This document shows, piece after piece, positions 1-64,000 of a DNA stretch of 64,000 bases (the stretch's first letter is position 1; each line of letters starts with the position of its first letter). The notes below the pieces were generated by a model. That model was not told the origin of the DNA. It did no database searches and saw only the letters and a program-made list of their open reading frames with translations. The position numbers and the translations under genes were made by a program. Source of the stretch: a virus; the IMG/VR virus record IMGVR_UViG_3300020416_000001, positions 1 to 64,000 of that record, one strand, 5' to 3'.

Positions 1-90
1 TTCGGTTCTGGTGGTAAAGATCTTAAAGATGAGATCAAAGAACACGCAAGAATGCACGAACTAGGAATCGCTCACGACCATAAGAAATGA
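1..90 (+). CDS. 3' end of PsbN-like small protein (partial, begins upstream of window)
   Basis: Frame 1 reads FGSGGKDLKDEIKEHARMHELGIAHDHKK*, resembling the PsbN C-terminus (FGxxxKxLxDxxxEH) with a His-rich tail. Its stop overlaps the next ATG. Confidence 0.6.
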   Translation, partial: FGSGGKDLKDEIKEHARMHELGIAHDHKK

Positions 91-314
91 AGAAAGTAGA
101 AAATTACGAACAACTCATCCAACGCTTCACAAAGCGTACTATGCAACTCTCAGCGAGAAATGCAGAGTTACAAAAGTCCTATGATGAGTATGTTAAAAAT
201 GAGAATGACCTCAAAAGACTTGAGGGTTCTTTACAGGCAATCGAGTACGTCGCTTATGGTAAAATGCCTGGGGACGGAAACCACGACAAATTCAAAGACC
301 ACAAACCAGAGTGA
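87..314 (+). CDS. hypothetical coiled-coil protein
   Basis: 75-aa ORF with ATGA overlap to the upstream gene and heptad-like helical composition. Confidence 0.7.
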   Translation: MKKVENYEQLIQRFTKRTMQLSARNAELQKSYDEYVKNENDLKRLEGSLQAIEYVAYGKMPGDGNHDKFKDHKPE

Positions 315-559
315 CCGAGTATGAAAAGAGAGCACTTGATCCGTGTTGGCAACACAAACAAACGTGCATCGCTGTATTCCCCATCAGTTCACACGACACT
401 AGTTGGTTATATCGTAGAGAAGATGGAACATATTACTGGCAGCATCATCGAAAGAACGAAGAGGACGACCGATTCGTAGATGCTGAAGGTATTCAGTTGA
501 CTCTCTTTGGCAGTCCAGAACTGTCAAAGGAGTTTATTATGAAAGCATTATTTGAGTAA
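311..559 (+). CDS. hypothetical protein
   Basis: 82-aa ORF, GTG start overlapping the previous stop. Confidence 0.65.
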   Translation: MTEYEKRALDPCWQHKQTCIAVFPISSHDTSWLYRREDGTYYWQHHRKNEEDDRFVDAEGIQLTLFGSPELSKEFIMKALFE

Positions 560-583
560 ATAGTATTACCAATCGAAAAACGA

Positions 584-823
584 ATGACGTACCCAAATGC
601 TGTCCTTTATAGCAATGGTTCACAAGAATGTGAGAGAGCAGAACAACTGCTAAACGCAAATAATTTTGATTTCCAGACATATAAACTAGGTTTACACTTC
701 ACACAGAAAGCATTTGAACAGGAATTTGGTTCAGATGCAGAATATCCACAAATTTCGATTGGTGCACGACACATTGGTAGTCTAAAAGGTACGCTTCAAC
801 ACCTCTATCTCCAACGTGTATAA
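584..823 (+). CDS. glutaredoxin-like protein (single Cys)
   Basis: LYSxGSQECERA (CxxC reduced to one Cys), plus YPQI and HIGS glutaredoxin motifs. Confidence 0.75.
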   Translation: MTYPNAVLYSNGSQECERAEQLLNANNFDFQTYKLGLHFTQKAFEQEFGSDAEYPQISIGARHIGSLKGTLQHLYLQRV

Positions 824-826
824 ATA
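819..826 (+). promoter_or_regulatory. T4-type late promoter TATAAATA
   Basis: Exact gp55 consensus 29 nt upstream of the structural gene at 855. Confidence 0.7.
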
Positions 827-854
827 AGATTGTATAAAATAGCGCCTGAGTTAA

Positions 855-2180
855 GTGGGAACAAAAAGAATTTCACAATTAGAGACTCTGGCAGATGCCG
901 TGCTTACGGGAGAGGCAATCCTTCCCGTTGTGATTTCTGACCCTCTGATTCCGAATAGAAAAGCAAAAATTAATCAACTTTTCAAAGGTGTATCGGCAGG
1001 AAGTCAGTCCCAACCTGGACTAGCGTTCGATTTGGACAGGGACACAGGACTATATCAGAATGCATATGATGAGATAGGTATTGCTTTTGGTACATCAAGT
1101 ATGTACTATAGAAAGCAACCTAACGCTGACGGTTCTGCTACGATCAGGATGATTGCGGGGGATACTACAAGTGCCAACGTAAACATCGATATGCGTCCAC
1201 AGGGATCTGGTAGATTCCTAGTCAATGGACCTGCTGAGTTCCAAGATGTCAACCTGCTGATTGCAGATGACCAGAACCCAGACAAGAAAGCAAAATTTGA
1301 AGTCTCTGGTGTTTCTACTGGTGCAGGTATTCGTACCTTCGCACTTCCAAGCACAGGTAACTTTACATCAACAACTCTTGTTGGTAATGATACTGCTCAG
1401 ACTCTAAGTAGCAAGACAATCATCATCAAAGATGGTGACTTGAGGGTTACTGGATCATCTGACACATCTAAAATCGCGTTATTTGAGTGTGACTCTTGGG
1501 AATCCCCTGGAACTCACATTTATAGATTACCTGACTATGGTTCTGGTGTTGCACAATCAACACTTCTTGATACTATTACTCAACAGAATGTTAGTAATAA
1601 AAACTTTATTAATCCCTCAATCAGTAACATTGAGTCTGGAGACCCTGAGAATCCGACACCACAAGTCACATTCCAATCTGGTGATGTAACTTCTAATCGT
1701 ATTGTCACATTCCCCGACCAGTCACTTACTGTCGCAGGTACTGAGGCATCACAGGTATTCAAAAACAAAGAATATGCTGATCCTAGATTCGCAGATGGAA
1801 CTGACGTTACTAAACGTATCCAGTTTGATCTCTCTGCTATCTCAGGAACAACACTCTTACGTTATTCATTCCCACATAACAATCTAAACGTACCTATCTC
1901 TGAGAACAATGTAGTTCTTACTGAGAAGGCACAACAAGTTATTGAAAATAAATCTGTTATCGGTCTCCAACTTATCAGTGGAGATAACGATCAGAACAAG
2001 ATTAATTTTGTCCTAGATAATGTAGAAGGCACACGTTCAATCAGATTCCCGAATGCTGATGCGACGCTGCTATCAACCGAAAACGTTACAACTCTTGGTG
2101 TTAGTTTCGGTGGTTCAATTTCTGCTCCCGATCTTGGTGGTAGATTAAGATTACAACAACACTTTTTCTCTGGTTTCTAA
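855..2180 (+). CDS. virion structural / tail-fibre-associated protein
   Basis: 441 aa. N-terminal KRISQL, a PGLAFDxDxDTGLY motif and repeated 'TLVG...QTLSxK / LPD..TL' units typical of cyanomyovirus fibres. Confidence 0.7.
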   Translation: MGTKRISQLETLADAVLTGEAILPVVISDPLIPNRKAKINQLFKGVSAGSQSQPGLAFDLDRDTGLYQNAYDEIGIAFGTSSMYYRKQPNADGSATIRMIAGDTTSANVNIDMRPQGSGRFLVNGPAEFQDVNLLIADDQNPDKKAKFEVSGVSTGAGIRTFALPSTGNFTSTTLVGNDTAQTLSSKTIIIKDGDLRVTGSSDTSKIALFECDSWESPGTHIYRLPDYGSGVAQSTLLDTITQQNVSNKNFINPSISNIESGDPENPTPQVTFQSGDVTSNRIVTFPDQSLTVAGTEASQVFKNKEYADPRFADGTDVTKRIQFDLSAISGTTLLRYSFPHNNLNVPISENNVVLTEKAQQVIENKSVIGLQLISGDNDQNKINFVLDNVEGTRSIRFPNADATLLSTENVTTLGVSFGGSISAPDLGGRLRLQQHFFSGF

Positions 2181-2183
2181 AAA

Positions 2184-4097
2184 ATGAGCGCAGGTAGACT
2201 CGCTGCATCCGCCCCTGCAGCAACAACAAATACTGTGCTGTACTCAACCGATGCGTTGACGACAGCATCCACTGTACTACTCGCAGCGGAAAGAGGTGGA
2301 TCCGCAGCGACATATCGTGTTGGTCTCAAGGACTACACACAGCAACTAACTCTCAACGCAAGTAATTACAAGTTTAATAGAGGCAACCCAGTTTCTACAT
2401 ACAAACTTGAGATTGCACCTGGGATTTCTAGATCCGATGCAACCCCTGGTTTAGGTATTGCTTCTTCAGACTTTGCTAAAACGGCATCAGTCTTGGACGT
2501 TGTTGTAGATACAAGCGTTATCACAAACTATGTGAAGGTAAAGACATATACTTCTATTGGTATTGATTCAACTGGTATCTCAGGAACGTTTCAGGGCGGT
2601 GAAACTGTAACTGGTGGTACTTCAGGTGTCACTGCTACATTCCGTGGTATCGGGACCACAATGAGTATCGAGATTGCAGACATCGCTTCTGGTGCTACTA
2701 CACTGAAAGTATCTGATGGTTCAGCATCTGTTGGTTCTTCATATTTCGTTCTATCAGATGGTGTAAACGGATATACCCCTGAGATTATTCAAGTTGGTAC
2801 TCCTACTTTCTACAGTGGTACAACTGGTGGTGCTAACGTAACTGTCACACGAGCACAGTTTGGTACATCTGCTGCTGCACACAGATCAGGACAGATGGTT
2901 TCCTTCTATCAGGATGCAGGTACAACTACCACTATCAACGAAGGTGCACAGTTCCAAGTAGCAGACACTACACTGACTGTTACTGATGCAACTGTGGTTG
3001 TGTCTGGTCAGTATATTCGTGTTGGTAACGAGATTATGCTTGTTACTGGTGTTACTGGTAATGACCTCTCAGTTACTAGAGGACAGTTCGGAACTACTGA
3101 CGCTGCACACGCTGATGGTGCAACTGTGATTCCTATGTCACAAGGAAGTCAGGCGATGGTCAACTGGTTTGATGCTGCTGAAACTCTCACAGGTGGTACT
3201 TCTGCTGCTACTGTTGATACTCAGTTCACTGCAACTGCAAGTGCTATCTACACAACTGGATTTGTGTGGGGCACAGTTGCAGGACAGGAGGTCGTTCCTT
3301 CTACATTCTCGATGGATGTTGAGAGAACATATAGATTTGATCAGTCAGATTCATCAAACACTTCACTTCCTCTTAGATTCTCTGATACACAAGAGGGTAC
3401 AGGAGCAACTCCAGTTGCGGGTACTGAGTACACAACTGGCGTAACGAAGTCTGGTACTGCAGGCACGGACGGTATCATCGATATTATTCCTGATACTCAG
3501 TCACCAAACCCACTGTATTACTACGCTGAGGGAACTGCTTCAACTCAAGGTAGTACAGTATATTCTGCTGCACTAACTATCGTTCAAGATCCACAGTACA
3601 CTGAGATTCTTCTCTACGACATCGTAGGAACTTGGGTTACTGGTGATACTTTCTTGGTTGGTACATCAACAATCACAGTTGGTACTGTAACTGGTGGTAA
3701 GTATGGTTGGGTTACCGACTGGACTGCACCAGTCCTATCAGTCTCTCTTGGACCTGGGTCTGCAGCATTTGCAGGATCCGATACATTTGTAGATACACCA
3801 CCTGAGCAGGGTGGTGAAAGAAGTACCGTTACTGTTAACTCGGTCACGCAACCGTCAGATCTTGCCACGGAAGATTACATTTATTATGACTTTGCTATCG
3901 GTGCAAATGGTGCCAACAAACACAGTGGAATTGTTGTAGGACCTAATTCACATATCGTGGTCTATGCATCAAGTGCAGATCTATCATTCCAAGTGAATGG
4001 ATTTGAGAACCAAGTCAACGATTTCCTACCTGATCAGTACAACCAAGCAGCAGCAGGTGGTGGTGGCGCAGGTGGTGGCGGTGGTGCTGCACCCTAA
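2184..4097 (+). CDS. virion structural protein (Thr/Gly-rich beta protein)
   Basis: 637 aa. GRLAASAP N-terminus, two 'TRGQFGT.AAAH..G' repeats and a 'TYRFDQSDSSN..LRFS' module. Confidence 0.7.
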   Translation: MSAGRLAASAPAATTNTVLYSTDALTTASTVLLAAERGGSAATYRVGLKDYTQQLTLNASNYKFNRGNPVSTYKLEIAPGISRSDATPGLGIASSDFAKTASVLDVVVDTSVITNYVKVKTYTSIGIDSTGISGTFQGGETVTGGTSGVTATFRGIGTTMSIEIADIASGATTLKVSDGSASVGSSYFVLSDGVNGYTPEIIQVGTPTFYSGTTGGANVTVTRAQFGTSAAAHRSGQMVSFYQDAGTTTTINEGAQFQVADTTLTVTDATVVVSGQYIRVGNEIMLVTGVTGNDLSVTRGQFGTTDAAHADGATVIPMSQGSQAMVNWFDAAETLTGGTSAATVDTQFTATASAIYTTGFVWGTVAGQEVVPSTFSMDVERTYRFDQSDSSNTSLPLRFSDTQEGTGATPVAGTEYTTGVTKSGTAGTDGIIDIIPDTQSPNPLYYYAEGTASTQGSTVYSAALTIVQDPQYTEILLYDIVGTWVTGDTFLVGTSTITVGTVTGGKYGWVTDWTAPVLSVSLGPGSAAFAGSDTFVDTPPEQGGERSTVTVNSVTQPSDLATEDYIYYDFAIGANGANKHSGIVVGPNSHIVVYASSADLSFQVNGFENQVNDFLPDQYNQAAAGGGGAGGGGGAAP

Positions 4098-4108
4098 TCC
4101 AGAACCTG

Positions 4109-4116
4109 AATAAATA
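4109..4116 (+). promoter_or_regulatory. late promoter-like AATAAATA
   Basis: TAAATA core upstream of the ATG at 4140. Confidence 0.5.
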
Positions 4117-4139
4117 ACCATATAGAAGGACTCCCATAG

Positions 4140-7100
4140 ATGGCACTAACACGTCTTAAAAATATCATCACGTCTAGGACGGGTCGTATTATATACGTCA
4201 ACCCTGACGACTTTGATGCATCGGATGCATATGACAACCGAGGTAACTCAGCATTGCGTCCATTTAAGACGTTGCAACGTGCCTTCCTTGAGGTATCGAG
4301 ATTTTCATATAGAGTTGGACTTAGTAATGACGAATTTGACGCTTTCAGTATATACCTTTACCCTTCCGAATACGTTCTAGATAACAGACCAGGGACAAGT
4401 AATTTTAACGAGATCACACCATTTGACGAGAACACTAACTTTGATCTCACTTCTCCTAACAATATTCTTTACAAGTTCAACTCCGTAGATGGTGGTATCA
4501 TCGTCCCAAGGGGTTGTTCTGTTGTGGGATCTGACCTTAGAAGAACTAAGATCATTCCTAAGTATGTTCCATATCCTACTATTAACGCATCACTTGGTAT
4601 CACAGGTGCAAACGAACCAACAGCGTCAGCAATCTTCAGACTGACTGGTGGTACTTATTTCTGGCAGATGTCCTTCTTTGATGGGGACAATAACGGTGTA
4701 TATTATAGAGGAGATGTTGCAGATACCATTGCACCTAACTTCTCACACCACAAGATTACTTGTTTTGAGTATGCTACGGTTAATGACCTAGATCTATTCT
4801 ATCAAAAGATCTCAAAGGCATACGCAACAATTCCAGATACCTCTGGTACTATCGCACAAGACCAGTTACAGGCAAGGGTCGAGGAAAACAGAATCGTTGG
4901 TCCGATCTCCGACGAATTCCGAGTTTCTCAGATCATTAGAAACGGTCAGACTGCTACAGCATTTACAGTTGATATTCAGGACAACCCTGTCAACCACGGA
5001 TTCTCAGTTGGTGTTGCTGTTAATATTTCAGGTGTAACAGGACCGACTGAAGCGGACTCTAATCTATACAACGGATCATTCCTAGTTACCTCAGCACAAG
5101 GTAATCAGTTCACGTATCAGATGTCAGCAGAACCGTCAGGTAATGCAATCGGATCCAACGTGTTGGTGAAGGTTGAAATTGATACTGTTGACTCTGCATC
5201 ACCATATGTGTTCAACTGCTCACTCCGCTCAGTGTGGGGTATTTGTGGTATGCACGCAGATGGTTCAAAGGCAACTGGTTTCAAATCGATGGTGGTTGCC
5301 CAGTTCACTGGTATCTCACTTCAGAAAGATGACAGAGCATTCGTTTTATACAACCCCTCTACTGGAAACTATGAAGCACAAGCTTCAGGTTCTGGTGCAC
5401 ACATTAACGGACTTTGTAAGTACCGCAAAGGATGGCGTCACGTCCATATCAGAGCATCAAACGACTCGTTCATTCAGGTTGTTTCTGTCTTTGCTGTTGG
5501 ATTTGGTGATCATTTCTTTAGCGATAGCGGTGGCGACCTTTCGATTACTAACTCAAACAGTAATTTCGGAAATACAAGTCTTCGTTCCAAAGGATTCAAA
5601 TCAGCAGCATTCACAAAAGACAAAGCAGGACAGATCACCCACGTCATACCCCCCAAGGATATATCAGACGTAGCAGAGATCTCTATCAACTGGGTTACAT
5701 TTGATATTAACAAGATTCGTGCTGCAGCAGACCCAACTAAACTATATCTCTACGGATACACAAACGAGAATGCGAAACCCCCTTCTAAGATTCAGGGTTA
5801 TACCATTGGTGCTCGTAGAGATTCACCTACACTTCCTGACAAGATTAACGTTCTGTTGATCGCTTCAGGTGCGAACTCACCTACAACTCACACAGCGAAG
5901 ATTGATCCATCTGGACAGGATGTCACAGGTACATCCCCAGGTGATGACAACTCACCTATCAAGTATGATGCCAACCAGTCCAACTGGTATCTTCAGGTTG
6001 ACTCAAACCAGAATGACATCTATACAACTCTAATCGCAAATAGTCAGTATCAAAATCTTGGATTCACACCCACATCATTCATTAGAAGAGTACCCGACGC
6101 AAGAGACCTCAAAGATAGAATCTACAGATTTAGATATGTACTGGACAAGGATGCATTCCCGATTCCTAGACAACCCATTACTGGTTTCGTGGTACAACCT
6201 AGATCTTCAGAGACTAACTCACCTGCATATGACAAAACATATTACATCTATGAAGTAGAAACCTATCAAGAGTTTGAAAGAGGTGTCAGGGATGGTATCT
6301 ATTATCTTACATTCTTGAATGCGTCGGTTTCACCTTCAACTTCTAACTTCGATGACTTTGCATTCTCTCAACAAACAGTCGATCTATATCCCGCATTTGA
6401 TAGAGATAACCCAGTTGCAGACCCAGGTCCTGCTGTATCAGTTGCTGACAACGATGTACTTGGTGTTGTTACTACAACTGACGGTGCTTCACCAACACCT
6501 AATCAGAATACCAAACTTTCTATCACCAAAGAAACAACACAGTTCTTCTTACTTGAACAGGAAAACAACTTAGGATATAACACAACATCTAATACACTGA
6601 ATAGTATTGTTGTTACAGGACGTCTTGGTGATGAAGAAGAGAGAAAGATCCCTCTGAAACTGAATGCTGATAACTCAGTAGCACCTATTCTATGTGAACT
6701 ACGAAGATACTCCATCCTTAGAGCATCTGGACATACGTTTGAGTATCTTGGTTTCGGACCAGGGAACTACTCAACAGCGTTCCCATCTACACAGGTGGAA
6801 GTTCTATCACCTGCACAGGTCAGACTGTCACAGTCTCTGAAAGAAGCAGCAGGTGTTGCATACTACTCAGGTGTTAACTCTGACGGTGAACTATTCGTTG
6901 GTAACCAAGTTATCAACCCAGTTACAGGTCAGATCACCAACGAAGATATTGCACAGTTGAACGTCTTGGGTGAAGAAGGAACAACTATTGAAACCTTCTC
7001 CGAGATCGTTCTTACTGATAAGTTGACTGTTATTGGTGGTGCATCCAACCAGTTAGAATCAGTCTTCTCTGGTCCAGTTACATTCCAAAAGAGAATTACT

Positions 7101-7715
7101 GCTCAGGAGAATATTCAGACTCTGAAGTTGACTTACTCCAACGACGATGGAACTGTACTAAAGCAGACGTTCCTTGCAGAAGATGATGGGTCAGGTCAAC
7201 CAGATATTGACTCTGCATTGGCATTTAATGATGGTGATATTATCTATAACATTGACTGGCAGGCAGGTGATTCACTTGGTTGGATCTATGATGCAGGTGT
7301 GTGGTACAAGTTCGGTATGACAGATACTGGACCTATCACTGCTCGTAGGTTCTCAGGTGTTACTAACTATGGTATTGGAATGGCACCTGATGCTTCCAAT
7401 AGAATGAAGATCAGTGGTAATACATTCATTTCTGGTGACCTTGATGTTACTGGTAAGTATGGTTCTGCTGATAAGTATAGACTCGCAACGGGTCTTGCTA
7501 ACAATAATAACGGGGTCACATACAATGGCAACGGATCTACATCATCCTTTGCAATTTCCCCAGGGCACACCTCTTATTCTGTTCTTGTATTCTTGAATGG
7601 TGTTGCTCAAATCCCAGGAACTGACTACCAAGTCAGCGGTAACTCTGTTGACTTCTCAATCGGTACACCCCCTTCTACTGGTGATGTGATCCAGATCAGG
7701 GAGTTGGTCATCTAA
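4140..7715 (+). CDS. tail fibre / tailspike-like structural protein
   Basis: 1191 aa. MALTRLKN...IYVNPDDFDASD...RPFKTLQRA and ELRRYSILRASGHTFEYLGFGPGNYST motifs typical of cyanophage fibre proteins; C-terminal 'VFLNGVAQ.PG.DY' domain. Confidence 0.8.
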   Translation: MALTRLKNIITSRTGRIIYVNPDDFDASDAYDNRGNSALRPFKTLQRAFLEVSRFSYRVGLSNDEFDAFSIYLYPSEYVLDNRPGTSNFNEITPFDENTNFDLTSPNNILYKFNSVDGGIIVPRGCSVVGSDLRRTKIIPKYVPYPTINASLGITGANEPTASAIFRLTGGTYFWQMSFFDGDNNGVYYRGDVADTIAPNFSHHKITCFEYATVNDLDLFYQKISKAYATIPDTSGTIAQDQLQARVEENRIVGPISDEFRVSQIIRNGQTATAFTVDIQDNPVNHGFSVGVAVNISGVTGPTEADSNLYNGSFLVTSAQGNQFTYQMSAEPSGNAIGSNVLVKVEIDTVDSASPYVFNCSLRSVWGICGMHADGSKATGFKSMVVAQFTGISLQKDDRAFVLYNPSTGNYEAQASGSGAHINGLCKYRKGWRHVHIRASNDSFIQVVSVFAVGFGDHFFSDSGGDLSITNSNSNFGNTSLRSKGFKSAAFTKDKAGQITHVIPPKDISDVAEISINWVTFDINKIRAAADPTKLYLYGYTNENAKPPSKIQGYTIGARRDSPTLPDKINVLLIASGANSPTTHTAKIDPSGQDVTGTSPGDDNSPIKYDANQSNWYLQVDSNQNDIYTTLIANSQYQNLGFTPTSFIRRVPDARDLKDRIYRFRYVLDKDAFPIPRQPITGFVVQPRSSETNSPAYDKTYYIYEVETYQEFERGVRDGIYYLTFLNASVSPSTSNFDDFAFSQQTVDLYPAFDRDNPVADPGPAVSVADNDVLGVVTTTDGASPTPNQNTKLSITKETTQFFLLEQENNLGYNTTSNTLNSIVVTGRLGDEEERKIPLKLNADNSVAPILCELRRYSILRASGHTFEYLGFGPGNYSTAFPSTQVEVLSPAQVRLSQSLKEAAGVAYYSGVNSDGELFVGNQVINPVTGQITNEDIAQLNVLGEEGTTIETFSEIVLTDKLTVIGGASNQLESVFSGPVTFQKRITAQENIQTLKLTYSNDDGTVLKQTFLAEDDGSGQPDIDSALAFNDGDIIYNIDWQAGDSLGWIYDAGVWYKFGMTDTGPITARRFSGVTNYGIGMAPDASNRMKISGNTFISGDLDVTGKYGSADKYRLATGLANNNNGVTYNGNGSTSSFAISPGHTSYSVLVFLNGVAQIPGTDYQVSGNSVDFSIGTPPSTGDVIQIRELVI

Positions 7716-7741
7716 ATAGTAACAGGAAGTAGTAGGATCCT

Positions 7742-8608
7742 ATGTCAACAAAGATTAATGGTAATCAGATACAGGCGACGACCAGAGGTTTGGTCGAAGC
7801 GTGGTCTATTTCCGAACAACTAAATCTACCCGCACTGAACCAGTCAGCAGTTAATGCTCTGGGAACTCCTGCCTTTGGTACTTTGATCTACAATAGTACC
7901 GAGGATATGGCACAGATCTACAAACAGGATGCCAATCAAGGTAACCCTGGTTGGACTGATGTTGGTGGAGGTGGTCCTGCTATTGGTGAAGGTTCTATCA
8001 TTAGAACTAACGGTACAAATATTTCAGAGAACTTAACTGTTGGTCCAACTGCAAACGGCGGTGTAGAATTCACAAACGGTTTTTCAGCAGGTCCAATACA
8101 AATCGATTCAGGTTATACAGTCACGATTGAAAATGGAGCATCGTGGACTATGCTTGGAGACGACGATCTTTCCTACGCTGAGTTCGTTGACATTGAGTCA
8201 CAGCACGCTACTTTCACTGGTACACTTCATTACGGTGAAACAAAAGAAAGCGTTTACTATTACACAACAAGTGGTTCTATAACCCACGACTACAATAATT
8301 CAAACTCTATCTGGATCAACAAAACAGGAGGTGGTAACTTTACTATCAGTTTCACTAACGTTCCTACTGATGGTGCACACGCATATGGTATGACGGTTGC
8401 TATCAAACAGCAGGGTGGTGAAGGTATTCCAACTTCAGTCAATATAAACGGACAGTCAACAACTATATACTGGTCAGGAGGTAATCAACCTTCTTGGGGA
8501 AGCGATGATACTTATGTTGTTGTATCATTTGCTCTCATCTATACACCTAACACTAACTTCCATTCATTTACTGTGATGGGTTCTGCTACTGGTTATTATC
8601 AAGCATAA
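7742..8608 (+). CDS. tail fibre protein
   Basis: 288 aa with an 'IRTN..ISENLT...SAGPI.I..G.TVTI..G..W' fibre motif; TAAATA at 7713-7718 upstream. Confidence 0.65.
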   Translation: MSTKINGNQIQATTRGLVEAWSISEQLNLPALNQSAVNALGTPAFGTLIYNSTEDMAQIYKQDANQGNPGWTDVGGGGPAIGEGSIIRTNGTNISENLTVGPTANGGVEFTNGFSAGPIQIDSGYTVTIENGASWTMLGDDDLSYAEFVDIESQHATFTGTLHYGETKESVYYYTTSGSITHDYNNSNSIWINKTGGGNFTISFTNVPTDGAHAYGMTVAIKQQGGEGIPTSVNINGQSTTIYWSGGNQPSWGSDDTYVVVSFALIYTPNTNFHSFTVMGSATGYYQA

Positions 8609-8610
8609 TT

Positions 8611-9591
8611 ATGTCAACTAATATTGGATATTCTGGGATGTTTAATCCCTTTGGTTCTTCCTTAGGTTCTCGTGGAGCAGGGGCAGGCGGAGGTGGTGCG
8701 GTTAGACTTATTGCTGATGATAACGGAACTGTTTTCGATCAAGCATACGAAGGAAAAAACTTTAGATTCCATAGGTTTACGAGTACAGGAGATAATAGTC
8801 TATACATTCGTGGTGGTGCAGGTGGAACTCTATACGCTTGGATGTGGGGTGCTGCAGGTGGTAGAGGTGGACAAGGTGGTGCAAATGGTGGTGCAGGTGG
8901 TTTTTCATATGGAGAGATTCAGGTTCAAAGTTCTTGGATTTCTGAAGGTGGTAGGATGAGAATTTACGTCGGTGGTGGCGGTGGAGGAGGAAACGGTTGC
9001 TACGGATGTTGGGGTGGCGGTGGAAATGGTACTAATGGTTCAGGATATGGTTCAGGAGGACGTGGTACACACGCTTCTTGTAGTGGATGTTCAGCAGGTG
9101 GAGGAGGAGGTGGAGCAGCATCTATGCTCTTCTCACCTCTAGGTGTCAATATGAATGAAGGAAATATTCTCCAAGTCGCAGCAGGCGGTGGTGGAGGAGG
9201 AGGTCGTGAAGGTTGTGGTGGTGCAGGAAACGGTGGAGCAGGTGGACAGAGAGGAGCAAACGGACAATGTGGTTCACAGGGTGGAGCAATGGGAGGTAAC
9301 AGTGATACCAATGGAGATGAGTGTGGCAGACCAGGGAATGACGCTTCTGGTGGCGGAGGCGGTGGAGGTGGATATAACGCAGGTCAGTGTGGTGGAAACC
9401 CAGGTTGTGACTGCAATGGAGCAGCAGGGGGAGGTGGAGGACAATCTTGGATCTCTTCTCCATACCATACTGGTGGGTATATAAGTAATGGTGACTGGAA
9501 TACCCCAGGTGAGAACTCTTCTCAATTCAGACAAGGTGCTGCACAACCCAATGGTGGTAATGGCATCGTCACTCTTGGTTACCTAGTATAA
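8611..9591 (+). CDS. glycine/cysteine-rich fibre tip (polyglycine adhesin-like) protein
   Basis: 326 aa with many GGGG runs, a WGAAGG motif and CxGC-type motifs. Confidence 0.7.
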   Translation: MSTNIGYSGMFNPFGSSLGSRGAGAGGGGAVRLIADDNGTVFDQAYEGKNFRFHRFTSTGDNSLYIRGGAGGTLYAWMWGAAGGRGGQGGANGGAGGFSYGEIQVQSSWISEGGRMRIYVGGGGGGGNGCYGCWGGGGNGTNGSGYGSGGRGTHASCSGCSAGGGGGGAASMLFSPLGVNMNEGNILQVAAGGGGGGGREGCGGAGNGGAGGQRGANGQCGSQGGAMGGNSDTNGDECGRPGNDASGGGGGGGGYNAGQCGGNPGCDCNGAAGGGGGQSWISSPYHTGGYISNGDWNTPGENSSQFRQGAAQPNGGNGIVTLGYLV

Positions 9592-9594
9592 ATT

Positions 9595-10128
9595 ATGGCA
9601 ACAGTAAATGACCCTAAAACGGCAGACAACGATTACGAACAGTATAACGTTGCTTCCGTAGTCTTCGATATAGGGGAAGACACAAGTGTTGGTGGCGGAT
9701 TTTCTACTCTAAAATCTAGAGACGTCACTATCAAGATCGGTGTAAGAGATTTTGGTAAATGGAATTTGAATTGGTCAAACGGTCTAAGGATCGGCATTTC
9801 AGTTGCAGAACCAGATGGTACACAGATCTTCAAACAGTCACTTGAGAACATTATCTCATCTGACACTAAGTATCAGTTGACAGTATCATTACCGATGCTG
9901 AATACTGAAATGAAGTATGCGGTTAATTTGTGGGCAGGCACAAATACTAAAACACTAACGCATAGGGAAGATATTGAGATCCCTGATTATCAAGATCCAA
10001 CCACTCAAAGAGTGAACCCTGCAGGTACAGTTGTTTATCACGAAGGATACTATCCTGACGACGAACAATGGGAAAGAGATCAACCTTTCTTACCCTCTGG
10101 TTTTGAACGCCCTGTGCCACCTACATAA
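9595..10128 (+). CDS. hypothetical virion-associated protein
   Basis: 177-aa ORF within the fibre operon. Confidence 0.65.
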   Translation: MATVNDPKTADNDYEQYNVASVVFDIGEDTSVGGGFSTLKSRDVTIKIGVRDFGKWNLNWSNGLRIGISVAEPDGTQIFKQSLENIISSDTKYQLTVSLPMLNTEMKYAVNLWAGTNTKTLTHREDIEIPDYQDPTTQRVNPAGTVVYHEGYYPDDEQWERDQPFLPSGFERPVPPT

Positions 10129-10131
10129 TTG

Positions 10132-10139
10132 TATAAATA
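10132..10139 (+). promoter_or_regulatory. T4-type late promoter TATAAATA
   Basis: Exact consensus upstream of the ATG at 10168. Confidence 0.7.
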
Positions 10140-10167
10140 ACTAACGAGGAAATTTTAACAGGCAAAA

Positions 10168-10968
10168 ATGAGTACACTTAAAGTAGCATCTATTAGAGAC
10201 CTGTCTGGCATTGGTGGTTTTACCCTCGCATCTGGTAATATCACTGCTAATGGTACGCTGACTGTTAGTAACATCACTATTAACGGAACTATTTCAGGTT
10301 CATCTAGTCAGATTGTGCCTAGTGTCTCAGGTCAAGCAGGTAAGTTTCTTACCACAAACGGATCATCAATGTCTTGGACAGATGTTAGTTCCGAAAATAT
10401 TTCATCATTACAAGTTTGGACAGGAAACGGTACTTGGAACAGACCAAGTGGTGTTAAATACATCCACGTTCGCTGTCAAGGTGGTGGAGGAGGAGGTGCA
10501 GGTCACGGAGAATCAGGCGGTGCAGGAGGTTATTCTGAACGTGTGATGAGTGTGGCAAACATTTCATCCGTTGGTATCACTATTGGTGGTGGCGGTGGAG
10601 GTACTTGGTACTTCAACCGTGGTGGAGACGGAGGATCATCTTCATTCGGTCCATATATGTCAGCAGGTGGAGGACACGGTGCTGCCAGAAACAACTCTCA
10701 CTCAGGTGGATTAGGACGAAACGGTTCTGGTGGAGACCTTAACATCTGGGGTGGTGGTGGACAGTCCCACGCTGCACACGGTGGAGGAACTGGAGGACCA
10801 TCTCACTTTGGAGGATCTGTTGCTGCAGGTTGGCCCAATGGAGGAAACTTCAGTCATAACCATCAAGATCACTCGGCATATGGTTCAGGTGGTTCAGGTG
10901 GTCACTTCCATAGTTTCCGTGGTTCAAACGGTAAGTATGGTGTTGTTACTGTTATCAACTACAAATAA
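10168..10968 (+). CDS. glycine-rich short tail fibre protein
   Basis: MSTLKVxxI N-terminus, 'GKFLTTNGS..SW' and 'GTWxRPSGV..I.V...GGGGGG' glycine-rich domain. Confidence 0.75.
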   Translation: MSTLKVASIRDLSGIGGFTLASGNITANGTLTVSNITINGTISGSSSQIVPSVSGQAGKFLTTNGSSMSWTDVSSENISSLQVWTGNGTWNRPSGVKYIHVRCQGGGGGGAGHGESGGAGGYSERVMSVANISSVGITIGGGGGGTWYFNRGGDGGSSSFGPYMSAGGGHGAARNNSHSGGLGRNGSGGDLNIWGGGGQSHAAHGGGTGGPSHFGGSVAAGWPNGGNFSHNHQDHSAYGSGGSGGHFHSFRGSNGKYGVVTVINYK

Positions 10969-10977
10969 GGGGACACG

Positions 10978-11496
10978 ATGAAAAAAGCATTGATGGATTT
11001 CACAGGGTATGTCGCTGACATCGTAGAACCAGGGGAGGAATATGCACTATTTCTTGGTCGTGGTTGTGCACAGATGTGGGTGAATGCACCCGATGATATT
11101 ACTAAGGTTTGGACTCTTGAGTGGTCACCCTCAGCAGAGGATATGATCTGGGTCAAGAGAGAAGAAACTTATGCAGACCCTGCAACTACTCGAAGAGTTG
11201 CATATGGTGAGGTGGGAGCACAATTAGATATGCTCTACAAAGACCTCGTAGCAGGTAGAGACTTAGCAGGTGCAGATGCACTATGGTTTAACCATATTAA
11301 GACAGTTAAAGACAATACAACTTCACCTTCTTCAGTAGAAGAACCAATGGATCCGTCGATGACGGAAGAGGAAGTTGCAGAGTTTATGTCTGATGCAGTC
11401 GAACCTTCAGTCAACAGACCTTGCAAGATCTCATCACAAGAACAACCTTGTTGGGAGAGATATTCTAACTGGGGAAGATCCTACGAAGAACTGTAA
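10978..11496 (+). CDS. probable tail fibre assembly/chaperone-like protein
   Basis: 'R..AY..V..QLDMLYxD....W..HI..VK' motif, commonly found after fibre genes. Confidence 0.55.
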   Translation: MKKALMDFTGYVADIVEPGEEYALFLGRGCAQMWVNAPDDITKVWTLEWSPSAEDMIWVKREETYADPATTRRVAYGEVGAQLDMLYKDLVAGRDLAGADALWFNHIKTVKDNTTSPSSVEEPMDPSMTEEEVAEFMSDAVEPSVNRPCKISSQEQPCWERYSNWGRSYEEL

Positions 11497-11502
11497 CTTG
11501 GT

Positions 11503-12999
11503 ATGAAATTTGATAATATCTGTATTGTCGGTGGTGGCAGTGCAGGGTGGATGACCGCTAGTGTACTAGCAAAACATTTTGGTGATGCAAAAGAAATTGT
11601 GTTGATCGAGTCACCTACGAAACCTAGAATCGGTGTAGGAGAAGCGACAACGCAATTTTTTAATACATTCGTACGGTATCTGGGTCTGGAGGATTCAGAC
11701 TGGATGCCTAAGTGTGATGCAACATATAAGCACAGCGTACGATTCGATAACTTTAATCCCAATGGTTCATTCCATTACCCATTTGGGGATATGAATGGAC
11801 CTGCATCGATTGCGGATTACTATACTTGGAGAAAGGGGAAACCCATCCACAGTATGACGTTTGGTATGATATACTCGGATGTAATACGGAGCGTAGAAAA
11901 GGGTAAAATCATCCCTGATCTCCTCAAATTTCGAGTTGGTTACCACTTCGATGCAATCTTATTCGCAGACTACCTTAAACACAACTATGCAATTCCGAGA
12001 GGCGTTAAACTCATTGAAGATACAGTCCACGAAGTTAAATCCTGCGTGGATGGGGTTAGCGGAGTTCGTCTTTCTAGTGGCGATTGGCACAACTATGACC
12101 TTTTTATAGATTGCACAGGGTTCGATGCTCTACTTACTAATGCAGTAGATAGTGAGTGGGAATCGTGGAATGATGAATTGGTATGCGACAGAGCAATAAC
12201 GACGAGATTAGAATATACAGATAAACAGGAACAACTGGTTGCACATACAAACTGCACAGGAATGAGCAGTGGATGGGTATGGAAAGCACCAACGTGGTCA
12301 AGAATTGGAACGGGTTATGTCTATTCATCCCGTCATCAAGACGAAGAGAGTGCACTAAAAGAGTTTCAGAAACACCTTGTAGATAGTAAAGGTATTTGTC
12401 CAAATTGTGTAGATAAACAGTATTACAAGAAACTAGCATTCCCTACAGGTGTAAGGAAGGAGATATGGAAAAAGAATGTGGTGTCTATAGGACTAGCAGC
12501 AGGTTTTATTGAACCTTTGGAATCAGGTGGGTTGTTCTCAGTTCACGAGTTCCTATTCAATTTAATCGGTGTGCTTCCTAAGAATAGAGATAACTACAAT
12601 GGTTTTATAAGAGAACAGTTCAACTGGGGTTCTAAGAGAAGACTGAAATCATTCAAGGATTTTGTATTGGCACACTATTGTTTGAGTCCTCGTGATGATA
12701 CACCATTCTGGAAACACTACAATCAAATGAATTTTGAGTCGGAGTTCCCTGATGTATTGACACAGAGATTCGAACAGATTCAAAATCTAAACTATTTGTC
12801 AGAGGGTGCTGTATATTTGCTAGGAGGATACGAATATGATATAATACCAGATAGGTTTGATATACTTGCAAATGAGCAAGGATACCAGATTCCTGAGTTT
12901 AACGATATGTTTGAGGATGCTCTAAAAAGGCAAGATCCAGACTATCCTACACCCTTAGAGTATTATCAATCTACCCTATATAAGACAGAAGATTCTTAG
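11503..12999 (+). CDS. flavin-dependent tryptophan-halogenase-family protein 1
   Basis: GGGSAG FAD motif, GVGEAT, catalytic-Lys region TYKHS, FIDCTGF, WVWKAP, FIEPLESGG. Confidence 0.9.
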   Translation: MKFDNICIVGGGSAGWMTASVLAKHFGDAKEIVLIESPTKPRIGVGEATTQFFNTFVRYLGLEDSDWMPKCDATYKHSVRFDNFNPNGSFHYPFGDMNGPASIADYYTWRKGKPIHSMTFGMIYSDVIRSVEKGKIIPDLLKFRVGYHFDAILFADYLKHNYAIPRGVKLIEDTVHEVKSCVDGVSGVRLSSGDWHNYDLFIDCTGFDALLTNAVDSEWESWNDELVCDRAITTRLEYTDKQEQLVAHTNCTGMSSGWVWKAPTWSRIGTGYVYSSRHQDEESALKEFQKHLVDSKGICPNCVDKQYYKKLAFPTGVRKEIWKKNVVSIGLAAGFIEPLESGGLFSVHEFLFNLIGVLPKNRDNYNGFIREQFNWGSKRRLKSFKDFVLAHYCLSPRDDTPFWKHYNQMNFESEFPDVLTQRFEQIQNLNYLSEGAVYLLGGYEYDIIPDRFDILANEQGYQIPEFNDMFEDALKRQDPDYPTPLEYYQSTLYKTEDS

Positions 13000-13001
13000 T
13001 T

Positions 13002-14657
13002 ATGCAAGTTAACAATGTTGTAGTGGTTGGCGGTGGGTCATCTGGATGGATGACAGCAGCAGCACTATTGAAATTATGCCCTTGGATTAGTGTTGTACTG
13101 GTCGAATCCAAAAAGCATAAACCAGTCGGAGTAGGAGAATCAACGCTCGGACAGTTTAACAAATATTTGCGTGCACTCGGTCTGAAAGATGAAGAGTGGA
13201 TGCCCAAAGTAGGAGCAACATTCAAGAACAGTATTCAGTTCACAGACTTCCGTGAAATTGGATCTAAGTTCCAGTATCCATTTGGACCTGCAGATTTATA
13301 TAATTGCAAGAACGATATTCAAGATTTCTTCGATCTTCAAAGATTATATCCTGATGAGTTCCCACCAGAATTGTTTGCGAAGTATTACTTGGCAGGCAAT
13401 ACTTGTATGGCAGAGCATAACAAGATGTGGGGCAATAAGGATGGTAGGATCAGAGATTTTGATTTTGCTAGTGATACTGCATACCATATTGATGCTGACA
13501 GATTTGCAGAATTCTTAAAGAATGACATATGTTATCCGTTTGCTTCACAGGATAGATTCACACATATCATTGGCGATGTGCGAGGTATGGTGAAGGATGT
13601 GATGGCAGGTGGATCACCCGCTCAGAGCAACAGAATCATCAAACAACTTGCAGTTAAACTATCAGAAGATAAGAAAACGGTAGGAGTACAGGGAGATCTA
13701 TTCATTGACTGCACAGGATTCAAGGGTGCACTCATTGAAGAAATGATGTCAGTAAGACATATCAGTTTCGAGAAGTATCTACCAAACAATAAAGCATTCT
13801 TTGCTCGCATTCCTTATTACTCACAGAGTGCAAGAAAGAAACTGATGCACAACGTGACAGACTGTCGTGGTGCTAATAGTGGTTGGATGTGGACTATTCC
13901 TCTGTGGGATAGGATCGGAGTTGGTTATTGTTGGTCTGATCGGTTCGCAATGGAAACCGAAGCAAGACAAGAATTCGAAATGTGGATTGATAATGAATTC
14001 CACTTAGAACCTGATGAGTATGAAATCAAGACTATTGATATTAAGCACGGATATAGAGAAAAAGCGTGGGAGTTGAATTGTGTAGCAATCGGGATGTCAT
14101 ATGGATTCATTGAACCCTTGGAATCCACAGGTCTATTGACAACACACGAGAATATCCTTAGACTGGTTGATGTCTTAAATCGACGTCAGGGTTATGTGTC
14201 AGGTATTGAGCGACAATGGTTCAATTACGCTGCACAACGTGAAGTCATTGGATTCAGTCATTTTGTAGCAATGCACTATGCATTAAGCAAGAGAACTGAC
14301 AATCCATATTGGAGACACGCATCACAACGATGTGAGTATATGCTCGAACAGTTCGATGGCAACATCAAAACTAATGATGAGTATGAGAGGATGGGAGATA
14401 TTCTGGATCTTGGAAGACCACTCAGAGCAAACATTGCAGGTATGAACTTCATCGCTGCAGGTATGGGATTGAGATTGGGAACTAGATTCAATGGATATGG
14501 AGACGTCGAAGAACTCACACATATTGGAAATGAGCGTCTAGACTATATCAAAGATGTGGAGGAATTCATCAAGTCAGATGAAGTGCCTACACATTATGAA
14601 TTCTTATTGAAACACATTTATGGTGGTGAAGACAATGTTGAATGCCCTGAGGAATAA
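13002..14657 (+). CDS. flavin-dependent tryptophan-halogenase-family protein 2
   Basis: GGGSSG, GVGEST, TFKNS, FIDCTGF, WMWTIP, FIEPLESTG. Confidence 0.9.
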   Translation: MQVNNVVVVGGGSSGWMTAAALLKLCPWISVVLVESKKHKPVGVGESTLGQFNKYLRALGLKDEEWMPKVGATFKNSIQFTDFREIGSKFQYPFGPADLYNCKNDIQDFFDLQRLYPDEFPPELFAKYYLAGNTCMAEHNKMWGNKDGRIRDFDFASDTAYHIDADRFAEFLKNDICYPFASQDRFTHIIGDVRGMVKDVMAGGSPAQSNRIIKQLAVKLSEDKKTVGVQGDLFIDCTGFKGALIEEMMSVRHISFEKYLPNNKAFFARIPYYSQSARKKLMHNVTDCRGANSGWMWTIPLWDRIGVGYCWSDRFAMETEARQEFEMWIDNEFHLEPDEYEIKTIDIKHGYREKAWELNCVAIGMSYGFIEPLESTGLLTTHENILRLVDVLNRRQGYVSGIERQWFNYAAQREVIGFSHFVAMHYALSKRTDNPYWRHASQRCEYMLEQFDGNIKTNDEYERMGDILDLGRPLRANIAGMNFIAAGMGLRLGTRFNGYGDVEELTHIGNERLDYIKDVEEFIKSDEVPTHYEFLLKHIYGGEDNVECPEE

Positions 14658-15426
14658 GTTTAGACCGAAGAAACCTTGGTTGCGTTTCTTCTCTCTAGAA
14701 CCTGGGTTGGTCGAAAACTATCCACTTATACCTACATCACAGGTAAAACGTAGATGGTTAACGAAAGAAAGCAGGGAAGCAAAATGTCCTTTTAGGGGCA
14801 GTATGAATGTTGCAAATTGCCCAGGTCTGAAACAGATCACTCGTATGGGTTATGTTGTAGTCGCACCAATGGATTTCATCATCCGTACAAACGGCGATGG
14901 AGTTGGTTACGAGTATGAAATACCCACAATGTTCACTAGGCACGCTAACTTTATTGGAGATCATTCTCCAGATCAGGTAGTTCCTTTGGTGGATAGTCCA
15001 CGCGAGTCACTTGCTCACATCATTAAATTGGAAACACCTTGGAGAGTAAGATCAAGTGATGATCTTATTTTCTTACAAACACCCGTGTACTGGAACAATG
15101 AGTCCCGTTTCGAAGCGACTGCAGGGATCTATGATCCACGTTTCGCTATGCAAGTTAACGTGCAACTTATTTGGCACGTCTTGGACGGTGAAACTCTTGT
15201 AAAGGCAGGGACACCACTAGCACAGTTTATACCAGTACCTCGTTACACACTTGAAAAAAGTTGGTACGATATGCGTATAGATAATGCAACAGATAAAGAC
15301 TGGGATCTCGAAAACGCTTTTAACTATTCACTTAAAGCGGAGTATCCGAACGATGACAGCGTTACTCGCAAGGTCGGTCGTGCAGTTAAAACAATTAAAC
15401 ACCACAGCAACGGAGTTGATCGATGA
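14635..15426 (+). CDS. hypothetical protein (CP...GY.V..P.DF...KAGTPLAQ family)
   Basis: Long ORF; start at 14620 or 14635. Related to the ORF at 16448. Confidence 0.7.
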   Translation: MLNALRNKFRPKKPWLRFFSLEPGLVENYPLIPTSQVKRRWLTKESREAKCPFRGSMNVANCPGLKQITRMGYVVVAPMDFIIRTNGDGVGYEYEIPTMFTRHANFIGDHSPDQVVPLVDSPRESLAHIIKLETPWRVRSSDDLIFLQTPVYWNNESRFEATAGIYDPRFAMQVNVQLIWHVLDGETLVKAGTPLAQFIPVPRYTLEKSWYDMRIDNATDKDWDLENAFNYSLKAEYPNDDSVTRKVGRAVKTIKHHSNGVDR

Positions 15427-15749
15427 GTATTACCCTTGATGCATTGATTCAAAACTTCCACTTACAAAAAGAGGAAGTTGAAAAGATCATCACTAAGTAT
15501 GATGAGGATTTCGCAAACAAGAAACTAAATCCTTATGGAGTTACCACTATTGAGTTTCAAAAGAGATCTGATGCATATGCACAGAAATCAAGATTGGAGG
15601 GTGCTATTGATGCTCTCTTTATTGTGAAACGAGATATTATGGGAGACGATACCGATGTGAATATCCCGATGGCAGAATTGGATGCCGTGGATACTGAAAT
15701 GGAAATTATCGGAAATGTATCGGAGGAAAACGAAACGGAGGAAGAATGA
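15423..15749 (+). CDS. hypothetical acidic coiled-coil protein
   Basis: 108 aa, ATGA overlaps on both sides; shares an 'RLEG' helix with ORF 87-314. Confidence 0.7.
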   Translation: MSITLDALIQNFHLQKEEVEKIITKYDEDFANKKLNPYGVTTIEFQKRSDAYAQKSRLEGAIDALFIVKRDIMGDDTDVNIPMAELDAVDTEMEIIGNVSEENETEEE

Positions 15750-15925
15750 CACTCACTAACGACACATACCACATATACTACGATGGTAAGGTTCTATTCA
15801 AAAACCTAGATCAAGAAGAGTTTGATGTTGTATGGGGTCGTATCTATCGGTCGTATCATATGGACAAGATTGAATATGTGAAATGCGACAACGATGATCT
15901 AACTGGTGTCGAACAAAGTTACTGA
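15746..15925 (+). CDS. small hypothetical protein (59 aa, not in ORF track)
   Basis: MTLTNDTYHIYYDGKVLFKNLDQEEF...EQSY*; fills the gap exactly and overlaps neighbouring start/stop codons. Confidence 0.7.
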   Translation: MTLTNDTYHIYYDGKVLFKNLDQEEFDVVWGRIYRSYHMDKIEYVKCDNDDLTGVEQSY

Positions 15926-16458
15926 TGAGAATTATTCGTAATGTTATCTCACCTGTATATCAGATGAGAATAAAGCAAATGATGGAGGATGTGGGATTTC
16001 CTTGGGGATACCTAAAGGATGTTACCTATCGAGATACAGATGAAGTTAAGAACAGATTTCCACAGGCAACAGGAACTTCTGGTTTTGCTCATCTGTTTTA
16101 TGATGCAGAGACAAACACATCGTCGGAGTATGTAAATATAATTCTACCGTTGTTGTTCTCCTTCCTAGATACAACAGAGTATAATTTGTTTCGTATTAAA
16201 GGTGGTCTCCTGTTACCAACAAACACAGGATATAATATGCCACACATTGATATGAACAGACCACATACAACGGCACTATATTATGTGAACACGAGTGATG
16301 GTGACACCGTGTTTTTCGATGAAACAAACAACATCATTAAGACAGTCAAACCCGAACAGGGTAAAGTCGTTATTTTTGATGGTTCTATCTACCACGCATC
16401 GAGTTGCCCTACCACCGCTACAAATAGAATGACACTAAATTTTAATTATGACTATTGA
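15925..16458 (+). CDS. 2OG-Fe(II) oxygenase
   Basis: PHID (HxD), YYVNxSDGDT, YHASS, RMTLNFN. Confidence 0.85.
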   Translation: MRIIRNVISPVYQMRIKQMMEDVGFPWGYLKDVTYRDTDEVKNRFPQATGTSGFAHLFYDAETNTSSEYVNIILPLLFSFLDTTEYNLFRIKGGLLLPTNTGYNMPHIDMNRPHTTALYYVNTSDGDTVFFDETNNIIKTVKPEQGKVVIFDGSIYHASSCPTTATNRMTLNFNYDY

Positions 16459-17164
16459 AGTATTTTACTATCAATACGACGGCGGTCAAGACATCCTAAA
16501 CTGTTGGGATTCTCCTCTTAGTCTCGAAGGTATTGGCATCGAACCAAAGAAAGTGATCGATGAATTCGAGGGAGAGAAATTCGTACCATATATGCAATGC
16601 CCCGCGTGGACTCACAAGAACACACGAGAGTTTGTGATGTACAGTCCAAAAGACTTGACATTCAAAATTCACGACGAGGGATATGTAACAGTAAAAGAAC
16701 TGAACGATCAGCAAATCCAGAAATATCTAAAGGTCGAAGATCTAGAACCACCTATCAAAACTCTACAGGTATCAGTCCCACAGTTGTTAGTGTGGACAAA
16801 AGCAAAAGGTGTATGGGTCGAAGCACGAGACTACCCCTTGACAAGCAGAAATAATAACTTTACACTAGTAAACGGTTGGTTTAATCTATCCGATTGGTGC
16901 AGACCTATCTCATTTGGTATTAACGTCGTTGATAGCAAGGAAGATGTCAAGATTAAACGTGGCGATCCAATTTATAAATTTGCCTTCTATAAAGAAGGAG
17001 ACCTTACAGAATCGTTTAAGTTAACCAAAGCAGCACCACCACAGGAAATGTTACTGCAAATGCATAAACGTTTGTCAGTTAAACAGTTCACACCATTTCT
17101 TGCTAAAGATATTATCTTTGGTGAAAGAGATAAAAAATGTCCTTTTAGGTGGTTTAGAAAATGA
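16448..17164 (+). CDS. hypothetical protein (paralogue-like of 14635)
   Basis: CPAW...SPKDL...IKRGDPI and C-terminal KCPF. Confidence 0.7.
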   Translation: MTIEVFYYQYDGGQDILNCWDSPLSLEGIGIEPKKVIDEFEGEKFVPYMQCPAWTHKNTREFVMYSPKDLTFKIHDEGYVTVKELNDQQIQKYLKVEDLEPPIKTLQVSVPQLLVWTKAKGVWVEARDYPLTSRNNNFTLVNGWFNLSDWCRPISFGINVVDSKEDVKIKRGDPIYKFAFYKEGDLTESFKLTKAAPPQEMLLQMHKRLSVKQFTPFLAKDIIFGERDKKCPFRWFRK

Positions 17165-17820
17165 GTGAATATATCCCTACTATCGTTGTAGATAACTTTT
17201 TCGAGACACCATCCGCAATCGTAAAATTAGCACAACAGCAAGAATATTTTAGGTGTTACGATCATCCCAATAAGGGGAATTGGCCTGGGAAGAGGTCAGT
17301 TTTACTTGATAAATTAGACCCTATCTTGCACGAAATTATATGTCGCAAAGTTAAATCACATCTACCACAGTTTGTAGGATTTGATATTGCTGACGTTGCA
17401 TTTCATATATGTGATGGTAAGAACAAACGTGGATGGATACACGCTGACCCACCACACTTAGGTGTGGGGATGGTTATCTATTTGAATGATGGTAGAGTTG
17501 CAGACCGTGGGACAACAATTTATGATGTGCCACCAGATTTTGCAGGTCAAGGATTCGAAGAAGAGTTCAAGAAACAGTTACTTGCTCAGGATGATGAGGA
17601 AGCAGCAGGGGCATACGAGAAATATAAAGAGGAGTGCAATGAAATGTATCAAGCATCAATATCTGTTGAGTCTAGGTACAATCGTTGCTTAATCTTTGAT
17701 GGTAGAAAATACCACGGTGGTATGGATTTCTTCGGAAATGATGTACACGATTCTCGCCTAACTATTGTTGGGTTCTTTCACGGTATTGCCACCGACCCAC
17801 TTGACAACCCACCACAATAA
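17161..17820 (+). CDS. 2OG-Fe(II) oxygenase-like protein
   Basis: VVDNFF, WPGxRS, GWIHAD, IYLN, YNRxLIFDGxxYH, RLT. Confidence 0.8.
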   Translation: MSEYIPTIVVDNFFETPSAIVKLAQQQEYFRCYDHPNKGNWPGKRSVLLDKLDPILHEIICRKVKSHLPQFVGFDIADVAFHICDGKNKRGWIHADPPHLGVGMVIYLNDGRVADRGTTIYDVPPDFAGQGFEEEFKKQLLAQDDEEAAGAYEKYKEECNEMYQASISVESRYNRCLIFDGRKYHGGMDFFGNDVHDSRLTIVGFFHGIATDPLDNPPQ

Positions 17821-17821
17821 T

Positions 17822-18475
17822 ATGCAAGTGATTATTACAGAACAAACGGAGGAATTCGCAAACGGTAAACTTTGGCGAATTCGTAATGCTTTACCTAAGG
17901 AAACTTGTGAACATTTGAAACACGAATTCCTTATGATTAAAGACATAATTGAAGCAACAACAACTGGACCAACTAGTGATCCCATAATGCCTGGGGCATT
18001 TGCAATGTACAGTCCTGTATGTTTTGAAGCAATGGGTCAGGTAATTAAACCACAAGTTGAACAGACTGTTGGTTGTAAATTATGGCAGACATTTTCATAT
18101 GCCAGAGTATATACTAAAGGCACTAATTTGGTAAGGCACAGAGATAGAACAAGTGGGGAATGGGTTGGCAATATATGTGTAACAAGAGACGATACTAATT
18201 GGCCCTTTTACATCGAAATTGAGGGAAAATCCTATGACCTACTGATGAATCAGGGGGATATGATTATATTCAGAGGACATAAGGATTTCCATTGGAGACC
18301 AAAATATACTGGAGAATTGCAAGTACAAGCATTCGTCTCTTATGTCGATCAAGAGGGTAGATACGCAGATAATAAATGGGACGGACGTCCGATGTTGGCA
18401 GCACCTTGGGAAACCGCGAGTCAGAAAATACAGAATGAACAGTCAATGATTAACACATCGCCTTATTACACCTGA
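17822..18475 (+). CDS. 2OG-Fe(II) oxygenase
   Basis: SYARVY, RHRD, GDxIIFxG...HWR. ATG 17822 is preferred over TTG 17765. Confidence 0.8.
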   Translation: MQVIITEQTEEFANGKLWRIRNALPKETCEHLKHEFLMIKDIIEATTTGPTSDPIMPGAFAMYSPVCFEAMGQVIKPQVEQTVGCKLWQTFSYARVYTKGTNLVRHRDRTSGEWVGNICVTRDDTNWPFYIEIEGKSYDLLMNQGDMIIFRGHKDFHWRPKYTGELQVQAFVSYVDQEGRYADNKWDGRPMLAAPWETASQKIQNEQSMINTSPYYT

Positions 18476-19164
18476 TGAAACTGACAGTCAACAATCCATT
18501 TGACACAGCATATAAAAAACTGGATGATGTTATCGTATTCGAGGATATTATCCCACCAGTCTATCAAGATTGGTTGCTGTTATGTGCAGAGAATCCTGAT
18601 CTTGCTTGGTATCGTAAAGACAAGGCGATCACGGACATCCCTGACTTTATAGATGACCCTCGCAATGGGTTCGCTAACCTACATTATTTGTATGAGATTG
18701 AGTATGCTGATAAAGCACATTGCTCAACACTCACAAATGGTTTTATGCCACTTGCATTGCAGTTCCGTGAAGCATTGAAGGCAGAATGTTTATTGCGTAT
18801 GCGTATCAATGCAGTCCCTGCGATGGGAAGCAATCAGGTACAAATGCCACACATTGACAGTTACGTCCCGAACTCTTGGAATATCATTTACTATCTAAAT
18901 GACACCGATGGGGATACAATCATCTACAATGAGAGGACTCAGGATGCCTTTGAGTACCCTGCAATGGTCTCGAAGGATGTCTGGACTATAAAGCAACGTA
19001 TCGCCCCTAAGAAGGGCAGAGCGGTTGCATTCAAGGGCGATCTGTTCCACAGTTCATCCTATCCGACTAATAATTCAAGATTAGTAGTCAATATAAATGT
19101 GAGTGAGAAGACACCCACAGACCCCCGAACTTCATACAATCCTAACTATGGCAACATTAATTAA
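18475..19164 (+). CDS. 2OG-Fe(II) oxygenase
   Basis: PHID, YYLNDTDGDT, PKKGRAVxFxG..FHSS, RLVVNIN. Confidence 0.85.
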   Translation: MKLTVNNPFDTAYKKLDDVIVFEDIIPPVYQDWLLLCAENPDLAWYRKDKAITDIPDFIDDPRNGFANLHYLYEIEYADKAHCSTLTNGFMPLALQFREALKAECLLRMRINAVPAMGSNQVQMPHIDSYVPNSWNIIYYLNDTDGDTIIYNERTQDAFEYPAMVSKDVWTIKQRIAPKKGRAVAFKGDLFHSSSYPTNNSRLVVNINVSEKTPTDPRTSYNPNYGNIN

Positions 19165-19822
19165 AAAAGGTGATGACTGGTCACTATGGAGATCACCTTG
19201 CATCGTCCACGAAAAGGACGAAATGGTCACACAACTGGGTAGAGCGTATCGTCTATTCAAAAATACCTTTACAGGTTTCGATTCATCGCTGACTGACAAT
19301 GGTCTAACGTTGGGAAATCTTCCTAGTCTATTCAATTATGAAGAGAAACGCAAGGAAGACGAGGAATTTATTAGAAATATGGGGAAAGAGCAACATTCGG
19401 GGTACAGATTTTACAACATATTTGCATTAACCTCGCCTAGTCCGCTATTCTGGTTATTGTACAGAGATCTTACTACTGTAGTCCGAACCACCTTAGGAAC
19501 TGATGAACCACTATGGTTTCAATGTTGGATGAATCATCACAACCCTAATCAAGTCTTAAGATGGCACGACCACAAGTTTGATTATCACGGTTATATTAGT
19601 ATTGAACCGCACAATACTACAACCGAGTTCAGACAAGACGGACAACCACTTTATAATATAAAGAATGAAGTGGGGAATATCTACTTTGGGCCTGGGTGGG
19701 ACAGACAGCATCAAGTTGTAGTCCACGAGGAATTTGAAACACCTCGTATAACATTAGGGTTCGATATTCAAACAACGTCCGATCTTCCTGACGATCAGTT
19801 CTCGCTTATTCCACTATTGTAA
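19148..19822 (+). CDS. 2OG-Fe(II) oxygenase-like protein
   Basis: WMNxH, WHDH, HQV, RITLGFD; ATG at 19148. Confidence 0.75.
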   Translation: MATLIKKGDDWSLWRSPCIVHEKDEMVTQLGRAYRLFKNTFTGFDSSLTDNGLTLGNLPSLFNYEEKRKEDEEFIRNMGKEQHSGYRFYNIFALTSPSPLFWLLYRDLTTVVRTTLGTDEPLWFQCWMNHHNPNQVLRWHDHKFDYHGYISIEPHNTTTEFRQDGQPLYNIKNEVGNIYFGPGWDRQHQVVVHEEFETPRITLGFDIQTTSDLPDDQFSLIPLL

Positions 19823-19850
19823 ATAGTGTTATCATTCGCTTGGGGGAGCG

Positions 19851-20036
19851 ATGTTCTTAAAATCCAGAATGCTAAACGACACGCAACAATCAGTATTAAG
19901 AAAGGCACTATTGTTGTATATTTCTTCATCACACAGGAGAAGACACAACGGTCAGATTAGTGAAGAGACTCTACAGTCATCACTATCAGAAGTTGATGCC
20001 ATTGCAGAAATACTGCATCTTAAGCACGTCGAATGA
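19851..20036 (+). CDS. hypothetical protein
   Basis: 61-aa ORF with TAAATA upstream (~19820). Confidence 0.6.
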   Translation: MFLKSRMLNDTQQSVLRKALLLYISSSHRRRHNGQISEETLQSSLSEVDAIAEILHLKHVE

Positions 20037-20362
20037 CAACACCATTATTCCTATCCGAATCTATTCCATTGGAAATCCACAAAATACTCAAGTCCCTTGA
20101 AATAGGGATGCCCGCGAAGATTGGTAGTATTCAAGGAACTATCGAATTCATTTGCGAAGAATACATTACTGTTTGCGTTTCGACGAAACCGAACCCTGTA
20201 GGTTCACGACAACCTATGAATAAATGTTGTGTTTGCGTATATCCTAATCAATGGGATGATCTGGAAATTGAGGATTCGCACTTCCAAAATGTAAAGAATT
20301 ACAAGGGAAAAACCAATGACCACCCTGGAAATGAGATGTTACCAGATATGGAGGATAGATGA
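20033..20362 (+). CDS. hypothetical protein
   Basis: 109 aa, 'G.IEFIC..YIT.C' SH3-like beta pattern. Confidence 0.7.
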   Translation: MTTPLFLSESIPLEIHKILKSLEIGMPAKIGSIQGTIEFICEEYITVCVSTKPNPVGSRQPMNKCCVCVYPNQWDDLEIEDSHFQNVKNYKGKTNDHPGNEMLPDMEDR

Positions 20363-20404
20363 AACAATACGATTACAAACTATACAAAGAAATCTTAGTA
20401 TATT

Positions 20405-20635
20405 ATGACAATCGAAACAAACTACGAACAAAGGTACAAAAGTCTGTTAAGATGGACAAAGAAACACTTCAAACAAATGGAAGCGAACTCACTCAGTAAA
20501 ACTGAACTACTCGGATGTATGAGTGCTCTACAAATGCTAGACCAACAGTCTCAGGACAACTGGGAGAAGTTGCTAGGTATTTCATACAATGAACTTTATT
20601 TCAAATTAGAAAATGCCCTTGAGGAAACTAGTTAA
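20405..20635 (+). CDS. hypothetical protein
   Basis: 76-aa ORF. Confidence 0.55.
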   Translation: MTIETNYEQRYKSLLRWTKKHFKQMEANSLSKTELLGCMSALQMLDQQSQDNWEKLLGISYNELYFKLENALEETS

Positions 20636-20822
20636 GGTCACACCTAAATCAGACCGAACTAAAAAACAATTTGTTGAACATATGAACAACAATCCTATTT
20701 GCGTAATTGAGGATAGGAGAAAAGACGGACGTATGTTTATGTCATCGCAACACAATCCACAATTCTGGATATGGAGCGATGGAGACGATGACCCCGATTG
20801 GAGTTATGAACGCATCGCCTGA
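20613..20822 (+). CDS. hypothetical protein
   Basis: 69 aa, 'V.PKS.R.K..F...M' and 'W....DPDW' pattern. Confidence 0.7.
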   Translation: MPLRKLVKVTPKSDRTKKQFVEHMNNNPICVIEDRRKDGRMFMSSQHNPQFWIWSDGDDDPDWSYERIA

Positions 20823-21018
20823 GTTTTTCGAAACCACCTCGGACTTGCCATATTCGAGGAATTGGTATAAAATATGGTGCAAAGACAACTCAGTTAAAAT
20901 CGTGGAGTCTTATGAAGAAGTGCAAACCGCTTGGTGGAACTTCGCACATCACATTTCACACATTGAAGTTATCGATGCCAAACGAACAAAAGGAGGGAAA
21001 AGCAGGGGATTCTCTTAA
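20806..21018 (+). CDS. hypothetical protein
   Basis: ATG at 20806; FFETTSDLPY...YEEV..WW...IEVID...GF. Confidence 0.7.
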   Translation: MNASPEFFETTSDLPYSRNWYKIWCKDNSVKIVESYEEVQTAWWNFAHHISHIEVIDAKRTKGGKSRGFS

Positions 21019-21202
21019 AATTGCAATAGGAGAAGACGGTCAGATTACCCTTGATTGGGATGATAATGACCCCCATTGGAACTTTTTATCAAAACTATCC
21101 ACTAATGAGGTACAGGAATTTGTCGAATCAGCAATCAAAAACGGACTTGGATCTATTGATCTCTCTAGCGAAATTGTTGAACCAGAAAGTGACGCATCTT
21201 GA
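20975..21202 (+). CDS. hypothetical acidic protein
   Basis: ATG at 20975; 'DSLKI....DG..TLDWD..DP.W.FL..L' pattern. Confidence 0.65.
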   Translation: MPNEQKEGKAGDSLKIAIGEDGQITLDWDDNDPHWNFLSKLSTNEVQEFVESAIKNGLGSIDLSSEIVEPESDAS

Positions 21203-21461
21203 TTACGTCAACTATCTACAATCACACTTAAATACCGTAATTTGTGAACTTGAACGACAACAGACCTTACTGGAGTCCGATGAACTTAAATTCATTCAAG
21301 AAAACAACGGTGGACATATCAGGAGAGATCTTGATGCACTAGGGGAGAACATTGACTTCGGTGAAGTTGATCTCACGACACCCATTGCAGGCACTACATT
21401 CTCAGTCCCTGACACAGTTGAACATTCTGACTATTATTGGCAAACAGATAGGAACACATAA
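21105..21461 (+). CDS. hypothetical protein
   Basis: ORF with 'YLQSHL..V..ELERQ' helix; start uncertain. Confidence 0.55.
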   Translation: MRYRNLSNQQSKTDLDLLISLAKLLNQKVTHLDYVNYLQSHLNTVICELERQQTLLESDELKFIQENNGGHIRRDLDALGENIDFGEVDLTTPIAGTTFSVPDTVEHSDYYWQTDRNT

Positions 21462-21527
21462 AGTTATGCGAACTTATACTTAGTTGTATTAAATAGCAAT
21501 AAAACTTTGTTATGATTTCTTAACTTT

Positions 21528-21535
21528 TATAAGTA
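21528..21535 (+). promoter_or_regulatory. late promoter-like TATAAGTA
   Basis: One mismatch to TATAAATA, in AT-rich intergenic DNA. Confidence 0.45.
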
Positions 21536-21604
21536 GTATCAGAATTGTGGAGGGAAAAATGAACCCTAACTTTATTATTATGAATCAAGTTACGAGTGAG
21601 TATT

Positions 21605-21763
21605 ATGCACAATTTAATAGCAAAGGAGCAAATGGCAGAGTGGTCAGTTGACCACACCGACGATGAAATGGATTTAATCAACGACTATTTCGACTGTCTA
21701 ATCGAATGTTCTATTGAACAACACCCACACGAATGCAAACGGATTTGTAGGGACACTTGGTAA
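21605..21763 (+). CDS. small four-cysteine protein (52 aa, not in ORF track)
   Basis: MHNLIAKEQMAEW...INDYFDCLIECSIEQHPHECKRICRDTW*. Confidence 0.75.
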   Translation: MHNLIAKEQMAEWSVDHTDDEMDLINDYFDCLIECSIEQHPHECKRICRDTW

Positions 21764-21764
21764 G

Positions 21765-21825
21765 TAGGACAATTCAAGAACTGACCACCAGACACCCCCT
21801 CTGGTGGTTTTTTATGTGCTATAAT
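21765..21825 (+). promoter_or_regulatory. palindrome + -10 promoter unit 1 (degenerate)
   Basis: taggacaattcaagaactgaccac, 31 nt, then TATAAT at 21820 preceded by TGc (extended -10). Confidence 0.6.
21784..21813 (+). terminator. intrinsic terminator
   Basis: accaccaga/tctggtggt 9-bp stem followed by a T run. Confidence 0.75.
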
Positions 21826-21848
21826 TTGGGTATCAAACAGGGGAGTGA

Positions 21849-23120
21849 ATGACAGTCAATCTACGCAAGCACCAACAGAGAGCAGTTGACGCGATGAAGC
21901 GTCACACAAAAGGTCAGATCATCGTGCCTACAGGCGGTGGTAAAACAATGTGTATGATTTATGACTGTCTCCGCCAGTTGAACAGCAACAGCAACAGCAC
22001 AATCATTGTTGTAGCACCTCGTATCCTACTCGCTAATCAGTTGAGTGAGGAGTTTCTACAGTTTATGAAGGCAGATTGGGTATATCCTTATCACGTCCAC
22101 TCAGGCGAGACTCATCACGAGTCAGGTACAAAACCAGATAAACTTGCTCAGTTCATCAAGGACAACAAAGCAAAGAATGCAGTTGCTACTCACATCATCT
22201 TTACAACATATCACTCATTGAGAAGAGTTGTTGAAGCAGTTACACGTCATCAACTTGAGATCGATGTAGCATATTTTGATGAAGCACACAACAGCGTAAC
22301 ACGCAATTTCTTTGATTCAACCGAGGACATCAGTTATATTTCAAAGAGAACATACTTTTTTACTGCTACCCCTCGTATCCACAACAGAGGTAGGCACAAC
22401 AGAGGTATGAACAACACTAAGGTGTATGGTCAGATCATTCAACAAGTACCCGCACCAGAATTGATTGAATCAGGTTCTATCATCCCACCTACTATTGTGC
22501 CATTTGAGCAAGATATTGAGCGTGTAAAGAAAATGAGTTGGGATACTGACGCTCAAACAGTCCTAGATGTACTTGACACACTTGACAGTAAGAATGCTCA
22601 GAAGGTGCTATGTGCCGTCCCTAGCAGTAAGATTCTAGGTAATATGCTAGGTCAGACCAACTTGCTTGATGAGTTGAAGAAACGCGGTTACGATGTTCTA
22701 CACGTTACCAGTAAATTCGGTGCATATGTCAATGACAAGAAGGTAAATCGTGAGAAGTTTTTCGAGACAATGGATTCATTCGGACGTGACGATGACAGAA
22801 AATTCATCATCTTTCACTATTCTATTTTGAGTGAGGGCATCAACGTCCACGGATTGACCCATACTATTCTATTGAGACAACTTCAAACCGTCGAAATGGC
22901 ACAGACTATTGGTAGAGTCATCCGCCTACATAAAGAGGACGCAAAGCGTATTCGCTCAGGCGAAATCGTAGCAGGTAAACTTGATATGTATCGTAAACCA
23001 ACTGGTTACGTTACAGTTCCTACCTATACGAACTATGGTAAGCACATCGCTAAGCGTTTACAAAACGTTGTAGATGCGATTTTCGTACACGGAATTCATC
23101 CCGAGTCACTAGTTGCATAA
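21849..23120 (+). CDS. superfamily 2 DEAH helicase (ResIII-like)
   Basis: LRxHQ Q-motif, PTGGGKT, DEAH, TAT, SEGINV, QTIGRVIR. Confidence 0.9.
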   Translation: MTVNLRKHQQRAVDAMKRHTKGQIIVPTGGGKTMCMIYDCLRQLNSNSNSTIIVVAPRILLANQLSEEFLQFMKADWVYPYHVHSGETHHESGTKPDKLAQFIKDNKAKNAVATHIIFTTYHSLRRVVEAVTRHQLEIDVAYFDEAHNSVTRNFFDSTEDISYISKRTYFFTATPRIHNRGRHNRGMNNTKVYGQIIQQVPAPELIESGSIIPPTIVPFEQDIERVKKMSWDTDAQTVLDVLDTLDSKNAQKVLCAVPSSKILGNMLGQTNLLDELKKRGYDVLHVTSKFGAYVNDKKVNREKFFETMDSFGRDDDRKFIIFHYSILSEGINVHGLTHTILLRQLQTVEMAQTIGRVIRLHKEDAKRIRSGEIVAGKLDMYRKPTGYVTVPTYTNYGKHIAKRLQNVVDAIFVHGIHPESLVA

Positions 23121-23155
23121 ATAACTTTAACAAAGTACAGTTACAGAGATTGACA

Positions 23156-23584
23156 ATGGCAACAAGTCAAGTTAATGGATGGGCAGATCAGTTGCTCACT
23201 AAATTATCTGAGAAGGCAAAGGCATACCGCCTTGCAACTATTGATAAAAGACTAGCAGAAGGTGTTGGCACAACTGCTGAGATCGCTAGGACATTGCACT
23301 CAGGTGTGAACGTATTGGTCACTAAACGTGAGAAAATAGTAGCGGATGATGCTTCAGTAACGTGGACATTCGCAAAGGCGGATGATGGCGAAGACATCAA
23401 AATTAGTGCTACCGCACCCTCGGATAGGGGCGGACATACAAAAGATTTACTCTGGATTGAGGGTTCTACTGGTAAATGTAAGAAACTCAAAGGAGATCTA
23501 TACAACGTAGATGCTAACAGTCTCGACGATACTTATCGTGAGACATTCTTTGGCAAGGTAACACATTTGGGAACATTCTGGTAA
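23156..23584 (+). CDS. hypothetical protein, probably late-expressed
   Basis: 142-144 aa; CATAAATA at 23116-23123 upstream. Confidence 0.7.
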   Translation: MATSQVNGWADQLLTKLSEKAKAYRLATIDKRLAEGVGTTAEIARTLHSGVNVLVTKREKIVADDASVTWTFAKADDGEDIKISATAPSDRGGHTKDLLWIEGSTGKCKKLKGDLYNVDANSLDDTYRETFFGKVTHLGTFW

Positions 23585-23588
23585 ACAC

Positions 23589-23647
23589 TAGGACAATTAA
23601 ATAACTGTACCACTAGACCCCCACAGGGGTCTTTTTTATGGCATTAT
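23589..23647 (+). promoter_or_regulatory. palindrome + -10 promoter unit 2
   Basis: taggacaattaaataactgtacca, 29 nt, then CATTAT preceded by TGg. Confidence 0.6.
23615..23637 (+). terminator. intrinsic terminator
   Basis: agacccc-caca-ggggtct followed by a T run. Confidence 0.8.
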
Positions 23648-23653
23648 ATAAGA

Positions 23654-23817
23654 GTAAGGGAAACAACTTAGACGGTTGCTATACCCGAAACTCTCATTTG
23701 TGGGGTTATCCTACTAAGATATGAGTCAGTAGGGGTACAGGTGTAAGCGATTCCTATAGCGTAAATTTGGACTCTTGAGTGAAACTCATTACAGTAGTCC
23801 CGCGTTGTTCCCCTTAC
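23654..23817 (+). ncRNA. candidate structured non-coding RNA (~165 nt)
   Basis: Own promoter unit, no + strand ORF, 13/14-bp terminal stem (23654-23667 with 23804-23817) and several internal stems. Confidence 0.6.
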
Positions 23818-23826
23818 AACACCCAC

Positions 23827-23885
23827 TATGACAGTTGATAAACTGCACACCTATCTCACACAGGAAGCAGAATCAACGTTATAGT
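23827..23885 (+). promoter_or_regulatory. palindrome + -10 promoter unit 3
   Basis: tatgacagttgataaactgcacac, 29 nt, TATAGT. Confidence 0.7.
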
Positions 23886-23890
23886 ATAAA

Positions 23891-23945
23891 TGTTGAGAGC
23901 GTTGCTCACATTCACAATCGCTGAGGGATACCCTCGCTCTCAACA
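23891..23945 (+). other. structured 5' leader
   Basis: tgttgagagcg/cgctctcaaca 11-bp stem enclosing a gaggg-ata-ccctc hairpin. Confidence 0.6.
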
Positions 23946-23970
23946 CATAATTCACACACAACTTAATACG

Positions 23971-24132
23971 ATGACCAGAGTACAAATCACATTACTAGTT
24001 GAAGTTGACACCGAGGACGAAGTTAATTGCCCTGACGGTGACCCTATCACACAAAACGTAGTAGTCAACGCAGTTGACAATGATTTCTTTCTTGACCCTG
24101 TAACTGTATTAGATGCGAGGATAGTAGATTGA
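23971..24132 (+). CDS. small acidic hypothetical protein
   Basis: ATG 23971 (MTRVQITLLVEV...) is preferred because the 23890 start lies inside the leader stem. Confidence 0.65.
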   Translation: MTRVQITLLVEVDTEDEVNCPDGDPITQNVVVNAVDNDFFLDPVTVLDARIVD

Positions 24133-24302
24133 TAAACCTAAAACTCACAAGAGAACAGTTCGAAGAGATTTATGATGCAGTCAGAGATCTACCTGACATT
24201 TATAAATCAGAACTAAAAGAATCAGGCGATGAACCCGACGCTGCACACATCGACCTATTTGATGCAGTCAACATAATGAAGGAGATTTATGAATCATACT
24301 AA
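24129..24302 (+). CDS. small acidic hypothetical protein (57 aa, not in track)
   Basis: TTG start overlapping the previous stop, GAGG upstream; INLKLTREQFEEIYDAV... Confidence 0.6.
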   Translation: MINLKLTREQFEEIYDAVRDLPDIYKSELKESGDEPDAAHIDLFDAVNIMKEIYESY

Positions 24303-24612
24303 CAACAAAAAAGAATTTACAATCGCTCTATCTCGTAGAGAACTAGGACTATTACATTACTATACTAGAGGACTAGTTGCAAGAATTGACAGCGACGTAA
24401 CAGACTGGGGTTCTAGTTGTACTGGTCACGATACTATAGAGCACGATGACTATGGTAAGGACGCGATTCTAGGATTATTCAAACAAGTTAAACCACTTGT
24501 TGAATCTAACTATGGCACACAGTTCGAAGACTGGCAACAAATGACTCTCAAGGTCAATCCACAAACTGTCACACCCGAACCACTAGACCTTGCACCATCC
24601 TCTATAATATAA
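24289..24612 (+). CDS. hypothetical protein
   Basis: 107 aa with AAGGAG SD. Confidence 0.7.
   Translation: MNHTNNKKEFTIALSRRELGLLHYYTRGLVARIDSDVTDWGSSCTGHDTIEHDDYGKDAILGLFKQVKPLVESNYGTQFEDWQQMTLKVNPQTVTPEPLDLAPSSII
24550..24608 (+). promoter_or_regulatory. palindrome + -10 promoter unit 4
   Basis: aaggtcaatccacaaactgtcaca, 29 nt, TATAAT. Confidence 0.7.
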
Positions 24613-24631
24613 GAGTAAAGCAAACAACTCA

Positions 24632-24820
24632 ATGATTATTATGACACCTGATCTTGATTTGCTACTTTCATATGAAAATGGCACTATAACTGAAGATGAT
24701 TTCTTTTTCCTCTTTCAACAAATATATGACACTAAGGCATATCAATGGTTGCAGGGGCATTACGGTAGAACTGTTCAACTATTACTAGAGGAGGGATTGA
24801 TTTATGAGTCGTCCAAATAG
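24632..24820 (+). CDS. hypothetical protein (WLQGHYGRT family)
   Basis: 62 aa directly after the promoter leader. Confidence 0.75.
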   Translation: MIIMTPDLDLLLSYENGTITEDDFFFLFQQIYDTKAYQWLQGHYGRTVQLLLEEGLIYESSK

Positions 24821-25010
24821 AGATTTAACTTTTGATGAACTGGACGCACTTTGGGAATTGACTCAAGTCGCATCTCATCAACAATTAAATCAACTTGAGA
24901 AGACTTTTACAGTCAGGTTTCGAGTTATTCGCAAGAAACTAGACAGTATGAGCACAACTCAAAGAAACACATACTTGAAAAAAGTAAACATCCCTGACCC
25001 ACAATGGTAA
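24804..25010 (+). CDS. hypothetical protein
   Basis: 68 aa with GGAGG SD. Confidence 0.65.
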   Translation: MSRPNRDLTFDELDALWELTQVASHQQLNQLEKTFTVRFRVIRKKLDSMSTTQRNTYLKKVNIPDPQW

Positions 25011-25291
25011 TTAGAAAAATGAATCAAAACTCAGATCTTGAAGGTGCTAACCTTATCCGCACAATGTCACAAAGTGAACTAGACACATTCAAAGAGGTAT
25101 TTGTAGAGCGTTACATTGAAAATTGTACTGTTGAGCAATTAGAGCAAATTGCACGAGATTCAATGATTGACTACGCTAACAATGTATCAGAGAATGATTT
25201 GATCGATGAATTGATCGGATACGGTGGCGAGGAATTTGTAGATGAGTGCCTAGAGGAGTCTAGGGAACTCGTTGCACTTCGCAACAAATAA
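25004..25291 (+). CDS. hypothetical acidic protein
   Basis: 95 aa. Confidence 0.7.
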   Translation: MVIRKMNQNSDLEGANLIRTMSQSELDTFKEVFVERYIENCTVEQLEQIARDSMIDYANNVSENDLIDELIGYGGEEFVDECLEESRELVALRNK

Positions 25292-25350
25292 TATGACAGT
25301 TTGACAAGTGTCACACACATACACTATTATGGAGCATACACCCCTATAAT
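25292..25350 (+). promoter_or_regulatory. palindrome + -10 promoter unit 5
   Basis: tatgacagtttgacaagtgtcaca, 29 nt, TATAAT. Confidence 0.8.
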
Positions 25351-25375
25351 AATTACATAAGCAACAGACAAACAA

Positions 25376-25879
25376 ATGCAAGTGACCACACCCGAAGCAA
25401 GATACCAACAACTATTTGAAGCAATGTATGAACTTTGCGATCAACAGGGATGGGGAGACCCATTCAGTTACGCGAGGTCTAGAGAGATTCATCTAGCAGG
25501 TATTTTAGGTCACTCAGTTGCTGACGATTATAGCGGTGCGGATGCATTTGACGCTGATGGAAACCCAGTAGAGTATAAATCTACTATAGGTAAGAAACTG
25601 ACTGCTACATACAACGGCATTTCAGTTCAAGATACTTGGGACAATCAAGTCAAGTATCTTAAAGAGGAAAAAATCGGCAAGTACAAAGATCATTTTTTCG
25701 CACGCTATTCAAATGGTCAAGTTGTTGAGGTCTGGCAAATGTCAGGCGATGACGTCTTGAAATTGCTTTTACCTAGTCTAAAAAAGCAATTCTATTCTAC
25801 AAAAGTTAGAAAAGATCCCAGACTAGGTTATACTATCCCATTCAAACAGATTCAAAACTATGGACAACGAATTAAGTAG
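25376..25879 (+). CDS. putative PD-(D/E)xK restriction-endonuclease-like protein
   Basis: SRE...GADAFDADGNPVEYKS matches the E...D-x(n)-ExK nuclease core. Confidence 0.6.
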   Translation: MQVTTPEARYQQLFEAMYELCDQQGWGDPFSYARSREIHLAGILGHSVADDYSGADAFDADGNPVEYKSTIGKKLTATYNGISVQDTWDNQVKYLKEEKIGKYKDHFFARYSNGQVVEVWQMSGDDVLKLLLPSLKKQFYSTKVRKDPRLGYTIPFKQIQNYGQRIK

Positions 25880-26090
25880 AATCGAAGAGTATGACTCAGA
25901 GATTAATCCTAAGATGCAGGAAGCAATCGACGTGCTAGGAGAGCACTATATGAAGCAAATTGCAGGATTAATTGAGAATAATCGATTTGATGATGCTGAC
26001 GCAATTTATAAAGAATTTGTTGTAAATGGATGTGACCCCGAAGATGGTAACTATGAGTGGATATTTTTGGATGATATGTTGGACAGTTGA
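25860..26090 (+). CDS. hypothetical acidic protein
   Basis: 76 aa. Confidence 0.7.
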   Translation: MDNELSRIEEYDSEINPKMQEAIDVLGEHYMKQIAGLIENNRFDDADAIYKEFVVNGCDPEDGNYEWIFLDDMLDS

Positions 26091-26137
26091 ATAACTGGCA
26101 CACAACTACACTATTCACATACAACACACACTATAAT
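26079..26137 (+). promoter_or_regulatory. palindrome + -10 promoter unit 6
   Basis: ttggacagttgaataactggcaca, 29 nt, TATAAT. Confidence 0.8.
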
Positions 26138-26160
26138 AATAATATACAAAACAAAACACA

Positions 26161-26409
26161 ATGAACTCAAAGGCAATTTACACAACACCAGTAAACAGAA
26201 TCAAACAGAAAGTTTTATTCAACGATGGTTTAAGCAGATTGACCCATATATGTGCTAACTGGGCGGAGTATGTTCAAGAGTTAGCAGAGTGGGGTATCAC
26301 AACAAACAACACTCTAGCAGGTGTGAACTTAAATAATCTATCCGAGTGGGATATTCAGTATCTTGACATCTTTATCAAGAATCAGAACGGTTACGAGGAG
26401 GAGGTTTAA
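26161..26409 (+). CDS. hypothetical protein
   Basis: 82 aa after an A/C-rich leader. Confidence 0.7.
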   Translation: MNSKAIYTTPVNRIKQKVLFNDGLSRLTHICANWAEYVQELAEWGITTNNTLAGVNLNNLSEWDIQYLDIFIKNQNGYEEEV

Positions 26410-26411
26410 TA

Positions 26412-26633
26412 ATGTCACAACAGCACATTTTCGCAGACCCTACAGAACTTGAAGCAAGATATGGTTTCAGTTACGAAGCATTAGAGCAATTTGAAGCAGT
26501 ATTTCGCTATCTTGATGAGGAAGCAGACCCTAGTCTAGTTGATGAGATTAAAACAAGTGATGTAGGTTTAGAGCAATTAGTTAACTTTGCAACTGAGTTA
26601 AGAGTATTCGATGGAGTCAATTTAGATGCTTAA
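26412..26633 (+). CDS. hypothetical acidic protein
   Basis: 73 aa with GGAGG SD. Confidence 0.7.
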   Translation: MSQQHIFADPTELEARYGFSYEALEQFEAVFRYLDEEADPSLVDEIKTSDVGLEQLVNFATELRVFDGVNLDA

Positions 26634-26790
26634 TATTCCTATTACTTTCGATCAGTCCTATCAAATGATAAAATTATGGGACACTCTCAGAGATATGGAT
26701 TTCGAACTGACTGACGAGCAAACAGCAGTATTTGAACTCATTCAAACAGGCGATTATCTAGTTAAGGAGCATCCAAAGAATGAAAACTGA
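26626..26790 (+). CDS. small hypothetical protein (54 aa, not in track)
   Basis: MLNIPITFDQSYQMIKLWD...; GGAG SD. Confidence 0.6.
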   Translation: MLNIPITFDQSYQMIKLWDTLRDMDFELTDEQTAVFELIQTGDYLVKEHPKNEN

Positions 26791-26890
26791 TTTACTTCTT
26801 AAAATCTACATTGCTGCTAAAAAGGAAGCGAAGAAGAAAAAAGCAATCAAACCAATTAGAACACATTACAACGCACATTCATTTGGTTGA
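26780..26890 (+). CDS. small basic protein (36 aa, not in track)
   Basis: MKTDLLLKIYIAAKKEAKKKKAIKPIRTHYNAHSFG*; AAGGAG SD; stop abuts the palindrome. Confidence 0.6.
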   Translation: MKTDLLLKIYIAAKKEAKKKKAIKPIRTHYNAHSFG

Positions 26891-26949
26891 TGTGACAGTC
26901 ACATAAGTGGCACACAGTTTTACCATATGCCACACAGAGTGACTATAAT
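26891..26949 (+). promoter_or_regulatory. palindrome + -10 promoter unit 7
   Basis: tgtgacagtcacataagtggcaca, 29 nt, TATAAT. Confidence 0.8.
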
Positions 26950-26973
26950 GTTAATATACAAAAGAAAACACAA

Positions 26974-27165
26974 ATGGCACAATCACACAGAACACCCACA
27001 AAAGGACTAAACATCGATTTGACTATTGGTCAGTATCAACACCTTTATGATCTCGTTTGCGATGCATATGACCGAGGTTATGACCAGAGACCTAGAATCG
27101 ATACTCAAACTTTTGATAATATGTTTGATGCTATTTGTAACGCAAAGTCAACTTACCTTAAATAA
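26974..27165 (+). CDS. hypothetical protein
   Basis: 63 aa. Confidence 0.7.
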   Translation: MAQSHRTPTKGLNIDLTIGQYQHLYDLVCDAYDRGYDQRPRIDTQTFDNMFDAICNAKSTYLK

Positions 27166-27171
27166 TAAATT

Positions 27172-27333
27172 ATGAGATATTCAATCCACGTCCCAACCGC
27201 ACCATTTGAAAATACAAGTTTTGTAAACTTGGATGACTGTTGGAGTCTTTGCTATGATCTAGCACAAGAATATGGATATGCTGAGGTTAGATATGGAAAT
27301 TGTCTAATGGGTTCTTATTGTGACAGAGATTAA
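27172..27333 (+). CDS. small hypothetical protein (53 aa, not in track)
   Basis: MRYSIHVPTAPFENTSF..LDDCW.LCYDLAQEYGYAEVRYG... Confidence 0.65.
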   Translation: MRYSIHVPTAPFENTSFVNLDDCWSLCYDLAQEYGYAEVRYGNCLMGSYCDRD

Positions 27334-27377
27334 ACTGTCACACAATTATCCTATTTAATCAACATAACCTTTATAAT
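27319..27377 (+). promoter_or_regulatory. palindrome + -10 promoter unit 8
   Basis: tgtgacag-agattaaa-ctgtcaca (perfect 8-bp arms), 29 nt, TATAAT. Confidence 0.8.
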
Positions 27378-27400
27378 ATTACTATACACAGGAAAACAAA

Positions 27401-27604
27401 ATGAATTACGATCACGAATTTTATGTAACTCAAAAGTGCACAACATACAAATACTATACTGTTGTTGCTGCAACTATGGAGGAAGCAAAAGAGAAAATCG
27501 AGGATGATGATATGGATTTACAGGACTGGGAAGAATTTGACTATAAAACAGTTGAAATCGAAGAGCAAGAGATACCAGTTCAACAACTGGCACTCGCCTT
27601 ATAG
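27401..27604 (+). CDS. hypothetical acidic protein
   Basis: 67 aa, 'V.A.T.EEA.E' pattern. Confidence 0.7.
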   Translation: MNYDHEFYVTQKCTTYKYYTVVAATMEEAKEKIEDDDMDLQDWEEFDYKTVEIEEQEIPVQQLALAL

Positions 27605-27630
27605 ACTTCACACCCATTACCCTCTATAAT
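27571..27630 (+). promoter_or_regulatory. palindrome + -10 promoter unit 9
   Basis: gataccagttcaacaactggcact, 30 nt, TATAAT. Confidence 0.75.
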
Positions 27631-27653
27631 ATTACTATACACAGGAAAACAAA

Positions 27654-27917
27654 ATGCACAACTTTCAAGAATTCTCAGACTACATCGAAATGTTCTATTG
27701 CCCTGAGCACCCTGACTGTTTATATCCTATCGAAGGATTAACTAAGGGCGAGATCGCAATCGCAATACTTAACTATCTTGACCTATGTGCAGATAATGAG
27801 AATATTAACTGGGGCGATGGCGATTCACTTGATCGCGAGCGTGTAAGGGATATTATTAAGGACAATAGAGCAAAGGACTATAGATCAGTTTTGAGTATCA
27901 TAGGAGTTCAAAAGTGA
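27654..27917 (+). CDS. hypothetical protein (GDSLDRERVRD family)
   Basis: 87 aa. Confidence 0.75.
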   Translation: MHNFQEFSDYIEMFYCPEHPDCLYPIEGLTKGEIAIAILNYLDLCADNENINWGDGDSLDRERVRDIIKDNRAKDYRSVLSIIGVQK

Positions 27918-28126
27918 AAAATTACAACACATACGAGACATTTTCAGAAATAAGTGTGGGCGATACAGTTGCCTACACTAATGAGAATGGCAAGAGAATC
28001 ATAGGGCAAGTTATTATAAGATGGGGCAAATATTGTGACCCCCAACTTGAAATATGCAACGATGACTCAATTAACTACTACCCAGTAAAGGATTACACTA
28101 AATGCAAAGTTTTGGAAAGGTTCTAG
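27914..28126 (+). CDS. hypothetical protein (SH3/KOW-like)
   Basis: 70 aa, GTG start with AGGAG SD; 'VGD.V......G.V' pattern. Confidence 0.65.
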   Translation: MKNYNTYETFSEISVGDTVAYTNENGKRIIGQVIIRWGKYCDPQLEICNDDSINYYPVKDYTKCKVLERF

Positions 28127-28184
28127 TGCCAGTTTTATTAGTGGCACACACTATAATGATTTTACAGCAATCATCCTCTATAAT
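28125..28184 (+). promoter_or_regulatory. palindrome + -10 promoter unit 10
   Basis: agtgccagttttattagtggcaca, 30 nt, TATAAT. Confidence 0.8.
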
Positions 28185-28207
28185 ATTAGTATAAGACAAA
28201 AAACACT

Positions 28208-28585
28208 ATGACTACACAAACACCAGTTAAACTAGACACATATCAAAAATTACTAGTTGACAGAATTGACACATACGGAACAGGGGACTGGAAAAATAAT
28301 GTCTCAATACATCATAAGCACGATTCTAGTATGTTCTCAAATATTTTGATCGGTCGCGAAGTTGTTGCTAAGGTAGTTTATGAAGTGCCATCCGAGGATA
28401 TATCCGCCGATGATTATAGAGCGATTCACATCGATAAGACCAAAAAAGCGAAAGTTTCTTATATCGCATTTGGCAATGATATTTGGGCATATCGTAGTCC
28501 AACACAAGTTTCAAGATATAGAAACATTTTGAAAAAACTCGGTTATCTCATCATTCAAGTAGATAACAAAGTTATTCAATACTAG
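28208..28585 (+). CDS. hypothetical protein
   Basis: 125 aa. Confidence 0.7.
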   Translation: MTTQTPVKLDTYQKLLVDRIDTYGTGDWKNNVSIHHKHDSSMFSNILIGREVVAKVVYEVPSEDISADDYRAIHIDKTKKAKVSYIAFGNDIWAYRSPTQVSRYRNILKKLGYLIIQVDNKVIQY

Positions 28586-28596
28586 TCAAGCGATGG

Positions 28597-28655
28597 TGTG
28601 ACAGTTTAACTAGTGTCACATCATCACACCATACTCACACATTACCCACTATAAT
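28597..28655 (+). promoter_or_regulatory. palindrome + -10 promoter unit 11
   Basis: tgtgaca-gtttaactag-tgtcaca, 29 nt, TATAAT. Confidence 0.8.
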
Positions 28656-28682
28656 AAGAATATACAAACGAGGTTAAAACAA

Positions 28683-28850
28683 ATGTCACAAGAAAAAACT
28701 TTCACTTACACTTTCACTCAAGCACAAGATGACGTGCTAGTTCAAATGATAAGATATTTCAATGAGTTGGGAGTTGGTGGCGATATGAACGAAGATGATT
28801 TTGATTCACTTGTTGATGTCGTTTGCAATCATCCTAACTCAGTTGCTTAA
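28683..28850 (+). CDS. small acidic protein (55 aa, not in track)
   Basis: MSQEKTFTYTFTQAQDDVL...FDSLVDVVCNHPNSVA*; GAGG SD. Confidence 0.7.
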   Translation: MSQEKTFTYTFTQAQDDVLVQMIRYFNELGVGGDMNEDDFDSLVDVVCNHPNSVA

Positions 28851-28854
28851 GACT

Positions 28855-29028
28855 ATGAACATTTTTAAGTACACAATCCACACCCCTAAGTTATTCAACA
28901 GCGAAGTATTCACGGATGACTTAGACAGAGCGAAGCAATTAGCAACAGAATTTGGTCAAGACTACGATTTTAGTTTTGTTGTTGATAATGCTACAAATAA
29001 AACTATTTTCGAGGGAGTTCGATGGTAA
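28855..29028 (+). CDS. small hypothetical protein
   Basis: ATG 28855 (MNIFKYTIHTP...) is preferred over 28795. Confidence 0.6.
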   Translation: MNIFKYTIHTPKLFNSEVFTDDLDRAKQLATEFGQDYDFSFVVDNATNKTIFEGVRW

Positions 29029-29099
29029 CACTTATCTCAATACTTTTAATAGTATTCATTCTTTTAATTATTGTCAACTATTACAATCCACACAACTAA
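29022..29099 (+). CDS. 25-aa single-pass membrane peptide (not in track)
   Basis: MVTLISILLIVFILLIIVNYYNPHN*; GGGAG SD. Confidence 0.55.
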   Translation: MVTLISILLIVFILLIIVNYYNPHN

Positions 29100-29100
29100 A

Positions 29101-29250
29101 ATGATTTTCATTACTACATCCGTCCCTACTTACGATTTTCCTAGTAGTCCTATTCTTTGGTTAGGGTTCTTAGGTATCCTAGTAGCAGTATTTACAGTTT
29201 ACACAGTAAATAAAGCATATTTCAATAGTCCACTTAATCAAGATAAATGA
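29101..29250 (+). CDS. 49-aa single-pass membrane protein (not in track)
   Basis: ...PSSPILWLGFLGILVAVFTVYTVNKAYFNSP... Confidence 0.6.
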   Translation: MIFITTSVPTYDFPSSPILWLGFLGILVAVFTVYTVNKAYFNSPLNQDK

Positions 29251-29308
29251 GACAGTTAAGACTCATCAATTTTAGATTAACACAATGACCTAGGACACCC
29301 CCCAAATA

Positions 29309-29367
29309 TGTGCCAATTTTATTACTGTCACACTCTAACAACTAAAGAGTACAATTTGCTCTATAAT
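29309..29367 (+). promoter_or_regulatory. palindrome + -10 promoter unit 12
   Basis: tgtgccaattttattactgtcaca, 29 nt, TATAAT. Confidence 0.8.
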
Positions 29368-29389
29368 AAGTATAACAACACAGATAACG

Positions 29390-29518
29390 ATGACAAACGA
29401 ACAACGCTACAAAAATTTCCTAAAGTGGGAAGCAATGATACAGAGACGCGAAGCACGTCTTGCCAACAAAGCAGAAAAATTTCTTAATGCACATTTTCAA
29501 ATCGTGGAGGTCAAGTAA
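29390..29518 (+). CDS. small basic protein (42 aa, not in track)
   Basis: MTNEQRYKNFLKWEAMIQRREARLANK...; first ATG after unit 12. Confidence 0.6.
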   Translation: MTNEQRYKNFLKWEAMIQRREARLANKAEKFLNAHFQIVEVK

Positions 29519-29677
29519 ATGAGTTGCCTACAAAATGAAATCTTAATGGAAAATCTTTTTGAAGAAGAGTATGCAGCAATGCAAGAGAGTGGTCTAGCGG
29601 ATACACTCACACCCGAAGCATTACAGGAGCATTGCGAGTTTATTGCAAAAGAGCGATTTTGGGACTTAGCAGAGTGA
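29519..29677 (+). CDS. small acidic protein (52 aa, not in track)
   Basis: MSCLQNEILMENLFEEE...AKERFWDLAE*; GGAGG SD; its TGA is part of the next palindrome. Confidence 0.7.
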   Translation: MSCLQNEILMENLFEEEYAAMQESGLADTLTPEALQEHCEFIAKERFWDLAE

Positions 29678-29731
29678 CAGTTATGAAAGTGGCACAACTT
29701 GCCACTATTCTCACTCTATCCCCTCTATAAT
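29673..29731 (+). promoter_or_regulatory. palindrome + -10 promoter unit 13
   Basis: agtgacagttatgaaagtggcaca, 29 nt, TATAAT. Confidence 0.8.
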
Positions 29732-29761
29732 AATTACATAAGCAACACAGGAGTAACACCG

Positions 29762-29956
29762 ATGGCATACAGAGCAACTAAGCAAGAGGTTCTAACACAG
29801 TTCAGATATAACTGGAAAGTCGCTACAATGCAGAATCCTAGACTTAAGGGCGATGTAGTTGCCAAACGTGAAGACTGGAATAATTTTGTTGATGCATTGA
29901 ATAAAGATGGATATGTATCAGACAATCAAGCATATAACTGGACAAATCCATTCTAA
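29762..29956 (+). CDS. hypothetical protein (REDWNNFVDAL.KDG family)
   Basis: ATG 29762 with AGGAG SD. Confidence 0.75.
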   Translation: MAYRATKQEVLTQFRYNWKVATMQNPRLKGDVVAKREDWNNFVDALNKDGYVSDNQAYNWTNPF

Positions 29957-29961
29957 GAACT

Positions 29962-30249
29962 ATGAACGACATTTTCACTAACACACAACTTTTATTAAAC
30001 AATCTCACAATCCGCCCACAAATGACTAAAGATCAATTTATTGAAGAAGTTTATGAAATAGCATTTGGCGATAATGCTATTAATCGCGATTTCGCATTTG
30101 ATGAAGTAATAGAGAAACTTCGCGAGTTTTCAGACAATGCTCTCATATTTGAAGAGAGCGGGTTTACAGAGAGCGAACTAGAGGAACTAAGCAACAAAAG
30201 ATTTTCTAATCTTGAATCAACAGCACCCGATTATGGAGTAGGCAAATGA
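29962..30249 (+). CDS. hypothetical acidic protein
   Basis: 95 aa, 'FIEEVYEIAFGDNAINR' motif. Confidence 0.7.
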   Translation: MNDIFTNTQLLLNNLTIRPQMTKDQFIEEVYEIAFGDNAINRDFAFDEVIEKLREFSDNALIFEESGFTESELEELSNKRFSNLESTAPDYGVGK

Positions 30250-30371
30250 GAGTGGTTTTTACTATCATCGTTTTTTTACTAGGATTAAATCTTATTGTTG
30301 ATCTTAGCAATTCTAACCTGATCGAACTACTAAACGAGAGACAGCAGCAGATTGAAAACGTCACTAAGTGA
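30246..30371 (+). CDS. 41-aa membrane-anchored peptide (not in track)
   Basis: MRVVFTIIVFLLGLNLIVDL...; GGAG SD; TGA lies inside the next palindrome. Confidence 0.6.
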   Translation: MRVVFTIIVFLLGLNLIVDLSNSNLIELLNERQQQIENVTK

Positions 30372-30425
30372 CAGTTGACAAAGTGGCACACACAGGCGAG
30401 CATCCGCCTCGGTATCCACTATAAT
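30367..30425 (+). promoter_or_regulatory. palindrome + -10 promoter unit 14
   Basis: agtgacagttgacaaagtggcaca, 29 nt, TATAAT. Confidence 0.8.
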
Positions 30426-30456
30426 ATTAGTATAAGCAACACAGGAGCACACACAA

Positions 30457-30786
30457 ATGCGTAAGATCGAAACACAAATGAATCAAGCAATCAGAGCACA
30501 AAAGAACTGGGCAGGTTCTAATACCACAGTTTTTACTTCTGATAATGGTCTTGAGTCAACTGTTTACTTACACGGCAATCACATCGCAACATATTTTCAC
30601 GCTGAGCGTAAAATCCAATTATTCGATGGCGGTTGGCAGTCTAATACAACTAAGTCACGTTTGAATGCATTACTTGACGAATTTGCATACGGCACTTATG
30701 TATTTCAAAAAAACTGGTCTTGGTTTATCGCTAGAAACTTCAACCCAAATCACAAATCTGATTTTGTAAGTGGTGTTACCATATAG
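30457..30786 (+). CDS. conserved phage hypothetical protein (MRKIE..M / TTKSRLNA family)
   Basis: 109 aa; VYLHGNxIA and GGWQSNTTKSRLNAL motifs. Confidence 0.8.
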   Translation: MRKIETQMNQAIRAQKNWAGSNTTVFTSDNGLESTVYLHGNHIATYFHAERKIQLFDGGWQSNTTKSRLNALLDEFAYGTYVFQKNWSWFIARNFNPNHKSDFVSGVTI

Positions 30787-30815
30787 TTGACATAAGTCAC
30801 TATATAGACTATAAT
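30787..30815 (+). promoter_or_regulatory. perfect sigma70 promoter TTGACA-N17-TATAAT
   Basis: Exact consensus and spacing. Confidence 0.85.
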
Positions 30816-30817
30816 AC

Positions 30818-30844
30818 AGGGGACTAAATCAGTCCTCTTTTTTT
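30818..30844 (+). terminator. intrinsic terminator ending the cassette island
   Basis: aggggact-aaatc-agtcctct followed by a T run. Confidence 0.75.
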
Positions 30845-31489
30845 ATGCATAATCCTAAAGAACTAAGCGACGATTTCGAGGGCATCCAACAGACAAATGT
30901 CTATGGTCTTTTTATGTCTCCCGTAGGCAATTTTACCAATAAGAACCACGATAGAGACAAAAAATTAATTACTGACTTTATTAATCAATGCTCTAAAGAA
31001 GATTTATTCCAGTCCCCTAACAGCGATATATGCCACGGTGTGACGCAAATAGGTCAAAATAACGTATTAGATCATCCCTTACTTAAGGAGGTCAAGCAGA
31101 GCATTCTCACGGCAGTAAATGAAGTGAATGACAATGCACTTAAGTATGACCTAAGCAGTATGGAGTTAATTGACTCTCATATCGAAGTTGCTAGTCAGTC
31201 GTCAATCTATGCCCCGCACGAGTTTTCAAACTGTCTTTATAGTGGATGCTACTTCATTAACTACGATGCAGAAAAGCACGCCCCTCTAAAATTTAAGCGA
31301 ACAACTCAGTCAACATTTTACCCAATAATGCAATGTAAGCAAACTGGACTAACGCCTTTTAATTTACTTGATGCGAGTGTGCCCACGGTAGAAGGGGATA
31401 TTATTATTTTCCCTAGTAACTTAACTCACGGTTACGAGACTAACGGCGAGCACAATCGAATTACTTTAACCTTTAACGTATCACCCTAA
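30845..31489 (+). CDS. 2OG-Fe(II) oxygenase-like protein (TIGR02466-like)
   Basis: PH..SN..YSGCYF, EGDIIIFPSxLxHG, RITLTFN. Confidence 0.8.
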   Translation: MHNPKELSDDFEGIQQTNVYGLFMSPVGNFTNKNHDRDKKLITDFINQCSKEDLFQSPNSDICHGVTQIGQNNVLDHPLLKEVKQSILTAVNEVNDNALKYDLSSMELIDSHIEVASQSSIYAPHEFSNCLYSGCYFINYDAEKHAPLKFKRTTQSTFYPIMQCKQTGLTPFNLLDASVPTVEGDIIIFPSNLTHGYETNGEHNRITLTFNVSP

Positions 31490-31490
31490 A

Positions 31491-31835
31491 ATGAACCCAT
31501 TCAAAAAAATTGATGATTCAACCTATCAGGATAGCGACGGCACACTATACAAACCTATCCCCCTATATGAAGATTATTATGTTTCGAACCTAGGGAACAT
31601 ATATTCAACTAAGTGGGGTAAATGGAAAAAATTGAAAATTCATCTAAATGAAAATGGTTATCGTCGTGTAACCCTAAGGCAGAATGGTAAGACAGTAGTA
31701 AGGCGAGTTGCGAAACTTACCGCACTTGCATTCATCTCGGCACACTCTAGTCAGGTTAACGTATTACACAGGGATGGTAATAAACTGAATGACCACGTTA
31801 ACAATCTGAAACTAGCAAATCAAGCAATTTCATAA
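31491..31835 (+). CDS. NUMOD4/HNH endonuclease-like protein
   Basis: KPIP.YE..YYVSNLGNI, GYxRVxL, VLHRDGNKLNDHVNNL. Confidence 0.8.
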   Translation: MNPFKKIDDSTYQDSDGTLYKPIPLYEDYYVSNLGNIYSTKWGKWKKLKIHLNENGYRRVTLRQNGKTVVRRVAKLTALAFISAHSSQVNVLHRDGNKLNDHVNNLKLANQAIS

Positions 31836-31902
31836 ATGTACAAATAAATATGTTTGAGTGTTTTATATCTCTCAGTAATGCACGGATGAATAGCAACCTT
31901 AG

Positions 31903-31931
31903 ACCCTAACATATCGACATCACTCTGTCAA
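31903..31931 (-). promoter_or_regulatory. sigma70-like promoter, reverse strand
   Basis: TTGACA-N17-TAGGGT on the - strand. Confidence 0.45.
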
Positions 31932-31963
31932 CCTCTGAGGGGAAATTGTAATATTTCAGAGGG

Positions 31964-31992
31964 TTGCATTATTCCCCCCTATGGTATAGAAT
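31964..31992 (+). promoter_or_regulatory. sigma70-like promoter
   Basis: TTGCAT-N17-TAGAAT, 22 nt before ATG 32015. Confidence 0.6.
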
Positions 31993-32014
31993 CAATCCGT
32001 CGTTATTCAATACT

Positions 32015-32161
32015 ATGGGACGCACTTACAAACGTAATGACACATACAAATCGAATAGAGCGAAATCGTTAAGAGAGAAACGAGACAATCACAAACAGAC
32101 AGAGTACAAACCACCCTACCACAATCCGAGTAAAAAGTCAAGCAAGAAAAAAGATGAATGA
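32015..32161 (+). CDS. small basic protein
   Basis: MGRTYKRND...KSLREKR; ATG at 32015. Confidence 0.65.
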   Translation: MGRTYKRNDTYKSNRAKSLREKRDNHKQTEYKPPYHNPSKKSSKKKDE

Positions 32162-32291
32162 ACTGACTAAGGACTGGATCGATCTACTACTTGACGAACC
32201 CGACGAGGATATGATACAATTAGACTATGAACAAAACGAACCCGAACCCTATGACGATTTAACAGAAATGACAATCATTTTCAATGACTAG
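32154..32291 (+). CDS. small very acidic protein (45 aa, not in track)
   Basis: MNELTKDWIDLLLDEPDED... Confidence 0.55.
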   Translation: MNELTKDWIDLLLDEPDEDMIQLDYEQNEPEPYDDLTEMTIIFND

Positions 32292-32460
32292 ATTTGAGTT
32301 TCTAAATGAGTTAGTCGAGTCCAGTAGTTGCCCACCCTCGGAGTTAATCGAGTGGGGTCAGTTCTTGCTAGATACTGAACTACAACCCCACTTCAATAAG
32401 CATCAAAAAATATTGATGTATCTCGTCGCTGAGGGGTGTTGCTATTGGGTGCCAACTTAG
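32284..32460 (+). CDS. small hypothetical protein (58 aa, not in track)
   Basis: ...QFLLDT...LVAEGCCY; weakly similar to ORF 24632. Confidence 0.6.
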   Translation: MTRFEFLNELVESSSCPPSELIEWGQFLLDTELQPHFNKHQKILMYLVAEGCCYWVPT

Positions 32461-32580
32461 TCGGGTCGGTGCATATTAAAAAGGGAACCTAGTGATAACC
32501 TACAACAGTATAGGGACGAGTATATTATCGAAATCGCATTTCGGGTCCCCCCATATACAAAAAAATTTTCCAAGTAAAAA

Positions 32581-33000
32581 ATGACCAAAAAGATCGATTC
32601 GTACCGTGAAGAGTACAAGGAGTGGTTAGGGAGAGAATGGAAAGGACAGAAAGGAGGAGGATGCTTCAAACTCCTCTATGATTATGGTATTGCTACTGGG
32701 TATCACACTTGTAAGGAGGATTACTCATTCAATCACCGATCATTCCTCAAGAACATCTGGGAGGACGAAGGATGGACTGCCATCAAGGTTTCCGAGATGG
32801 GCGATGAGTTCGGTATCGAGGATCTGGAGAAGTATGACATATTGCTGATGAACTTAGAGAGTAATCGCCTCAATCACGGTGCTTTGTATCTTGGAGAGGG
32901 ATTCGTATTACACCATAAGGCATTTGACGTATCACGGATAGAAAAAGTAAAACCCTATATAGGGCAGACACTATACGTGATACGAAAGAATGTCTCATAG
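32581..33000 (+). CDS. NlpC/P60-family protein
   Basis: Cys in GGGCFKL, DILLM, NHGALYLG...LHH. Confidence 0.75.
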   Translation: MTKKIDSYREEYKEWLGREWKGQKGGGCFKLLYDYGIATGYHTCKEDYSFNHRSFLKNIWEDEGWTAIKVSEMGDEFGIEDLEKYDILLMNLESNRLNHGALYLGEGFVLHHKAFDVSRIEKVKPYIGQTLYVIRKNVS

Positions 33001-33157
33001 GTATATACTTCCCATAGAGGAGGATGAAGAAAGTGGAGAACTTCTGCTCAATCTACCAGACGAGTTACTTGACGAAATGGGATGGTACTTTGGTGATGAG
33101 TTAGAATATTCCATTGAAGACGATCAACTTACACTTCGAAAGTTCAAAGAACCTTAG
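32990..33157 (+). CDS. AbrB/MazE-like small DNA-binding-domain protein (55 aa, not in track)
   Basis: GELLLNLPDELLDEMGWYFGDELEYSIEDDQLTLRK, a swapped-hairpin pattern. Confidence 0.7.
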   Translation: MSHRYILPIEEDEESGELLLNLPDELLDEMGWYFGDELEYSIEDDQLTLRKFKEP

Positions 33158-33158
33158 T

Positions 33159-33362
33159 ATGAAGAAACCTTTATCATTTGATAAGTTAGGTATTGAACAT
33201 AAACGTGTCATTTATGCTGCAATACGTTACTATCAAGGTAACGGACTCACATCACAGTCTATTACCGAGTATAATAAATGTGATGAGATCTTAAATTCTA
33301 TCTCAGACACCTTGAACCGTTATGATCTTGGAACCCATCCCGACTTCGAATGTGACATCTAA
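33159..33362 (+). CDS. hypothetical protein
   Basis: ATG at 33159, MKKPLSFDK... Confidence 0.6.
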   Translation: MKKPLSFDKLGIEHKRVIYAAIRYYQGNGLTSQSITEYNKCDEILNSISDTLNRYDLGTHPDFECDI

Positions 33363-33534
33363 AGAGGAGTGGACAATTACAATCTCCAAAGAGGAGAGAC
33401 AGTTGATTGTGAACTCTGGTGCGTGGGCACTGATGTACAAACCTGAGGTATGTGGTGGTAAAGAACTAGCAAAGGTTCAAGCATTGCATAGGTCTCTGAG
33501 AGAGAAGTTAGGAGTTACCGAGGGTTTCGTATGA
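33322..33534 (+). CDS. hypothetical protein
   Basis: 70 aa. Confidence 0.6.
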   Translation: MILEPIPTSNVTSKEEWTITISKEERQLIVNSGAWALMYKPEVCGGKELAKVQALHRSLREKLGVTEGFV

Positions 33535-34103
33535 GTTATTCACACAAGATGCAGCACCAACGTGTTGTAGACAATTTTCTACCAGAGGAGGAGTTCCTTA
33601 AGATGAGGGACGAGATCTGTGGTGATCAGTGTTTTCCTTGGTATTTGAATCACGCAAAGGTGATGCACGTAGCAAGGATGATAGACCCAGACTTACAGGC
33701 AAAGGAAATATATAACTGGCAGATGGTTCACAAGTTCTATGAAGGAGGAAGACCACAGAGTCCACAGTGGGATCTGATCTTACCTCTTATCAATAGAATC
33801 CAACCCAGAGCACTGATACGTGTCAAGGCAAATTTGAATCATCATACTGATGAACTTATCGAATACGATTATCATACTGACTGTGGGGAGTATCATCCTG
33901 ATGGTGGTGAGAACGTCTTCAAAGGCGCTACAACCGCTGTGTACTATCTAAATGATAACGATGGTTATACATTCTTTAAGGATGGCACTAGAGTGGAATC
34001 TAAGGCGAATCGAATAGTCTTCTTTCCTGTTAACATTCCACACGCAGGTACATCAACAACAAACAGCAAATTTAGATTTGTGCTAAACTTAAATTACTTT
34101 TAG
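33531..34103 (+). CDS. 2OG-Fe(II) oxygenase
   Basis: RVKANL, YHTD, YYLNDNDGYT, HAG, RFVLNLNY. Confidence 0.85.
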   Translation: MSYSHKMQHQRVVDNFLPEEEFLKMRDEICGDQCFPWYLNHAKVMHVARMIDPDLQAKEIYNWQMVHKFYEGGRPQSPQWDLILPLINRIQPRALIRVKANLNHHTDELIEYDYHTDCGEYHPDGGENVFKGATTAVYYLNDNDGYTFFKDGTRVESKANRIVFFPVNIPHAGTSTTNSKFRFVLNLNYF

Positions 34104-34158
34104 GTATTAAACTACTGAGACGTTACCCCGCGAGCGTCGTAACTATTCTGAAAACACT

Positions 34159-35043
34159 ATGAAATACGAACTCTATACCTGGCCCTATGAAAAATCGTGG
34201 GATCTGGACTGGGAACCTAACTTTATCCAACCTCTGAATACTAAGAACTCTGGGAGTGATGTGCAAGCACCGCGACGGAAGCAATTATTGGAGGAACTAG
34301 AAGAAAAGGGAGATGATGAACTAATCCAAGTGTTAGGTCTGAGAGGATGTAAGAGAGGGACCGTAGTCACAACACTGCCGAATGAGATCTGGCGATGTAT
34401 GAGACATTATGATTCTGGTAAGGAGGTTATCTTACCTTACTACCACGTGAGTAATCTAGGGCGAGTTGTCAGTCACGTGCATCATCCTTCTCATAATAAG
34501 AGAACTAAGCAGACTGCAACGTGGTCAAAACAATATAACTGTCTAGCGTTCGGTAAGATGAAGAGTCAGAAAGGTCTGGACGGTAAGTGGAGAGATCGTG
34601 TTCACTATAAGATTAAGTATCGTGATGGTGATAAGTGGTATTTCTATCCTATCCTTCTACCTGAGGGAGTGGAGGGTAAGTATGCTCCATTTGTAAGTTG
34701 TGCAGCACAGCACGGAACAAAAGATATTGGAGCGCATATGATTATTGCTTCTACCTTTATTGACATATGTGATCATCCTCCTAACTGTAGAGATGAGAAC
34801 TTCCTAAAGGATATTGGATGGAAGCGTATGTCTAAGAAGGGAAAGCGGAAGATGTCTGCTCTCTTCGAGATTGATCATTGTAACCAAAAGTGTTATGATA
34901 ACAGATGGACAAACCTCGAACGTAAGAGAGGTGTTGACAATAACTTCGAATCACTGATTGCTCGTGGTGGAAACCATAGTAATAGTCACGATGATGTCTT
35001 TGTCAGTAAGCAAGTTCCTGTACTAGATGAGTTTTTTGTATGA
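34159..35043 (+). CDS. HNH endonuclease with NUMOD4-like N-terminal motif
   Basis: EIWR...YHVSNLGRV, HMIIAxTF, IDHCNQKCYDNRWTNLE. Confidence 0.7.
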   Translation: MKYELYTWPYEKSWDLDWEPNFIQPLNTKNSGSDVQAPRRKQLLEELEEKGDDELIQVLGLRGCKRGTVVTTLPNEIWRCMRHYDSGKEVILPYYHVSNLGRVVSHVHHPSHNKRTKQTATWSKQYNCLAFGKMKSQKGLDGKWRDRVHYKIKYRDGDKWYFYPILLPEGVEGKYAPFVSCAAQHGTKDIGAHMIIASTFIDICDHPPNCRDENFLKDIGWKRMSKKGKRKMSALFEIDHCNQKCYDNRWTNLERKRGVDNNFESLIARGGNHSNSHDDVFVSKQVPVLDEFFV

Positions 35044-35330
35044 GCATTGAATTCCCAAAAGATGAACAACCTATCCCAGGTGTACCAAAGTTCGAGACCT
35101 ATCAGGAAGAACTAGAGTGGCGCTTTGAGAAGATCTCAGAGTCAATCAAGAATCTGGCAGAAAGGTCAATGCAACACGAGACATTCCTGATGAGGGGTGC
35201 TGATATGATTCAGTACAAACCCCCAGGTGCGGATAAGCATCTAAACCTGACGCAGTTATTTGACGATCTGTATGGCAGACTAAATACCTTGGAGGAAAAA
35301 CTATCTCAACGTGAGCATATATCTGATTGA
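35040..35330 (+). CDS. hypothetical coiled-coil protein
   Basis: 96 aa, 'YKPP...LN..Q.FD.LY.RL' motif. Confidence 0.7.
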   Translation: MSIEFPKDEQPIPGVPKFETYQEELEWRFEKISESIKNLAERSMQHETFLMRGADMIQYKPPGADKHLNLTQLFDDLYGRLNTLEEKLSQREHISD

Positions 35331-38300
35331 GACGGGTCGTAGTTACGAGAATCCGATTGATTCTTTTGACTATCAACGTCTTTACACTACTGATGATCAC
35401 CCGTCCTTTTCAGGTACTGATGAGGATGGTTCTCCCTATGGACGTATTGAGATAGAAGGTGCAGGACCAGGGTCATATGCTTTCGGACGAGACGAGGTAT
35501 ATTACATTGGTATTCAGAATGAGACTTGTATAGCACACTGTGATGCAGAGAGACGAGAAGTCTATCGTTTCTACAGTGGTAGAAGAGAGGATCATACTTA
35601 TTGGTATGAGACTGCTATGCCTGACAAAGCACCTCAAAACCCACAACGATATAATAGAGAACCCCGAAACGGAATCTGGGCGTTCTATTTGATGAAAAAT
35701 TCCCAGACGGGATCGCAACCAGTATATCTGCACTATGATTCTTCAAACTTTAATTCTTATTTCTCTAGTTCTTCTAGTGGTTCTATAGAACTATTGGGAT
35801 ATATCTTTACATCTTCTAGTGCTCCTAGTGATGTATTGAATCCTAATGAACAAACAATACCTTTATATCACTATAGAAAGAATATAAACGGTCACTATGA
35901 TGATTTCTATACTGTAGATCCTGCCAATGAGGTCAATCTACAGACTGGTGTCCCAGGAGTTCCTGACCCTGCTAAACCATTCCAACAAGAATACCAGTAT
36001 GTTGGCATCTATGGGTATGTGCTTAGTGCATTTGCTCCTAGAAAGAAGAAAACTGTTATTGATACTGGTGGTCCACAGAACACTGGAGAGGTTGACCGCT
36101 CTAGTTGGTACAGTTACGGAAGTGGATATGATGAAGATGACTATAGAGATCAAACACTAACACCTGCACAACAAGGATGGGGTGATCCTAACAACGCAGA
36201 CATCATCTCAGGTGATGCAAACTTCGAATGGTACTTCGGTAAGAATGGTGCTGTCAAGTGTGCACTGCCTAGGTTCTTAGGATTCCACGATGCCTTTGAA
36301 GGGCAGTTTGTGTACTACTTGTATGACACAGAGAAACCTTTTAATGGTCCTGTGTTTGGTATCAACTTCACTACTACTGATGCACCTTGTTTTGATGGTG
36401 ATGATTATGGTGGTGTACAGACTCCTAACGTACAATACTACTCTGTTTACTATAAAATACGTGATGATGCGTGGCAAACACAGAAAACACGCTTAACTGT
36501 CTCTGCTCCTAACGCAGATAACATCGCTGACTCGTTCTGGGCAGTAGGAACGGACGATCAGATGGTGTTTTTCCGTTATACATCGTCAACTGGTGCGTTT
36601 TTAGTCGGAGAAACACTCAAAGGATGGTTAATTACCCAAGTTAGGTACTTTGGAGACGAACTTAGGTGCGGTTACATACGTTTGCAGCACAAAAAAGCAA
36701 GAAATGGACAGGAATTTAGTTACAATGAGGTAATTACGGCACAGGACGGTGCAACTGGACTCGTTTTGGCGGGTTATGGCATAAAAGACAAGGCAGCGTT
36801 CTTCGGAGTGTACGAATTTCCGAAAAGAATCTCATATTTTAAGATAAAAGTCGATAATAGAGCGTTAATACCAAAAAGAACGCTTGATGAAGCGATTATT
36901 GAGGCAACTATTGACGAACAGGGGCGTGTTGCGTCGGCAGAGATCATAAATGCAGGTCTAGGTTATATAAATCCCGATGTTATCGTGTCAGTTCCCGATG
37001 AATTCAAGGAAGAGGGGTTTGCAGACACCGCAGACAACGTTGTGGAGTCATTTGAGGACGGAAGGTTTGCAAAATACAATATTAACGTCGAAACTTCGGA
37101 TGAATTCAAAACTGCAGACAAGGCACCGCGTGCTTTGGGACGAAAACTGAGAGATGAGAAGTTTTTGACTGATGCAGGATTCGCAAGAGAGATCAGACAG
37201 GCAAAAGCACGTATTACACTGAATGAGCAAGGTGCTGTTAAGACTGTAACCATTACTGAGAAGGGAAAGGGTTACACACCTGGAGATAAGGTTGCAATTT
37301 ACGTTGTGGAGCGAGAAATCGAGGTTAGAGCGGATGAATTCATTGGTGATCCTATGAAAGGGGTAACTGAGAAGATGAATAACACATTTTCCGACCCAGA
37401 TATGCCTATGGCGGATACTCCTGCATATATTCTCAATGAAAACGGTGATAAAGTCGAAGTTTCGACTAATACACTGTTTGATGAGGGTCTAGGAACGTAT
37501 AATAGCGTAGTTGGTGAGTTTGATCACACTGTTGAGACAAATATAGTCACTTCTTACATCGAAGCACACGATAAGAGCGATACTGAGAAGATGAAGTTCT
37601 GTAAAGATGTGCTTCCTGTCAAGTGTTTAGATCTAGGAATCGGTGGTGAGTGGCATAATTTAAGAAATTACATCAATCCATCAGAAATTTTCTCTTCTGC
37701 AAAGCAGTATAATCCTAACTTGGAGAAGGAAGAGGAGGAACTTGCACGTATTGTTGCAGAAGGAGAGGAAACATCACAGATAATCAACAACAGAATGAAC
37801 AATGGGATGGTTGGATTCCTCGGTGGAGACTGTCTTGAGGTATCTCAGTCAACACTTTACGGTGTTAGACGCTTCTTTGACATACCTTGTCCCTATACTG
37901 AGTTGGGTAAAGACGGTGTTTCACGAACTTTTGGTTATTTGCCGTACAAATATTGCGGATCTGACAGAGAAAGTGCACAAATTAGGGTAACAATGGAGGT
38001 AGAAGGTAATGTAATTAAGAAAGGAGAGGCAATAAACACTGATTTTATTGATTTTCTGAAGACATTACCCAAACCAACCCTTACTAGACCGCGCCCAACC
38101 ACAAATACCAGTGGAAAATCGCACGCTTGTAAGCGAGGAAGCAATGTAGAGGGTAAATGTTACTCAACTGGCAAAGGTCAATACACATTTGTGCCTGATT
38201 CTGGGGATGAAAACACGTTTGACTTCTACGGTACTGAGTTAGAGCAGTTAGAAACGTGGTTAGGTGCAGGTAATTTCACTGGATACGGTGCAGGAACTGC

Positions 38301-38742
38301 AACATACACTGTGACAGACCCTAATACTGGTACATCTGTTCCTTATACTGAGAATTACAACACGATTCAGATCGTAGCGTGCAGTGGAGGTAAGTTCCCT
38401 AACCCGTGTTGGCACAATTTTGTCACAGATGGTGTACTTGATGTGTACAATGCATACGATAGTTCGGGAAATGCTTCCGTAACTTGGGGTGCAAATATGT
38501 GTACGTCACCTCCATTCAATAATTACCTCTTGAGTTGTGAAGCATTGAGGAGTGTTATCTTCTCAACCATCGCATTTGACCCAGGTGCGATCTCAGATGT
38601 TGACAATAACATTGAACTTGCTCCTATTGGGGGAAGATTGAACTATACAAACTACTTGACTGGCGCAACTATCCTCCTTGATAGATCGCTAGATAGATTT
38701 GGGAACCCATATTTCGAAGAATGTGACTTGGAGACCTACTAA
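35311..38742 (+). CDS. large Cys-rich virion structural protein (baseplate region)
   Basis: 1143 aa, GTG start, TAAATA at 35281. 'VYRFY...DH' / 'PLYHY...FYT' repeats and 'G.GY..P' repeats; lies just before the PAAR gene. Confidence 0.7.
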   Translation: MSIYLIETGRSYENPIDSFDYQRLYTTDDHPSFSGTDEDGSPYGRIEIEGAGPGSYAFGRDEVYYIGIQNETCIAHCDAERREVYRFYSGRREDHTYWYETAMPDKAPQNPQRYNREPRNGIWAFYLMKNSQTGSQPVYLHYDSSNFNSYFSSSSSGSIELLGYIFTSSSAPSDVLNPNEQTIPLYHYRKNINGHYDDFYTVDPANEVNLQTGVPGVPDPAKPFQQEYQYVGIYGYVLSAFAPRKKKTVIDTGGPQNTGEVDRSSWYSYGSGYDEDDYRDQTLTPAQQGWGDPNNADIISGDANFEWYFGKNGAVKCALPRFLGFHDAFEGQFVYYLYDTEKPFNGPVFGINFTTTDAPCFDGDDYGGVQTPNVQYYSVYYKIRDDAWQTQKTRLTVSAPNADNIADSFWAVGTDDQMVFFRYTSSTGAFLVGETLKGWLITQVRYFGDELRCGYIRLQHKKARNGQEFSYNEVITAQDGATGLVLAGYGIKDKAAFFGVYEFPKRISYFKIKVDNRALIPKRTLDEAIIEATIDEQGRVASAEIINAGLGYINPDVIVSVPDEFKEEGFADTADNVVESFEDGRFAKYNINVETSDEFKTADKAPRALGRKLRDEKFLTDAGFAREIRQAKARITLNEQGAVKTVTITEKGKGYTPGDKVAIYVVEREIEVRADEFIGDPMKGVTEKMNNTFSDPDMPMADTPAYILNENGDKVEVSTNTLFDEGLGTYNSVVGEFDHTVETNIVTSYIEAHDKSDTEKMKFCKDVLPVKCLDLGIGGEWHNLRNYINPSEIFSSAKQYNPNLEKEEEELARIVAEGEETSQIINNRMNNGMVGFLGGDCLEVSQSTLYGVRRFFDIPCPYTELGKDGVSRTFGYLPYKYCGSDRESAQIRVTMEVEGNVIKKGEAINTDFIDFLKTLPKPTLTRPRPTTNTSGKSHACKRGSNVEGKCYSTGKGQYTFVPDSGDENTFDFYGTELEQLETWLGAGNFTGYGAGTATYTVTDPNTGTSVPYTENYNTIQIVACSGGKFPNPCWHNFVTDGVLDVYNAYDSSGNASVTWGANMCTSPPFNNYLLSCEALRSVIFSTIAFDPGAISDVDNNIELAPIGGRLNYTNYLTGATILLDRSLDRFGNPYFEECDLETY

Positions 38743-39284
38743 TGGCACTAGGATTAGCAAAACCAGTAGCAAATCATAACGGTTTGCCCTGTACAGGACA
38801 CGGAATACCCATTCCGTCAACAATACACTCAACACAATCGTGTGGAACACCACCGATTAGGTTAGGAATTGTGATGAAAAACAAAACTTGTCTGTGGCCA
38901 CCCACGCCTTTAGTCTCTTTGACTGGTCTAAATCCCTTCAGAGCGATGGTTGTGGTCAATAAAATACCTATAATGATCAAAGGTGATGTGTTCACTCCTC
39001 ATTCGTCACCAACAACTAACATTATTAACTATTTGTGTCCTTGTGGTAAGGCAACCTGTATCATTCCTACTCCAACAATTTGCTCCCTACTGACTGCTGA
39101 AGATATTACAGGTGGTCATCCTAGGGTTCTTGATACTGGGTTCTACCAGTCTGTGAGAGCGTTTAAGATACCCATAGGTAGATTGGGTGATAACTTAGGT
39201 AAAGGCAGTCTACCGCCCGTCAGCATAGGGTATCCGTGTATGTCTAAGATTGCATACGGATCACCTAATGTCCTTGCGGGATAA
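38742..39284 (+). CDS. PAAR-like spike-tip protein with Cys-rich insertions
   Basis: CTGHG, V.VN.IP, GHPR, IGRLGD, C...IA.GSPNV.AG. Confidence 0.75.
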   Translation: MALGLAKPVANHNGLPCTGHGIPIPSTIHSTQSCGTPPIRLGIVMKNKTCLWPPTPLVSLTGLNPFRAMVVVNKIPIMIKGDVFTPHSSPTTNIINYLCPCGKATCIIPTPTICSLLTAEDITGGHPRVLDTGFYQSVRAFKIPIGRLGDNLGKGSLPPVSIGYPCMSKIAYGSPNVLAG

Positions 39285-39321
39285 GTATGCTATAATTTTC
39301 GAGTAGTTTGATTACTCTCTA

Positions 39322-39468
39322 ATGGCAAAGGCAAAAGTCGGTCTCGGTGGAGGCGTCTTTATCCAAGCAATTCCAAAGAGCACCCGTCAAGGAAACGGGA
39401 AAAACACAAAATACTCGGCAACATCTAGGAATGGTGCTAAGAAAAAATATCGAGGACAAGGTAAATGA
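39322..39468 (+). CDS. small basic protein (48 aa, not in track)
   Basis: MAKAK...PKSTRQGNGKNTKYSATSRNGAKKKYRGQGK*; extended -10 TGcTATAAT at 39288-39296. Confidence 0.75.
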   Translation: MAKAKVGLGGGVFIQAIPKSTRQGNGKNTKYSATSRNGAKKKYRGQGK

Positions 39469-39635
39469 GACCAGAGACCAGACACGCAATGGAGATGCTA
39501 TGGGGGGCAAAATGGAACTTGCCAACTGCAGCACTCCACTGTGGTCTAACAAACAAAGAAATGAAAATCACTTTCAATGAATATTGTGCCCTTCACCCCC
39601 CAACGGAGGAATATGAGTTCGAAAGGTCTAAATAA
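39465..39635 (+). CDS. small HTH-like protein (56 aa, not in track)
   Basis: MEMLWGAKWNLPTAALHCGLTNKEMKITFNEYC; ATGA overlap with the previous gene. Confidence 0.7.
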   Translation: MRPETRHAMEMLWGAKWNLPTAALHCGLTNKEMKITFNEYCALHPPTEEYEFERSK

Positions 39636-39693
39636 TAACAGCAGCGATAGGAACCGCTCTAAAAGTTCTTCTTTACAAACGGAGGAACGACCA

Positions 39694-39843
39694 ATGGTAC
39701 AAGTTGACAGAGCACAGTGGTTCATCGATTCTGGTATGGTTTTAGTGACTGATCCTGTTGCTGATAAATACCTAAAACAAGTCCCAAAATCGAAGGATGG
39801 CGTACAGGTTCAAAGCAGACAAGAATCTAAGCAGACAGTTTAG
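39694..39843 (+). CDS. small hypothetical protein
   Basis: ATG 39694 with GGAGG SD; VDR...FIDSGM.L.TDP..DKYL. Confidence 0.65.
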   Translation: MVQVDRAQWFIDSGMVLVTDPVADKYLKQVPKSKDGVQVQSRQESKQTV

Positions 39844-40204
39844 AGATTTTGGTATTGGGATGAAAGCAAATCCCAATACTGAAGACTTTTCTGTTGTGAA
39901 GAATGAAAACGCAATCAAACAAGCAATGAAAAACCTGCTGCTGACGCAGTTTGGTGAAAGACCTTTTCAACCCAATACAGGATCACGTGTAAGGGGAATG
40001 CTGTTTGAGAATTTCGATGTCTTTATGATTGAGGGTCTAACTGACGAGATTAAGAACACTCTTCGTCGGTTAGAACCTCGTATTATTGTTAATGACGTTC
40101 GAACTGTAATAGAAGACAGAAACGAACTAGCAGTGGAAATTGATTACACTATTGTCGGTCAGACACTTGTTCAAACTGTTGACTTTCTATTAGAAAAGGC
40201 GTAA
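39797..40204 (+). CDS. gp25: baseplate wedge subunit gp25
   Basis: NENAIKQAMKNLLLT..GERPFQP..GS...LFE and EPR motifs. Confidence 0.92.
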   Translation: MAYRFKADKNLSRQFRDFGIGMKANPNTEDFSVVKNENAIKQAMKNLLLTQFGERPFQPNTGSRVRGMLFENFDVFMIEGLTDEIKNTLRRLEPRIIVNDVRTVIEDRNELAVEIDYTIVGQTLVQTVDFLLEKA

Positions 40205-40207
40205 AAA

Positions 40208-42292
40208 ATGGCAGCAATTCCCTCAAATCTAACATCATTAGATTTTTCCGAAATAAGAGAATCTATTAGATCATATCTGCGAACCAGAGACGAGTTTACG
40301 GATTATGACTTCGATGGTTCCGCTGCGTCCTATCTTTTGGATGTATTATCATATAACACGTACTATGCTGCGTTCAACGCTAATATGGCGATGAATGAAG
40401 CGTTCTTGGAGTCTGCAACTGTTAGAGACAACGTTGTAAAGATTGCCAAGCAACTTAATTACACTCCTAGATCTATCAAAGCGTCAAAAGCGTGTGTTAG
40501 GTTTAGTGTACAGACAGCACTTCTAGGTGACAACACATCTTACCCAACACAGGTAACTCTTCATAGCGGTGATGTGTTTGTGTCCACAACTAACGGTGAT
40601 GCATATACATTTACTCTACCTAATGACATCAGAGCAACTGTAAACCAATCTGACGGTGTTGCTACGTTTGATAAGGTTATCATCTATCAGGGTAACACTC
40701 TTGAGTTCCAATATACAGTCGATGACGTCAATAAGAGAGAATATCTAGTTCCTGCAGAGAATGTTGACACAGAACTCCTCAGCGTGTCAATTTCTCCCAA
40801 TGCACAGTCAACAGAAATCGATACTTACAATCTAGTACAGAATATTGTAGATGTAGACGGAACTACTCGTGGTTACTTCTTAGAAGAGACTGATGATCTA
40901 CGTTACAACGTCATTTTCGGTGATGGCGTCATTTGTCGTAGATTGATCTCTGGTGAGGTCATCCGTTTGAAGTATGTTCGCACTGACGGTCCAGAAGCGA
41001 ACGGATGTAAGCGTTTTAACTTCATTGGTAGAGTTCAAGACAGCGAAGGTCGTTTTATCAACAACGCAAGCATCTCTCTAGTGACCATAGACGGGTCACA
41101 GGATGGTGAAGCGTTAGAAACTACCTTGAGCATCAAATATAACGCTCCTAGGGCGTTTAACAGTCAGAACAGAGCGGTTACTGAGTCAGATTACGAATAC
41201 ATCACTAAAAAGGTGTATCCTCAGGCAAGATCTGTAACTGCTTATGGTGGAGAGCGTCTTAATCCTCCTGTTTACGGAAAAGTGTATGTTGCAATCCGTA
41301 CGAAGTCTGGTGCAACGTTGAATACCACAACTAAGAAGCGTATCAAGAATAATTTGCAGAAATATGCGATTGCTGCTATTGAACCAGTAATTATCGATCC
41401 TATTTCACTCTATATCAGACCTAAGACTTGGGCGTTCTTTGATGGTACTAAAACTGCGTTGTCTAACAACGAAGTTGCAACAACTATCCTTGGATCTATC
41501 GATCAGTATAACCAACAAGGTTCTGCTGCAAGATTCAATGGACGTATTGACATCTCTGCATATCAGAGAATGATTGATGATGCTGATCCTGCGATTAGCG
41601 GTAACATCACTCATATGACACTCGGTATGAATGTGGAAGGATTTGAATTTGGTCAAACCTTCTCACAATGTGTTGACTTTGAGAATGAGATTGAGAATCC
41701 TAATGACCTGTCTGGTGGTGCTAAGAATGACACTGGATCTGGTGGCACAGGAACTTGTTTACCTAAGTTCTCAAGTGTGAAATCGGGAACATTCTATGCA
41801 ACTGGATATTCTGAGAATTTACTTGCTATCCAAGGCACAGAATCTAACTCAATTTCTGCTACATCATTCATTGATGGAGATACATCAGCACTCCTACCTG
41901 TAAACATCCGTGATGATGGTTATGGGAACTTGATTATGGTTACCAAGCAAGATGAGAAGGAAGTTGTACTCAAATCCTCAGTGGGGACTGTGGATTACAA
42001 GAGTGGACTTGTTTGTGTCGGTCCTATCGATGTAGATTCTACACCTGATGGAACAAACCGTATCCCTGTAACGGTGATTCCTAAATCACCAAATATCAAC
42101 GTAGGTTCTGGCGTTGACCCAACAATCTTTAACCCGATTGTAACAACCGTTGACTACACTATTGACGGCAGCAATATTGGTGCATTTGATCCATTTGACT
42201 TTACTGCAATCAACTTTGACGGAACTCCACTAAATATCATTGACTATCCAACAACAGTATTCGAACTTCCTGAGTTCAACTCCTGTTTCTAA
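40208..42292 (+). CDS. gp6: baseplate wedge subunit gp6
   Basis: LDF..I...YL..F.DYDFDGS..LLDVLSYNT, NEAFLESA..R, FGDG, QNRAVT..DY, YGKVY. Confidence 0.93.
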   Translation: MAAIPSNLTSLDFSEIRESIRSYLRTRDEFTDYDFDGSAASYLLDVLSYNTYYAAFNANMAMNEAFLESATVRDNVVKIAKQLNYTPRSIKASKACVRFSVQTALLGDNTSYPTQVTLHSGDVFVSTTNGDAYTFTLPNDIRATVNQSDGVATFDKVIIYQGNTLEFQYTVDDVNKREYLVPAENVDTELLSVSISPNAQSTEIDTYNLVQNIVDVDGTTRGYFLEETDDLRYNVIFGDGVICRRLISGEVIRLKYVRTDGPEANGCKRFNFIGRVQDSEGRFINNASISLVTIDGSQDGEALETTLSIKYNAPRAFNSQNRAVTESDYEYITKKVYPQARSVTAYGGERLNPPVYGKVYVAIRTKSGATLNTTTKKRIKNNLQKYAIAAIEPVIIDPISLYIRPKTWAFFDGTKTALSNNEVATTILGSIDQYNQQGSAARFNGRIDISAYQRMIDDADPAISGNITHMTLGMNVEGFEFGQTFSQCVDFENEIENPNDLSGGAKNDTGSGGTGTCLPKFSSVKSGTFYATGYSENLLAIQGTESNSISATSFIDGDTSALLPVNIRDDGYGNLIMVTKQDEKEVVLKSSVGTVDYKSGLVCVGPIDVDSTPDGTNRIPVTVIPKSPNINVGSGVDPTIFNPIVTTVDYTIDGSNIGAFDPFDFTAINFDGTPLNIIDYPTTVFELPEFNSCF

Positions 42293-42310
42293 GACCGCCG
42301 TAGTTAAAAA

Positions 42311-45300
42311 ATGGTTGCACATAACACAGCAATTCAGGTCTCCCAGAGACTGAACAGTCAGATTCCTGCGTTTATCAAGGAAGATCACGACCAGTTCGTC
42401 AACTTGCTGACAGAGTATTACAAGTCACAAGAGAAATCGGGTCGCCCATACGATGTTCTAAACAGCATCTTATCGTATATCGACATCGGATCAGGTGAAT
42501 TTGATCCTAATTTCTTGTCATCAGAGTCTGCTGTGTTGGAGGCGGTCAATCCTACACAGAATAAGATCGTTGCTGAGAATGTAAACTACTTCTTAGAGAA
42601 GGATGGTACGCTAAAGATTGATGATGAAGTTTTATATTATGAGTCTGTAACACATTCCCCTGACATCGTTTTCACTCCTGGGGTCAACAAACAAGAATTT
42701 GACAGAAAGATACAAGAATTCGAACCAATCAATAATCAGTTTGATAGTTCAAAGACAGAATTTAACTTAAGATTACTCGGTAGACCAGTTACACCTCAGT
42801 CTTCCAATCATCTTTTGGTGATTGTAAATGGCGATTTTATGTTCCCTGACAGGGATTACTTTGTTGAGGGTGACAGGATACGCTTTGTAAACCCTCCTGC
42901 AGCGACTACAGGGGCGTTGACAGGTGCTATCAATACCATTCGTTACCTTATCGGTTACACAAGCGTTCCAGTGCGTTCTCTGGACACCATCACAGTTGAT
43001 GCTGATGCAAAAGAATTTCATCTAAAATTAAATACTCAACCATACACTCCTCTTTCAACAGTTTCTTCAATCGTTGTTGTTAACAGAGTTGAGAAAAGAC
43101 CGTTCGAAGACTTCACAGTTTTTAACGATAAACTCATATTCAAGCAGGATGTATCACAAAATGCTACAATCGACGTAAGATCTGTCGAACTGATCGCTCC
43201 TGAATTTGGTTCAGGTGCTGCAGCAGTCTCCCAAATCGAAGGTGGATCTGTTAGTGACATCCTTGTAAAGAATGGTGGTCAAGGTTATAGAGTAAGTTTT
43301 GCTCCTAGAATCACTATTCAGTCAAATAAAGGTCCTGGTGAGGGTGCAACTGCGGAAGCACTCGTAAATGGCATCAAGAATACTCAACTCTTGTTCCCAG
43401 GTCAAGGATATTCATCTAACAATCCTCCTATCGTAGTTGTGGATGATCCTGCTGATTCAGAAGGCAGTAGAGCACAAATTACAGCAATCGTATCTGATGA
43501 AATCGAAGGAGTCTCGGAACTGCGTGTTACATCGTCTGGATCTGGATATGACCGCATTCCTTCAATTAAGTTTGTTAATCCTGGTGGTGCTACTATCACC
43601 GATCCTGTCGTCGAAGGAGGATCAATCAAAACAGGATCAATCTCAGTCATAGACAGGGGTTCAGGGTATTCATCTCCACCTTTGGTGTATATGGATCCTC
43701 CTACTGGAGATAATGCTATCAATGCTACTGCTATTGCAGTTCTTGATGATGACGGTAGGGTTGAACGTATTGACATCATTTCTAACGGTCAAGGATATGA
43801 AGGTGCTATCAGGGCAAGAATTGTTGACCCTGTTGGTGCACAGATCCTTGATGTGTCTTGTACTGGTGGTAGAGTTACTAATATTGAACTACTGACTGGT
43901 GGTAAGGGATACACAGATGCACCTTCTGTGTATATCGTTGATAATAGAAAGGACACTAATGGTCAACCTATTGGTGGTGAGGGTGCAACAGCAGTTGCTA
44001 CCATCTTCAACGGTGAGATCACTGACATCAATATCACTAGTTTCGGTAACGGATACTCTGATACTGAACCTCCTAAGGTCTTTATCGCTGCTCCTCCTGT
44101 ACCTGAGGCGTCTTGTGACGTTGGTTTTGGAGAGATTACTGGTTTCACTATCCACAGTGACGGATCAGGATACGAACCTTCAGCATTTACTGGAGTAAAG
44201 CGCGGAGTTTCTGGTGTTACATCATTTGACCAGAAAGGTCATCAAATTTACAGCAAAGAATCCAGTCTGGTACAGAGTTCTCACGCTAAGGGAGCAGTTA
44301 TTCATAATCTGGATAATCTTTTTGCTAAAGAATTATACAGAAGATTTGTAAATCAATATCTTCCTAATGCGGAAATTGACTACACAAAAGTCAACGCTCC
44401 GCAGATTATCAAGACTATTTCGGATTTCTACGCATCTAAAGGTACGAAGATCTCTACACAGTACCTCTTTAAGATACTTTACTCCGAAAATGTCGATGTT
44501 TCTTATCCTAAGGATGAGGTTATCAAACCATCTGCTGCAACTTGGAACGTAGATACGGTTCTAAGAGCAGAACTTTTAGAAGGATCTCCTGAGAATCTAC
44601 TCGACTCACAGTTGATTCAGTACATTGACGACGTTGATGTTAACGTTAGAGGTGCATCTGCACTGGTTGAGAACGTTATTGCGATCAATACTGGTGTTGG
44701 TACGGTGTATGAACTTGCAATTTCTGAAGAAACACTGCAGGGTGCATTTACAATTCCATATAAGACCACACTGGTTGAGGAACTTTCTACTACAGAGTCT
44801 ATTATTACAGTTGACTCTACGATTGGTTGGCCAGAGAGAAATGGTACAATCCGCATCAATGACGATGAAGTTGTACAGTACAAAGAGAAAACACTGAACC
44901 AGTTCATCGAATGTACTCGTTCTAAGAACGGTGTAGTCGAAGATTGGGACGCAGGTACTATTGTTCACTCTGACATCTTCGTTTATGTCAACCGTGGCAC
45001 TGATACTGAGTGTAAGTTGCGTGTTCTTGGTATTGCTGATGCAGAATCTACAGTTCTATCTGATAACGGTTCATATTACCTCCCTGGAGATAAACTAAAC
45101 GTTGCATCACTTGGTTCTACAACTAACGACAAGAGAATCACCTCTTGGTTGTACAACGTTAAGAAACTAATCAATATTACTCAGATCATCCCTGGTGGTC
45201 TCAATAATCAGACTGCAACTGTTACCTGCTCTAATAATCACGGTCTGTTGGTTGGTGACACTGTTACCATCTACGGTGCGAACCCAACTGTGTTCAACGG

Positions 45301-48300
45301 AACCTTCTTGGTCACATCCCGTATCAATAACACACAGTTTGAATATAACATTCCTGCACCTGCTCCAAACGAACCACAGGGTAACATTCTTCTTTCTGTT
45401 GACCTGAACAAAGGTAAGTCTCCTGAAGAAGGTATCAGCGTTGCTATCAGAGACTTTACTACTAACGTACAGAATACATTCTTCAATGATGATTATGCAT
45501 ATGTTGCATCTTCAGGTATTCCTAACTATGAAGTTGGTCCTTTCCTAGGATCTGCGCTTCTCCCTGGAAACCAACGTAAGTTGATCCGTATTCCTAGAAC
45601 TATCAATACGATCTCTAAGCGTACAGACACAACATTCGGTCCTATTGGTTCTTGGGTCAATGGTGTATCAACTTGGTCTTACAAGTCACAGAACAAGATT
45701 AAGTTTGGTGGAGTGACTGGAATCAGTATTGATGACCCAGGTAAAGGATATGACGCAGCAAACCCTCCTGTCATTGAGATCAATGGTGGCGGTGGTACTG
45801 GTGCTAAAGCAAGTGTTGTTGTTAATGGTGCTCTAAGTGAAATCCAAGTTTCTTCTGGCGGTACTGGTTATACTAGTTCTCCTCTTGTTTCCATTGTGGG
45901 TGGTGGCGGATTTGGTGCAACTGCTACTGCTGTTATTACTAACGGCGTAGTTTCCAAGATTCTCGTCGAAACCCCAGGTCAGGGTTACACTTCACAACCT
46001 GACGTTTCTATATCTGGTGGAGGTGGTACTGGTTGTGCTGCTACTGCACAGGTACGTGGTCCAATTCAGTCTGTAACTGTAGATTCTGCAGGAGCAGCAT
46101 ATACGGCATCTCCTGAGATCAAACTAAACTCTGGTGAGGGTGCTGTTGCACAACCTATCATCATTAACGGTAGAATCGTTTCTATCGCTATCATTGCAGC
46201 AGGAAGAGGATATACAACCGCTCCTGAGATTGTTATCAACGGAGATGGTTACGGTGCTATTGCAAGAGCAACTATCGGTAATGTTGGTGAGGATAGAGGT
46301 AAGGTTATCGGTGTTACTGTTGTAAACAGAGGTATCGGTTACACTACTGGTAATACAACTATCCGCTTGGAAGCGGTTGGTGAATTGGCAGAGTTCACTG
46401 CAAGTGTATTTGAGTGGACTAGAAACCTTCAAGATGAACTAGGACAGAACTTTGATACAGCACGTGGTTACGTGTTTGCAGGTTATAACACTCAGTATGG
46501 TGGTGAGTACGCACACCTTTCTGATCCTAAGCAATTAAGATACGTTCTTGGTGATAACGTATTCAAGAATCAGGCAACTCAACAGTTACAGGAACTTACA
46601 ACTGGATACCAACACTCACCTATTTTGGGTTGGGCGTTTGATGGTAACCCCATCTACGGACCTTATGGTTACATTGATGCTACTAACCAATCATCTGGTG
46701 TCAGAAGGATTCGTTCATCTTACAGAATCAAACCCGCACTTATCTTCGACGCTGCAACTAACCCAGAACCAGTTAGAGCAGATGGTCCTCTTCTTACTGA
46801 TTACATTGCGGGATCATTCATTGATGACTTCGAATATGTCTTCCAAGAGGGTGATCTAGACCAATATAATGGTCGTTTCTGTAAGACTCCTGACTTCCCT
46901 GAAGGTGTTTACGCATATTTCGTATCAATCGACGCATCTGATGCAGGTAATCCTGTATTCCCTTACATTTGTGGTCCTCAACTGTACTCTTCACCTGATG
47001 AGTGGAACTTCTCTCAGAGTGCTGTACAGACAAATATCCCATCTAACGTGGTTAGATTCCGTGATCCTTATGAGGATGTGGATATTGATATTGATCGTAC
47101 ACCTAACCAAGCAACTGACACTCTTGTTACTGAACTTGGTGAGGATCTTATCTTTGAAATCGAAGATACTAACAGAGACGGTCTTATTAATAACCTAGAA
47201 GATACCACACCTATTCAGATCACTGAAGAACCCGTACTACAATTATTTGATTACTACCCTAAAGTTTCTACAAGATCTGTTGTTGACATTGATATTGAGA
47301 CTACGACTAAATTCGAAGACGCTAAAGTTGACGGATTCGTGGTTGAGAACCCAGGTATATCCTATAAGGTTAATGATAAACTGTTCTTTGATAATGAAGG
47401 AACTGATGGTTTTGGTGCATCTGCAAAAGTTGAGGCAGTTAAGGGTCTAGACATTGCAGGTTACTCTTCTTATATGACTGGTGATCAACCAGTTGGTAAG
47501 ATTACCACTGCAACTGAGCACGAACTCCGTGTAAATGATCAGATTATTGTTACCAGTACACCTATTCTTGATGACACTAACAAGACTTTCAAGGTAAAAG
47601 TCATATCTGGTGTTGAAAGAGTTACTGTTGATCAGTCTGGTTTAGGATACTCTGAGGATATTCCTCCTACTTACGAGGTTATCACTAACAGTGGACAAGA
47701 TTTTAACATCGACATCGTTAGAGATGAAGGTGGTAGAGTAGAGAACGTTAATATTATCAACTCTGGTTCAGGATACGACGAAAACAATCCTCCTCAGATT
47801 CGTGTTTCTCATCCTCAGAGATTCAAGAAAGCAACTTACTTCTTATCATTCTTGAAAGAAGCAGGTTCTACTCTTACTATTAATGACATTAAAGTTGCTG
47901 ATGATCGTACCTTCTATGTTTGTGGTAAGACTGAGATTGCAGATGGTGATGTAGCAGGTATTCTTGCTAAGTTCAATAGTGATGGTAGATTGCTTTGGCA
48001 GCGTACACTTATTCCTACTGTTCCTCAGACTGCTGATAAGTCACTTCAGTGGAAATCACTTCATATTGAGAACAGTAATCCTCATAACATCTACGTTATC
48101 GGTGAGACAGTTCCTAATGTAGGTAATCTTACTCACAACCCAGATATTGTTGTTGCTAAGTATCAGTCAGGATTTAATAACGCTAACAACCCTGATGGTA
48201 TCATTCAGTGGCAGCGTGATATTGCAGGCATCTCTGGTTCTACTAGAAGAGACTATGCTTCTAGCATTAGACTTGACCAAGATGGTCGTGTAATGATTGC

Positions 48301-51300
48301 AGGTTATACAGACTCTAACGCAACTGCTCCTGACGATATGTGGGTTGCGTTGATGGATATTGACGGATCTATTATGGAGAAGCGTAAGATCGCTTCTGCT
48401 GCTGCTAGTGAGCATCTACATCAAGTCGAATGGAGAACTGACGATACATTCCTCTTCACTGGTATCTCTGACCCTGCAGGTGCTGCTAACATCATTCTTG
48501 GTGAAACATACTATGATACTGCAACTATCGAGGTTGTATGGTCTAAACAAATTGAATCTGCTGCTTATCAGTTTGCTGATCCTACATTTACTATTGATGA
48601 ATACGGTTCAGTTTATGTAACTGCAACTGCCATTGACACAAACGGTAAGAATTACGGTGTTCTTTATTGTAAGTTTGATAATCAGGACTATACAGCAGTA
48701 TCTGTGTCTAAGATGTACGTTCCTACAGGAAATTACACATCTTGTAAGAATGCAGGTGTTGCTTTTGATGTATTTGGTAATATTGACGTCAGTGCACTTG
48801 TTGAGAGAGATTTCAACGATGTTCAATCAGTTACTGCAAAAATTTCTTGGAACAGTGGCAACATTCTTTCTGCTGCTGAAGCAAAAGAAGATTCTGGTAT
48901 TGGTTATCATCCAACTTGTGTTGCAAATGACAACTCTGGTGATACTTTGGTTGCAGGTAATAAGGTTGAGGCACAGCAACTTGCAATCTTCAACTGGAAC
49001 ACTGCAGACAACCTCTTTGATGAAACATACAATGACACTCTAAAAACTGGTACTAACAAGCAGTGGTATGCAACTGGTAACGCTGTTATTGATAACACCA
49101 AGTTTTATAACGGTGCTTCTTCAGTAAAACTTGATGCACCTAACTCATTGCTCCTCCAATACAGCACAACTGCTGATGTTAGTGTTGAGTGGACAATGGA
49201 AGGTTGGTTTGCTCTTGGTGCTACTCAATATGCTGCACAAGCATCTAAACCTGAATTCTTCGGTATTTACTCTCAGTTAGCACAAGAAGTCAAGGTTGGT
49301 GTTGATGGTACTTCAGGTAGTGCTAATTTTGGTAAGATCTTCCTTGATCTAAATGGAACTACATCATATTCAACTGGTACAGCATTCTGGACTGGATTTA
49401 ACTCAGAGGCGTGGGTTCACGTTGCTATTTCTAAGGAACGCCCTGGTGTTGGTTCTTACATCTATCGTATATACGTCAACGGTGTAGAGGCACATTCAGT
49501 AACTAGTGCCAGTGTTGATGTCAATATGATGCAGGTAACTCTTGGTCCTATCTCAACTCCAAGTTCTCAGAACAACTGGATTGGTTGGGTTGACAACTTT
49601 GTGGTTACACCTTCTGCTAAGTACACAGATGCATTCACTGCAGGACTGATAACTGGTACAAACAAAGTTACTGAAGCATTCATCTATAAGATTGACAAGG
49701 ATAAGACAAAACTTGGAACATTTACTCTAAACGATGTAGAGACTGGACATACTCTTACAACTTCCGCCACAAGCAATTATACGTTTAATACCCAACCTGT
49801 ATCTGTTAACCCTTGGTTGATCGGTCCTGCAGGTATTCAGATTCTTGATTACTCTGATGTTGTATCAACTCACGTCCCTGGAGTTTATACCGTAACATCT
49901 ACTGATGAGGCGTGGGCAAGTAGAACTGCTACTATTCCTACACAAGGTGGTAAGAAACTACTCTTAACTACTAAGGTTATTCCTAAGTTCTATATTAGAG
50001 ACGCAAAATACACTAGTATTGACCTTGTTAAGACAATTACATTCAATCAACCTGCAACCTTTACAAAAGGAACTGTTCTTCAGCAGTATTCTACTATTGG
50101 TGGTAACGATGTTGTATCAGCATATGGTACTGTTGTTGAGGTTGGAACTAGTTCTTGTAAGATCGGTAAGATTATTGGTTCGTTTGATACCTCTAAACTT
50201 CTTAAATCTACCGCAGGTGATGTAAACGAGACAGATAAAGAGTTTACAGTTCTAACTACAACTCCTGTCTGGGAACAAAACCAGAACTATGATGTTGGTG
50301 ATATTGTTTATAGTAACGGTAAGATCTATACATCTGGTACTGCTGCAACTGCAGGTCCTATTGCTCCTAATCATACATCTGGTACTGTCTCTGATGGTAA
50401 CATCAACTGGGCATTTACAAGCGTTGCAGGTACCTTCTCAGTAGATTTGGCGAATAGCGTACACGGTTCAGGTACTCTTGCACAGTTTGCATCTTGGAAA
50501 CCTTTCAATGCTTCTGACTATACTATTAGAATCCAACAGATCTATGATGATTCAGACTTCATTAAGGGTGACACCATTGATGCTGATGCTGTTAACTTGA
50601 CATTTGATGTTGATGCAACTGGTAAGATCGCAACATTTGGTGGTCTTGTTGGTGTTAAGCAGTTCAATCTTCAGGCAAAACTCAATAAAGACGTTATTCC
50701 TTCACAGGGACTAACAAATACTGATCTTGTTTACTGCTCTGCTAATACCAGACATAACTTTGCAGCAACTGACATCATCTTTACTGAAGGATTCTCCACT
50801 AATGAATACAACGGTTCATTCTTTGTGGAAGAAGTATTCACTTCTAGAGACTTTACATACAAATTAAGAAGCACTGCTGTTCAGGATCCAACATTCTCAG
50901 GTTCAGGTTCTTCTGTTTCTAACGTTAATATCTTTGCTAAGCATCCTAAGTTCCTATTTGTTAGAGGACATCAGTATATCTTTGACCTTGACGATTCTTC
51001 TAACCTTGGATACTACCTATCATTCTCTAAAGATAACCAGTATAAACTTGAATATCCATTCATTAACATCATTAGAGAGGGTACACCTGGATTTACTGAT
51101 GATGATTCACCAACTCCATTGGTTAAATTCGTCATCAATGATGATGTTACTAACATTTCATACTACTTTGACCCATCTAGAACCACAGCAGACAACTCTC
51201 CTGTTGGTGAAGGGTCATTTATTGACGTTATTGAGTCTCCTTACCAAGGTACATTTACAATTTCGAAGGTTTCTTCCGATGGATTGGAGTTTGACTTCCC

Positions 51301-54300
51301 ACTTCTTGTTGAACCTGAGAAAACTATCGCTCCTGTTGGTAATAATGAGTTTGGAAACCCACGTTCCTTCTACTCTACAACCTCAATCAAGGCGATTGGA
51401 CCTATTGCAAGCATTAAACTGGTAAACCCAGGTGGATTCTATCAGAAATTACCTATTGTTACTGATATTGCATCTAATAGAGAGATTGAAAAGGTCCGTG
51501 TTAACAACGGTGGTACTGAATATGTCAACGGTGTGTACTATAACGTTCCTATTGCAGGAGATGGTGAAGGTGCAACCTGTAATATCACTGTTCAGGATGA
51601 CGGAGACTTCACTGGTGTCATTACTGATGTTGTTTTAACCTCTGCAGGTAAGGGTTACACCTTTGCATCGATTGATGTAGACGCTATCCCTGGAATTCTT
51701 GGTCCTCTTCTTGCAGGTTCAGGTGCACAACTAGAAGTTGTGATTCCTTCTGAGGGATCTGGTGCATCTGTATTCTTACAAGGTAAGTCAATCGGACGTA
51801 TCAAGAAACTTAAGAACAACGAATTTGGTTTCGGTTATTCTCACGACTATACTTTGAGACCTGAAATCACTTTCCCCGTGAACCTTCAGTTGTTTAATAC
51901 CGCTATTCTTGCAGAAATCAAGATTACAGACCCTGGTTCTGGTTATACATCAACACCTGCTGTTGTTATCGAAGGTGGTGGCGGTACAGGTGCTCAGGCA
52001 GAAGCAGTTATTAAGAACAATAGACTTTCTGAAGTTATTATTAAGGATCCTGGTGCAGGATACAGTTCTGAACCTACAGTTACACTTAAGTCTGAGTTCA
52101 ACTACGTTGTTAACATTGACTTAGGTTATCTACAGTTTAACTTCCCACACGGTATTACAACTGGTGCTGAGATCCAGTTGAGAGCAGAAGATCTTGGATC
52201 TACAGTTGGTATCCTTCCAAAACCAAGTTCTGCAGGTTTGGTTAGTTTGTCATCATCTCAGACTTACTATGCTATCGCAGGTGAGGCAAATGGTCTTGAA
52301 TCTGACCAACTTCGTATCTCACTGACTAAACTTGACGCTGAATCTGGTTCTTACATTACATTCTTGACACAGGGTGAAGGTAGACAGATTCTCTTGACCG
52401 AAGTATTTGGTGGTCAAGCAACTGCAATCGTTGAGACTTCAAGATTCCTTGAGGGTGAACTTGTTTATCAGGGTTCATCACTTGAACTTGCATCTGCTAC
52501 TGGTTATGTTTCTACTAACGAAGGTTGGCAGATCGGACCTAGAATCCTTAAACTTGAGAACTATGACGGTGTTTGGACTGCAGGTGAGCGTGTAACTGGT
52601 GAAGTTTCCCGTGCATCTGGTTTGATTGATAACCTTTCAATCGCTCGTGGTACTCTTAATATTGACTCTCTTACCAATACCCCTGGTCAGTTCATTGATG
52701 ACGTTGGTAAACCATCTGAAATTGTTCAGAAAATACAAGACTCTTACTTCTATCAGAACTTCTCTTACGTTATTAAGTCTGAAACACCTATTAACACTTG
52801 GAGAAAACCTGTTCTAGAAACAAACCACCCTGTTGGTTTCAACCTCTTCGGTGAACTAGCAATTACTGGTGGTAAGGATATTTCTGGAAGAAAGGTTGTA
52901 TCTGATCTAATCAAAGAGGTTAATATCAATGCGTTCACAAATATTAACCAAATCACATCATTTGCTAACGCACAACCCATTTATACTCAGTTCAACAACA
53001 CTGAGGTGCTCTTCAGACAGAAGAGACTGACTAACTCTGAGGAAATCCTTACTTCTATTGTTAAGAAGATCGATAACATTTCTGATGACTTTGACGGTGT
53101 TAGAACTCAGTTCCCACTGAATGTTGAGGGTAGTTCTATCACTGCAACTGAAGATCAGATGTTTGTGCTACTCAATGGTGTTGCACAGTCACCTGGAACT
53201 TCATTCTCTACATCAGGTCCTTCTATTGTGTTCTCTGAACCACCTAAGGCACCTTCTAGAATTAAGTTTAGAACTGTAACCTTTGCTCAGTTATTAATTA
53301 CTCGTATCACCTTTGATTTGATCGGTGGTATCTTCCCGCTATCTGGTAACAGAGTCAGAGGTCTTGTTTCTGAGGCAACTGCTACTGTAGTCGATTCTGG
53401 TACTGATTATATCGATGTAATTAATATTGAGGGAACTTTCCAAGCAGGAGAGGCAGTTCTTAATAGTGCTACTGGTTTCAACTCAACTATTGCTTCAAAC
53501 GGTGTAAGCGGTCTTTCATCTAAGACAATCTTCGAACAAGGTGAAAGAATTACTAACCTTGATGGTAAGTTTGCAATCATTGAAGAGAACAACCTTGATG
53601 ATGGTAATATCAACAATGAACTGGTTGTTTCTAGAACATCTGGTACTGCTGAGTATGAAACTGGTGAATTTGAGATCAAGTTCAACGATATAATCTATTC
53701 TGCAAGATCTAAGATTGCAGCAACAGTTTCTGCTATCGCTCCTTATCAGGATGCAGTTTCAGAACAGATTATTGACACTGTTGACCTTTCACCTTCATCT
53801 AGTTTCTTTGCTCTTGTATTCCAGAGAGTTCCTTCAATCACATATCCTAACGTTATCCTTGATAACATTGGAGATACAGTTATTAACCCAACTGAACTCT
53901 ATGATATTGAATCACCTAATAACCAAGACTTCCTAGATTTCGAATCTGTTCGTAACCAAGAGATTCGTTATGATGGTTTGACTGGTAATGACTTTGCACC
54001 TGGAACTAACATCAGACTTAAGAAGATCTACTTTGGTAACTCTTCTATTAGAACTGTACACGATACCCGTGCAAATAACGCTGCAGAGGCACTAGTTAAG
54101 AACGACAGATTCATCGCTGAAGAAGCGGTGGGAATGATGTTGAATTTCTACCCCTCCTTTACTGTTCCTACAGGTAAAGTTAATTGTGAGGACGACATCG
54201 TTGATATGCTCAATCTAATTGCTTGGCAACTTGAGCACGATGGTAACTCTGAGGTTTGGGATGCTGCAAACTTCTATGTTCAGAACAATACTGTATATCA

Positions 54301-57300
54301 CGTTGATGGACAGGTTGCTCAGACAATATATGCAATGAATGCAGCGAGAGATCTCGCTAACAAGTGTATTAATATGGTGGACATCACTACTGAGTACACA
54401 ACTCTGTCTCAGTGGAAGGATCTCACTATTACACCTGAATATGAAGTTGTAAGTAATAGTCACGGTGACGCTAGAACCTTGTTGCTTGCTAACAAGTGGT
54501 TTATTGCGTATGAGTCACTTCACTATGCTAAGACTCTAAACCCAGGTTATAACGTATCTGGTGGAGATGAGCATTGCCTCTCTGACATCGTGGATGTTGT
54601 TGAAGCACTTGCATACAACGTTGCACACGGTGGTAACGATTTCATTTGGGAAGCAACAGATAGAATCCTTCACTACGGTGTAACATCTGGTGATAGAGAC
54701 ACTATTGTCAACTCCTTTACAAAGGCAAAGGCAATGTCTCTCGATATTATGAGAAATATTGCTGTTACCAAGGCAGGATCACACGATTGGAATCAGGTAA
54801 CCATTTCTATCACTGCTGACCCTGCAAGTCCAACTTGTCAGGCAGTTGCTGCTTCTATCACAACATTGATGGATATTCTCATCAATGCTCTTGGTACAAC
54901 TGCATCCCCAGGCACTAGAGAAGCATTCCAAGCAGCAGTTACATCAACTGCTCCTCAGGCAGACTACTCACAAGGTAGAACTACGATTCCTAATGAAAAT
55001 GCTTGTGTTGCTCAGACATCTGCTGTTGCAAACTTCTTCAAAATCATTACTGATACTCTATCAGATCCTACTGGAGCAGATCCTGCTACCTATCAGTGGT
55101 CTATCAGCAATGTTCCTAGAATTGCACCTGCATACACCTTTGAAGCGGGTGAGACAATCCGTTCTATCAAGCATTCTTATAAGGACAAATCATCTGGTGG
55201 ATTCTTCAACTTCGGACAAGTTCTTAAGGGTGTCTCCTCTGGTGCTGTTGCAGAGATCATTGGAACCAATGCAGGTAGCAAATGGGTCTATACAAAGGGT
55301 GTTACTGGAGCATTCAACCCTGCTGAGTACATTACAAACTCAACAATCACATATAATAACGTTACAACTGATAAGTTGAACCCTGGAACTGGCACTGGAT
55401 CACTTGAATTTAGTGGTACAAGTTCTAGACTTAGACACGATTCCAATGCAGCATTTGCCTTTGGAACTGGTGATTACACAGTTGAACTCTGGATCTATCC
55501 TACAACTGTATCTGGTACACAACGTATTATAGATTTCAGAACTGCTTCAAGTAGCAATGCAGGTAGCATCTTCTTACAAGGAACATCAATCAAGTTTGGT
55601 ATTGGCGTAAATGACCATATCACTGGATCTGCTGCAGTTCCTACTGCTAATCAGTGGTATCACGTTGCTATCTCTAGAGCATCTAACGTAACTAAGATGT
55701 TTGTCAACGGTCAACCCGTTGGTTCTGATTACACTGACGCTTCTGATTATCCTAACTCTCCAATCACTGTCGGTGCATCTTGGGCAAATGGTGAGACTTT
55801 CACAGGTAATATGGACAACCTTATTATCAGAAAAGGAACCGCCAGCTACTCTAGTGGGTTTACTCCCCCTACTGTTTACGATTTCAAAGCACTTGACATC
55901 TCATTCGGTTTCAATGGTGAATCACCGTTCCCAATGGAACTCTCTGCAGTCTACGCAACATATCAACAGACTATCATCTCATCTGCTAACGCTGACGGTG
56001 TAGAACTCTGGCGTGAAGAGATTATGACAGAGGAGATTGATGTTTCTCGTGATGATTATAGAGATTGTGCTGATATTATTGATAAGAACCGTTTCTGGAT
56101 CGCAGAAGAAGCAGTTGGACGTATGAAGGAGAAATATCCTGCATTTGTCATCCCAGGTGACGGTGGTGGATCTACTCAAGGTACTGACAAGTGTGTTCGT
56201 GACACTAACTCCTTTATTATCCCTGCAATCATTAATGACCTTAAGTTAGGTGGTAACTTCCACACTATCGTTGCAGGTCGTGGATACTTAGAAGGATCTG
56301 GTGCTCTCAAGCACGTTAATGGTGAACTTCTACAGTCAATCTATACTTGGCGTGAAGTTGGTAAGATCTGTATTGACGTTATCACTAAAGATGAATCAGA
56401 TCTAACTGGTGAGTACACAAATAGAATTAGAGTTCCTAATTATTTCTCATCTCCTGCATCATCAGCAATTCAAACATTCATTTCTGACTTGATTGACAAT
56501 ATGTTGGAAGTTATGTCTCCAACAGGTCACAGATACAGAGATGGTGCTGATCTTCTTTACTTCAACCGTGGCGCGATTGCTGATGAAGCAGTCTCTATGA
56601 TGGAGCAAGAATGGAACGTTCTAATCAACTTTGTCCAACAAGATAAGATTGACATTCCTAGCAGAGAGAAATGTGTAAGAGATATTAGAGACCATATCGT
56701 TCCTGCTGTTGCAGGTGACTTGATCACTGGTGGTAACTCAAATATCCAAGGTATGATTGATTCATATCTCGATTCACAAAGCAATATTAACTATATCGAG
56801 ACTGAGTTGCTTGCAATGCTTGATGCTCTTGAGCACGTCAAGTTCCTTTCAAACAAAGCACTTCAGAACCTCTTAGTTGGTAGAAACGAAAACATTGCTA
56901 ACATTGCAGGTACAACACCTCAAACTATCGATGATTTCTATCAACTTCAGTATAGTGACCTAACAGCATACAGAAAAGAGTATGATGCTGCTGTTAATTA
57001 CGATCTAACTGGCGGTGTTATTACTGAGAGCACCTTCTATCCACCTGATCCTAAGATCTTCCAAGGTACACATAGAGCACTTGATTCTGCAAATATCATT
57101 GAAAGAAATGCTCGTACTATTGCAGGTGAGGCAGTTGACATTGTAACTAAGACATCAGCATTCAAGCACTACAACTTCAGAGTTCCTGGTGGTAAAGTTC
57201 ATTGTGAAGACGACATCGTTGATTTCATCAACTCTGTTGCACACGACTTGAGATTCTCATCTAACAGTGAGGTATATGATGCTGCAGCACTATATCTGAA

Positions 57301-60300
57301 TACAGATATGGGTCTGTCACACGTTACTGGTCAATCACAAGAGACAATCTACGCTTACAAGATGGCGAGAGATATGTCAATTCTCGCGATCCGCAACAAA
57401 CTTGGGTTTACTCCCTTCGAGGAAGCAACCACAGGTGGTGGCGGTGGACAAGGTGGAAATGCCATTGGTGGAGGAGTTCCTCGTGGTGATTATGATAATA
57501 ACGCTACTACTAATAAGGACTACGACGCAGGCAATGAAATAGAAAATAACTTGAGATTCATCGCTACTACTGCTGTAGGACGTGGATATGCTCAGTATCC
57601 TAACCTTACATTTGGTGGTTACGGTTATCAGTCTTGTGTCGATGATGTTATTGACATCCTTGAGGCAATGGCGTGGAACCTCAAGCACGGTGGTAATAAC
57701 AAGGTTTGGTATGCAACTGAGTTCTATATTACTGATGCTAACGCTATTCAGCATATCAACTCTCAGGCAACTGAAGTTAAGTACATCTTCGAGCAGGCAC
57801 GTGACATCGCTATTGAGGTGATGAGACAGCAGTTGGTCACTGTAAATGGTTACACAGAAGGGTATCCAGTTTACGATACTACTATTACTATTGACTCTAG
57901 CAGTTCACAAACTGGTCAGTTAACTCCTACAAACGCAACTTATAATCCTGCCACAGGTGATTTGGTCTTGACTAAGACTGGTCACGGTTTGGTAGCAGGT
58001 GACGCTGTACAGATTGCAACTTATGGATTGAAGTTTACTTGTGACTTTGATGGTAATCAGTCAGAGCATACTTATCCAAGACCTCTCGATCCATCAAACG
58101 GTGCTCTTCTCCCTGTCACATCTTCTAATAGTTCTACATTTACAGTCAACGTTGGAACAACTACTAACGTTAACTACGATGTAAGTAACGCAATCTACGA
58201 AGAAGCAACTGGTAATCTATTCCTTGACATCGGTTCTAACACCTTAGATGTTGGCAGACACATCAAGTTACCTGATAATGCAATTACATTCACTTGTACT
58301 AAGGATGGAAATGCTACTAACCATTCATATCCTCGTCCTAGTGACTATGCATCTGGTAAATCTCTAACTGTTCTTGAGATTGGTGATTCAGAATTTACTG
58401 CAACTAATGCAGCATACGTTCCTGCAACTGGTGTTCTAACTCTTACAGTTCCTAACCACGGGTTTGCTAACGGGGACAACGTTCAGATTGTTACTAACTC
58501 ACTGAACTTCACTTGTGATATGGACAACAACTACACTGTTCATTCATATCCTCGTGTATCTGACCCTGCTGCTAACAAGTATCTTCCTGTTGGAAACGTT
58601 ACTACAAATACATTCACTGTAAACGTTGGTACTACAGGCACTGTCAACTTCACACCTACGAACGTTGCCTACAATCCTATTACAGGAAATATGGTTCTGA
58701 CTCTGGGTACTGGTCACGGTCTTGTTACTGGATCACATCTTAAGATCCAACCTAACTCACTCACCTTTACTTGTGAGGAAGACGACAACGCAACCAACCA
58801 CTCATATCCTAGAACTACAACTACAACTCATACTGTTACCGATGCTGCTTACAACGGCACAACTGGTATTATGACGTTGACCATTCCTCAGCACGGGTTC
58901 TCTAATGGTGATCAAATCAAGATTGCTGATAACTCTCTAACCTTTAGATGTGCTGAAGATAACTATGCAACTGATCACACATATCCAAGAAGCACTGATC
59001 CTGCATCAGGATCTTGGTTGGAAATCTCTAACGTAACTGCTAATACCTTCAAGGTTCAGGTTCTCCTTTCTGACGGTATTCCTTCAACTAACGTTACTGC
59101 TCACAACTTCATTTCAGCATCATCTAGTGGTGTTACTTGGAAGAAGGATAGAGCATACGATGTTCCTCTCGAAGTTATTGCTGCTACTGCAACTACAGTC
59201 ACAGTCAACGTTCTTGCCTCTGGTAGAACTCCTTCAACCAACACAACTACACACACATTTGTCGCTGCCACACCAAATGCAATTTCTGCAGGCGGTAACT
59301 ACACTCACACATTTACCAGTGCAGTTGCGAACGGAATCAAGTTCAAGAACGGTAGAATTAAGGTTAACGTTAACCCTGCACCTACTAGCGAACAATATCC
59401 ACATACATTTGTATCTGCTGTATCTAATGCTGTACAGGGTGGTGGTAACTACAATCACACATTCATCAGTTCTACAACCAACTCAATCAGTTGGATCACA
59501 GGTGGTGGTGGAGCAACAAGATGTGCTACTCAAGCATCTTCTATCACAACATTGATGGGAATCACTATAGATCTGTTCAATAGTGGTACAAGTAACCCAC
59601 AAAACTACATCGACGGCATCTCCAGAACTCTGCCAGGCGAATGGCCACTGACAGGTGAGCGTGCTGCCGTTCGTGATCTGACTATCACATATGATCAGGC
59701 AGGATCTGGTCAGTGTAACGTTGAATCCTCAACTATCAGTTCTCTCTTCGACATCGTTATCGGTGTTGTCAAGGATGCTGCTGCAGGCAATGGTAGTTAC
59801 TTCACTAACCAAGGTATTAGTAGAAACGCACCTATACAGAACAACACCCTGCTATTTGGTGGTGGTGTCTGCTATAACGTGACATCTGCTGCTAACGTTC
59901 TTTATGATCTTCTTGAGGATACACTTGGAAGAGCACCTGAGATGTATCGTCAGGCATCACGTATCATTTCACTGAATGATCTCTACATCAATAGAGAGGC
60001 ATATTACAAAACTGTTAACCAATACTCTGGATATACAGGTGATATTTCATTCGGTGATGATATAAGAAAGGCATACATTTATGACCTATTGACTGATGGT
60101 AATGCTAAAACCGTCGAACTGATTAATAATTGGTTTGATGCCGAGGGCAACTTCATTGCATTCCCTAACATCTTCAGAACATATTTGATCTTCCACGCTC
60201 AGGCAACCACGGATATGATTAAGCATATCCTTTCTGGAACTGCTCCTGAACCTGGAACCTATAATTTGGAACCTCTCTACAAAGATAGAGAACTTCGTCC

Positions 60301-63073
60301 AACAATGACTGCTGTCCATAAGATTGAACAGTTATGGCATTTGGTTTACACTGCACTTGCAGAATCCAAGTTACCAACTGTATTCATCAAGCAGGCAATC
60401 GATGTTGGTGTTGATGTGAATTCTGATGGTTCAATATTCAAACCAAATCATCCATTCGAGGCATATGACAGAGTTAATTACACTGTCTTGGGTACAAATA
60501 TTGTGGAACTTGACAGGTCACAATACTACATCCACCCAGACACTACTTCGGACAGAATCTTCTTGGCAGAGTACATTGATGGACACAAACTTACATCTCT
60601 GACCCCAGGACTCCCAGGTGAGATCCACACATTCTCTGTAAGCAGAACCACTGGTATTGAGCGTATCCCAACAACATTTGGTGATCGTGACATTCCTACA
60701 CCTACATCTGGTGGTATAGAACCTGCTGACATCTTCTACGGTACAACATCTGACGCATACGCTGAAGTTATCCGTGTTCAGGACAACCTTGCTGCTATCA
60801 ATTACAGGGTTGTATTCCTTCCTATCACACTTACATCTGCTCCTGAGGTATTCCTTCAGGGTGAACAGATTGTTAAGACAGGTGCTACAGGTAATGAAGG
60901 TAAGATTATCGCTACTGACAACGCAACTTACATAAAAGTAGAGATGACCAGTGGTTCATTTACTGCTACAGACAATATTGAGGGTATAACTTCAGGTGCA
61001 ACTGGTCTTGTTGGCACAGGAATCCACGATAGATTGATCGTCAACTTCAAGCAAGGTGAGTTTATTGCTACTGATAACATCTATTCTAAGGAAGACAGTG
61101 GTAAAGCAAACGCTCTTATCGTCAGAAATAACGATGGTGCTCTAATTGATAACCAATCAGGTAGAATTACCTATGACATTGAGAGTGTTGTTGGTAACTT
61201 TGAACCTAACGATGTTATCTACGGTTCTGTTACTGATCAGATTATCGAGGTTGAAGCATTCACAATCCTCCCAGGATTCGGTGAGTACGTTCATTCTACT
61301 CAGATTACTAAGTTTACATACGCAGGATTGATTACTGACACAGGAGTTACTGACACATTCAACGTTGGTGATGTGTTACAACTCCAGAACGCAGGACAAT
61401 CTGTTGGTCACACCTTCGTGGTCACTGAGCACGACATTGATAACAACGAAATCTACCTCGCAAATGAGACTGGACGCTTTGTTTCTATCGGTGATGATCT
61501 AAGCGTGATCGCAAATGATGCAGCATATCAACTTGCTAAGATCCCACCTGGATCTAACTTCCCAAGCGTTTACACCTCTGGTATCACACTCGTTACACAG
61601 ACTACAACATCTGCCTACGGTAAGGTCGAGAAGATTCAACAAATTGGTCTTCGCTTGATTATTCACCTTGGTGACACTTCTGGAACATTCCTCAAGAATG
61701 CACAGATCATTGGTGATGCAGGATTCAGAGCAGCGTGTTCAGTCGCTAAGACTCTACGCGGGCGTGTGAAGAGATTCTTCAGAGGATTTGATGGTGTTCA
61801 ACAGAACTTCAAGTTAACTACTGGAAACGGTACTGCATACTTCCCAGATCCTGCAGGTCATATGATGATCTTCGTGAATGGTATCCTACAACCTCCAGGT
61901 GGTAACAACGCATTCACTGCATTCTCTGATAACATCCAGTTCACTGAACCACCTGCGATTGGATCTACATTCCACGGCGTGTACGTTGGTAAATTGAGAC
62001 AGTTGGATGACATCTCATTCGACTTCGACTCCTTGAGAAACTCCTTCAACTTGAAACTTGGTGGTGTGTTCTACTCACTTACACTGACTGATGGTGTACA
62101 ATCCAACACCATTCTTCCTGAGAACAACATCATCTGTCAGTTGAACGGTGTTATTCAGGAACCTGGAATTGGTTTCGAGATCGTTGGTTCTAGAATCATC
62201 TTCTCTGAAGTACCTCGTGCAGGTTCAACCTTCGTTGCCTTCTCATACATTGGTTCTGACGTTGACGTTATCGCAGCAACAGTTGTACCACCTATTGAAT
62301 CGGGTGACATTCTACAGATTGAGGGTGAGGACGAGACTAGAGAGGTTGCTCTAATTGAATCTTCTAACTCACTTATCACATTCGAATACTCGGGTGCTGT
62401 TAAGGGACGTAACGGATCTGCTCTCGCGAACATCGAGAAGGGTCGCGTTATCGAAGCAATCCTTACAAACTCTGGTGATGGTTATACTTCACGTCCTAAC
62501 ATTGACGTGATCTCCTCCTCAGGTTTTGGTGCACGCATCAAGGCACTTGTGGGTCTAGCACGCATCGACGTGAAGAACGCAGGACAGGGTTATGTACAAC
62601 CAACCATCAACGTGAACACTACCGTTCCTGATAGTTTCTTCGCACCTTCTGGTGTTGGAGTCAACGGTGGTATTGACATCTACGATCCAAACTACGTTCC
62701 CCCAGGTGAATCTCAGGCACAGGGTGAGCAGGCGATTGTCATTGAATCTCAACCTGTTAACACAACTGTTAACCAAGGAGATACTGCATCATTCACAGTG
62801 GTCGCTTCTACTAACCCTGTCGGTGGCACAATCACCTATCAGTGGCAGAAGAAGAACTACGGTGAAAGTGACTGGAATAACATCAACGGTGCTACTTCCC
62901 CAACATACACAACGCCAGACACAACTCAGGCAGACGGTGGTGATGAATTCAGATGTGGTCTTACCGCAGCGGGTGCAACACCAACATTATCCAACTCTGC
63001 AGTTCTTACAATCAACATTGGAGCAACTACAGTGGATAACTTCACTCCTGATCAGATCTTCGATGACAACTAA
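42311..63073 (+). CDS. gp7: giant baseplate wedge initiator (gp7-like) with many inserted domains
   Basis: 6920 aa following gp6. SQIP.FI.ED...F...YY, DFY.SKGT, IQDSYFYQNFSYVIKS..HP.G core motifs; LamG-like, YHYH-like, carbohydrate-binding-like, helical-repeat and Ig-like modules. Confidence 0.8.
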   Translation: MVAHNTAIQVSQRLNSQIPAFIKEDHDQFVNLLTEYYKSQEKSGRPYDVLNSILSYIDIGSGEFDPNFLSSESAVLEAVNPTQNKIVAENVNYFLEKDGTLKIDDEVLYYESVTHSPDIVFTPGVNKQEFDRKIQEFEPINNQFDSSKTEFNLRLLGRPVTPQSSNHLLVIVNGDFMFPDRDYFVEGDRIRFVNPPAATTGALTGAINTIRYLIGYTSVPVRSLDTITVDADAKEFHLKLNTQPYTPLSTVSSIVVVNRVEKRPFEDFTVFNDKLIFKQDVSQNATIDVRSVELIAPEFGSGAAAVSQIEGGSVSDILVKNGGQGYRVSFAPRITIQSNKGPGEGATAEALVNGIKNTQLLFPGQGYSSNNPPIVVVDDPADSEGSRAQITAIVSDEIEGVSELRVTSSGSGYDRIPSIKFVNPGGATITDPVVEGGSIKTGSISVIDRGSGYSSPPLVYMDPPTGDNAINATAIAVLDDDGRVERIDIISNGQGYEGAIRARIVDPVGAQILDVSCTGGRVTNIELLTGGKGYTDAPSVYIVDNRKDTNGQPIGGEGATAVATIFNGEITDINITSFGNGYSDTEPPKVFIAAPPVPEASCDVGFGEITGFTIHSDGSGYEPSAFTGVKRGVSGVTSFDQKGHQIYSKESSLVQSSHAKGAVIHNLDNLFAKELYRRFVNQYLPNAEIDYTKVNAPQIIKTISDFYASKGTKISTQYLFKILYSENVDVSYPKDEVIKPSAATWNVDTVLRAELLEGSPENLLDSQLIQYIDDVDVNVRGASALVENVIAINTGVGTVYELAISEETLQGAFTIPYKTTLVEELSTTESIITVDSTIGWPERNGTIRINDDEVVQYKEKTLNQFIECTRSKNGVVEDWDAGTIVHSDIFVYVNRGTDTECKLRVLGIADAESTVLSDNGSYYLPGDKLNVASLGSTTNDKRITSWLYNVKKLINITQIIPGGLNNQTATVTCSNNHGLLVGDTVTIYGANPTVFNGTFLVTSRINNTQFEYNIPAPAPNEPQGNILLSVDLNKGKSPEEGISVAIRDFTTNVQNTFFNDDYAYVASSGIPNYEVGPFLGSALLPGNQRKLIRIPRTINTISKRTDTTFGPIGSWVNGVSTWSYKSQNKIKFGGVTGISIDDPGKGYDAANPPVIEINGGGGTGAKASVVVNGALSEIQVSSGGTGYTSSPLVSIVGGGGFGATATAVITNGVVSKILVETPGQGYTSQPDVSISGGGGTGCAATAQVRGPIQSVTVDSAGAAYTASPEIKLNSGEGAVAQPIIINGRIVSIAIIAAGRGYTTAPEIVINGDGYGAIARATIGNVGEDRGKVIGVTVVNRGIGYTTGNTTIRLEAVGELAEFTASVFEWTRNLQDELGQNFDTARGYVFAGYNTQYGGEYAHLSDPKQLRYVLGDNVFKNQATQQLQELTTGYQHSPILGWAFDGNPIYGPYGYIDATNQSSGVRRIRSSYRIKPALIFDAATNPEPVRADGPLLTDYIAGSFIDDFEYVFQEGDLDQYNGRFCKTPDFPEGVYAYFVSIDASDAGNPVFPYICGPQLYSSPDEWNFSQSAVQTNIPSNVVRFRDPYEDVDIDIDRTPNQATDTLVTELGEDLIFEIEDTNRDGLINNLEDTTPIQITEEPVLQLFDYYPKVSTRSVVDIDIETTTKFEDAKVDGFVVENPGISYKVNDKLFFDNEGTDGFGASAKVEAVKGLDIAGYSSYMTGDQPVGKITTATEHELRVNDQIIVTSTPILDDTNKTFKVKVISGVERVTVDQSGLGYSEDIPPTYEVITNSGQDFNIDIVRDEGGRVENVNIINSGSGYDENNPPQIRVSHPQRFKKATYFLSFLKEAGSTLTINDIKVADDRTFYVCGKTEIADGDVAGILAKFNSDGRLLWQRTLIPTVPQTADKSLQWKSLHIENSNPHNIYVIGETVPNVGNLTHNPDIVVAKYQSGFNNANNPDGIIQWQRDIAGISGSTRRDYASSIRLDQDGRVMIAGYTDSNATAPDDMWVALMDIDGSIMEKRKIASAAASEHLHQVEWRTDDTFLFTGISDPAGAANIILGETYYDTATIEVVWSKQIESAAYQFADPTFTIDEYGSVYVTATAIDTNGKNYGVLYCKFDNQDYTAVSVSKMYVPTGNYTSCKNAGVAFDVFGNIDVSALVERDFNDVQSVTAKISWNSGNILSAAEAKEDSGIGYHPTCVANDNSGDTLVAGNKVEAQQLAIFNWNTADNLFDETYNDTLKTGTNKQWYATGNAVIDNTKFYNGASSVKLDAPNSLLLQYSTTADVSVEWTMEGWFALGATQYAAQASKPEFFGIYSQLAQEVKVGVDGTSGSANFGKIFLDLNGTTSYSTGTAFWTGFNSEAWVHVAISKERPGVGSYIYRIYVNGVEAHSVTSASVDVNMMQVTLGPISTPSSQNNWIGWVDNFVVTPSAKYTDAFTAGLITGTNKVTEAFIYKIDKDKTKLGTFTLNDVETGHTLTTSATSNYTFNTQPVSVNPWLIGPAGIQILDYSDVVSTHVPGVYTVTSTDEAWASRTATIPTQGGKKLLLTTKVIPKFYIRDAKYTSIDLVKTITFNQPATFTKGTVLQQYSTIGGNDVVSAYGTVVEVGTSSCKIGKIIGSFDTSKLLKSTAGDVNETDKEFTVLTTTPVWEQNQNYDVGDIVYSNGKIYTSGTAATAGPIAPNHTSGTVSDGNINWAFTSVAGTFSVDLANSVHGSGTLAQFASWKPFNASDYTIRIQQIYDDSDFIKGDTIDADAVNLTFDVDATGKIATFGGLVGVKQFNLQAKLNKDVIPSQGLTNTDLVYCSANTRHNFAATDIIFTEGFSTNEYNGSFFVEEVFTSRDFTYKLRSTAVQDPTFSGSGSSVSNVNIFAKHPKFLFVRGHQYIFDLDDSSNLGYYLSFSKDNQYKLEYPFINIIREGTPGFTDDDSPTPLVKFVINDDVTNISYYFDPSRTTADNSPVGEGSFIDVIESPYQGTFTISKVSSDGLEFDFPLLVEPEKTIAPVGNNEFGNPRSFYSTTSIKAIGPIASIKLVNPGGFYQKLPIVTDIASNREIEKVRVNNGGTEYVNGVYYNVPIAGDGEGATCNITVQDDGDFTGVITDVVLTSAGKGYTFASIDVDAIPGILGPLLAGSGAQLEVVIPSEGSGASVFLQGKSIGRIKKLKNNEFGFGYSHDYTLRPEITFPVNLQLFNTAILAEIKITDPGSGYTSTPAVVIEGGGGTGAQAEAVIKNNRLSEVIIKDPGAGYSSEPTVTLKSEFNYVVNIDLGYLQFNFPHGITTGAEIQLRAEDLGSTVGILPKPSSAGLVSLSSSQTYYAIAGEANGLESDQLRISLTKLDAESGSYITFLTQGEGRQILLTEVFGGQATAIVETSRFLEGELVYQGSSLELASATGYVSTNEGWQIGPRILKLENYDGVWTAGERVTGEVSRASGLIDNLSIARGTLNIDSLTNTPGQFIDDVGKPSEIVQKIQDSYFYQNFSYVIKSETPINTWRKPVLETNHPVGFNLFGELAITGGKDISGRKVVSDLIKEVNINAFTNINQITSFANAQPIYTQFNNTEVLFRQKRLTNSEEILTSIVKKIDNISDDFDGVRTQFPLNVEGSSITATEDQMFVLLNGVAQSPGTSFSTSGPSIVFSEPPKAPSRIKFRTVTFAQLLITRITFDLIGGIFPLSGNRVRGLVSEATATVVDSGTDYIDVINIEGTFQAGEAVLNSATGFNSTIASNGVSGLSSKTIFEQGERITNLDGKFAIIEENNLDDGNINNELVVSRTSGTAEYETGEFEIKFNDIIYSARSKIAATVSAIAPYQDAVSEQIIDTVDLSPSSSFFALVFQRVPSITYPNVILDNIGDTVINPTELYDIESPNNQDFLDFESVRNQEIRYDGLTGNDFAPGTNIRLKKIYFGNSSIRTVHDTRANNAAEALVKNDRFIAEEAVGMMLNFYPSFTVPTGKVNCEDDIVDMLNLIAWQLEHDGNSEVWDAANFYVQNNTVYHVDGQVAQTIYAMNAARDLANKCINMVDITTEYTTLSQWKDLTITPEYEVVSNSHGDARTLLLANKWFIAYESLHYAKTLNPGYNVSGGDEHCLSDIVDVVEALAYNVAHGGNDFIWEATDRILHYGVTSGDRDTIVNSFTKAKAMSLDIMRNIAVTKAGSHDWNQVTISITADPASPTCQAVAASITTLMDILINALGTTASPGTREAFQAAVTSTAPQADYSQGRTTIPNENACVAQTSAVANFFKIITDTLSDPTGADPATYQWSISNVPRIAPAYTFEAGETIRSIKHSYKDKSSGGFFNFGQVLKGVSSGAVAEIIGTNAGSKWVYTKGVTGAFNPAEYITNSTITYNNVTTDKLNPGTGTGSLEFSGTSSRLRHDSNAAFAFGTGDYTVELWIYPTTVSGTQRIIDFRTASSSNAGSIFLQGTSIKFGIGVNDHITGSAAVPTANQWYHVAISRASNVTKMFVNGQPVGSDYTDASDYPNSPITVGASWANGETFTGNMDNLIIRKGTASYSSGFTPPTVYDFKALDISFGFNGESPFPMELSAVYATYQQTIISSANADGVELWREEIMTEEIDVSRDDYRDCADIIDKNRFWIAEEAVGRMKEKYPAFVIPGDGGGSTQGTDKCVRDTNSFIIPAIINDLKLGGNFHTIVAGRGYLEGSGALKHVNGELLQSIYTWREVGKICIDVITKDESDLTGEYTNRIRVPNYFSSPASSAIQTFISDLIDNMLEVMSPTGHRYRDGADLLYFNRGAIADEAVSMMEQEWNVLINFVQQDKIDIPSREKCVRDIRDHIVPAVAGDLITGGNSNIQGMIDSYLDSQSNINYIETELLAMLDALEHVKFLSNKALQNLLVGRNENIANIAGTTPQTIDDFYQLQYSDLTAYRKEYDAAVNYDLTGGVITESTFYPPDPKIFQGTHRALDSANIIERNARTIAGEAVDIVTKTSAFKHYNFRVPGGKVHCEDDIVDFINSVAHDLRFSSNSEVYDAAALYLNTDMGLSHVTGQSQETIYAYKMARDMSILAIRNKLGFTPFEEATTGGGGGQGGNAIGGGVPRGDYDNNATTNKDYDAGNEIENNLRFIATTAVGRGYAQYPNLTFGGYGYQSCVDDVIDILEAMAWNLKHGGNNKVWYATEFYITDANAIQHINSQATEVKYIFEQARDIAIEVMRQQLVTVNGYTEGYPVYDTTITIDSSSSQTGQLTPTNATYNPATGDLVLTKTGHGLVAGDAVQIATYGLKFTCDFDGNQSEHTYPRPLDPSNGALLPVTSSNSSTFTVNVGTTTNVNYDVSNAIYEEATGNLFLDIGSNTLDVGRHIKLPDNAITFTCTKDGNATNHSYPRPSDYASGKSLTVLEIGDSEFTATNAAYVPATGVLTLTVPNHGFANGDNVQIVTNSLNFTCDMDNNYTVHSYPRVSDPAANKYLPVGNVTTNTFTVNVGTTGTVNFTPTNVAYNPITGNMVLTLGTGHGLVTGSHLKIQPNSLTFTCEEDDNATNHSYPRTTTTTHTVTDAAYNGTTGIMTLTIPQHGFSNGDQIKIADNSLTFRCAEDNYATDHTYPRSTDPASGSWLEISNVTANTFKVQVLLSDGIPSTNVTAHNFISASSSGVTWKKDRAYDVPLEVIAATATTVTVNVLASGRTPSTNTTTHTFVAATPNAISAGGNYTHTFTSAVANGIKFKNGRIKVNVNPAPTSEQYPHTFVSAVSNAVQGGGNYNHTFISSTTNSISWITGGGGATRCATQASSITTLMGITIDLFNSGTSNPQNYIDGISRTLPGEWPLTGERAAVRDLTITYDQAGSGQCNVESSTISSLFDIVIGVVKDAAAGNGSYFTNQGISRNAPIQNNTLLFGGGVCYNVTSAANVLYDLLEDTLGRAPEMYRQASRIISLNDLYINREAYYKTVNQYSGYTGDISFGDDIRKAYIYDLLTDGNAKTVELINNWFDAEGNFIAFPNIFRTYLIFHAQATTDMIKHILSGTAPEPGTYNLEPLYKDRELRPTMTAVHKIEQLWHLVYTALAESKLPTVFIKQAIDVGVDVNSDGSIFKPNHPFEAYDRVNYTVLGTNIVELDRSQYYIHPDTTSDRIFLAEYIDGHKLTSLTPGLPGEIHTFSVSRTTGIERIPTTFGDRDIPTPTSGGIEPADIFYGTTSDAYAEVIRVQDNLAAINYRVVFLPITLTSAPEVFLQGEQIVKTGATGNEGKIIATDNATYIKVEMTSGSFTATDNIEGITSGATGLVGTGIHDRLIVNFKQGEFIATDNIYSKEDSGKANALIVRNNDGALIDNQSGRITYDIESVVGNFEPNDVIYGSVTDQIIEVEAFTILPGFGEYVHSTQITKFTYAGLITDTGVTDTFNVGDVLQLQNAGQSVGHTFVVTEHDIDNNEIYLANETGRFVSIGDDLSVIANDAAYQLAKIPPGSNFPSVYTSGITLVTQTTTSAYGKVEKIQQIGLRLIIHLGDTSGTFLKNAQIIGDAGFRAACSVAKTLRGRVKRFFRGFDGVQQNFKLTTGNGTAYFPDPAGHMMIFVNGILQPPGGNNAFTAFSDNIQFTEPPAIGSTFHGVYVGKLRQLDDISFDFDSLRNSFNLKLGGVFYSLTLTDGVQSNTILPENNIICQLNGVIQEPGIGFEIVGSRIIFSEVPRAGSTFVAFSYIGSDVDVIAATVVPPIESGDILQIEGEDETREVALIESSNSLITFEYSGAVKGRNGSALANIEKGRVIEAILTNSGDGYTSRPNIDVISSSGFGARIKALVGLARIDVKNAGQGYVQPTINVNTTVPDSFFAPSGVGVNGGIDIYDPNYVPPGESQAQGEQAIVIESQPVNTTVNQGDTASFTVVASTNPVGGTITYQWQKKNYGESDWNNINGATSPTYTTPDTTQADGGDEFRCGLTAAGATPTLSNSAVLTINIGATTVDNFTPDQIFDDN

Positions 63074-63076
63074 ATA

Positions 63077-63274
63077 ATGGAAGATAATGAATTCTATTGT
63101 GAGTGGAGGATGGGAATCCACGAACTTCGTGCATTCTACGATCACCTTACTTACTCGATCAAGATGTGGCCAGGTTCTCCTGCGAGACCTGCTGATGAAC
63201 AAGTGTTTCTCGAACGCTTGAAGAAACAAACTTTTGCGATGATCTGTGAATATAACCTTACGGAAATCGACTAA
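63077..63274 (+). CDS. hypothetical protein
   Basis: 65 aa, 'WPGSPARP..EQ..L..LK' motif. Confidence 0.7.
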   Translation: MEDNEFYCEWRMGIHELRAFYDHLTYSIKMWPGSPARPADEQVFLERLKKQTFAMICEYNLTEID

Positions 63275-64000
63275 TGGCAGCAAACGGAAGTTACAACGCA
63301 GTAACTGAAATACTGACAATCACGGGAAATGGTCTTCCAACTCCTGTAGTTCCTGGTACCTTCCCGAATGCTGATAACTCAAATACGATTACATCATATA
63401 CTTTCTCTCATAACTTTACATATAGGGGTGGAGATAATACAACAACATCAGGTACATTACCTGTAGGTATCGTTGGTCTTAGTGCTAACGGCGTTGCTAT
63501 CTACAATCCTTCAGGTGGATCAGAGGGTACACCTCCACAAGGTTTCAACTGGGTTGCGTCAGCAACGAATACTGCTATTGACTTTGGTGAGGACAACTGT
63601 GGTGGTTATCCTGAGACAACTGGACAATATCATTACCGTGATTCACATCTCCTGAATTGTTGGAAAGCGAATCAGGTAATGTCAGGTTACAACGATTACT
63701 ACGGTTCAACACAATATCAAGGTGACAATATGCGTCATCCTGATGGTCATTCTAAGATCATCGGTTTTTGCTTTGATGGATACCCCATCTATGGACCATA
63801 TGGTTATGACGATCCGACAAACAATCTTTCACAAGTAAAGATTATGGTTACGGGTTATCAGATGCGTGATAATATCGCTGTTAATAGACCTGCATACGAT
63901 TCAACATATCCAAAAGGTGCATTTATTCAAGACTATGAATACAATGCAGATACAACTGGAAGACATCTAGACGCATATAATGGGCGTTTCTGTCACACTC
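63274..64000 (+). CDS. YHYH-domain virion protein (partial, runs off window)
   Basis: Open from ATG 63274 to the window end: NGV.IYNP, D.CGG.P...G.YHY, HSKIIG..FDGYPIYGPYGY, LD.YNGRFC. Confidence 0.85.
   Translation, partial: MAANGSYNAVTEILTITGNGLPTPVVPGTFPNADNSNTITSYTFSHNFTYRGGDNTTTSGTLPVGIVGLSANGVAIYNPSGGSEGTPPQGFNWVASATNTAIDFGEDNCGGYPETTGQYHYRDSHLLNCWKANQVMSGYNDYYGSTQYQGDNMRHPDGHSKIIGFCFDGYPIYGPYGYDDPTNNLSQVKIMVTGYQMRDNIAVNRPAYDSTYPKGAFIQDYEYNADTTGRHLDAYNGRFCHT

Follow-up and report, generated by a model that had tools for sequence, protein, structure and literature searches.

Dyad-headed promoter cassettes in a T4-like cyanomyovirus: a probable role for a dimeric protein in place of -35 recognition

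Fourteen dyads, imperfect inverted repeats of 24 bp, head a row of promoter and small-gene cassettes in the 64 kb window analysed here, the opening part of a T4-like cyanomyovirus genome of 172 kb. These promoters are probably read by a dimeric protein that replaces the recognition of a -35 element, with the host regulator PlmA as the best candidate, and the units that carry them probably double as breakpoints between cassettes. A protein of the winged-helix type, dimeric or of higher order, would bind the dyad as double-stranded DNA. When bound, this protein would recruit or stabilise the host RNA polymerase instead of -35 recognition, and the cassettes would be transcribed as a single co-regulated class, probably an early one. 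The host would be the most likely source of the factor, with PlmA (PMM1637) as the leading candidate. From the patterns described below we infer that the promoters are active, that they act early, that the bound protein activates instead of repressing them, and which protein it is.

The array is located between a helicase gene and the baseplate genes, in a plastic region of small genes, and all 14 dyads of the original prediction are present at its coordinates. Their consensus, TGTGMCAGTT-N4-WASTGKCACA, occupies approximately -65 to -42. Measured against TGTGACAGTT-N4-AACTGTCACA as the reference, ten strong dyads (25292-30367) carry 2-6 mismatches and four degenerate ones (21765, 23589, 23827 and 24550) carry 5-7. 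A scan with the consensus, allowing up to 3 mismatches and counting both strands, yields 17 matches versus 0.07 expected from shuffles, and a PWM scan of the whole genome (171,756 bp) adds only two further units, at 111604 and 113838. As predicted from the first reading of the array, the -10 hexamer follows the end of the dyad after 29 nt in 11 units, 30 nt in two and 31 nt in one. The hexamer is exactly TATAAT in 12 of the 14 units, and an A is conserved 7 nt downstream of it. The dyad centre, placed originally at about -53/-54, is found at -53.5 to -55.5 relative to the predicted start. The claim that no consistent -35 exists agrees with a best match (16-18 nt spacing) of at most 3/6 in 12 of the 14, and the units do not share a conserved TG extension. 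Also seen are the A/C-rich leaders, 16-25 nt long, and one to four small ORFs per unit, the majority of which belong to PHROG families without an assigned function. Identity between the units of the window is 40% in the spacers, 72% in the arms and 80% in the -10 block.

All units are on the plus strand. Unit 1 (21765-21832) consists of the degenerate dyad TAGGACAATT-N4-AACTGACCAC and a TATAAT at 21820 (offset 31), and precedes the gene for a UvsW-like helicase (21849-23120) plus a 144-aa ORF. Unit 2 (23589-23654) combines a degenerate dyad with a weak -10, CATTAT at 23642, and is without a downstream ORF; the stretch 23652-23894 has no counterpart in the relatives L272 and L274. A degenerate dyad is likewise found in unit 3 (23827-23892), with TATAGT at 23880 and ORFs at 23890/23971-24612, while unit 4 (24550-24615) joins a degenerate left arm to the right arm AACTGTCACA, followed by TATAAT at 24603 and ORFs spanning 24632-25291. 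The strong dyads begin with unit 5 (25292-25357; TATGACAGTT-N4-AAGTGTCACA; -10 at 25345, offset 29), which heads ORFs of 167 aa and 76 aa, and unit 6 (26079-26144; TTGGACAGTT-N4-AACTGGCACA; -10 at 26132), which heads four ORFs (26161-26890). Unit 7 (26891-26956) carries TGTGACAGTC-N4-AAGTGGCACA with the -10 at 26944 and ORFs at 26974-27333, and unit 8 (27319-27384) carries TGTGACAGAG-N4-AACTGTCACA with the -10 at 27372 and an ORF at 27401-27604. The two units with an offset of 30 are unit 9 (27571-27637; GATACCAGTT-N4-AACTGGCACT; -10 at 27625; ORFs 27654-28126) and unit 10 (28125-28191; AGTGCCAGTT-N4-TAGTGGCACA; -10 at 28179; ORF 28208-28585). They are followed by unit 11 (28597-28662; TGTGACAGTT-N4-TAGTGTCACA; -10 at 28650; ORFs 28683-29250) and unit 12 (29309-29374; TGTGCCAATT-N4-TACTGTCACA; -10 at 29362; ORFs 29390-29677). 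Units 13 (29673-29738) and 14 (30367-30432) both have the dyad AGTGACAGTT-N4-AAGTGGCACA, with -10 hexamers at 29726 and 30420, respectively; the former precedes ORFs at 29762-30371 and the latter a 109-aa gene of the Kyano_Gp96 family (30457-30786). At the end of the array (30787-30838, plus strand) stands a perfect sigma-70 consensus promoter, TTGACA-17-TATAAT (30787-30815), which belongs to another promoter class and is without a dyad, and a hairpin with a T-run (30818-30838, plus strand) that precedes a 2OG-Fe(II) oxygenase gene.

The same geometry is found well outside the window. In 442 unique dyad contexts, drawn from the window genome, Syn9, P-TIM40 and 120 IMG/VR loci, the -10 is located at an offset of 29 nt in 162, 30 nt in 65, 28 nt in 18 and 31 nt in 13, so that 258 dyads in all fall within 28-31 nt. 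The spacer between them carries no more than 0.4 bit of information per position in the contexts of the relatives, in which the -35 is mostly weak as well. This rigid geometry, together with arms that vary independently, supports the original reading of the units as promoter-like, with a dyad-bound protein in place of the missing -35.

The gp6 protein of the source genome is 54-58% identical to gp6 of S-SZBM1, P-RSM6 and P-TIM40. Syn9 contains the dyad, followed after 29 nt by a -10-like hexamer, at 48558, 51000, 51211, 52996, 127492 and 148742, and P-TIM40 does so at 48884-55024 and 157277. In both phages the unit is found in the syntenic small-gene region; the Syn9 sites among gp72-gp90 adjoin the helicase gene gp75 and precede a baseplate gene. 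The original suggestion of a motif class in common with Syn9 is supported. Doron et al. 2016 (ISME J 10:1437) reportedly described a "novel regulatory element" of early genes in T4-like cyanophages (Syn9, P-TIM40), which we take to be the dyad of the window; the two are alike in phage group, in genome region and in the small genes by helicase and baseplate genes. An exact match to the core is present in at least 120 IMG/VR contigs, a sample of relatives that the PWM and exact-pattern scans bias towards the window's own version of the motif, and of 50,697 phage records searched by BLAST with a single unit as the query, 49 matched, 44 of them cyanophages. Judged by sequence, the source genome is a divergent, uncultured relative of published cyanophages, the cassette type is common to T4-like viruses of marine cyanobacteria, and the array is a further case of a known kind.

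PlmA is a cyanobacteria-specific regulator of the GntR family that is tied to the PII-PipX nitrogen and energy network and to the induction of Yfr2 by high light and nitrogen stress. In Prochlorococcus and marine Synechococcus, its site, CGRE1, is part of the yfr2 sRNA promoters, where it precedes the yfr2 starts by 55-57 nt. It is bound by PMM1637/PlmA in pull-down and EMSA experiments, as shown for host yfr2 and yfr4 promoters, and is tied to the induction of yfr2, not its repression (Lambrecht et al. 2018, PMC6191309). The half-site TGTGMCAGTT / AACTGKCACA is identical in the phage dyad and the host CGRE1, degenerate positions included. With up to 2 mismatches, TGTGMCAGTT is present in 27 of 53 yfr2 upstream regions, and in those 27 a TANNNT, by which pattern the host -10 was assigned, peaks 43-44 nt after the half-site, equal to the 4+10+29/30 nt of the phage. 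Phage and host both show a WAS triplet after the 4-nt gap, TAG or AAC occurring there in 20 of the 27 yfr2 regions. In phage and host alike, the distance from the end of the shared half-site to the -10 is therefore 43-44 nt, which places the half-site at about -56 relative to predicted starts. As the half-site and its distance to the -10 are those of the PlmA site, PlmA is a testable candidate for the binding protein. It is conceivable, if doubtful at present, that T4-like cyanophages borrow PlmA to start their infection programme through a site that hosts do not use, in which the partner arm has been moved to the promoter side. If true, the promoter-side arm could hold PlmA next to RNA polymerase, and early phage transcription would be coupled to the stress state of the host.

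Phage and host sites nevertheless differ in arrangement. The arms of CGRE1 are everted and abutting, AACTGKCACA followed by TGTGMCAGTT, in a site of 20-22 bp with GTTG/GTTA flanks, such that the second arm is upstream; in the phage, an N4 gap separates inverted arms, and the second arm is downstream, on the promoter side. A dimer that is rigid and symmetric cannot bind in both ways. Upstream of the phage dyads there is no everted copy, and the full downstream arm is found in no host yfr2 promoter (all have at least 3 mismatches). Motif scanning of the kind proposed in the original prediction found the dyad again in the phage's own genome and in its relatives; the phage-type core is not enriched in 81 host genomes (6 places versus 10 for the control), and 5 host genomes contain no full dyad with up to 3 mismatches.

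The likeness of the outer half-site to that of CRP, also raised originally, is superficial. The outer TGTG...CACA and the dyad upstream of a promoter lacking a -35 do resemble class I/II sites of CRP/NtcA, and the N14 spacing reported for the phage dyad is correct. The CRP site, however, is TGTGA-N6-TCACA over 22 bp, whereas the phage dyad has 10-bp half-sites and outer words 14 nt apart in a site of 24 bp, to which CGRE1/PlmA is closer. Identity with a CRP/NtcA site was rejected because of this spacing and length.

Given an arm arrangement that is unlike the host site and not enriched in host genomes, the reader of the dyad could instead be a phage protein, delivered by the virion or encoded by an unrecognised early gene, the likeness to the host being mimicry or chance. 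It would also suit this reading that many small cassette proteins have no known function. This alternative is nonetheless rather unlikely: a GntR-type domain was not found in the phage genome, and the half-site, its degenerate positions and the -10 register all match the host yfr2 promoters. Resistant strains, too, support early-gene expression by generalist cyanophages, including Syn9 (PMC6708340), which fits a pan-cyanobacterial factor, but fits a virion protein too.

That the dyad is the operator of a repressor, from phage or host, which closes the cassette promoters after the early phase or silences them, is unlikely. A conserved dyad in a fixed position would suit a repressor equally well, and promoters with TATAAT, such as those of 12 of the 14 units, may fire unaided in cyanobacteria. 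Most repressors act over the -35, -10 or +1, whereas the dyad, at about -65 to -42, is upstream of the core promoter and clear of all three; moreover, a missing -35 is the usual mark of dependence on an activator. The host relative of the site, CGRE1, likewise points to induction (PMC6191309).

More serious doubts attend the notion that the palindrome functions as a hairpin, in RNA or single-stranded DNA, that ends the preceding cassette as a terminator, stabiliser or processing site, similar to the promoter-early stem-loop (PeSL) cassettes of the T4-type phages RB49/phi1, T4/PST and KVP40/nt-1 (Arbiol 2010, PMC2839356; Comeau 2014, PMC4122927). The dyads are placed exactly at the cassette junctions, often overlapping the upstream stop codon, PeSL stem-loops are found just upstream of early promoters (PMC4122927), and some copies have a stable fold (-17.8 kcal/mol at 28597, -11 at 27319). 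The 9 copies folded, however, differ widely in hairpin energy, from -2.1 to -17.8 kcal/mol, and 5 of them are hardly or not at all more stable than shuffles (|z| < 1). Mirror positions show no covariation: Watson-Crick fractions equal the expectation from column composition, mutual information does not exceed 0.04 bit, and the pairs seen most often at positions 5-20 and 8-17 are A.G and G.G, two mismatches being present in the commonest variants. The sequence itself is conserved across many contigs, beyond what pairing would require, and no U-tract follows the dyad. Terminators, where present, are separate GC-rich hairpins in the interval from dyad to -10, as in many relatives and, in the window array, in units 1 (21783-21809, overlapping the right arm of the dyad) and 2 (23615-23632, between dyad and -10) only. 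PeSLs combine a GC-rich terminating stem-loop with a near-consensus -35, whereas the palindrome of the window is sequence-specific and often mismatched, and its units have a consensus -10 but lack the -35. The PeSL papers (PMC2839356, PMC4122927) do not treat cyanophages. The absence of arm covariation, the erratic stability of the hairpin and a spacer that is constant in length yet variable in sequence together argue for a double-stranded protein site and against an RNA hairpin or terminator; the broader hairpin reading is very improbable.

The order of the cassettes differs between relatives (L272-L274, L281 and others). BLAST block ends at 23651, 23895, 25288, 26154, 26886, 27621, 28598, 29374, 29722 and 30364 adjoin elements of the units, and most ends of homology blocks are within about 10 nt of such an element. 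Since the units are repeated, they would also provide breakpoints at which related phages gain, lose and reorder cassettes. It is scarcely credible that the dyads are sites of integron-like site-specific recombination that captures and shuffles cassettes, even though cassettes come, go and change order with breakpoints at the units, as the 172-kb genome (94% complete) contains no match to PF00589 (tyrosine recombinase), the breakpoints are scattered over the whole ~70-nt unit (dyad start, -10 and leader), which would be expected of homologous exchange between repeats and is reported for PeSLs (PMC2839356), and the fixed distance to the -10 would be left unexplained. In this modular behaviour the cassettes do resemble PeSLs: in both cases a T4-like phage carries a hyperplastic region of small ORFans, each group of which is headed by a repeat of palindrome and early promoter, and in the window, too, the units form the borders of indels and reorderings between relatives. 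This link to PeSL-type cassettes is an addition to the original prediction.

The fourteen-unit array at 21765-30786 is real and stands far above chance. All 14 palindromes claimed for it are present at their predicted starts, each a copy of a 24-bp inverted repeat (TGTGMCAGTT-N4-WASTGKCACA; hereafter the dyad, with its left arm distal to the promoter and its right arm on the promoter side), and the consensus, allowing up to 3 mismatches and counting both strands, gives 17 matches compared with 0.07 expected from shuffles. Ten units, from 25292 to 30367, are strong, and the four furthest upstream (21765, 23589, 23827 and 24550) are degenerate. The original prediction was also correct in placing the -10 box 29 nt from the dyad in 11 units, 30 nt in 2 and 31 nt in 1, and in stating that a consistent -35 is absent, as the best TTGACA match at 16-18 nt reaches at most 3/6 in 12 of the 14 units. 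The hexamer is exactly TATAAT in 12/14 units, and no conservation of a TG extension of the -10 was found across the 14. The dyad centre, proposed to lie at about -53/-54, was found at -53.5 to -55.5 if transcription is predicted to start 7 nt after the -10. The reading we favour is a series of predicted, activator-dependent and probably early promoter cassettes, belonging to a type that has been described before in this phage group. Nothing in the array is new in kind, and it represents a clean 14-unit example from a divergent, uncultured phage.

A PWM scan of the full virus record (171,756 bp, estimated completeness 94%), a search proposed together with the original prediction, yielded two extra units outside the window, at 111604 and 113838 of the whole genome (G000, locus L294), which are the only further dyad units in it. 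The first precedes a 721-aa protein of unknown function with no Pfam match, and the second a CobS-like AAA_5/CbbQ_C ATPase. The array itself ends at 30786, and the promoter of the next gene is a perfect TTGACA-17-TATAAT without a dyad, indicating that at least two promoter classes exist in the genome. At 30787-30838, this sigma-70 consensus promoter is directly followed by a hairpin and T-run, upstream of a 2OG-Fe(II) oxygenase gene at 30845; the element is a promoter-terminator composite, of a class distinct from the dyad units, that marks the array end.

The motif class was suspected to be shared with the cyanophage Syn9, and this is borne out: dyad units occur in the small-gene region of both Syn9 (at 48558, 51000, 51211 and 52996, with two elsewhere) and P-TIM40 (an array at 48.9-55.0 kb), adjacent to the helicase, ahead of the baseplate genes and syntenic with the window. 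Doron et al. 2016 (ISME J 10:1437) reportedly placed early-gene transcription in these two phages under a novel regulatory element, and such elements are said to be abundant among T4-like cyanophages. The dyad is probably that motif, an equation based on the unit being found in both phages and in the right region. When one unit was compared by BLAST with 50,697 phage records, 49 matched: 44 from phages of Synechococcus or Prochlorococcus, and the others chance-level hits. An exact scan of IMG/VR for GACAGTT-N4-AASTGKCACA matched at least 120 contigs, and a -10-like hexamer lies 29-31 nt downstream in 74/140 among the matches listed. Pooling this genome, Syn9, P-TIM40 and the 120 IMG/VR loci listed gave 442 unique dyad contexts, in which the -10 offset is 29 in 162, 30 in 65, 28 in 18 and 31 in 13; other offsets show no more than a scatter of counts. 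The 29-nt spacer itself carries at most 0.4 bit per position in the dyad units of the phages and relatives; an A is conserved 7 nt past the -10 and is followed by an A/C-rich leader. Between window units, identity is 40% in the spacers, 72% in the arms and 80% in the -10 block. As judged from these alignments, the unit geometry is kept by selection, not by recent duplication. At the place expected for a -35, +7 to +12 past the dyad, CACTAT recurs in window units 25292, 26079 and 29673 and CACTACC in P-TIM40 (50295-55024). Relatives do not share these words as a rule, and in many of them the place is taken by TTGAA/TTGAC or a terminator hairpin.

Among the 258 pooled dyads whose -10 lies 28-31 nt downstream, no covariation was found between mirrored dyad positions (mutual information at most 0.04 bit). 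The Watson-Crick fraction at pair 5-20 was 0.48 compared with 0.43 expected from column make-up, and at pair 8-17 it was 0.32 compared with 0.36, the commonest combinations at these pairs being A.G and G.G. Nine dyad copies folded as RNA gave -2.1 to -17.8 kcal/mol, and 5/9 scarcely improved on shuffles, if at all (|z| < 1). No T-run was found downstream of the dyad; terminators, where present (units 1 and 2 and many relatives), are formed by a separate GC-rich hairpin between dyad and -10. The hairpin or terminator reading of the dyad is rejected on these covariation and folding results, and reading it as a CRP site is rejected on its spacing. Conservation is concentrated in an invariant core (G4, C6 and A7 on the left; T18, G19 and C21 on the right). 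The outer end of the promoter-side arm (CACA) is better conserved than that of the distal arm (TGT), and the site is therefore polar. The pattern fits two half-sites that would be contacted by protein on double-stranded DNA and does not fit a stem-loop.

A large fraction of the ocean's chief primary producers dies by infection with T4-like cyanophages. To our knowledge no protein has been named that reads the first promoters of these phages, and a literature search found no paper naming the binding factor. The closest host counterpart is CGRE1, bound by the GntR-family regulator PlmA (PMM1637) in yfr2 small-RNA promoters (Lambrecht et al. 2018, PMC6191309), a paper in which phage is mentioned only in a reference. 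CGRE1 consists of the same two 10-bp words as the phage dyad, with degenerate positions alike, but in everted order, AACTGKCACA directly followed by TGTGMCAGTT. This everted arrangement occurs in 21/81 Cyanobiaceae genomes (32 matches compared with 7 for a control pattern). Upstream of the host Yfr2 genes, located through Rfam RF01701, TGTGMCAGTT (at most 2 mismatches) was found in 27/53 regions, at 88-97 nt from the Yfr2 core except for one at 101 nt. In these 27 regions TANNNT hexamers peak 43-44 nt past the half-site, a distance equal to that in the phage (4 + 10 + 29 or 30), and in 20 of them a gap of likewise 4 nt leads to TAG or AAC, resembling bases 1-3 of the phage right arm. The full downstream arm is never present in the 27, and the everted upstream partner (at most 1 mismatch) is present in 12. 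About half of the half-site-bearing yfr2 promoters (L226, L227, L296, L300, L307, L318 and others) are without this partner and show only TGTGACAGTT-N4-TAG..., indicating that the published palindromic CGRE1 is not the sole host form.

The array sharpens the idea that PlmA is involved: phage and host PlmA site agree in half-site and register and differ in arm order. The phage unit has one half-site, in register, in common with PlmA-type host promoters, but its strong partner arm lies on the promoter side. Half-site identity and register speak for PlmA, and the arm arrangement speaks against it. Because a single rigid, symmetric dimer would be unable to bind inverted and everted arms alike, PlmA is proposed as a candidate binding factor and not as a conclusion, and we consider it possible but rather doubtful. 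The phage site is not a plain copy of a host site, as the full dyad (at most 3 mismatches) was not found in five host genomes and the dyad core in 81 host genomes is no commoner than control (6 places compared with 10). A PlmA-like factor encoded by the phage itself is not supported, as no GntR domain was found in its genome. One Cyanobiaceae genome (G022, contig 1 near 114044; locus L268, 1498-1700) carries a phage-type dyad, GGTGCCACTT-N4-AACTGGCACA, 29 nt before TAAATT. Downstream come a short stretch, of a size to be a transcript and containing a terminator, and next a gene for a tyrosine integrase, and a second dyad core lies 14 kb away; the locus looks like an integrated or island element with the phage promoter type.

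The window, bases 1-64000 of the virus record, has as its large genes those for T4-type tail and baseplate proteins, two resembling tryptophan halogenases, and 2OG-Fe(II) oxygenases. Its baseplate protein gp6 shares 54-58% identity with gp6 of Synechococcus phage S-SZBM1, of the cyanophages P-RSM6 and P-TIM40 and of S-WAM1, and the genome carries psbA, with 84-88% identity to cyanobacterial copies. Gene content, gp6 identity and psbA together mark the phage, from its sequence, as an uncultured T4-like cyanomyovirus (Kyanoviridae) with no close sequenced relative; the whole array gave zero megablast matches in the 50,697 phage records. No tRNA genes were found across the window. The units were said to carry 1-4 mostly tiny genes, and this holds in that they contain 1-4 ORFs of 36-167 residues, with two exceptions: unit 1 precedes a UvsW-like helicase with ResIII and Helicase_C domains, and unit 2 is ORF-less. 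Most cassette ORFs belong to PHROG/Pfam families of unknown function, such as Kyano_Gp96 and DUF7326, and Rfam (E <= 1) detected no known RNA family over 21000-31500, unit 2 included. The ends of upstream genes fall at or within the next dyad, and packing is therefore tight.

Mapping the window ORFs onto ten related IMG/VR loci showed whole cassettes to be present, absent or reordered, with dyad-promoter units remaining at the boundaries. In relative L274, the o24-o25 cassette follows o09-o10, not o21-o23, the o15 cassette lies near the end, and o11 and o17 are absent, as is the ORF-less unit 2. The stretch without an ORF that follows unit 2 (23652-23894), an indel bounded by promoter units 2 and 3, has no counterpart in either of the closest relatives, L272 and L274. 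Blocks of nucleotide homology with these two end at 23651, 23895, 25288, 26154, 26886, 27621, 28598, 29374, 29722 and 30364, all no more than a few bases from the start of a dyad, a -10 or a predicted start, and some units align with non-orthologous units. The units thus mark sites of accessory-gene swaps between related cyanophages. An integron-like system is not supported, as no tyrosine recombinase or integrase was found in the phage genome, and ordinary homologous exchange between the repeats is therefore the simplest cause of the rearrangements. Such behaviour resembles that described for the promoter-early stem-loop (PeSL) of other T4-type phages, in which repeated units made of a stem-loop and an early promoter are the places of exchange (PMC2839356, PMC4122927); the scope of those papers excludes cyanophages, and the present units differ from PeSL in two defining respects, being without a -35 and without a terminator stem-loop. 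In adjacent units 8 and 9, a 56-nt stretch (27365-27420 and 27618-27673) that begins at the -10, spans the leader and reaches the first codons is 86% identical, as if one of these neighbours had recently been duplicated locally or the two had exchanged sequence.

Follow-up and report, generated by a model that had tools for sequence, protein, structure and literature searches.

T4-like cyanophages are among the most abundant viruses of the sea and help to control Prochlorococcus and Synechococcus. To our knowledge, few RNA elements have been reported from these phages (manA, wcaG, PhotoRC-II, glnA and CfrI), and we know of no orphan RNA among them with a proven function. Phage T4 itself makes two small stable RNAs, C and D (species 1 and 2), which are located in the tRNA cluster, are made together with the tRNAs and have an obscure role. 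manA and wcaG are complex covarying RNAs that are nearly restricted to marine cyanomyoviruses and ocean metagenomes; they are located right after a promoter and before varied genes, and the function of neither is known (PMC2864571). In the plastic regions of T4-type phages, repeated units of early promoter and stem-loop (PeSL) flank variable cargo, and close relatives differ by whole cassettes (PMC2839356; PMC4122927).

Location and fold of the RNA

The DNA analysed here, a stretch of 64 kb called the window, represents the early region of a T4-like cyanomyovirus and stems from an IMG/VR record of 171,756 bp that is 94% complete and has only distant cultured relatives. The cargo of one of its promoter units, unit 2, is a structured RNA on the + strand (positions 23654-23817, 164 nt from closing helix to closing helix). 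The RNA lies inside an ORF-free gap (23585-23970) between a 144-aa ORF that ends at 23584 and a small ORF whose ATG is at 23971 (Table 1). An earlier, sequence-only reading of the window had proposed that this unit carries a structured RNA and not a protein, insulated by an upstream terminator and bounded downstream by the next palindrome. The covariation described below and the lack of a credible + strand ORF in the gap agree with this proposal, and both boundaries were located (terminator stem 23615-23632 followed by a T run; palindrome 23827-50). Between the RNA and the next promoter unit of the window no terminator was found.

The region from 21765 to 30400 of the window contains fourteen units, all on the + strand, in which a 24-bp palindrome is followed by a -10 box about 29 nt later. 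Only the palindromes at 21765 and 23589 overlap a true terminator. Since no -35 element is evident in the fourteen units, the palindrome may be a factor-binding site. The small ORF at 23971 is preceded by a 53-nt leader hairpin (23892-23944), which is almost invariant in the window and in four related contigs, with differing flanks, and may be a separate conserved cis element.

Table 1. Features of promoter unit 2 and of its RNA in the window
Feature	Position	Strand	Remarks
Imperfect palindrome heading unit 2	23589..23612	+	repeated at the heads of 14 window units; kept in four related contigs
Intrinsic terminator of the upstream 144-aa ORF	23615..23638	+	7-bp GC-rich stem (23615-23632), then T run; kept in relatives
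-10-like box	23642..23652	+	few nt 5' of the closing helix of the RNA
P1, 5' strand	23654..23667	+	pairs with 23804-23817
P1b, 5' strand	23673..23674	+	pairs with 23801-23802; third pair is A-C in the window copy
P2, 5' strand	23677..23683	+	pairs with 23755-23761
P3, 5' strand, CCC then GAA	23684..23689	+	CCC (23684-86) pairs with GGG (23733-35); GAA opposite AGUA (23728-31), loop-E-like
Variable P3 insert, one hairpin module	23690..23727	+	module recurs in other members
Invariant 3' bulge, P3 to P2	23736..23754	+	includes the 17-mer 23738-23754
Invariant junction J2/4 into P4	23761..23770	+	nearly invariant in 99/99 sequences
P4 around hairpin P5	23769..23800	+	P4 23769-73/23796-800; P5 23776-79/23785-88; covariation in both
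Invariant UGAAA loop of P5	23780..23784	+	letters of the window copy
P1, 3' strand	23804..23817	+	13/14 pairs with the 5' strand, one A-C
Next promoter unit	23827..23890	+	palindrome 23827-50, -10 region 23880-90; missing together with the RNA in four related contigs

The window copy can form every helix of the family, with one A-C mismatch in P1 and one in P1b. Its folding energy is -45.4 kcal/mol with the family helices enforced, versus -50.1 kcal/mol unconstrained. The fold of the single + strand is only modestly better than that of shuffled sequences (z -2.4; z -4.0 for the - strand), and the reality of the RNA therefore rests on covariation. The family model R1 detects the window copy with 56.3 bits (E 4e-14), and neither the window nor the rest of the 171,756-bp genome has another match. 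The copy has the R1 order of helices (P1 with P1b, three-way junction, P2, P3, P4, P5) together with the exact 17-mer, the J2/4 junction and the UGAAA loop, which makes it a member of the R1 family. In a search for an antisense target that allowed up to three mismatches, the 17-mer had no further match in the window, on the + or the - strand.

All stems listed in the sequence-only reading exist. Its closing stem is P1, and gctata/tatagc, ggact/agtcc and tgagt..actca are the family helices P2, P4 and P5. The stem ctcat/atgag forms the base of the insert hairpin and is carried by other members as well (L027); gtgggg/tcctac can also be formed. Two competing pairings had in addition been thought to allow a switch or a pseudoknot. 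Of these, taccc/gggta is real and is helix P3 itself; comparative support was found neither for cctact/agtagg nor for a switch or pseudoknot.

Covariation, known families and distribution

The structure was derived from two alignments, A2 with 27 short members and a second one in which 99 distinct members were anchored to the left and right of the variable region, and both give the same fold. According to this comparison, the family folds into a closing helix P1, a three-way junction and five further helices (P1b and P2 to P5). P1 usually has 8-12 bp (up to 14 bp in the window copy) and occurs as 51 distinct duplexes, while the 3-bp helix P1b alternates between two compensating versions. The 7-bp helix P2 shows three to four pair types at five consecutive positions and is 98-99% paired in the 99 sequences. 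P3 is backed by two independent compensatory changes, P4 has 5-6 bp, and hairpin P5 is capped by an invariant UGAAA loop. Between P3 and P2, a 20-nt bulge in the 3' strand is invariant, as is an 8-nt junction before P4. In total the RNA is 113 to 339 nt long (median 162 nt).

In A2, 98.6% of the cells are paired compared to 86.7% in shuffled alignments, and none of 500 shuffles was as good; both sides have changed in 16 of the 27 pairs. Slid controls of the same alignment were only 37-55% paired. The sequence-only reading had named homologues with compensatory changes as a check, and homologues were indeed found in cyanophages and viromes, with all six helices being kept via compensatory changes among the 99 distinct copies. 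The top pairs in a mutual-information scan were the helical pairs of the family, including those of P2; the scan returned only these known helices and no tertiary covariation. RNAalifold predicts a hairpin inside the invariant bulge, the bases of which never vary, so the hairpin stands as a prediction only. About 45 unpaired junction and loop bases are almost invariant in the 99 distinct copies. Two scans with non-overlapping patterns each recovered the motif of the other unchanged, and a variant 17-mer was found in one member only (L155, one base different). That the helices drift freely and the junctions do not points to a specific tertiary core.

In the family helices G-U pairs outnumber A-C pairs by 139 to 8, showing that the + strand is the functional RNA strand. 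The distance across P3 falls in all three residues modulo 3; the length changes are thus not multiples of three, and the element is therefore not coding. The variable positions form contiguous runs in helices and do not occur at every third base.

Variation in length is found in P3, whose inserts of about 10 to 230 nt are made of recurring hairpin modules. P3 is a simple hairpin in 29 of the 99 members. In 49, among them the window copy, a GAA/AGUA internal loop (loop-E-like) leads into at least one hairpin, and 17 have a larger conserved extension. The single 22-nt module of the window (23699-23720) is the same in L022, L027, L041 and L073. At least four further recurring hairpin modules were observed downstream of the RNA in many contigs (in L001 at 1595-1690, in L017, L018, L022, L083, L123 and others). 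Their stems covary and their loops are conserved; two of the modules are also seen within P3 inserts, and none is found in Rfam. In L007, L051, L063 and L077, tRNA-like T-arm sequences are located 200-330 nt downstream of the RNA; in these long, structured stretches neither ARAGORN nor Rfam called a tRNA.

At the gathering score, Rfam 15 gave no match in the window or in 20 related loci, ribozyme and riboswitch classes included, and at E <= 10 it gave no relevant match for the window region or the P-SSM2 copy. ARAGORN detected no tRNA or tmRNA in the window and none overlapping the element in 241 loci. The model for manA (RF01745, gathering cut-off 55.2 bits) matched neither the window copy nor that of P-SSM2 at E <= 10. 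It does find genuine manA elsewhere in the source genome, in P-SSM2 and in another contig (G002) at 128-182 bits (source genome 132834-133027, corresponding to L294 1501-1694, 127.6 bits; P-SSM2 142837-143034), and no motif is common to manA and the sequences studied here. The manA of the source genome is preceded by the same layout of terminator, T run and -10 box as the studied RNA. wcaG (RF01761, gathering cut-off 42 bits) has no match on the element; its sole match in the source genome is sub-threshold (14.8 bits) and lies outside the element. Judged by these searches, the RNA family matches no catalogued family, in line with the sequence-only reading, which could not assign the window copy to any RNA family. 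A full-text literature search found no description of the RNA; the family may be included in a catalogue of over 10,000 candidate RNAs from viruses (PMC10690425).

In blastn searches against phage records, the centre of the element matched an unannotated 366-nt gap of P-SSM2 and P-SSM5 as well as marine single-cell virus records. The P-SSM2 copy is located at 56,699-56,816. The exact 17-mer was found in at least 120 IMG/VR viral contigs, and a longer pattern in at least 119 ocean metagenome contigs (Tara, JGI). Among 185,579 genomes of prokaryote species, the 17-mer is present in 26 contigs, only one of which is confirmed by R1, a phage-looking marine contig of 1.9 kb that was binned as Poseidoniales. 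The other matches in this set were not confirmed by R1 and are due to chance. With viral and marine matches and a single confirmed contig among the prokaryote genomes, the family appears to be viral and marine, and it appears to be confined to marine T4-like cyanophages. The source genome and the complete P-SSM2 genome each have one copy. The L022 contig G004 contains two copies about 900 nt apart (1220-1337 and 2129-2266), one being the short form and the other carrying a P3 insert.

Genomic context and possible function

In 66 of 85 copies (78%) P1 is preceded by a TAnnnT box whose end lies 3-12 nt away, compared to 27% at random positions; for a stricter -10 box the values are 55% and 6%. 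A U-rich tract follows P1 in only 21 of the 85 copies (25%). In 66 of 156 copies an ORF start is located within 60 nt, with no -10 box between (about 42%, a crude count). The neighbours are diverse, with 47 upstream and 35 downstream protein clusters, and no constant neighbouring protein was found, since no neighbour family is present in more than 70 of 240 loci. Flanking genes encode a helicase, a DNA methyltransferase, DUF6267, DUF7717, a 2OG-Fe(II) oxygenase and many small ORFs. About a quarter of the contigs end at or near the element, as expected for a conserved segment with mosaic flanks.

Four related contigs, whose upstream ORF is 79-86% identical to that of the window, have no RNA at the same locus. 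On one side of the locus they retain palindrome, terminator and -10 box, on the other the small ORF with its 53-nt leader hairpin, and a hairpin of about 52 nt replaces the 164-nt RNA and the second promoter unit of the window. The RNA is therefore part of an exchangeable, dispensable, promoter-headed cassette. As in PeSL, promoter units lie before (23589-23652) and after (23827-23890) the cargo, which is present or absent between relatives. A 'non-coding operon' composed of a promoter, other structured modules, the RNA and tRNA-Thr(UGU) was observed in L237 (60-455) and L181. In these two metagenome contigs the tRNA-Thr starts 5 nt after P1, so that RNase P would release the RNA.

Our best guess, which we hold tentatively, is that the family encodes a discrete early RNA that acts in trans, its invariant core binding a specific partner. 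The gene for the folded RNA travels as a promoter-headed cassette of the PeSL type and would be transcribed early by the host RNA polymerase from its own promoter. The long closing helix would then protect both ends of a discrete, stable RNA. A protein or complex of the host or the phage may bind specifically to its invariant junction core, with P3 pointing away from the core and being able to carry extra hairpin modules. We rank this reading first because of the long closing helix, the independence from neighbours, the promoter that follows and the tRNA context. The own promoter, the single copy, the lack of a fixed gene partner, a stable P1 of 8-14 bp and the near-invariant core all speak for a trans-acting RNA. 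Against it stand the lack of a terminator after the RNA in the window, the low frequency of U-rich tracts (21/85) and the leader position of 66 of 156 copies, which is also that of manA.

A close second, and a realistic possibility, is a cis-acting leader, the core of which would be a small-ligand sensor (riboswitch) or a put-like antiterminator acting on the polymerase; such a leader would set the reach of early transcripts into whatever genes follow. It is placed here because of the 5' position, the parallel to manA and the many copies in leader position. As judged from the -10 box, the RNA is at or near the 5' end of the transcript in 78% of the copies, an ORF start follows within 60 nt in about 42% by the crude count given above, and a U-rich tract is present after P1 in 25%. 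manA, a riboswitch candidate (PMC2864571), shows the same arrangement of terminator, -10 box and RNA in the source genome and precedes varied genes. The complexity of the RNA and its invariant junctions are aptamer-like as well. A conserved expression platform was, however, not found, the 3' flanks falling into many unrelated classes, and the heterogeneous downstream genes share no common theme. Further arguments against a leader are the separate promoter that intervenes in the window between the RNA and the following ORF, the tRNA or additional RNA modules behind some copies, and the length and stability of P1.

It is unlikely that the RNA is catalytic, by self-cleavage or otherwise, and processes the early transcript, for instance by releasing itself from flanking modules. 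Ribozymes typically have this many invariant unpaired bases, and copies of the P-SSM2 type have other RNA modules on both sides on one transcript, so that some processing is needed. Nevertheless, no Rfam ribozyme class matches, no conserved candidate cleavage site was found, and new ribozyme classes are rare.

Taken more broadly, it is a realistic possibility, though less likely than not, that the core represents a new class of ligand-sensing or catalytic RNA, be it a riboswitch, a ribozyme or a polymerase-modifying antiterminator. If it did, abundant ocean cyanophages would use such an RNA at the start of infection, and P3 would be the place where swappable hairpin modules dock.

Slightly below a catalytic RNA that processes the transcript we place a selfish or recombination-promoting DNA element, a PeSL-like hotspot of shuffling whose transcript would have no function of its own. 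It could explain the mosaic flanks, the quarter of contigs ending at or near the element, the presence or absence between close relatives and the recurrence of hairpin modules inside and outside P3. The compensatory changes and the strand-specific G-U pairs show, however, that selection acts on the folded + strand transcript; moreover, there is one copy per genome, and the invariant bases are located in unpaired junctions and not at the ends. Finally, a chance fold is hardly conceivable, as is a protein gene encoded by the - strand (60-aa ORF 23668-23850); the covariation data have already refuted this reading. Folding of the window copy is slightly better on the - strand, and 48 of 240 loci have a - strand ORF of 50 aa or longer that overlaps the element. 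However, the ORF is missing from most copies, the indels break the - strand frame, variation tracks helices rather than codons, and on the - strand the 139 G-U pairs would become A-C mismatches, which excludes the coding ORF that the sequence-only reading had considered.

Comparison with known systems

In complexity and conservation the RNA is on a par with a riboswitch or a ribozyme, and it is present in hundreds of ocean contigs. Because the cultured phage P-SSM2 has a copy, the RNA is open to bench experiments. The modules of P3 hint at a larger repertoire of modular phage RNAs that is not yet catalogued.

Like ROOL and GOLLD (Rfam), it is a phage-borne, complex and strongly covarying orphan RNA. 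In contrast to these it is much smaller (113-339 nt), matches neither model, and multimers are not evident. By description it resembles the T4 RNAs C and D in that two family members have a tRNA-Thr within 5 nt, whereas most copies, including that of the window, are not located beside a tRNA. With manA and wcaG it shares the complexity, the support by covariation, the occurrence in cyanomyoviruses and the ocean, and the position directly behind a promoter. It differs from both in having no similarity in sequence or model, a different fold and a hypervariable P3, and it is often followed by a separate promoter, a tRNA or other RNA modules. The likeness to PeSL lies in the 14 promoter units of the window and in an RNA cargo that is present or absent between relatives, but the cyanophage units are built from a 24-bp palindrome and a -10 box, and a clear -35 is missing. 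PeSL cargo published so far consists of ORFs, whereas that of the cyanophage unit is an RNA gene. Gene shuffling among T4-type phages by promoter-headed cassettes can thus extend to RNA genes.
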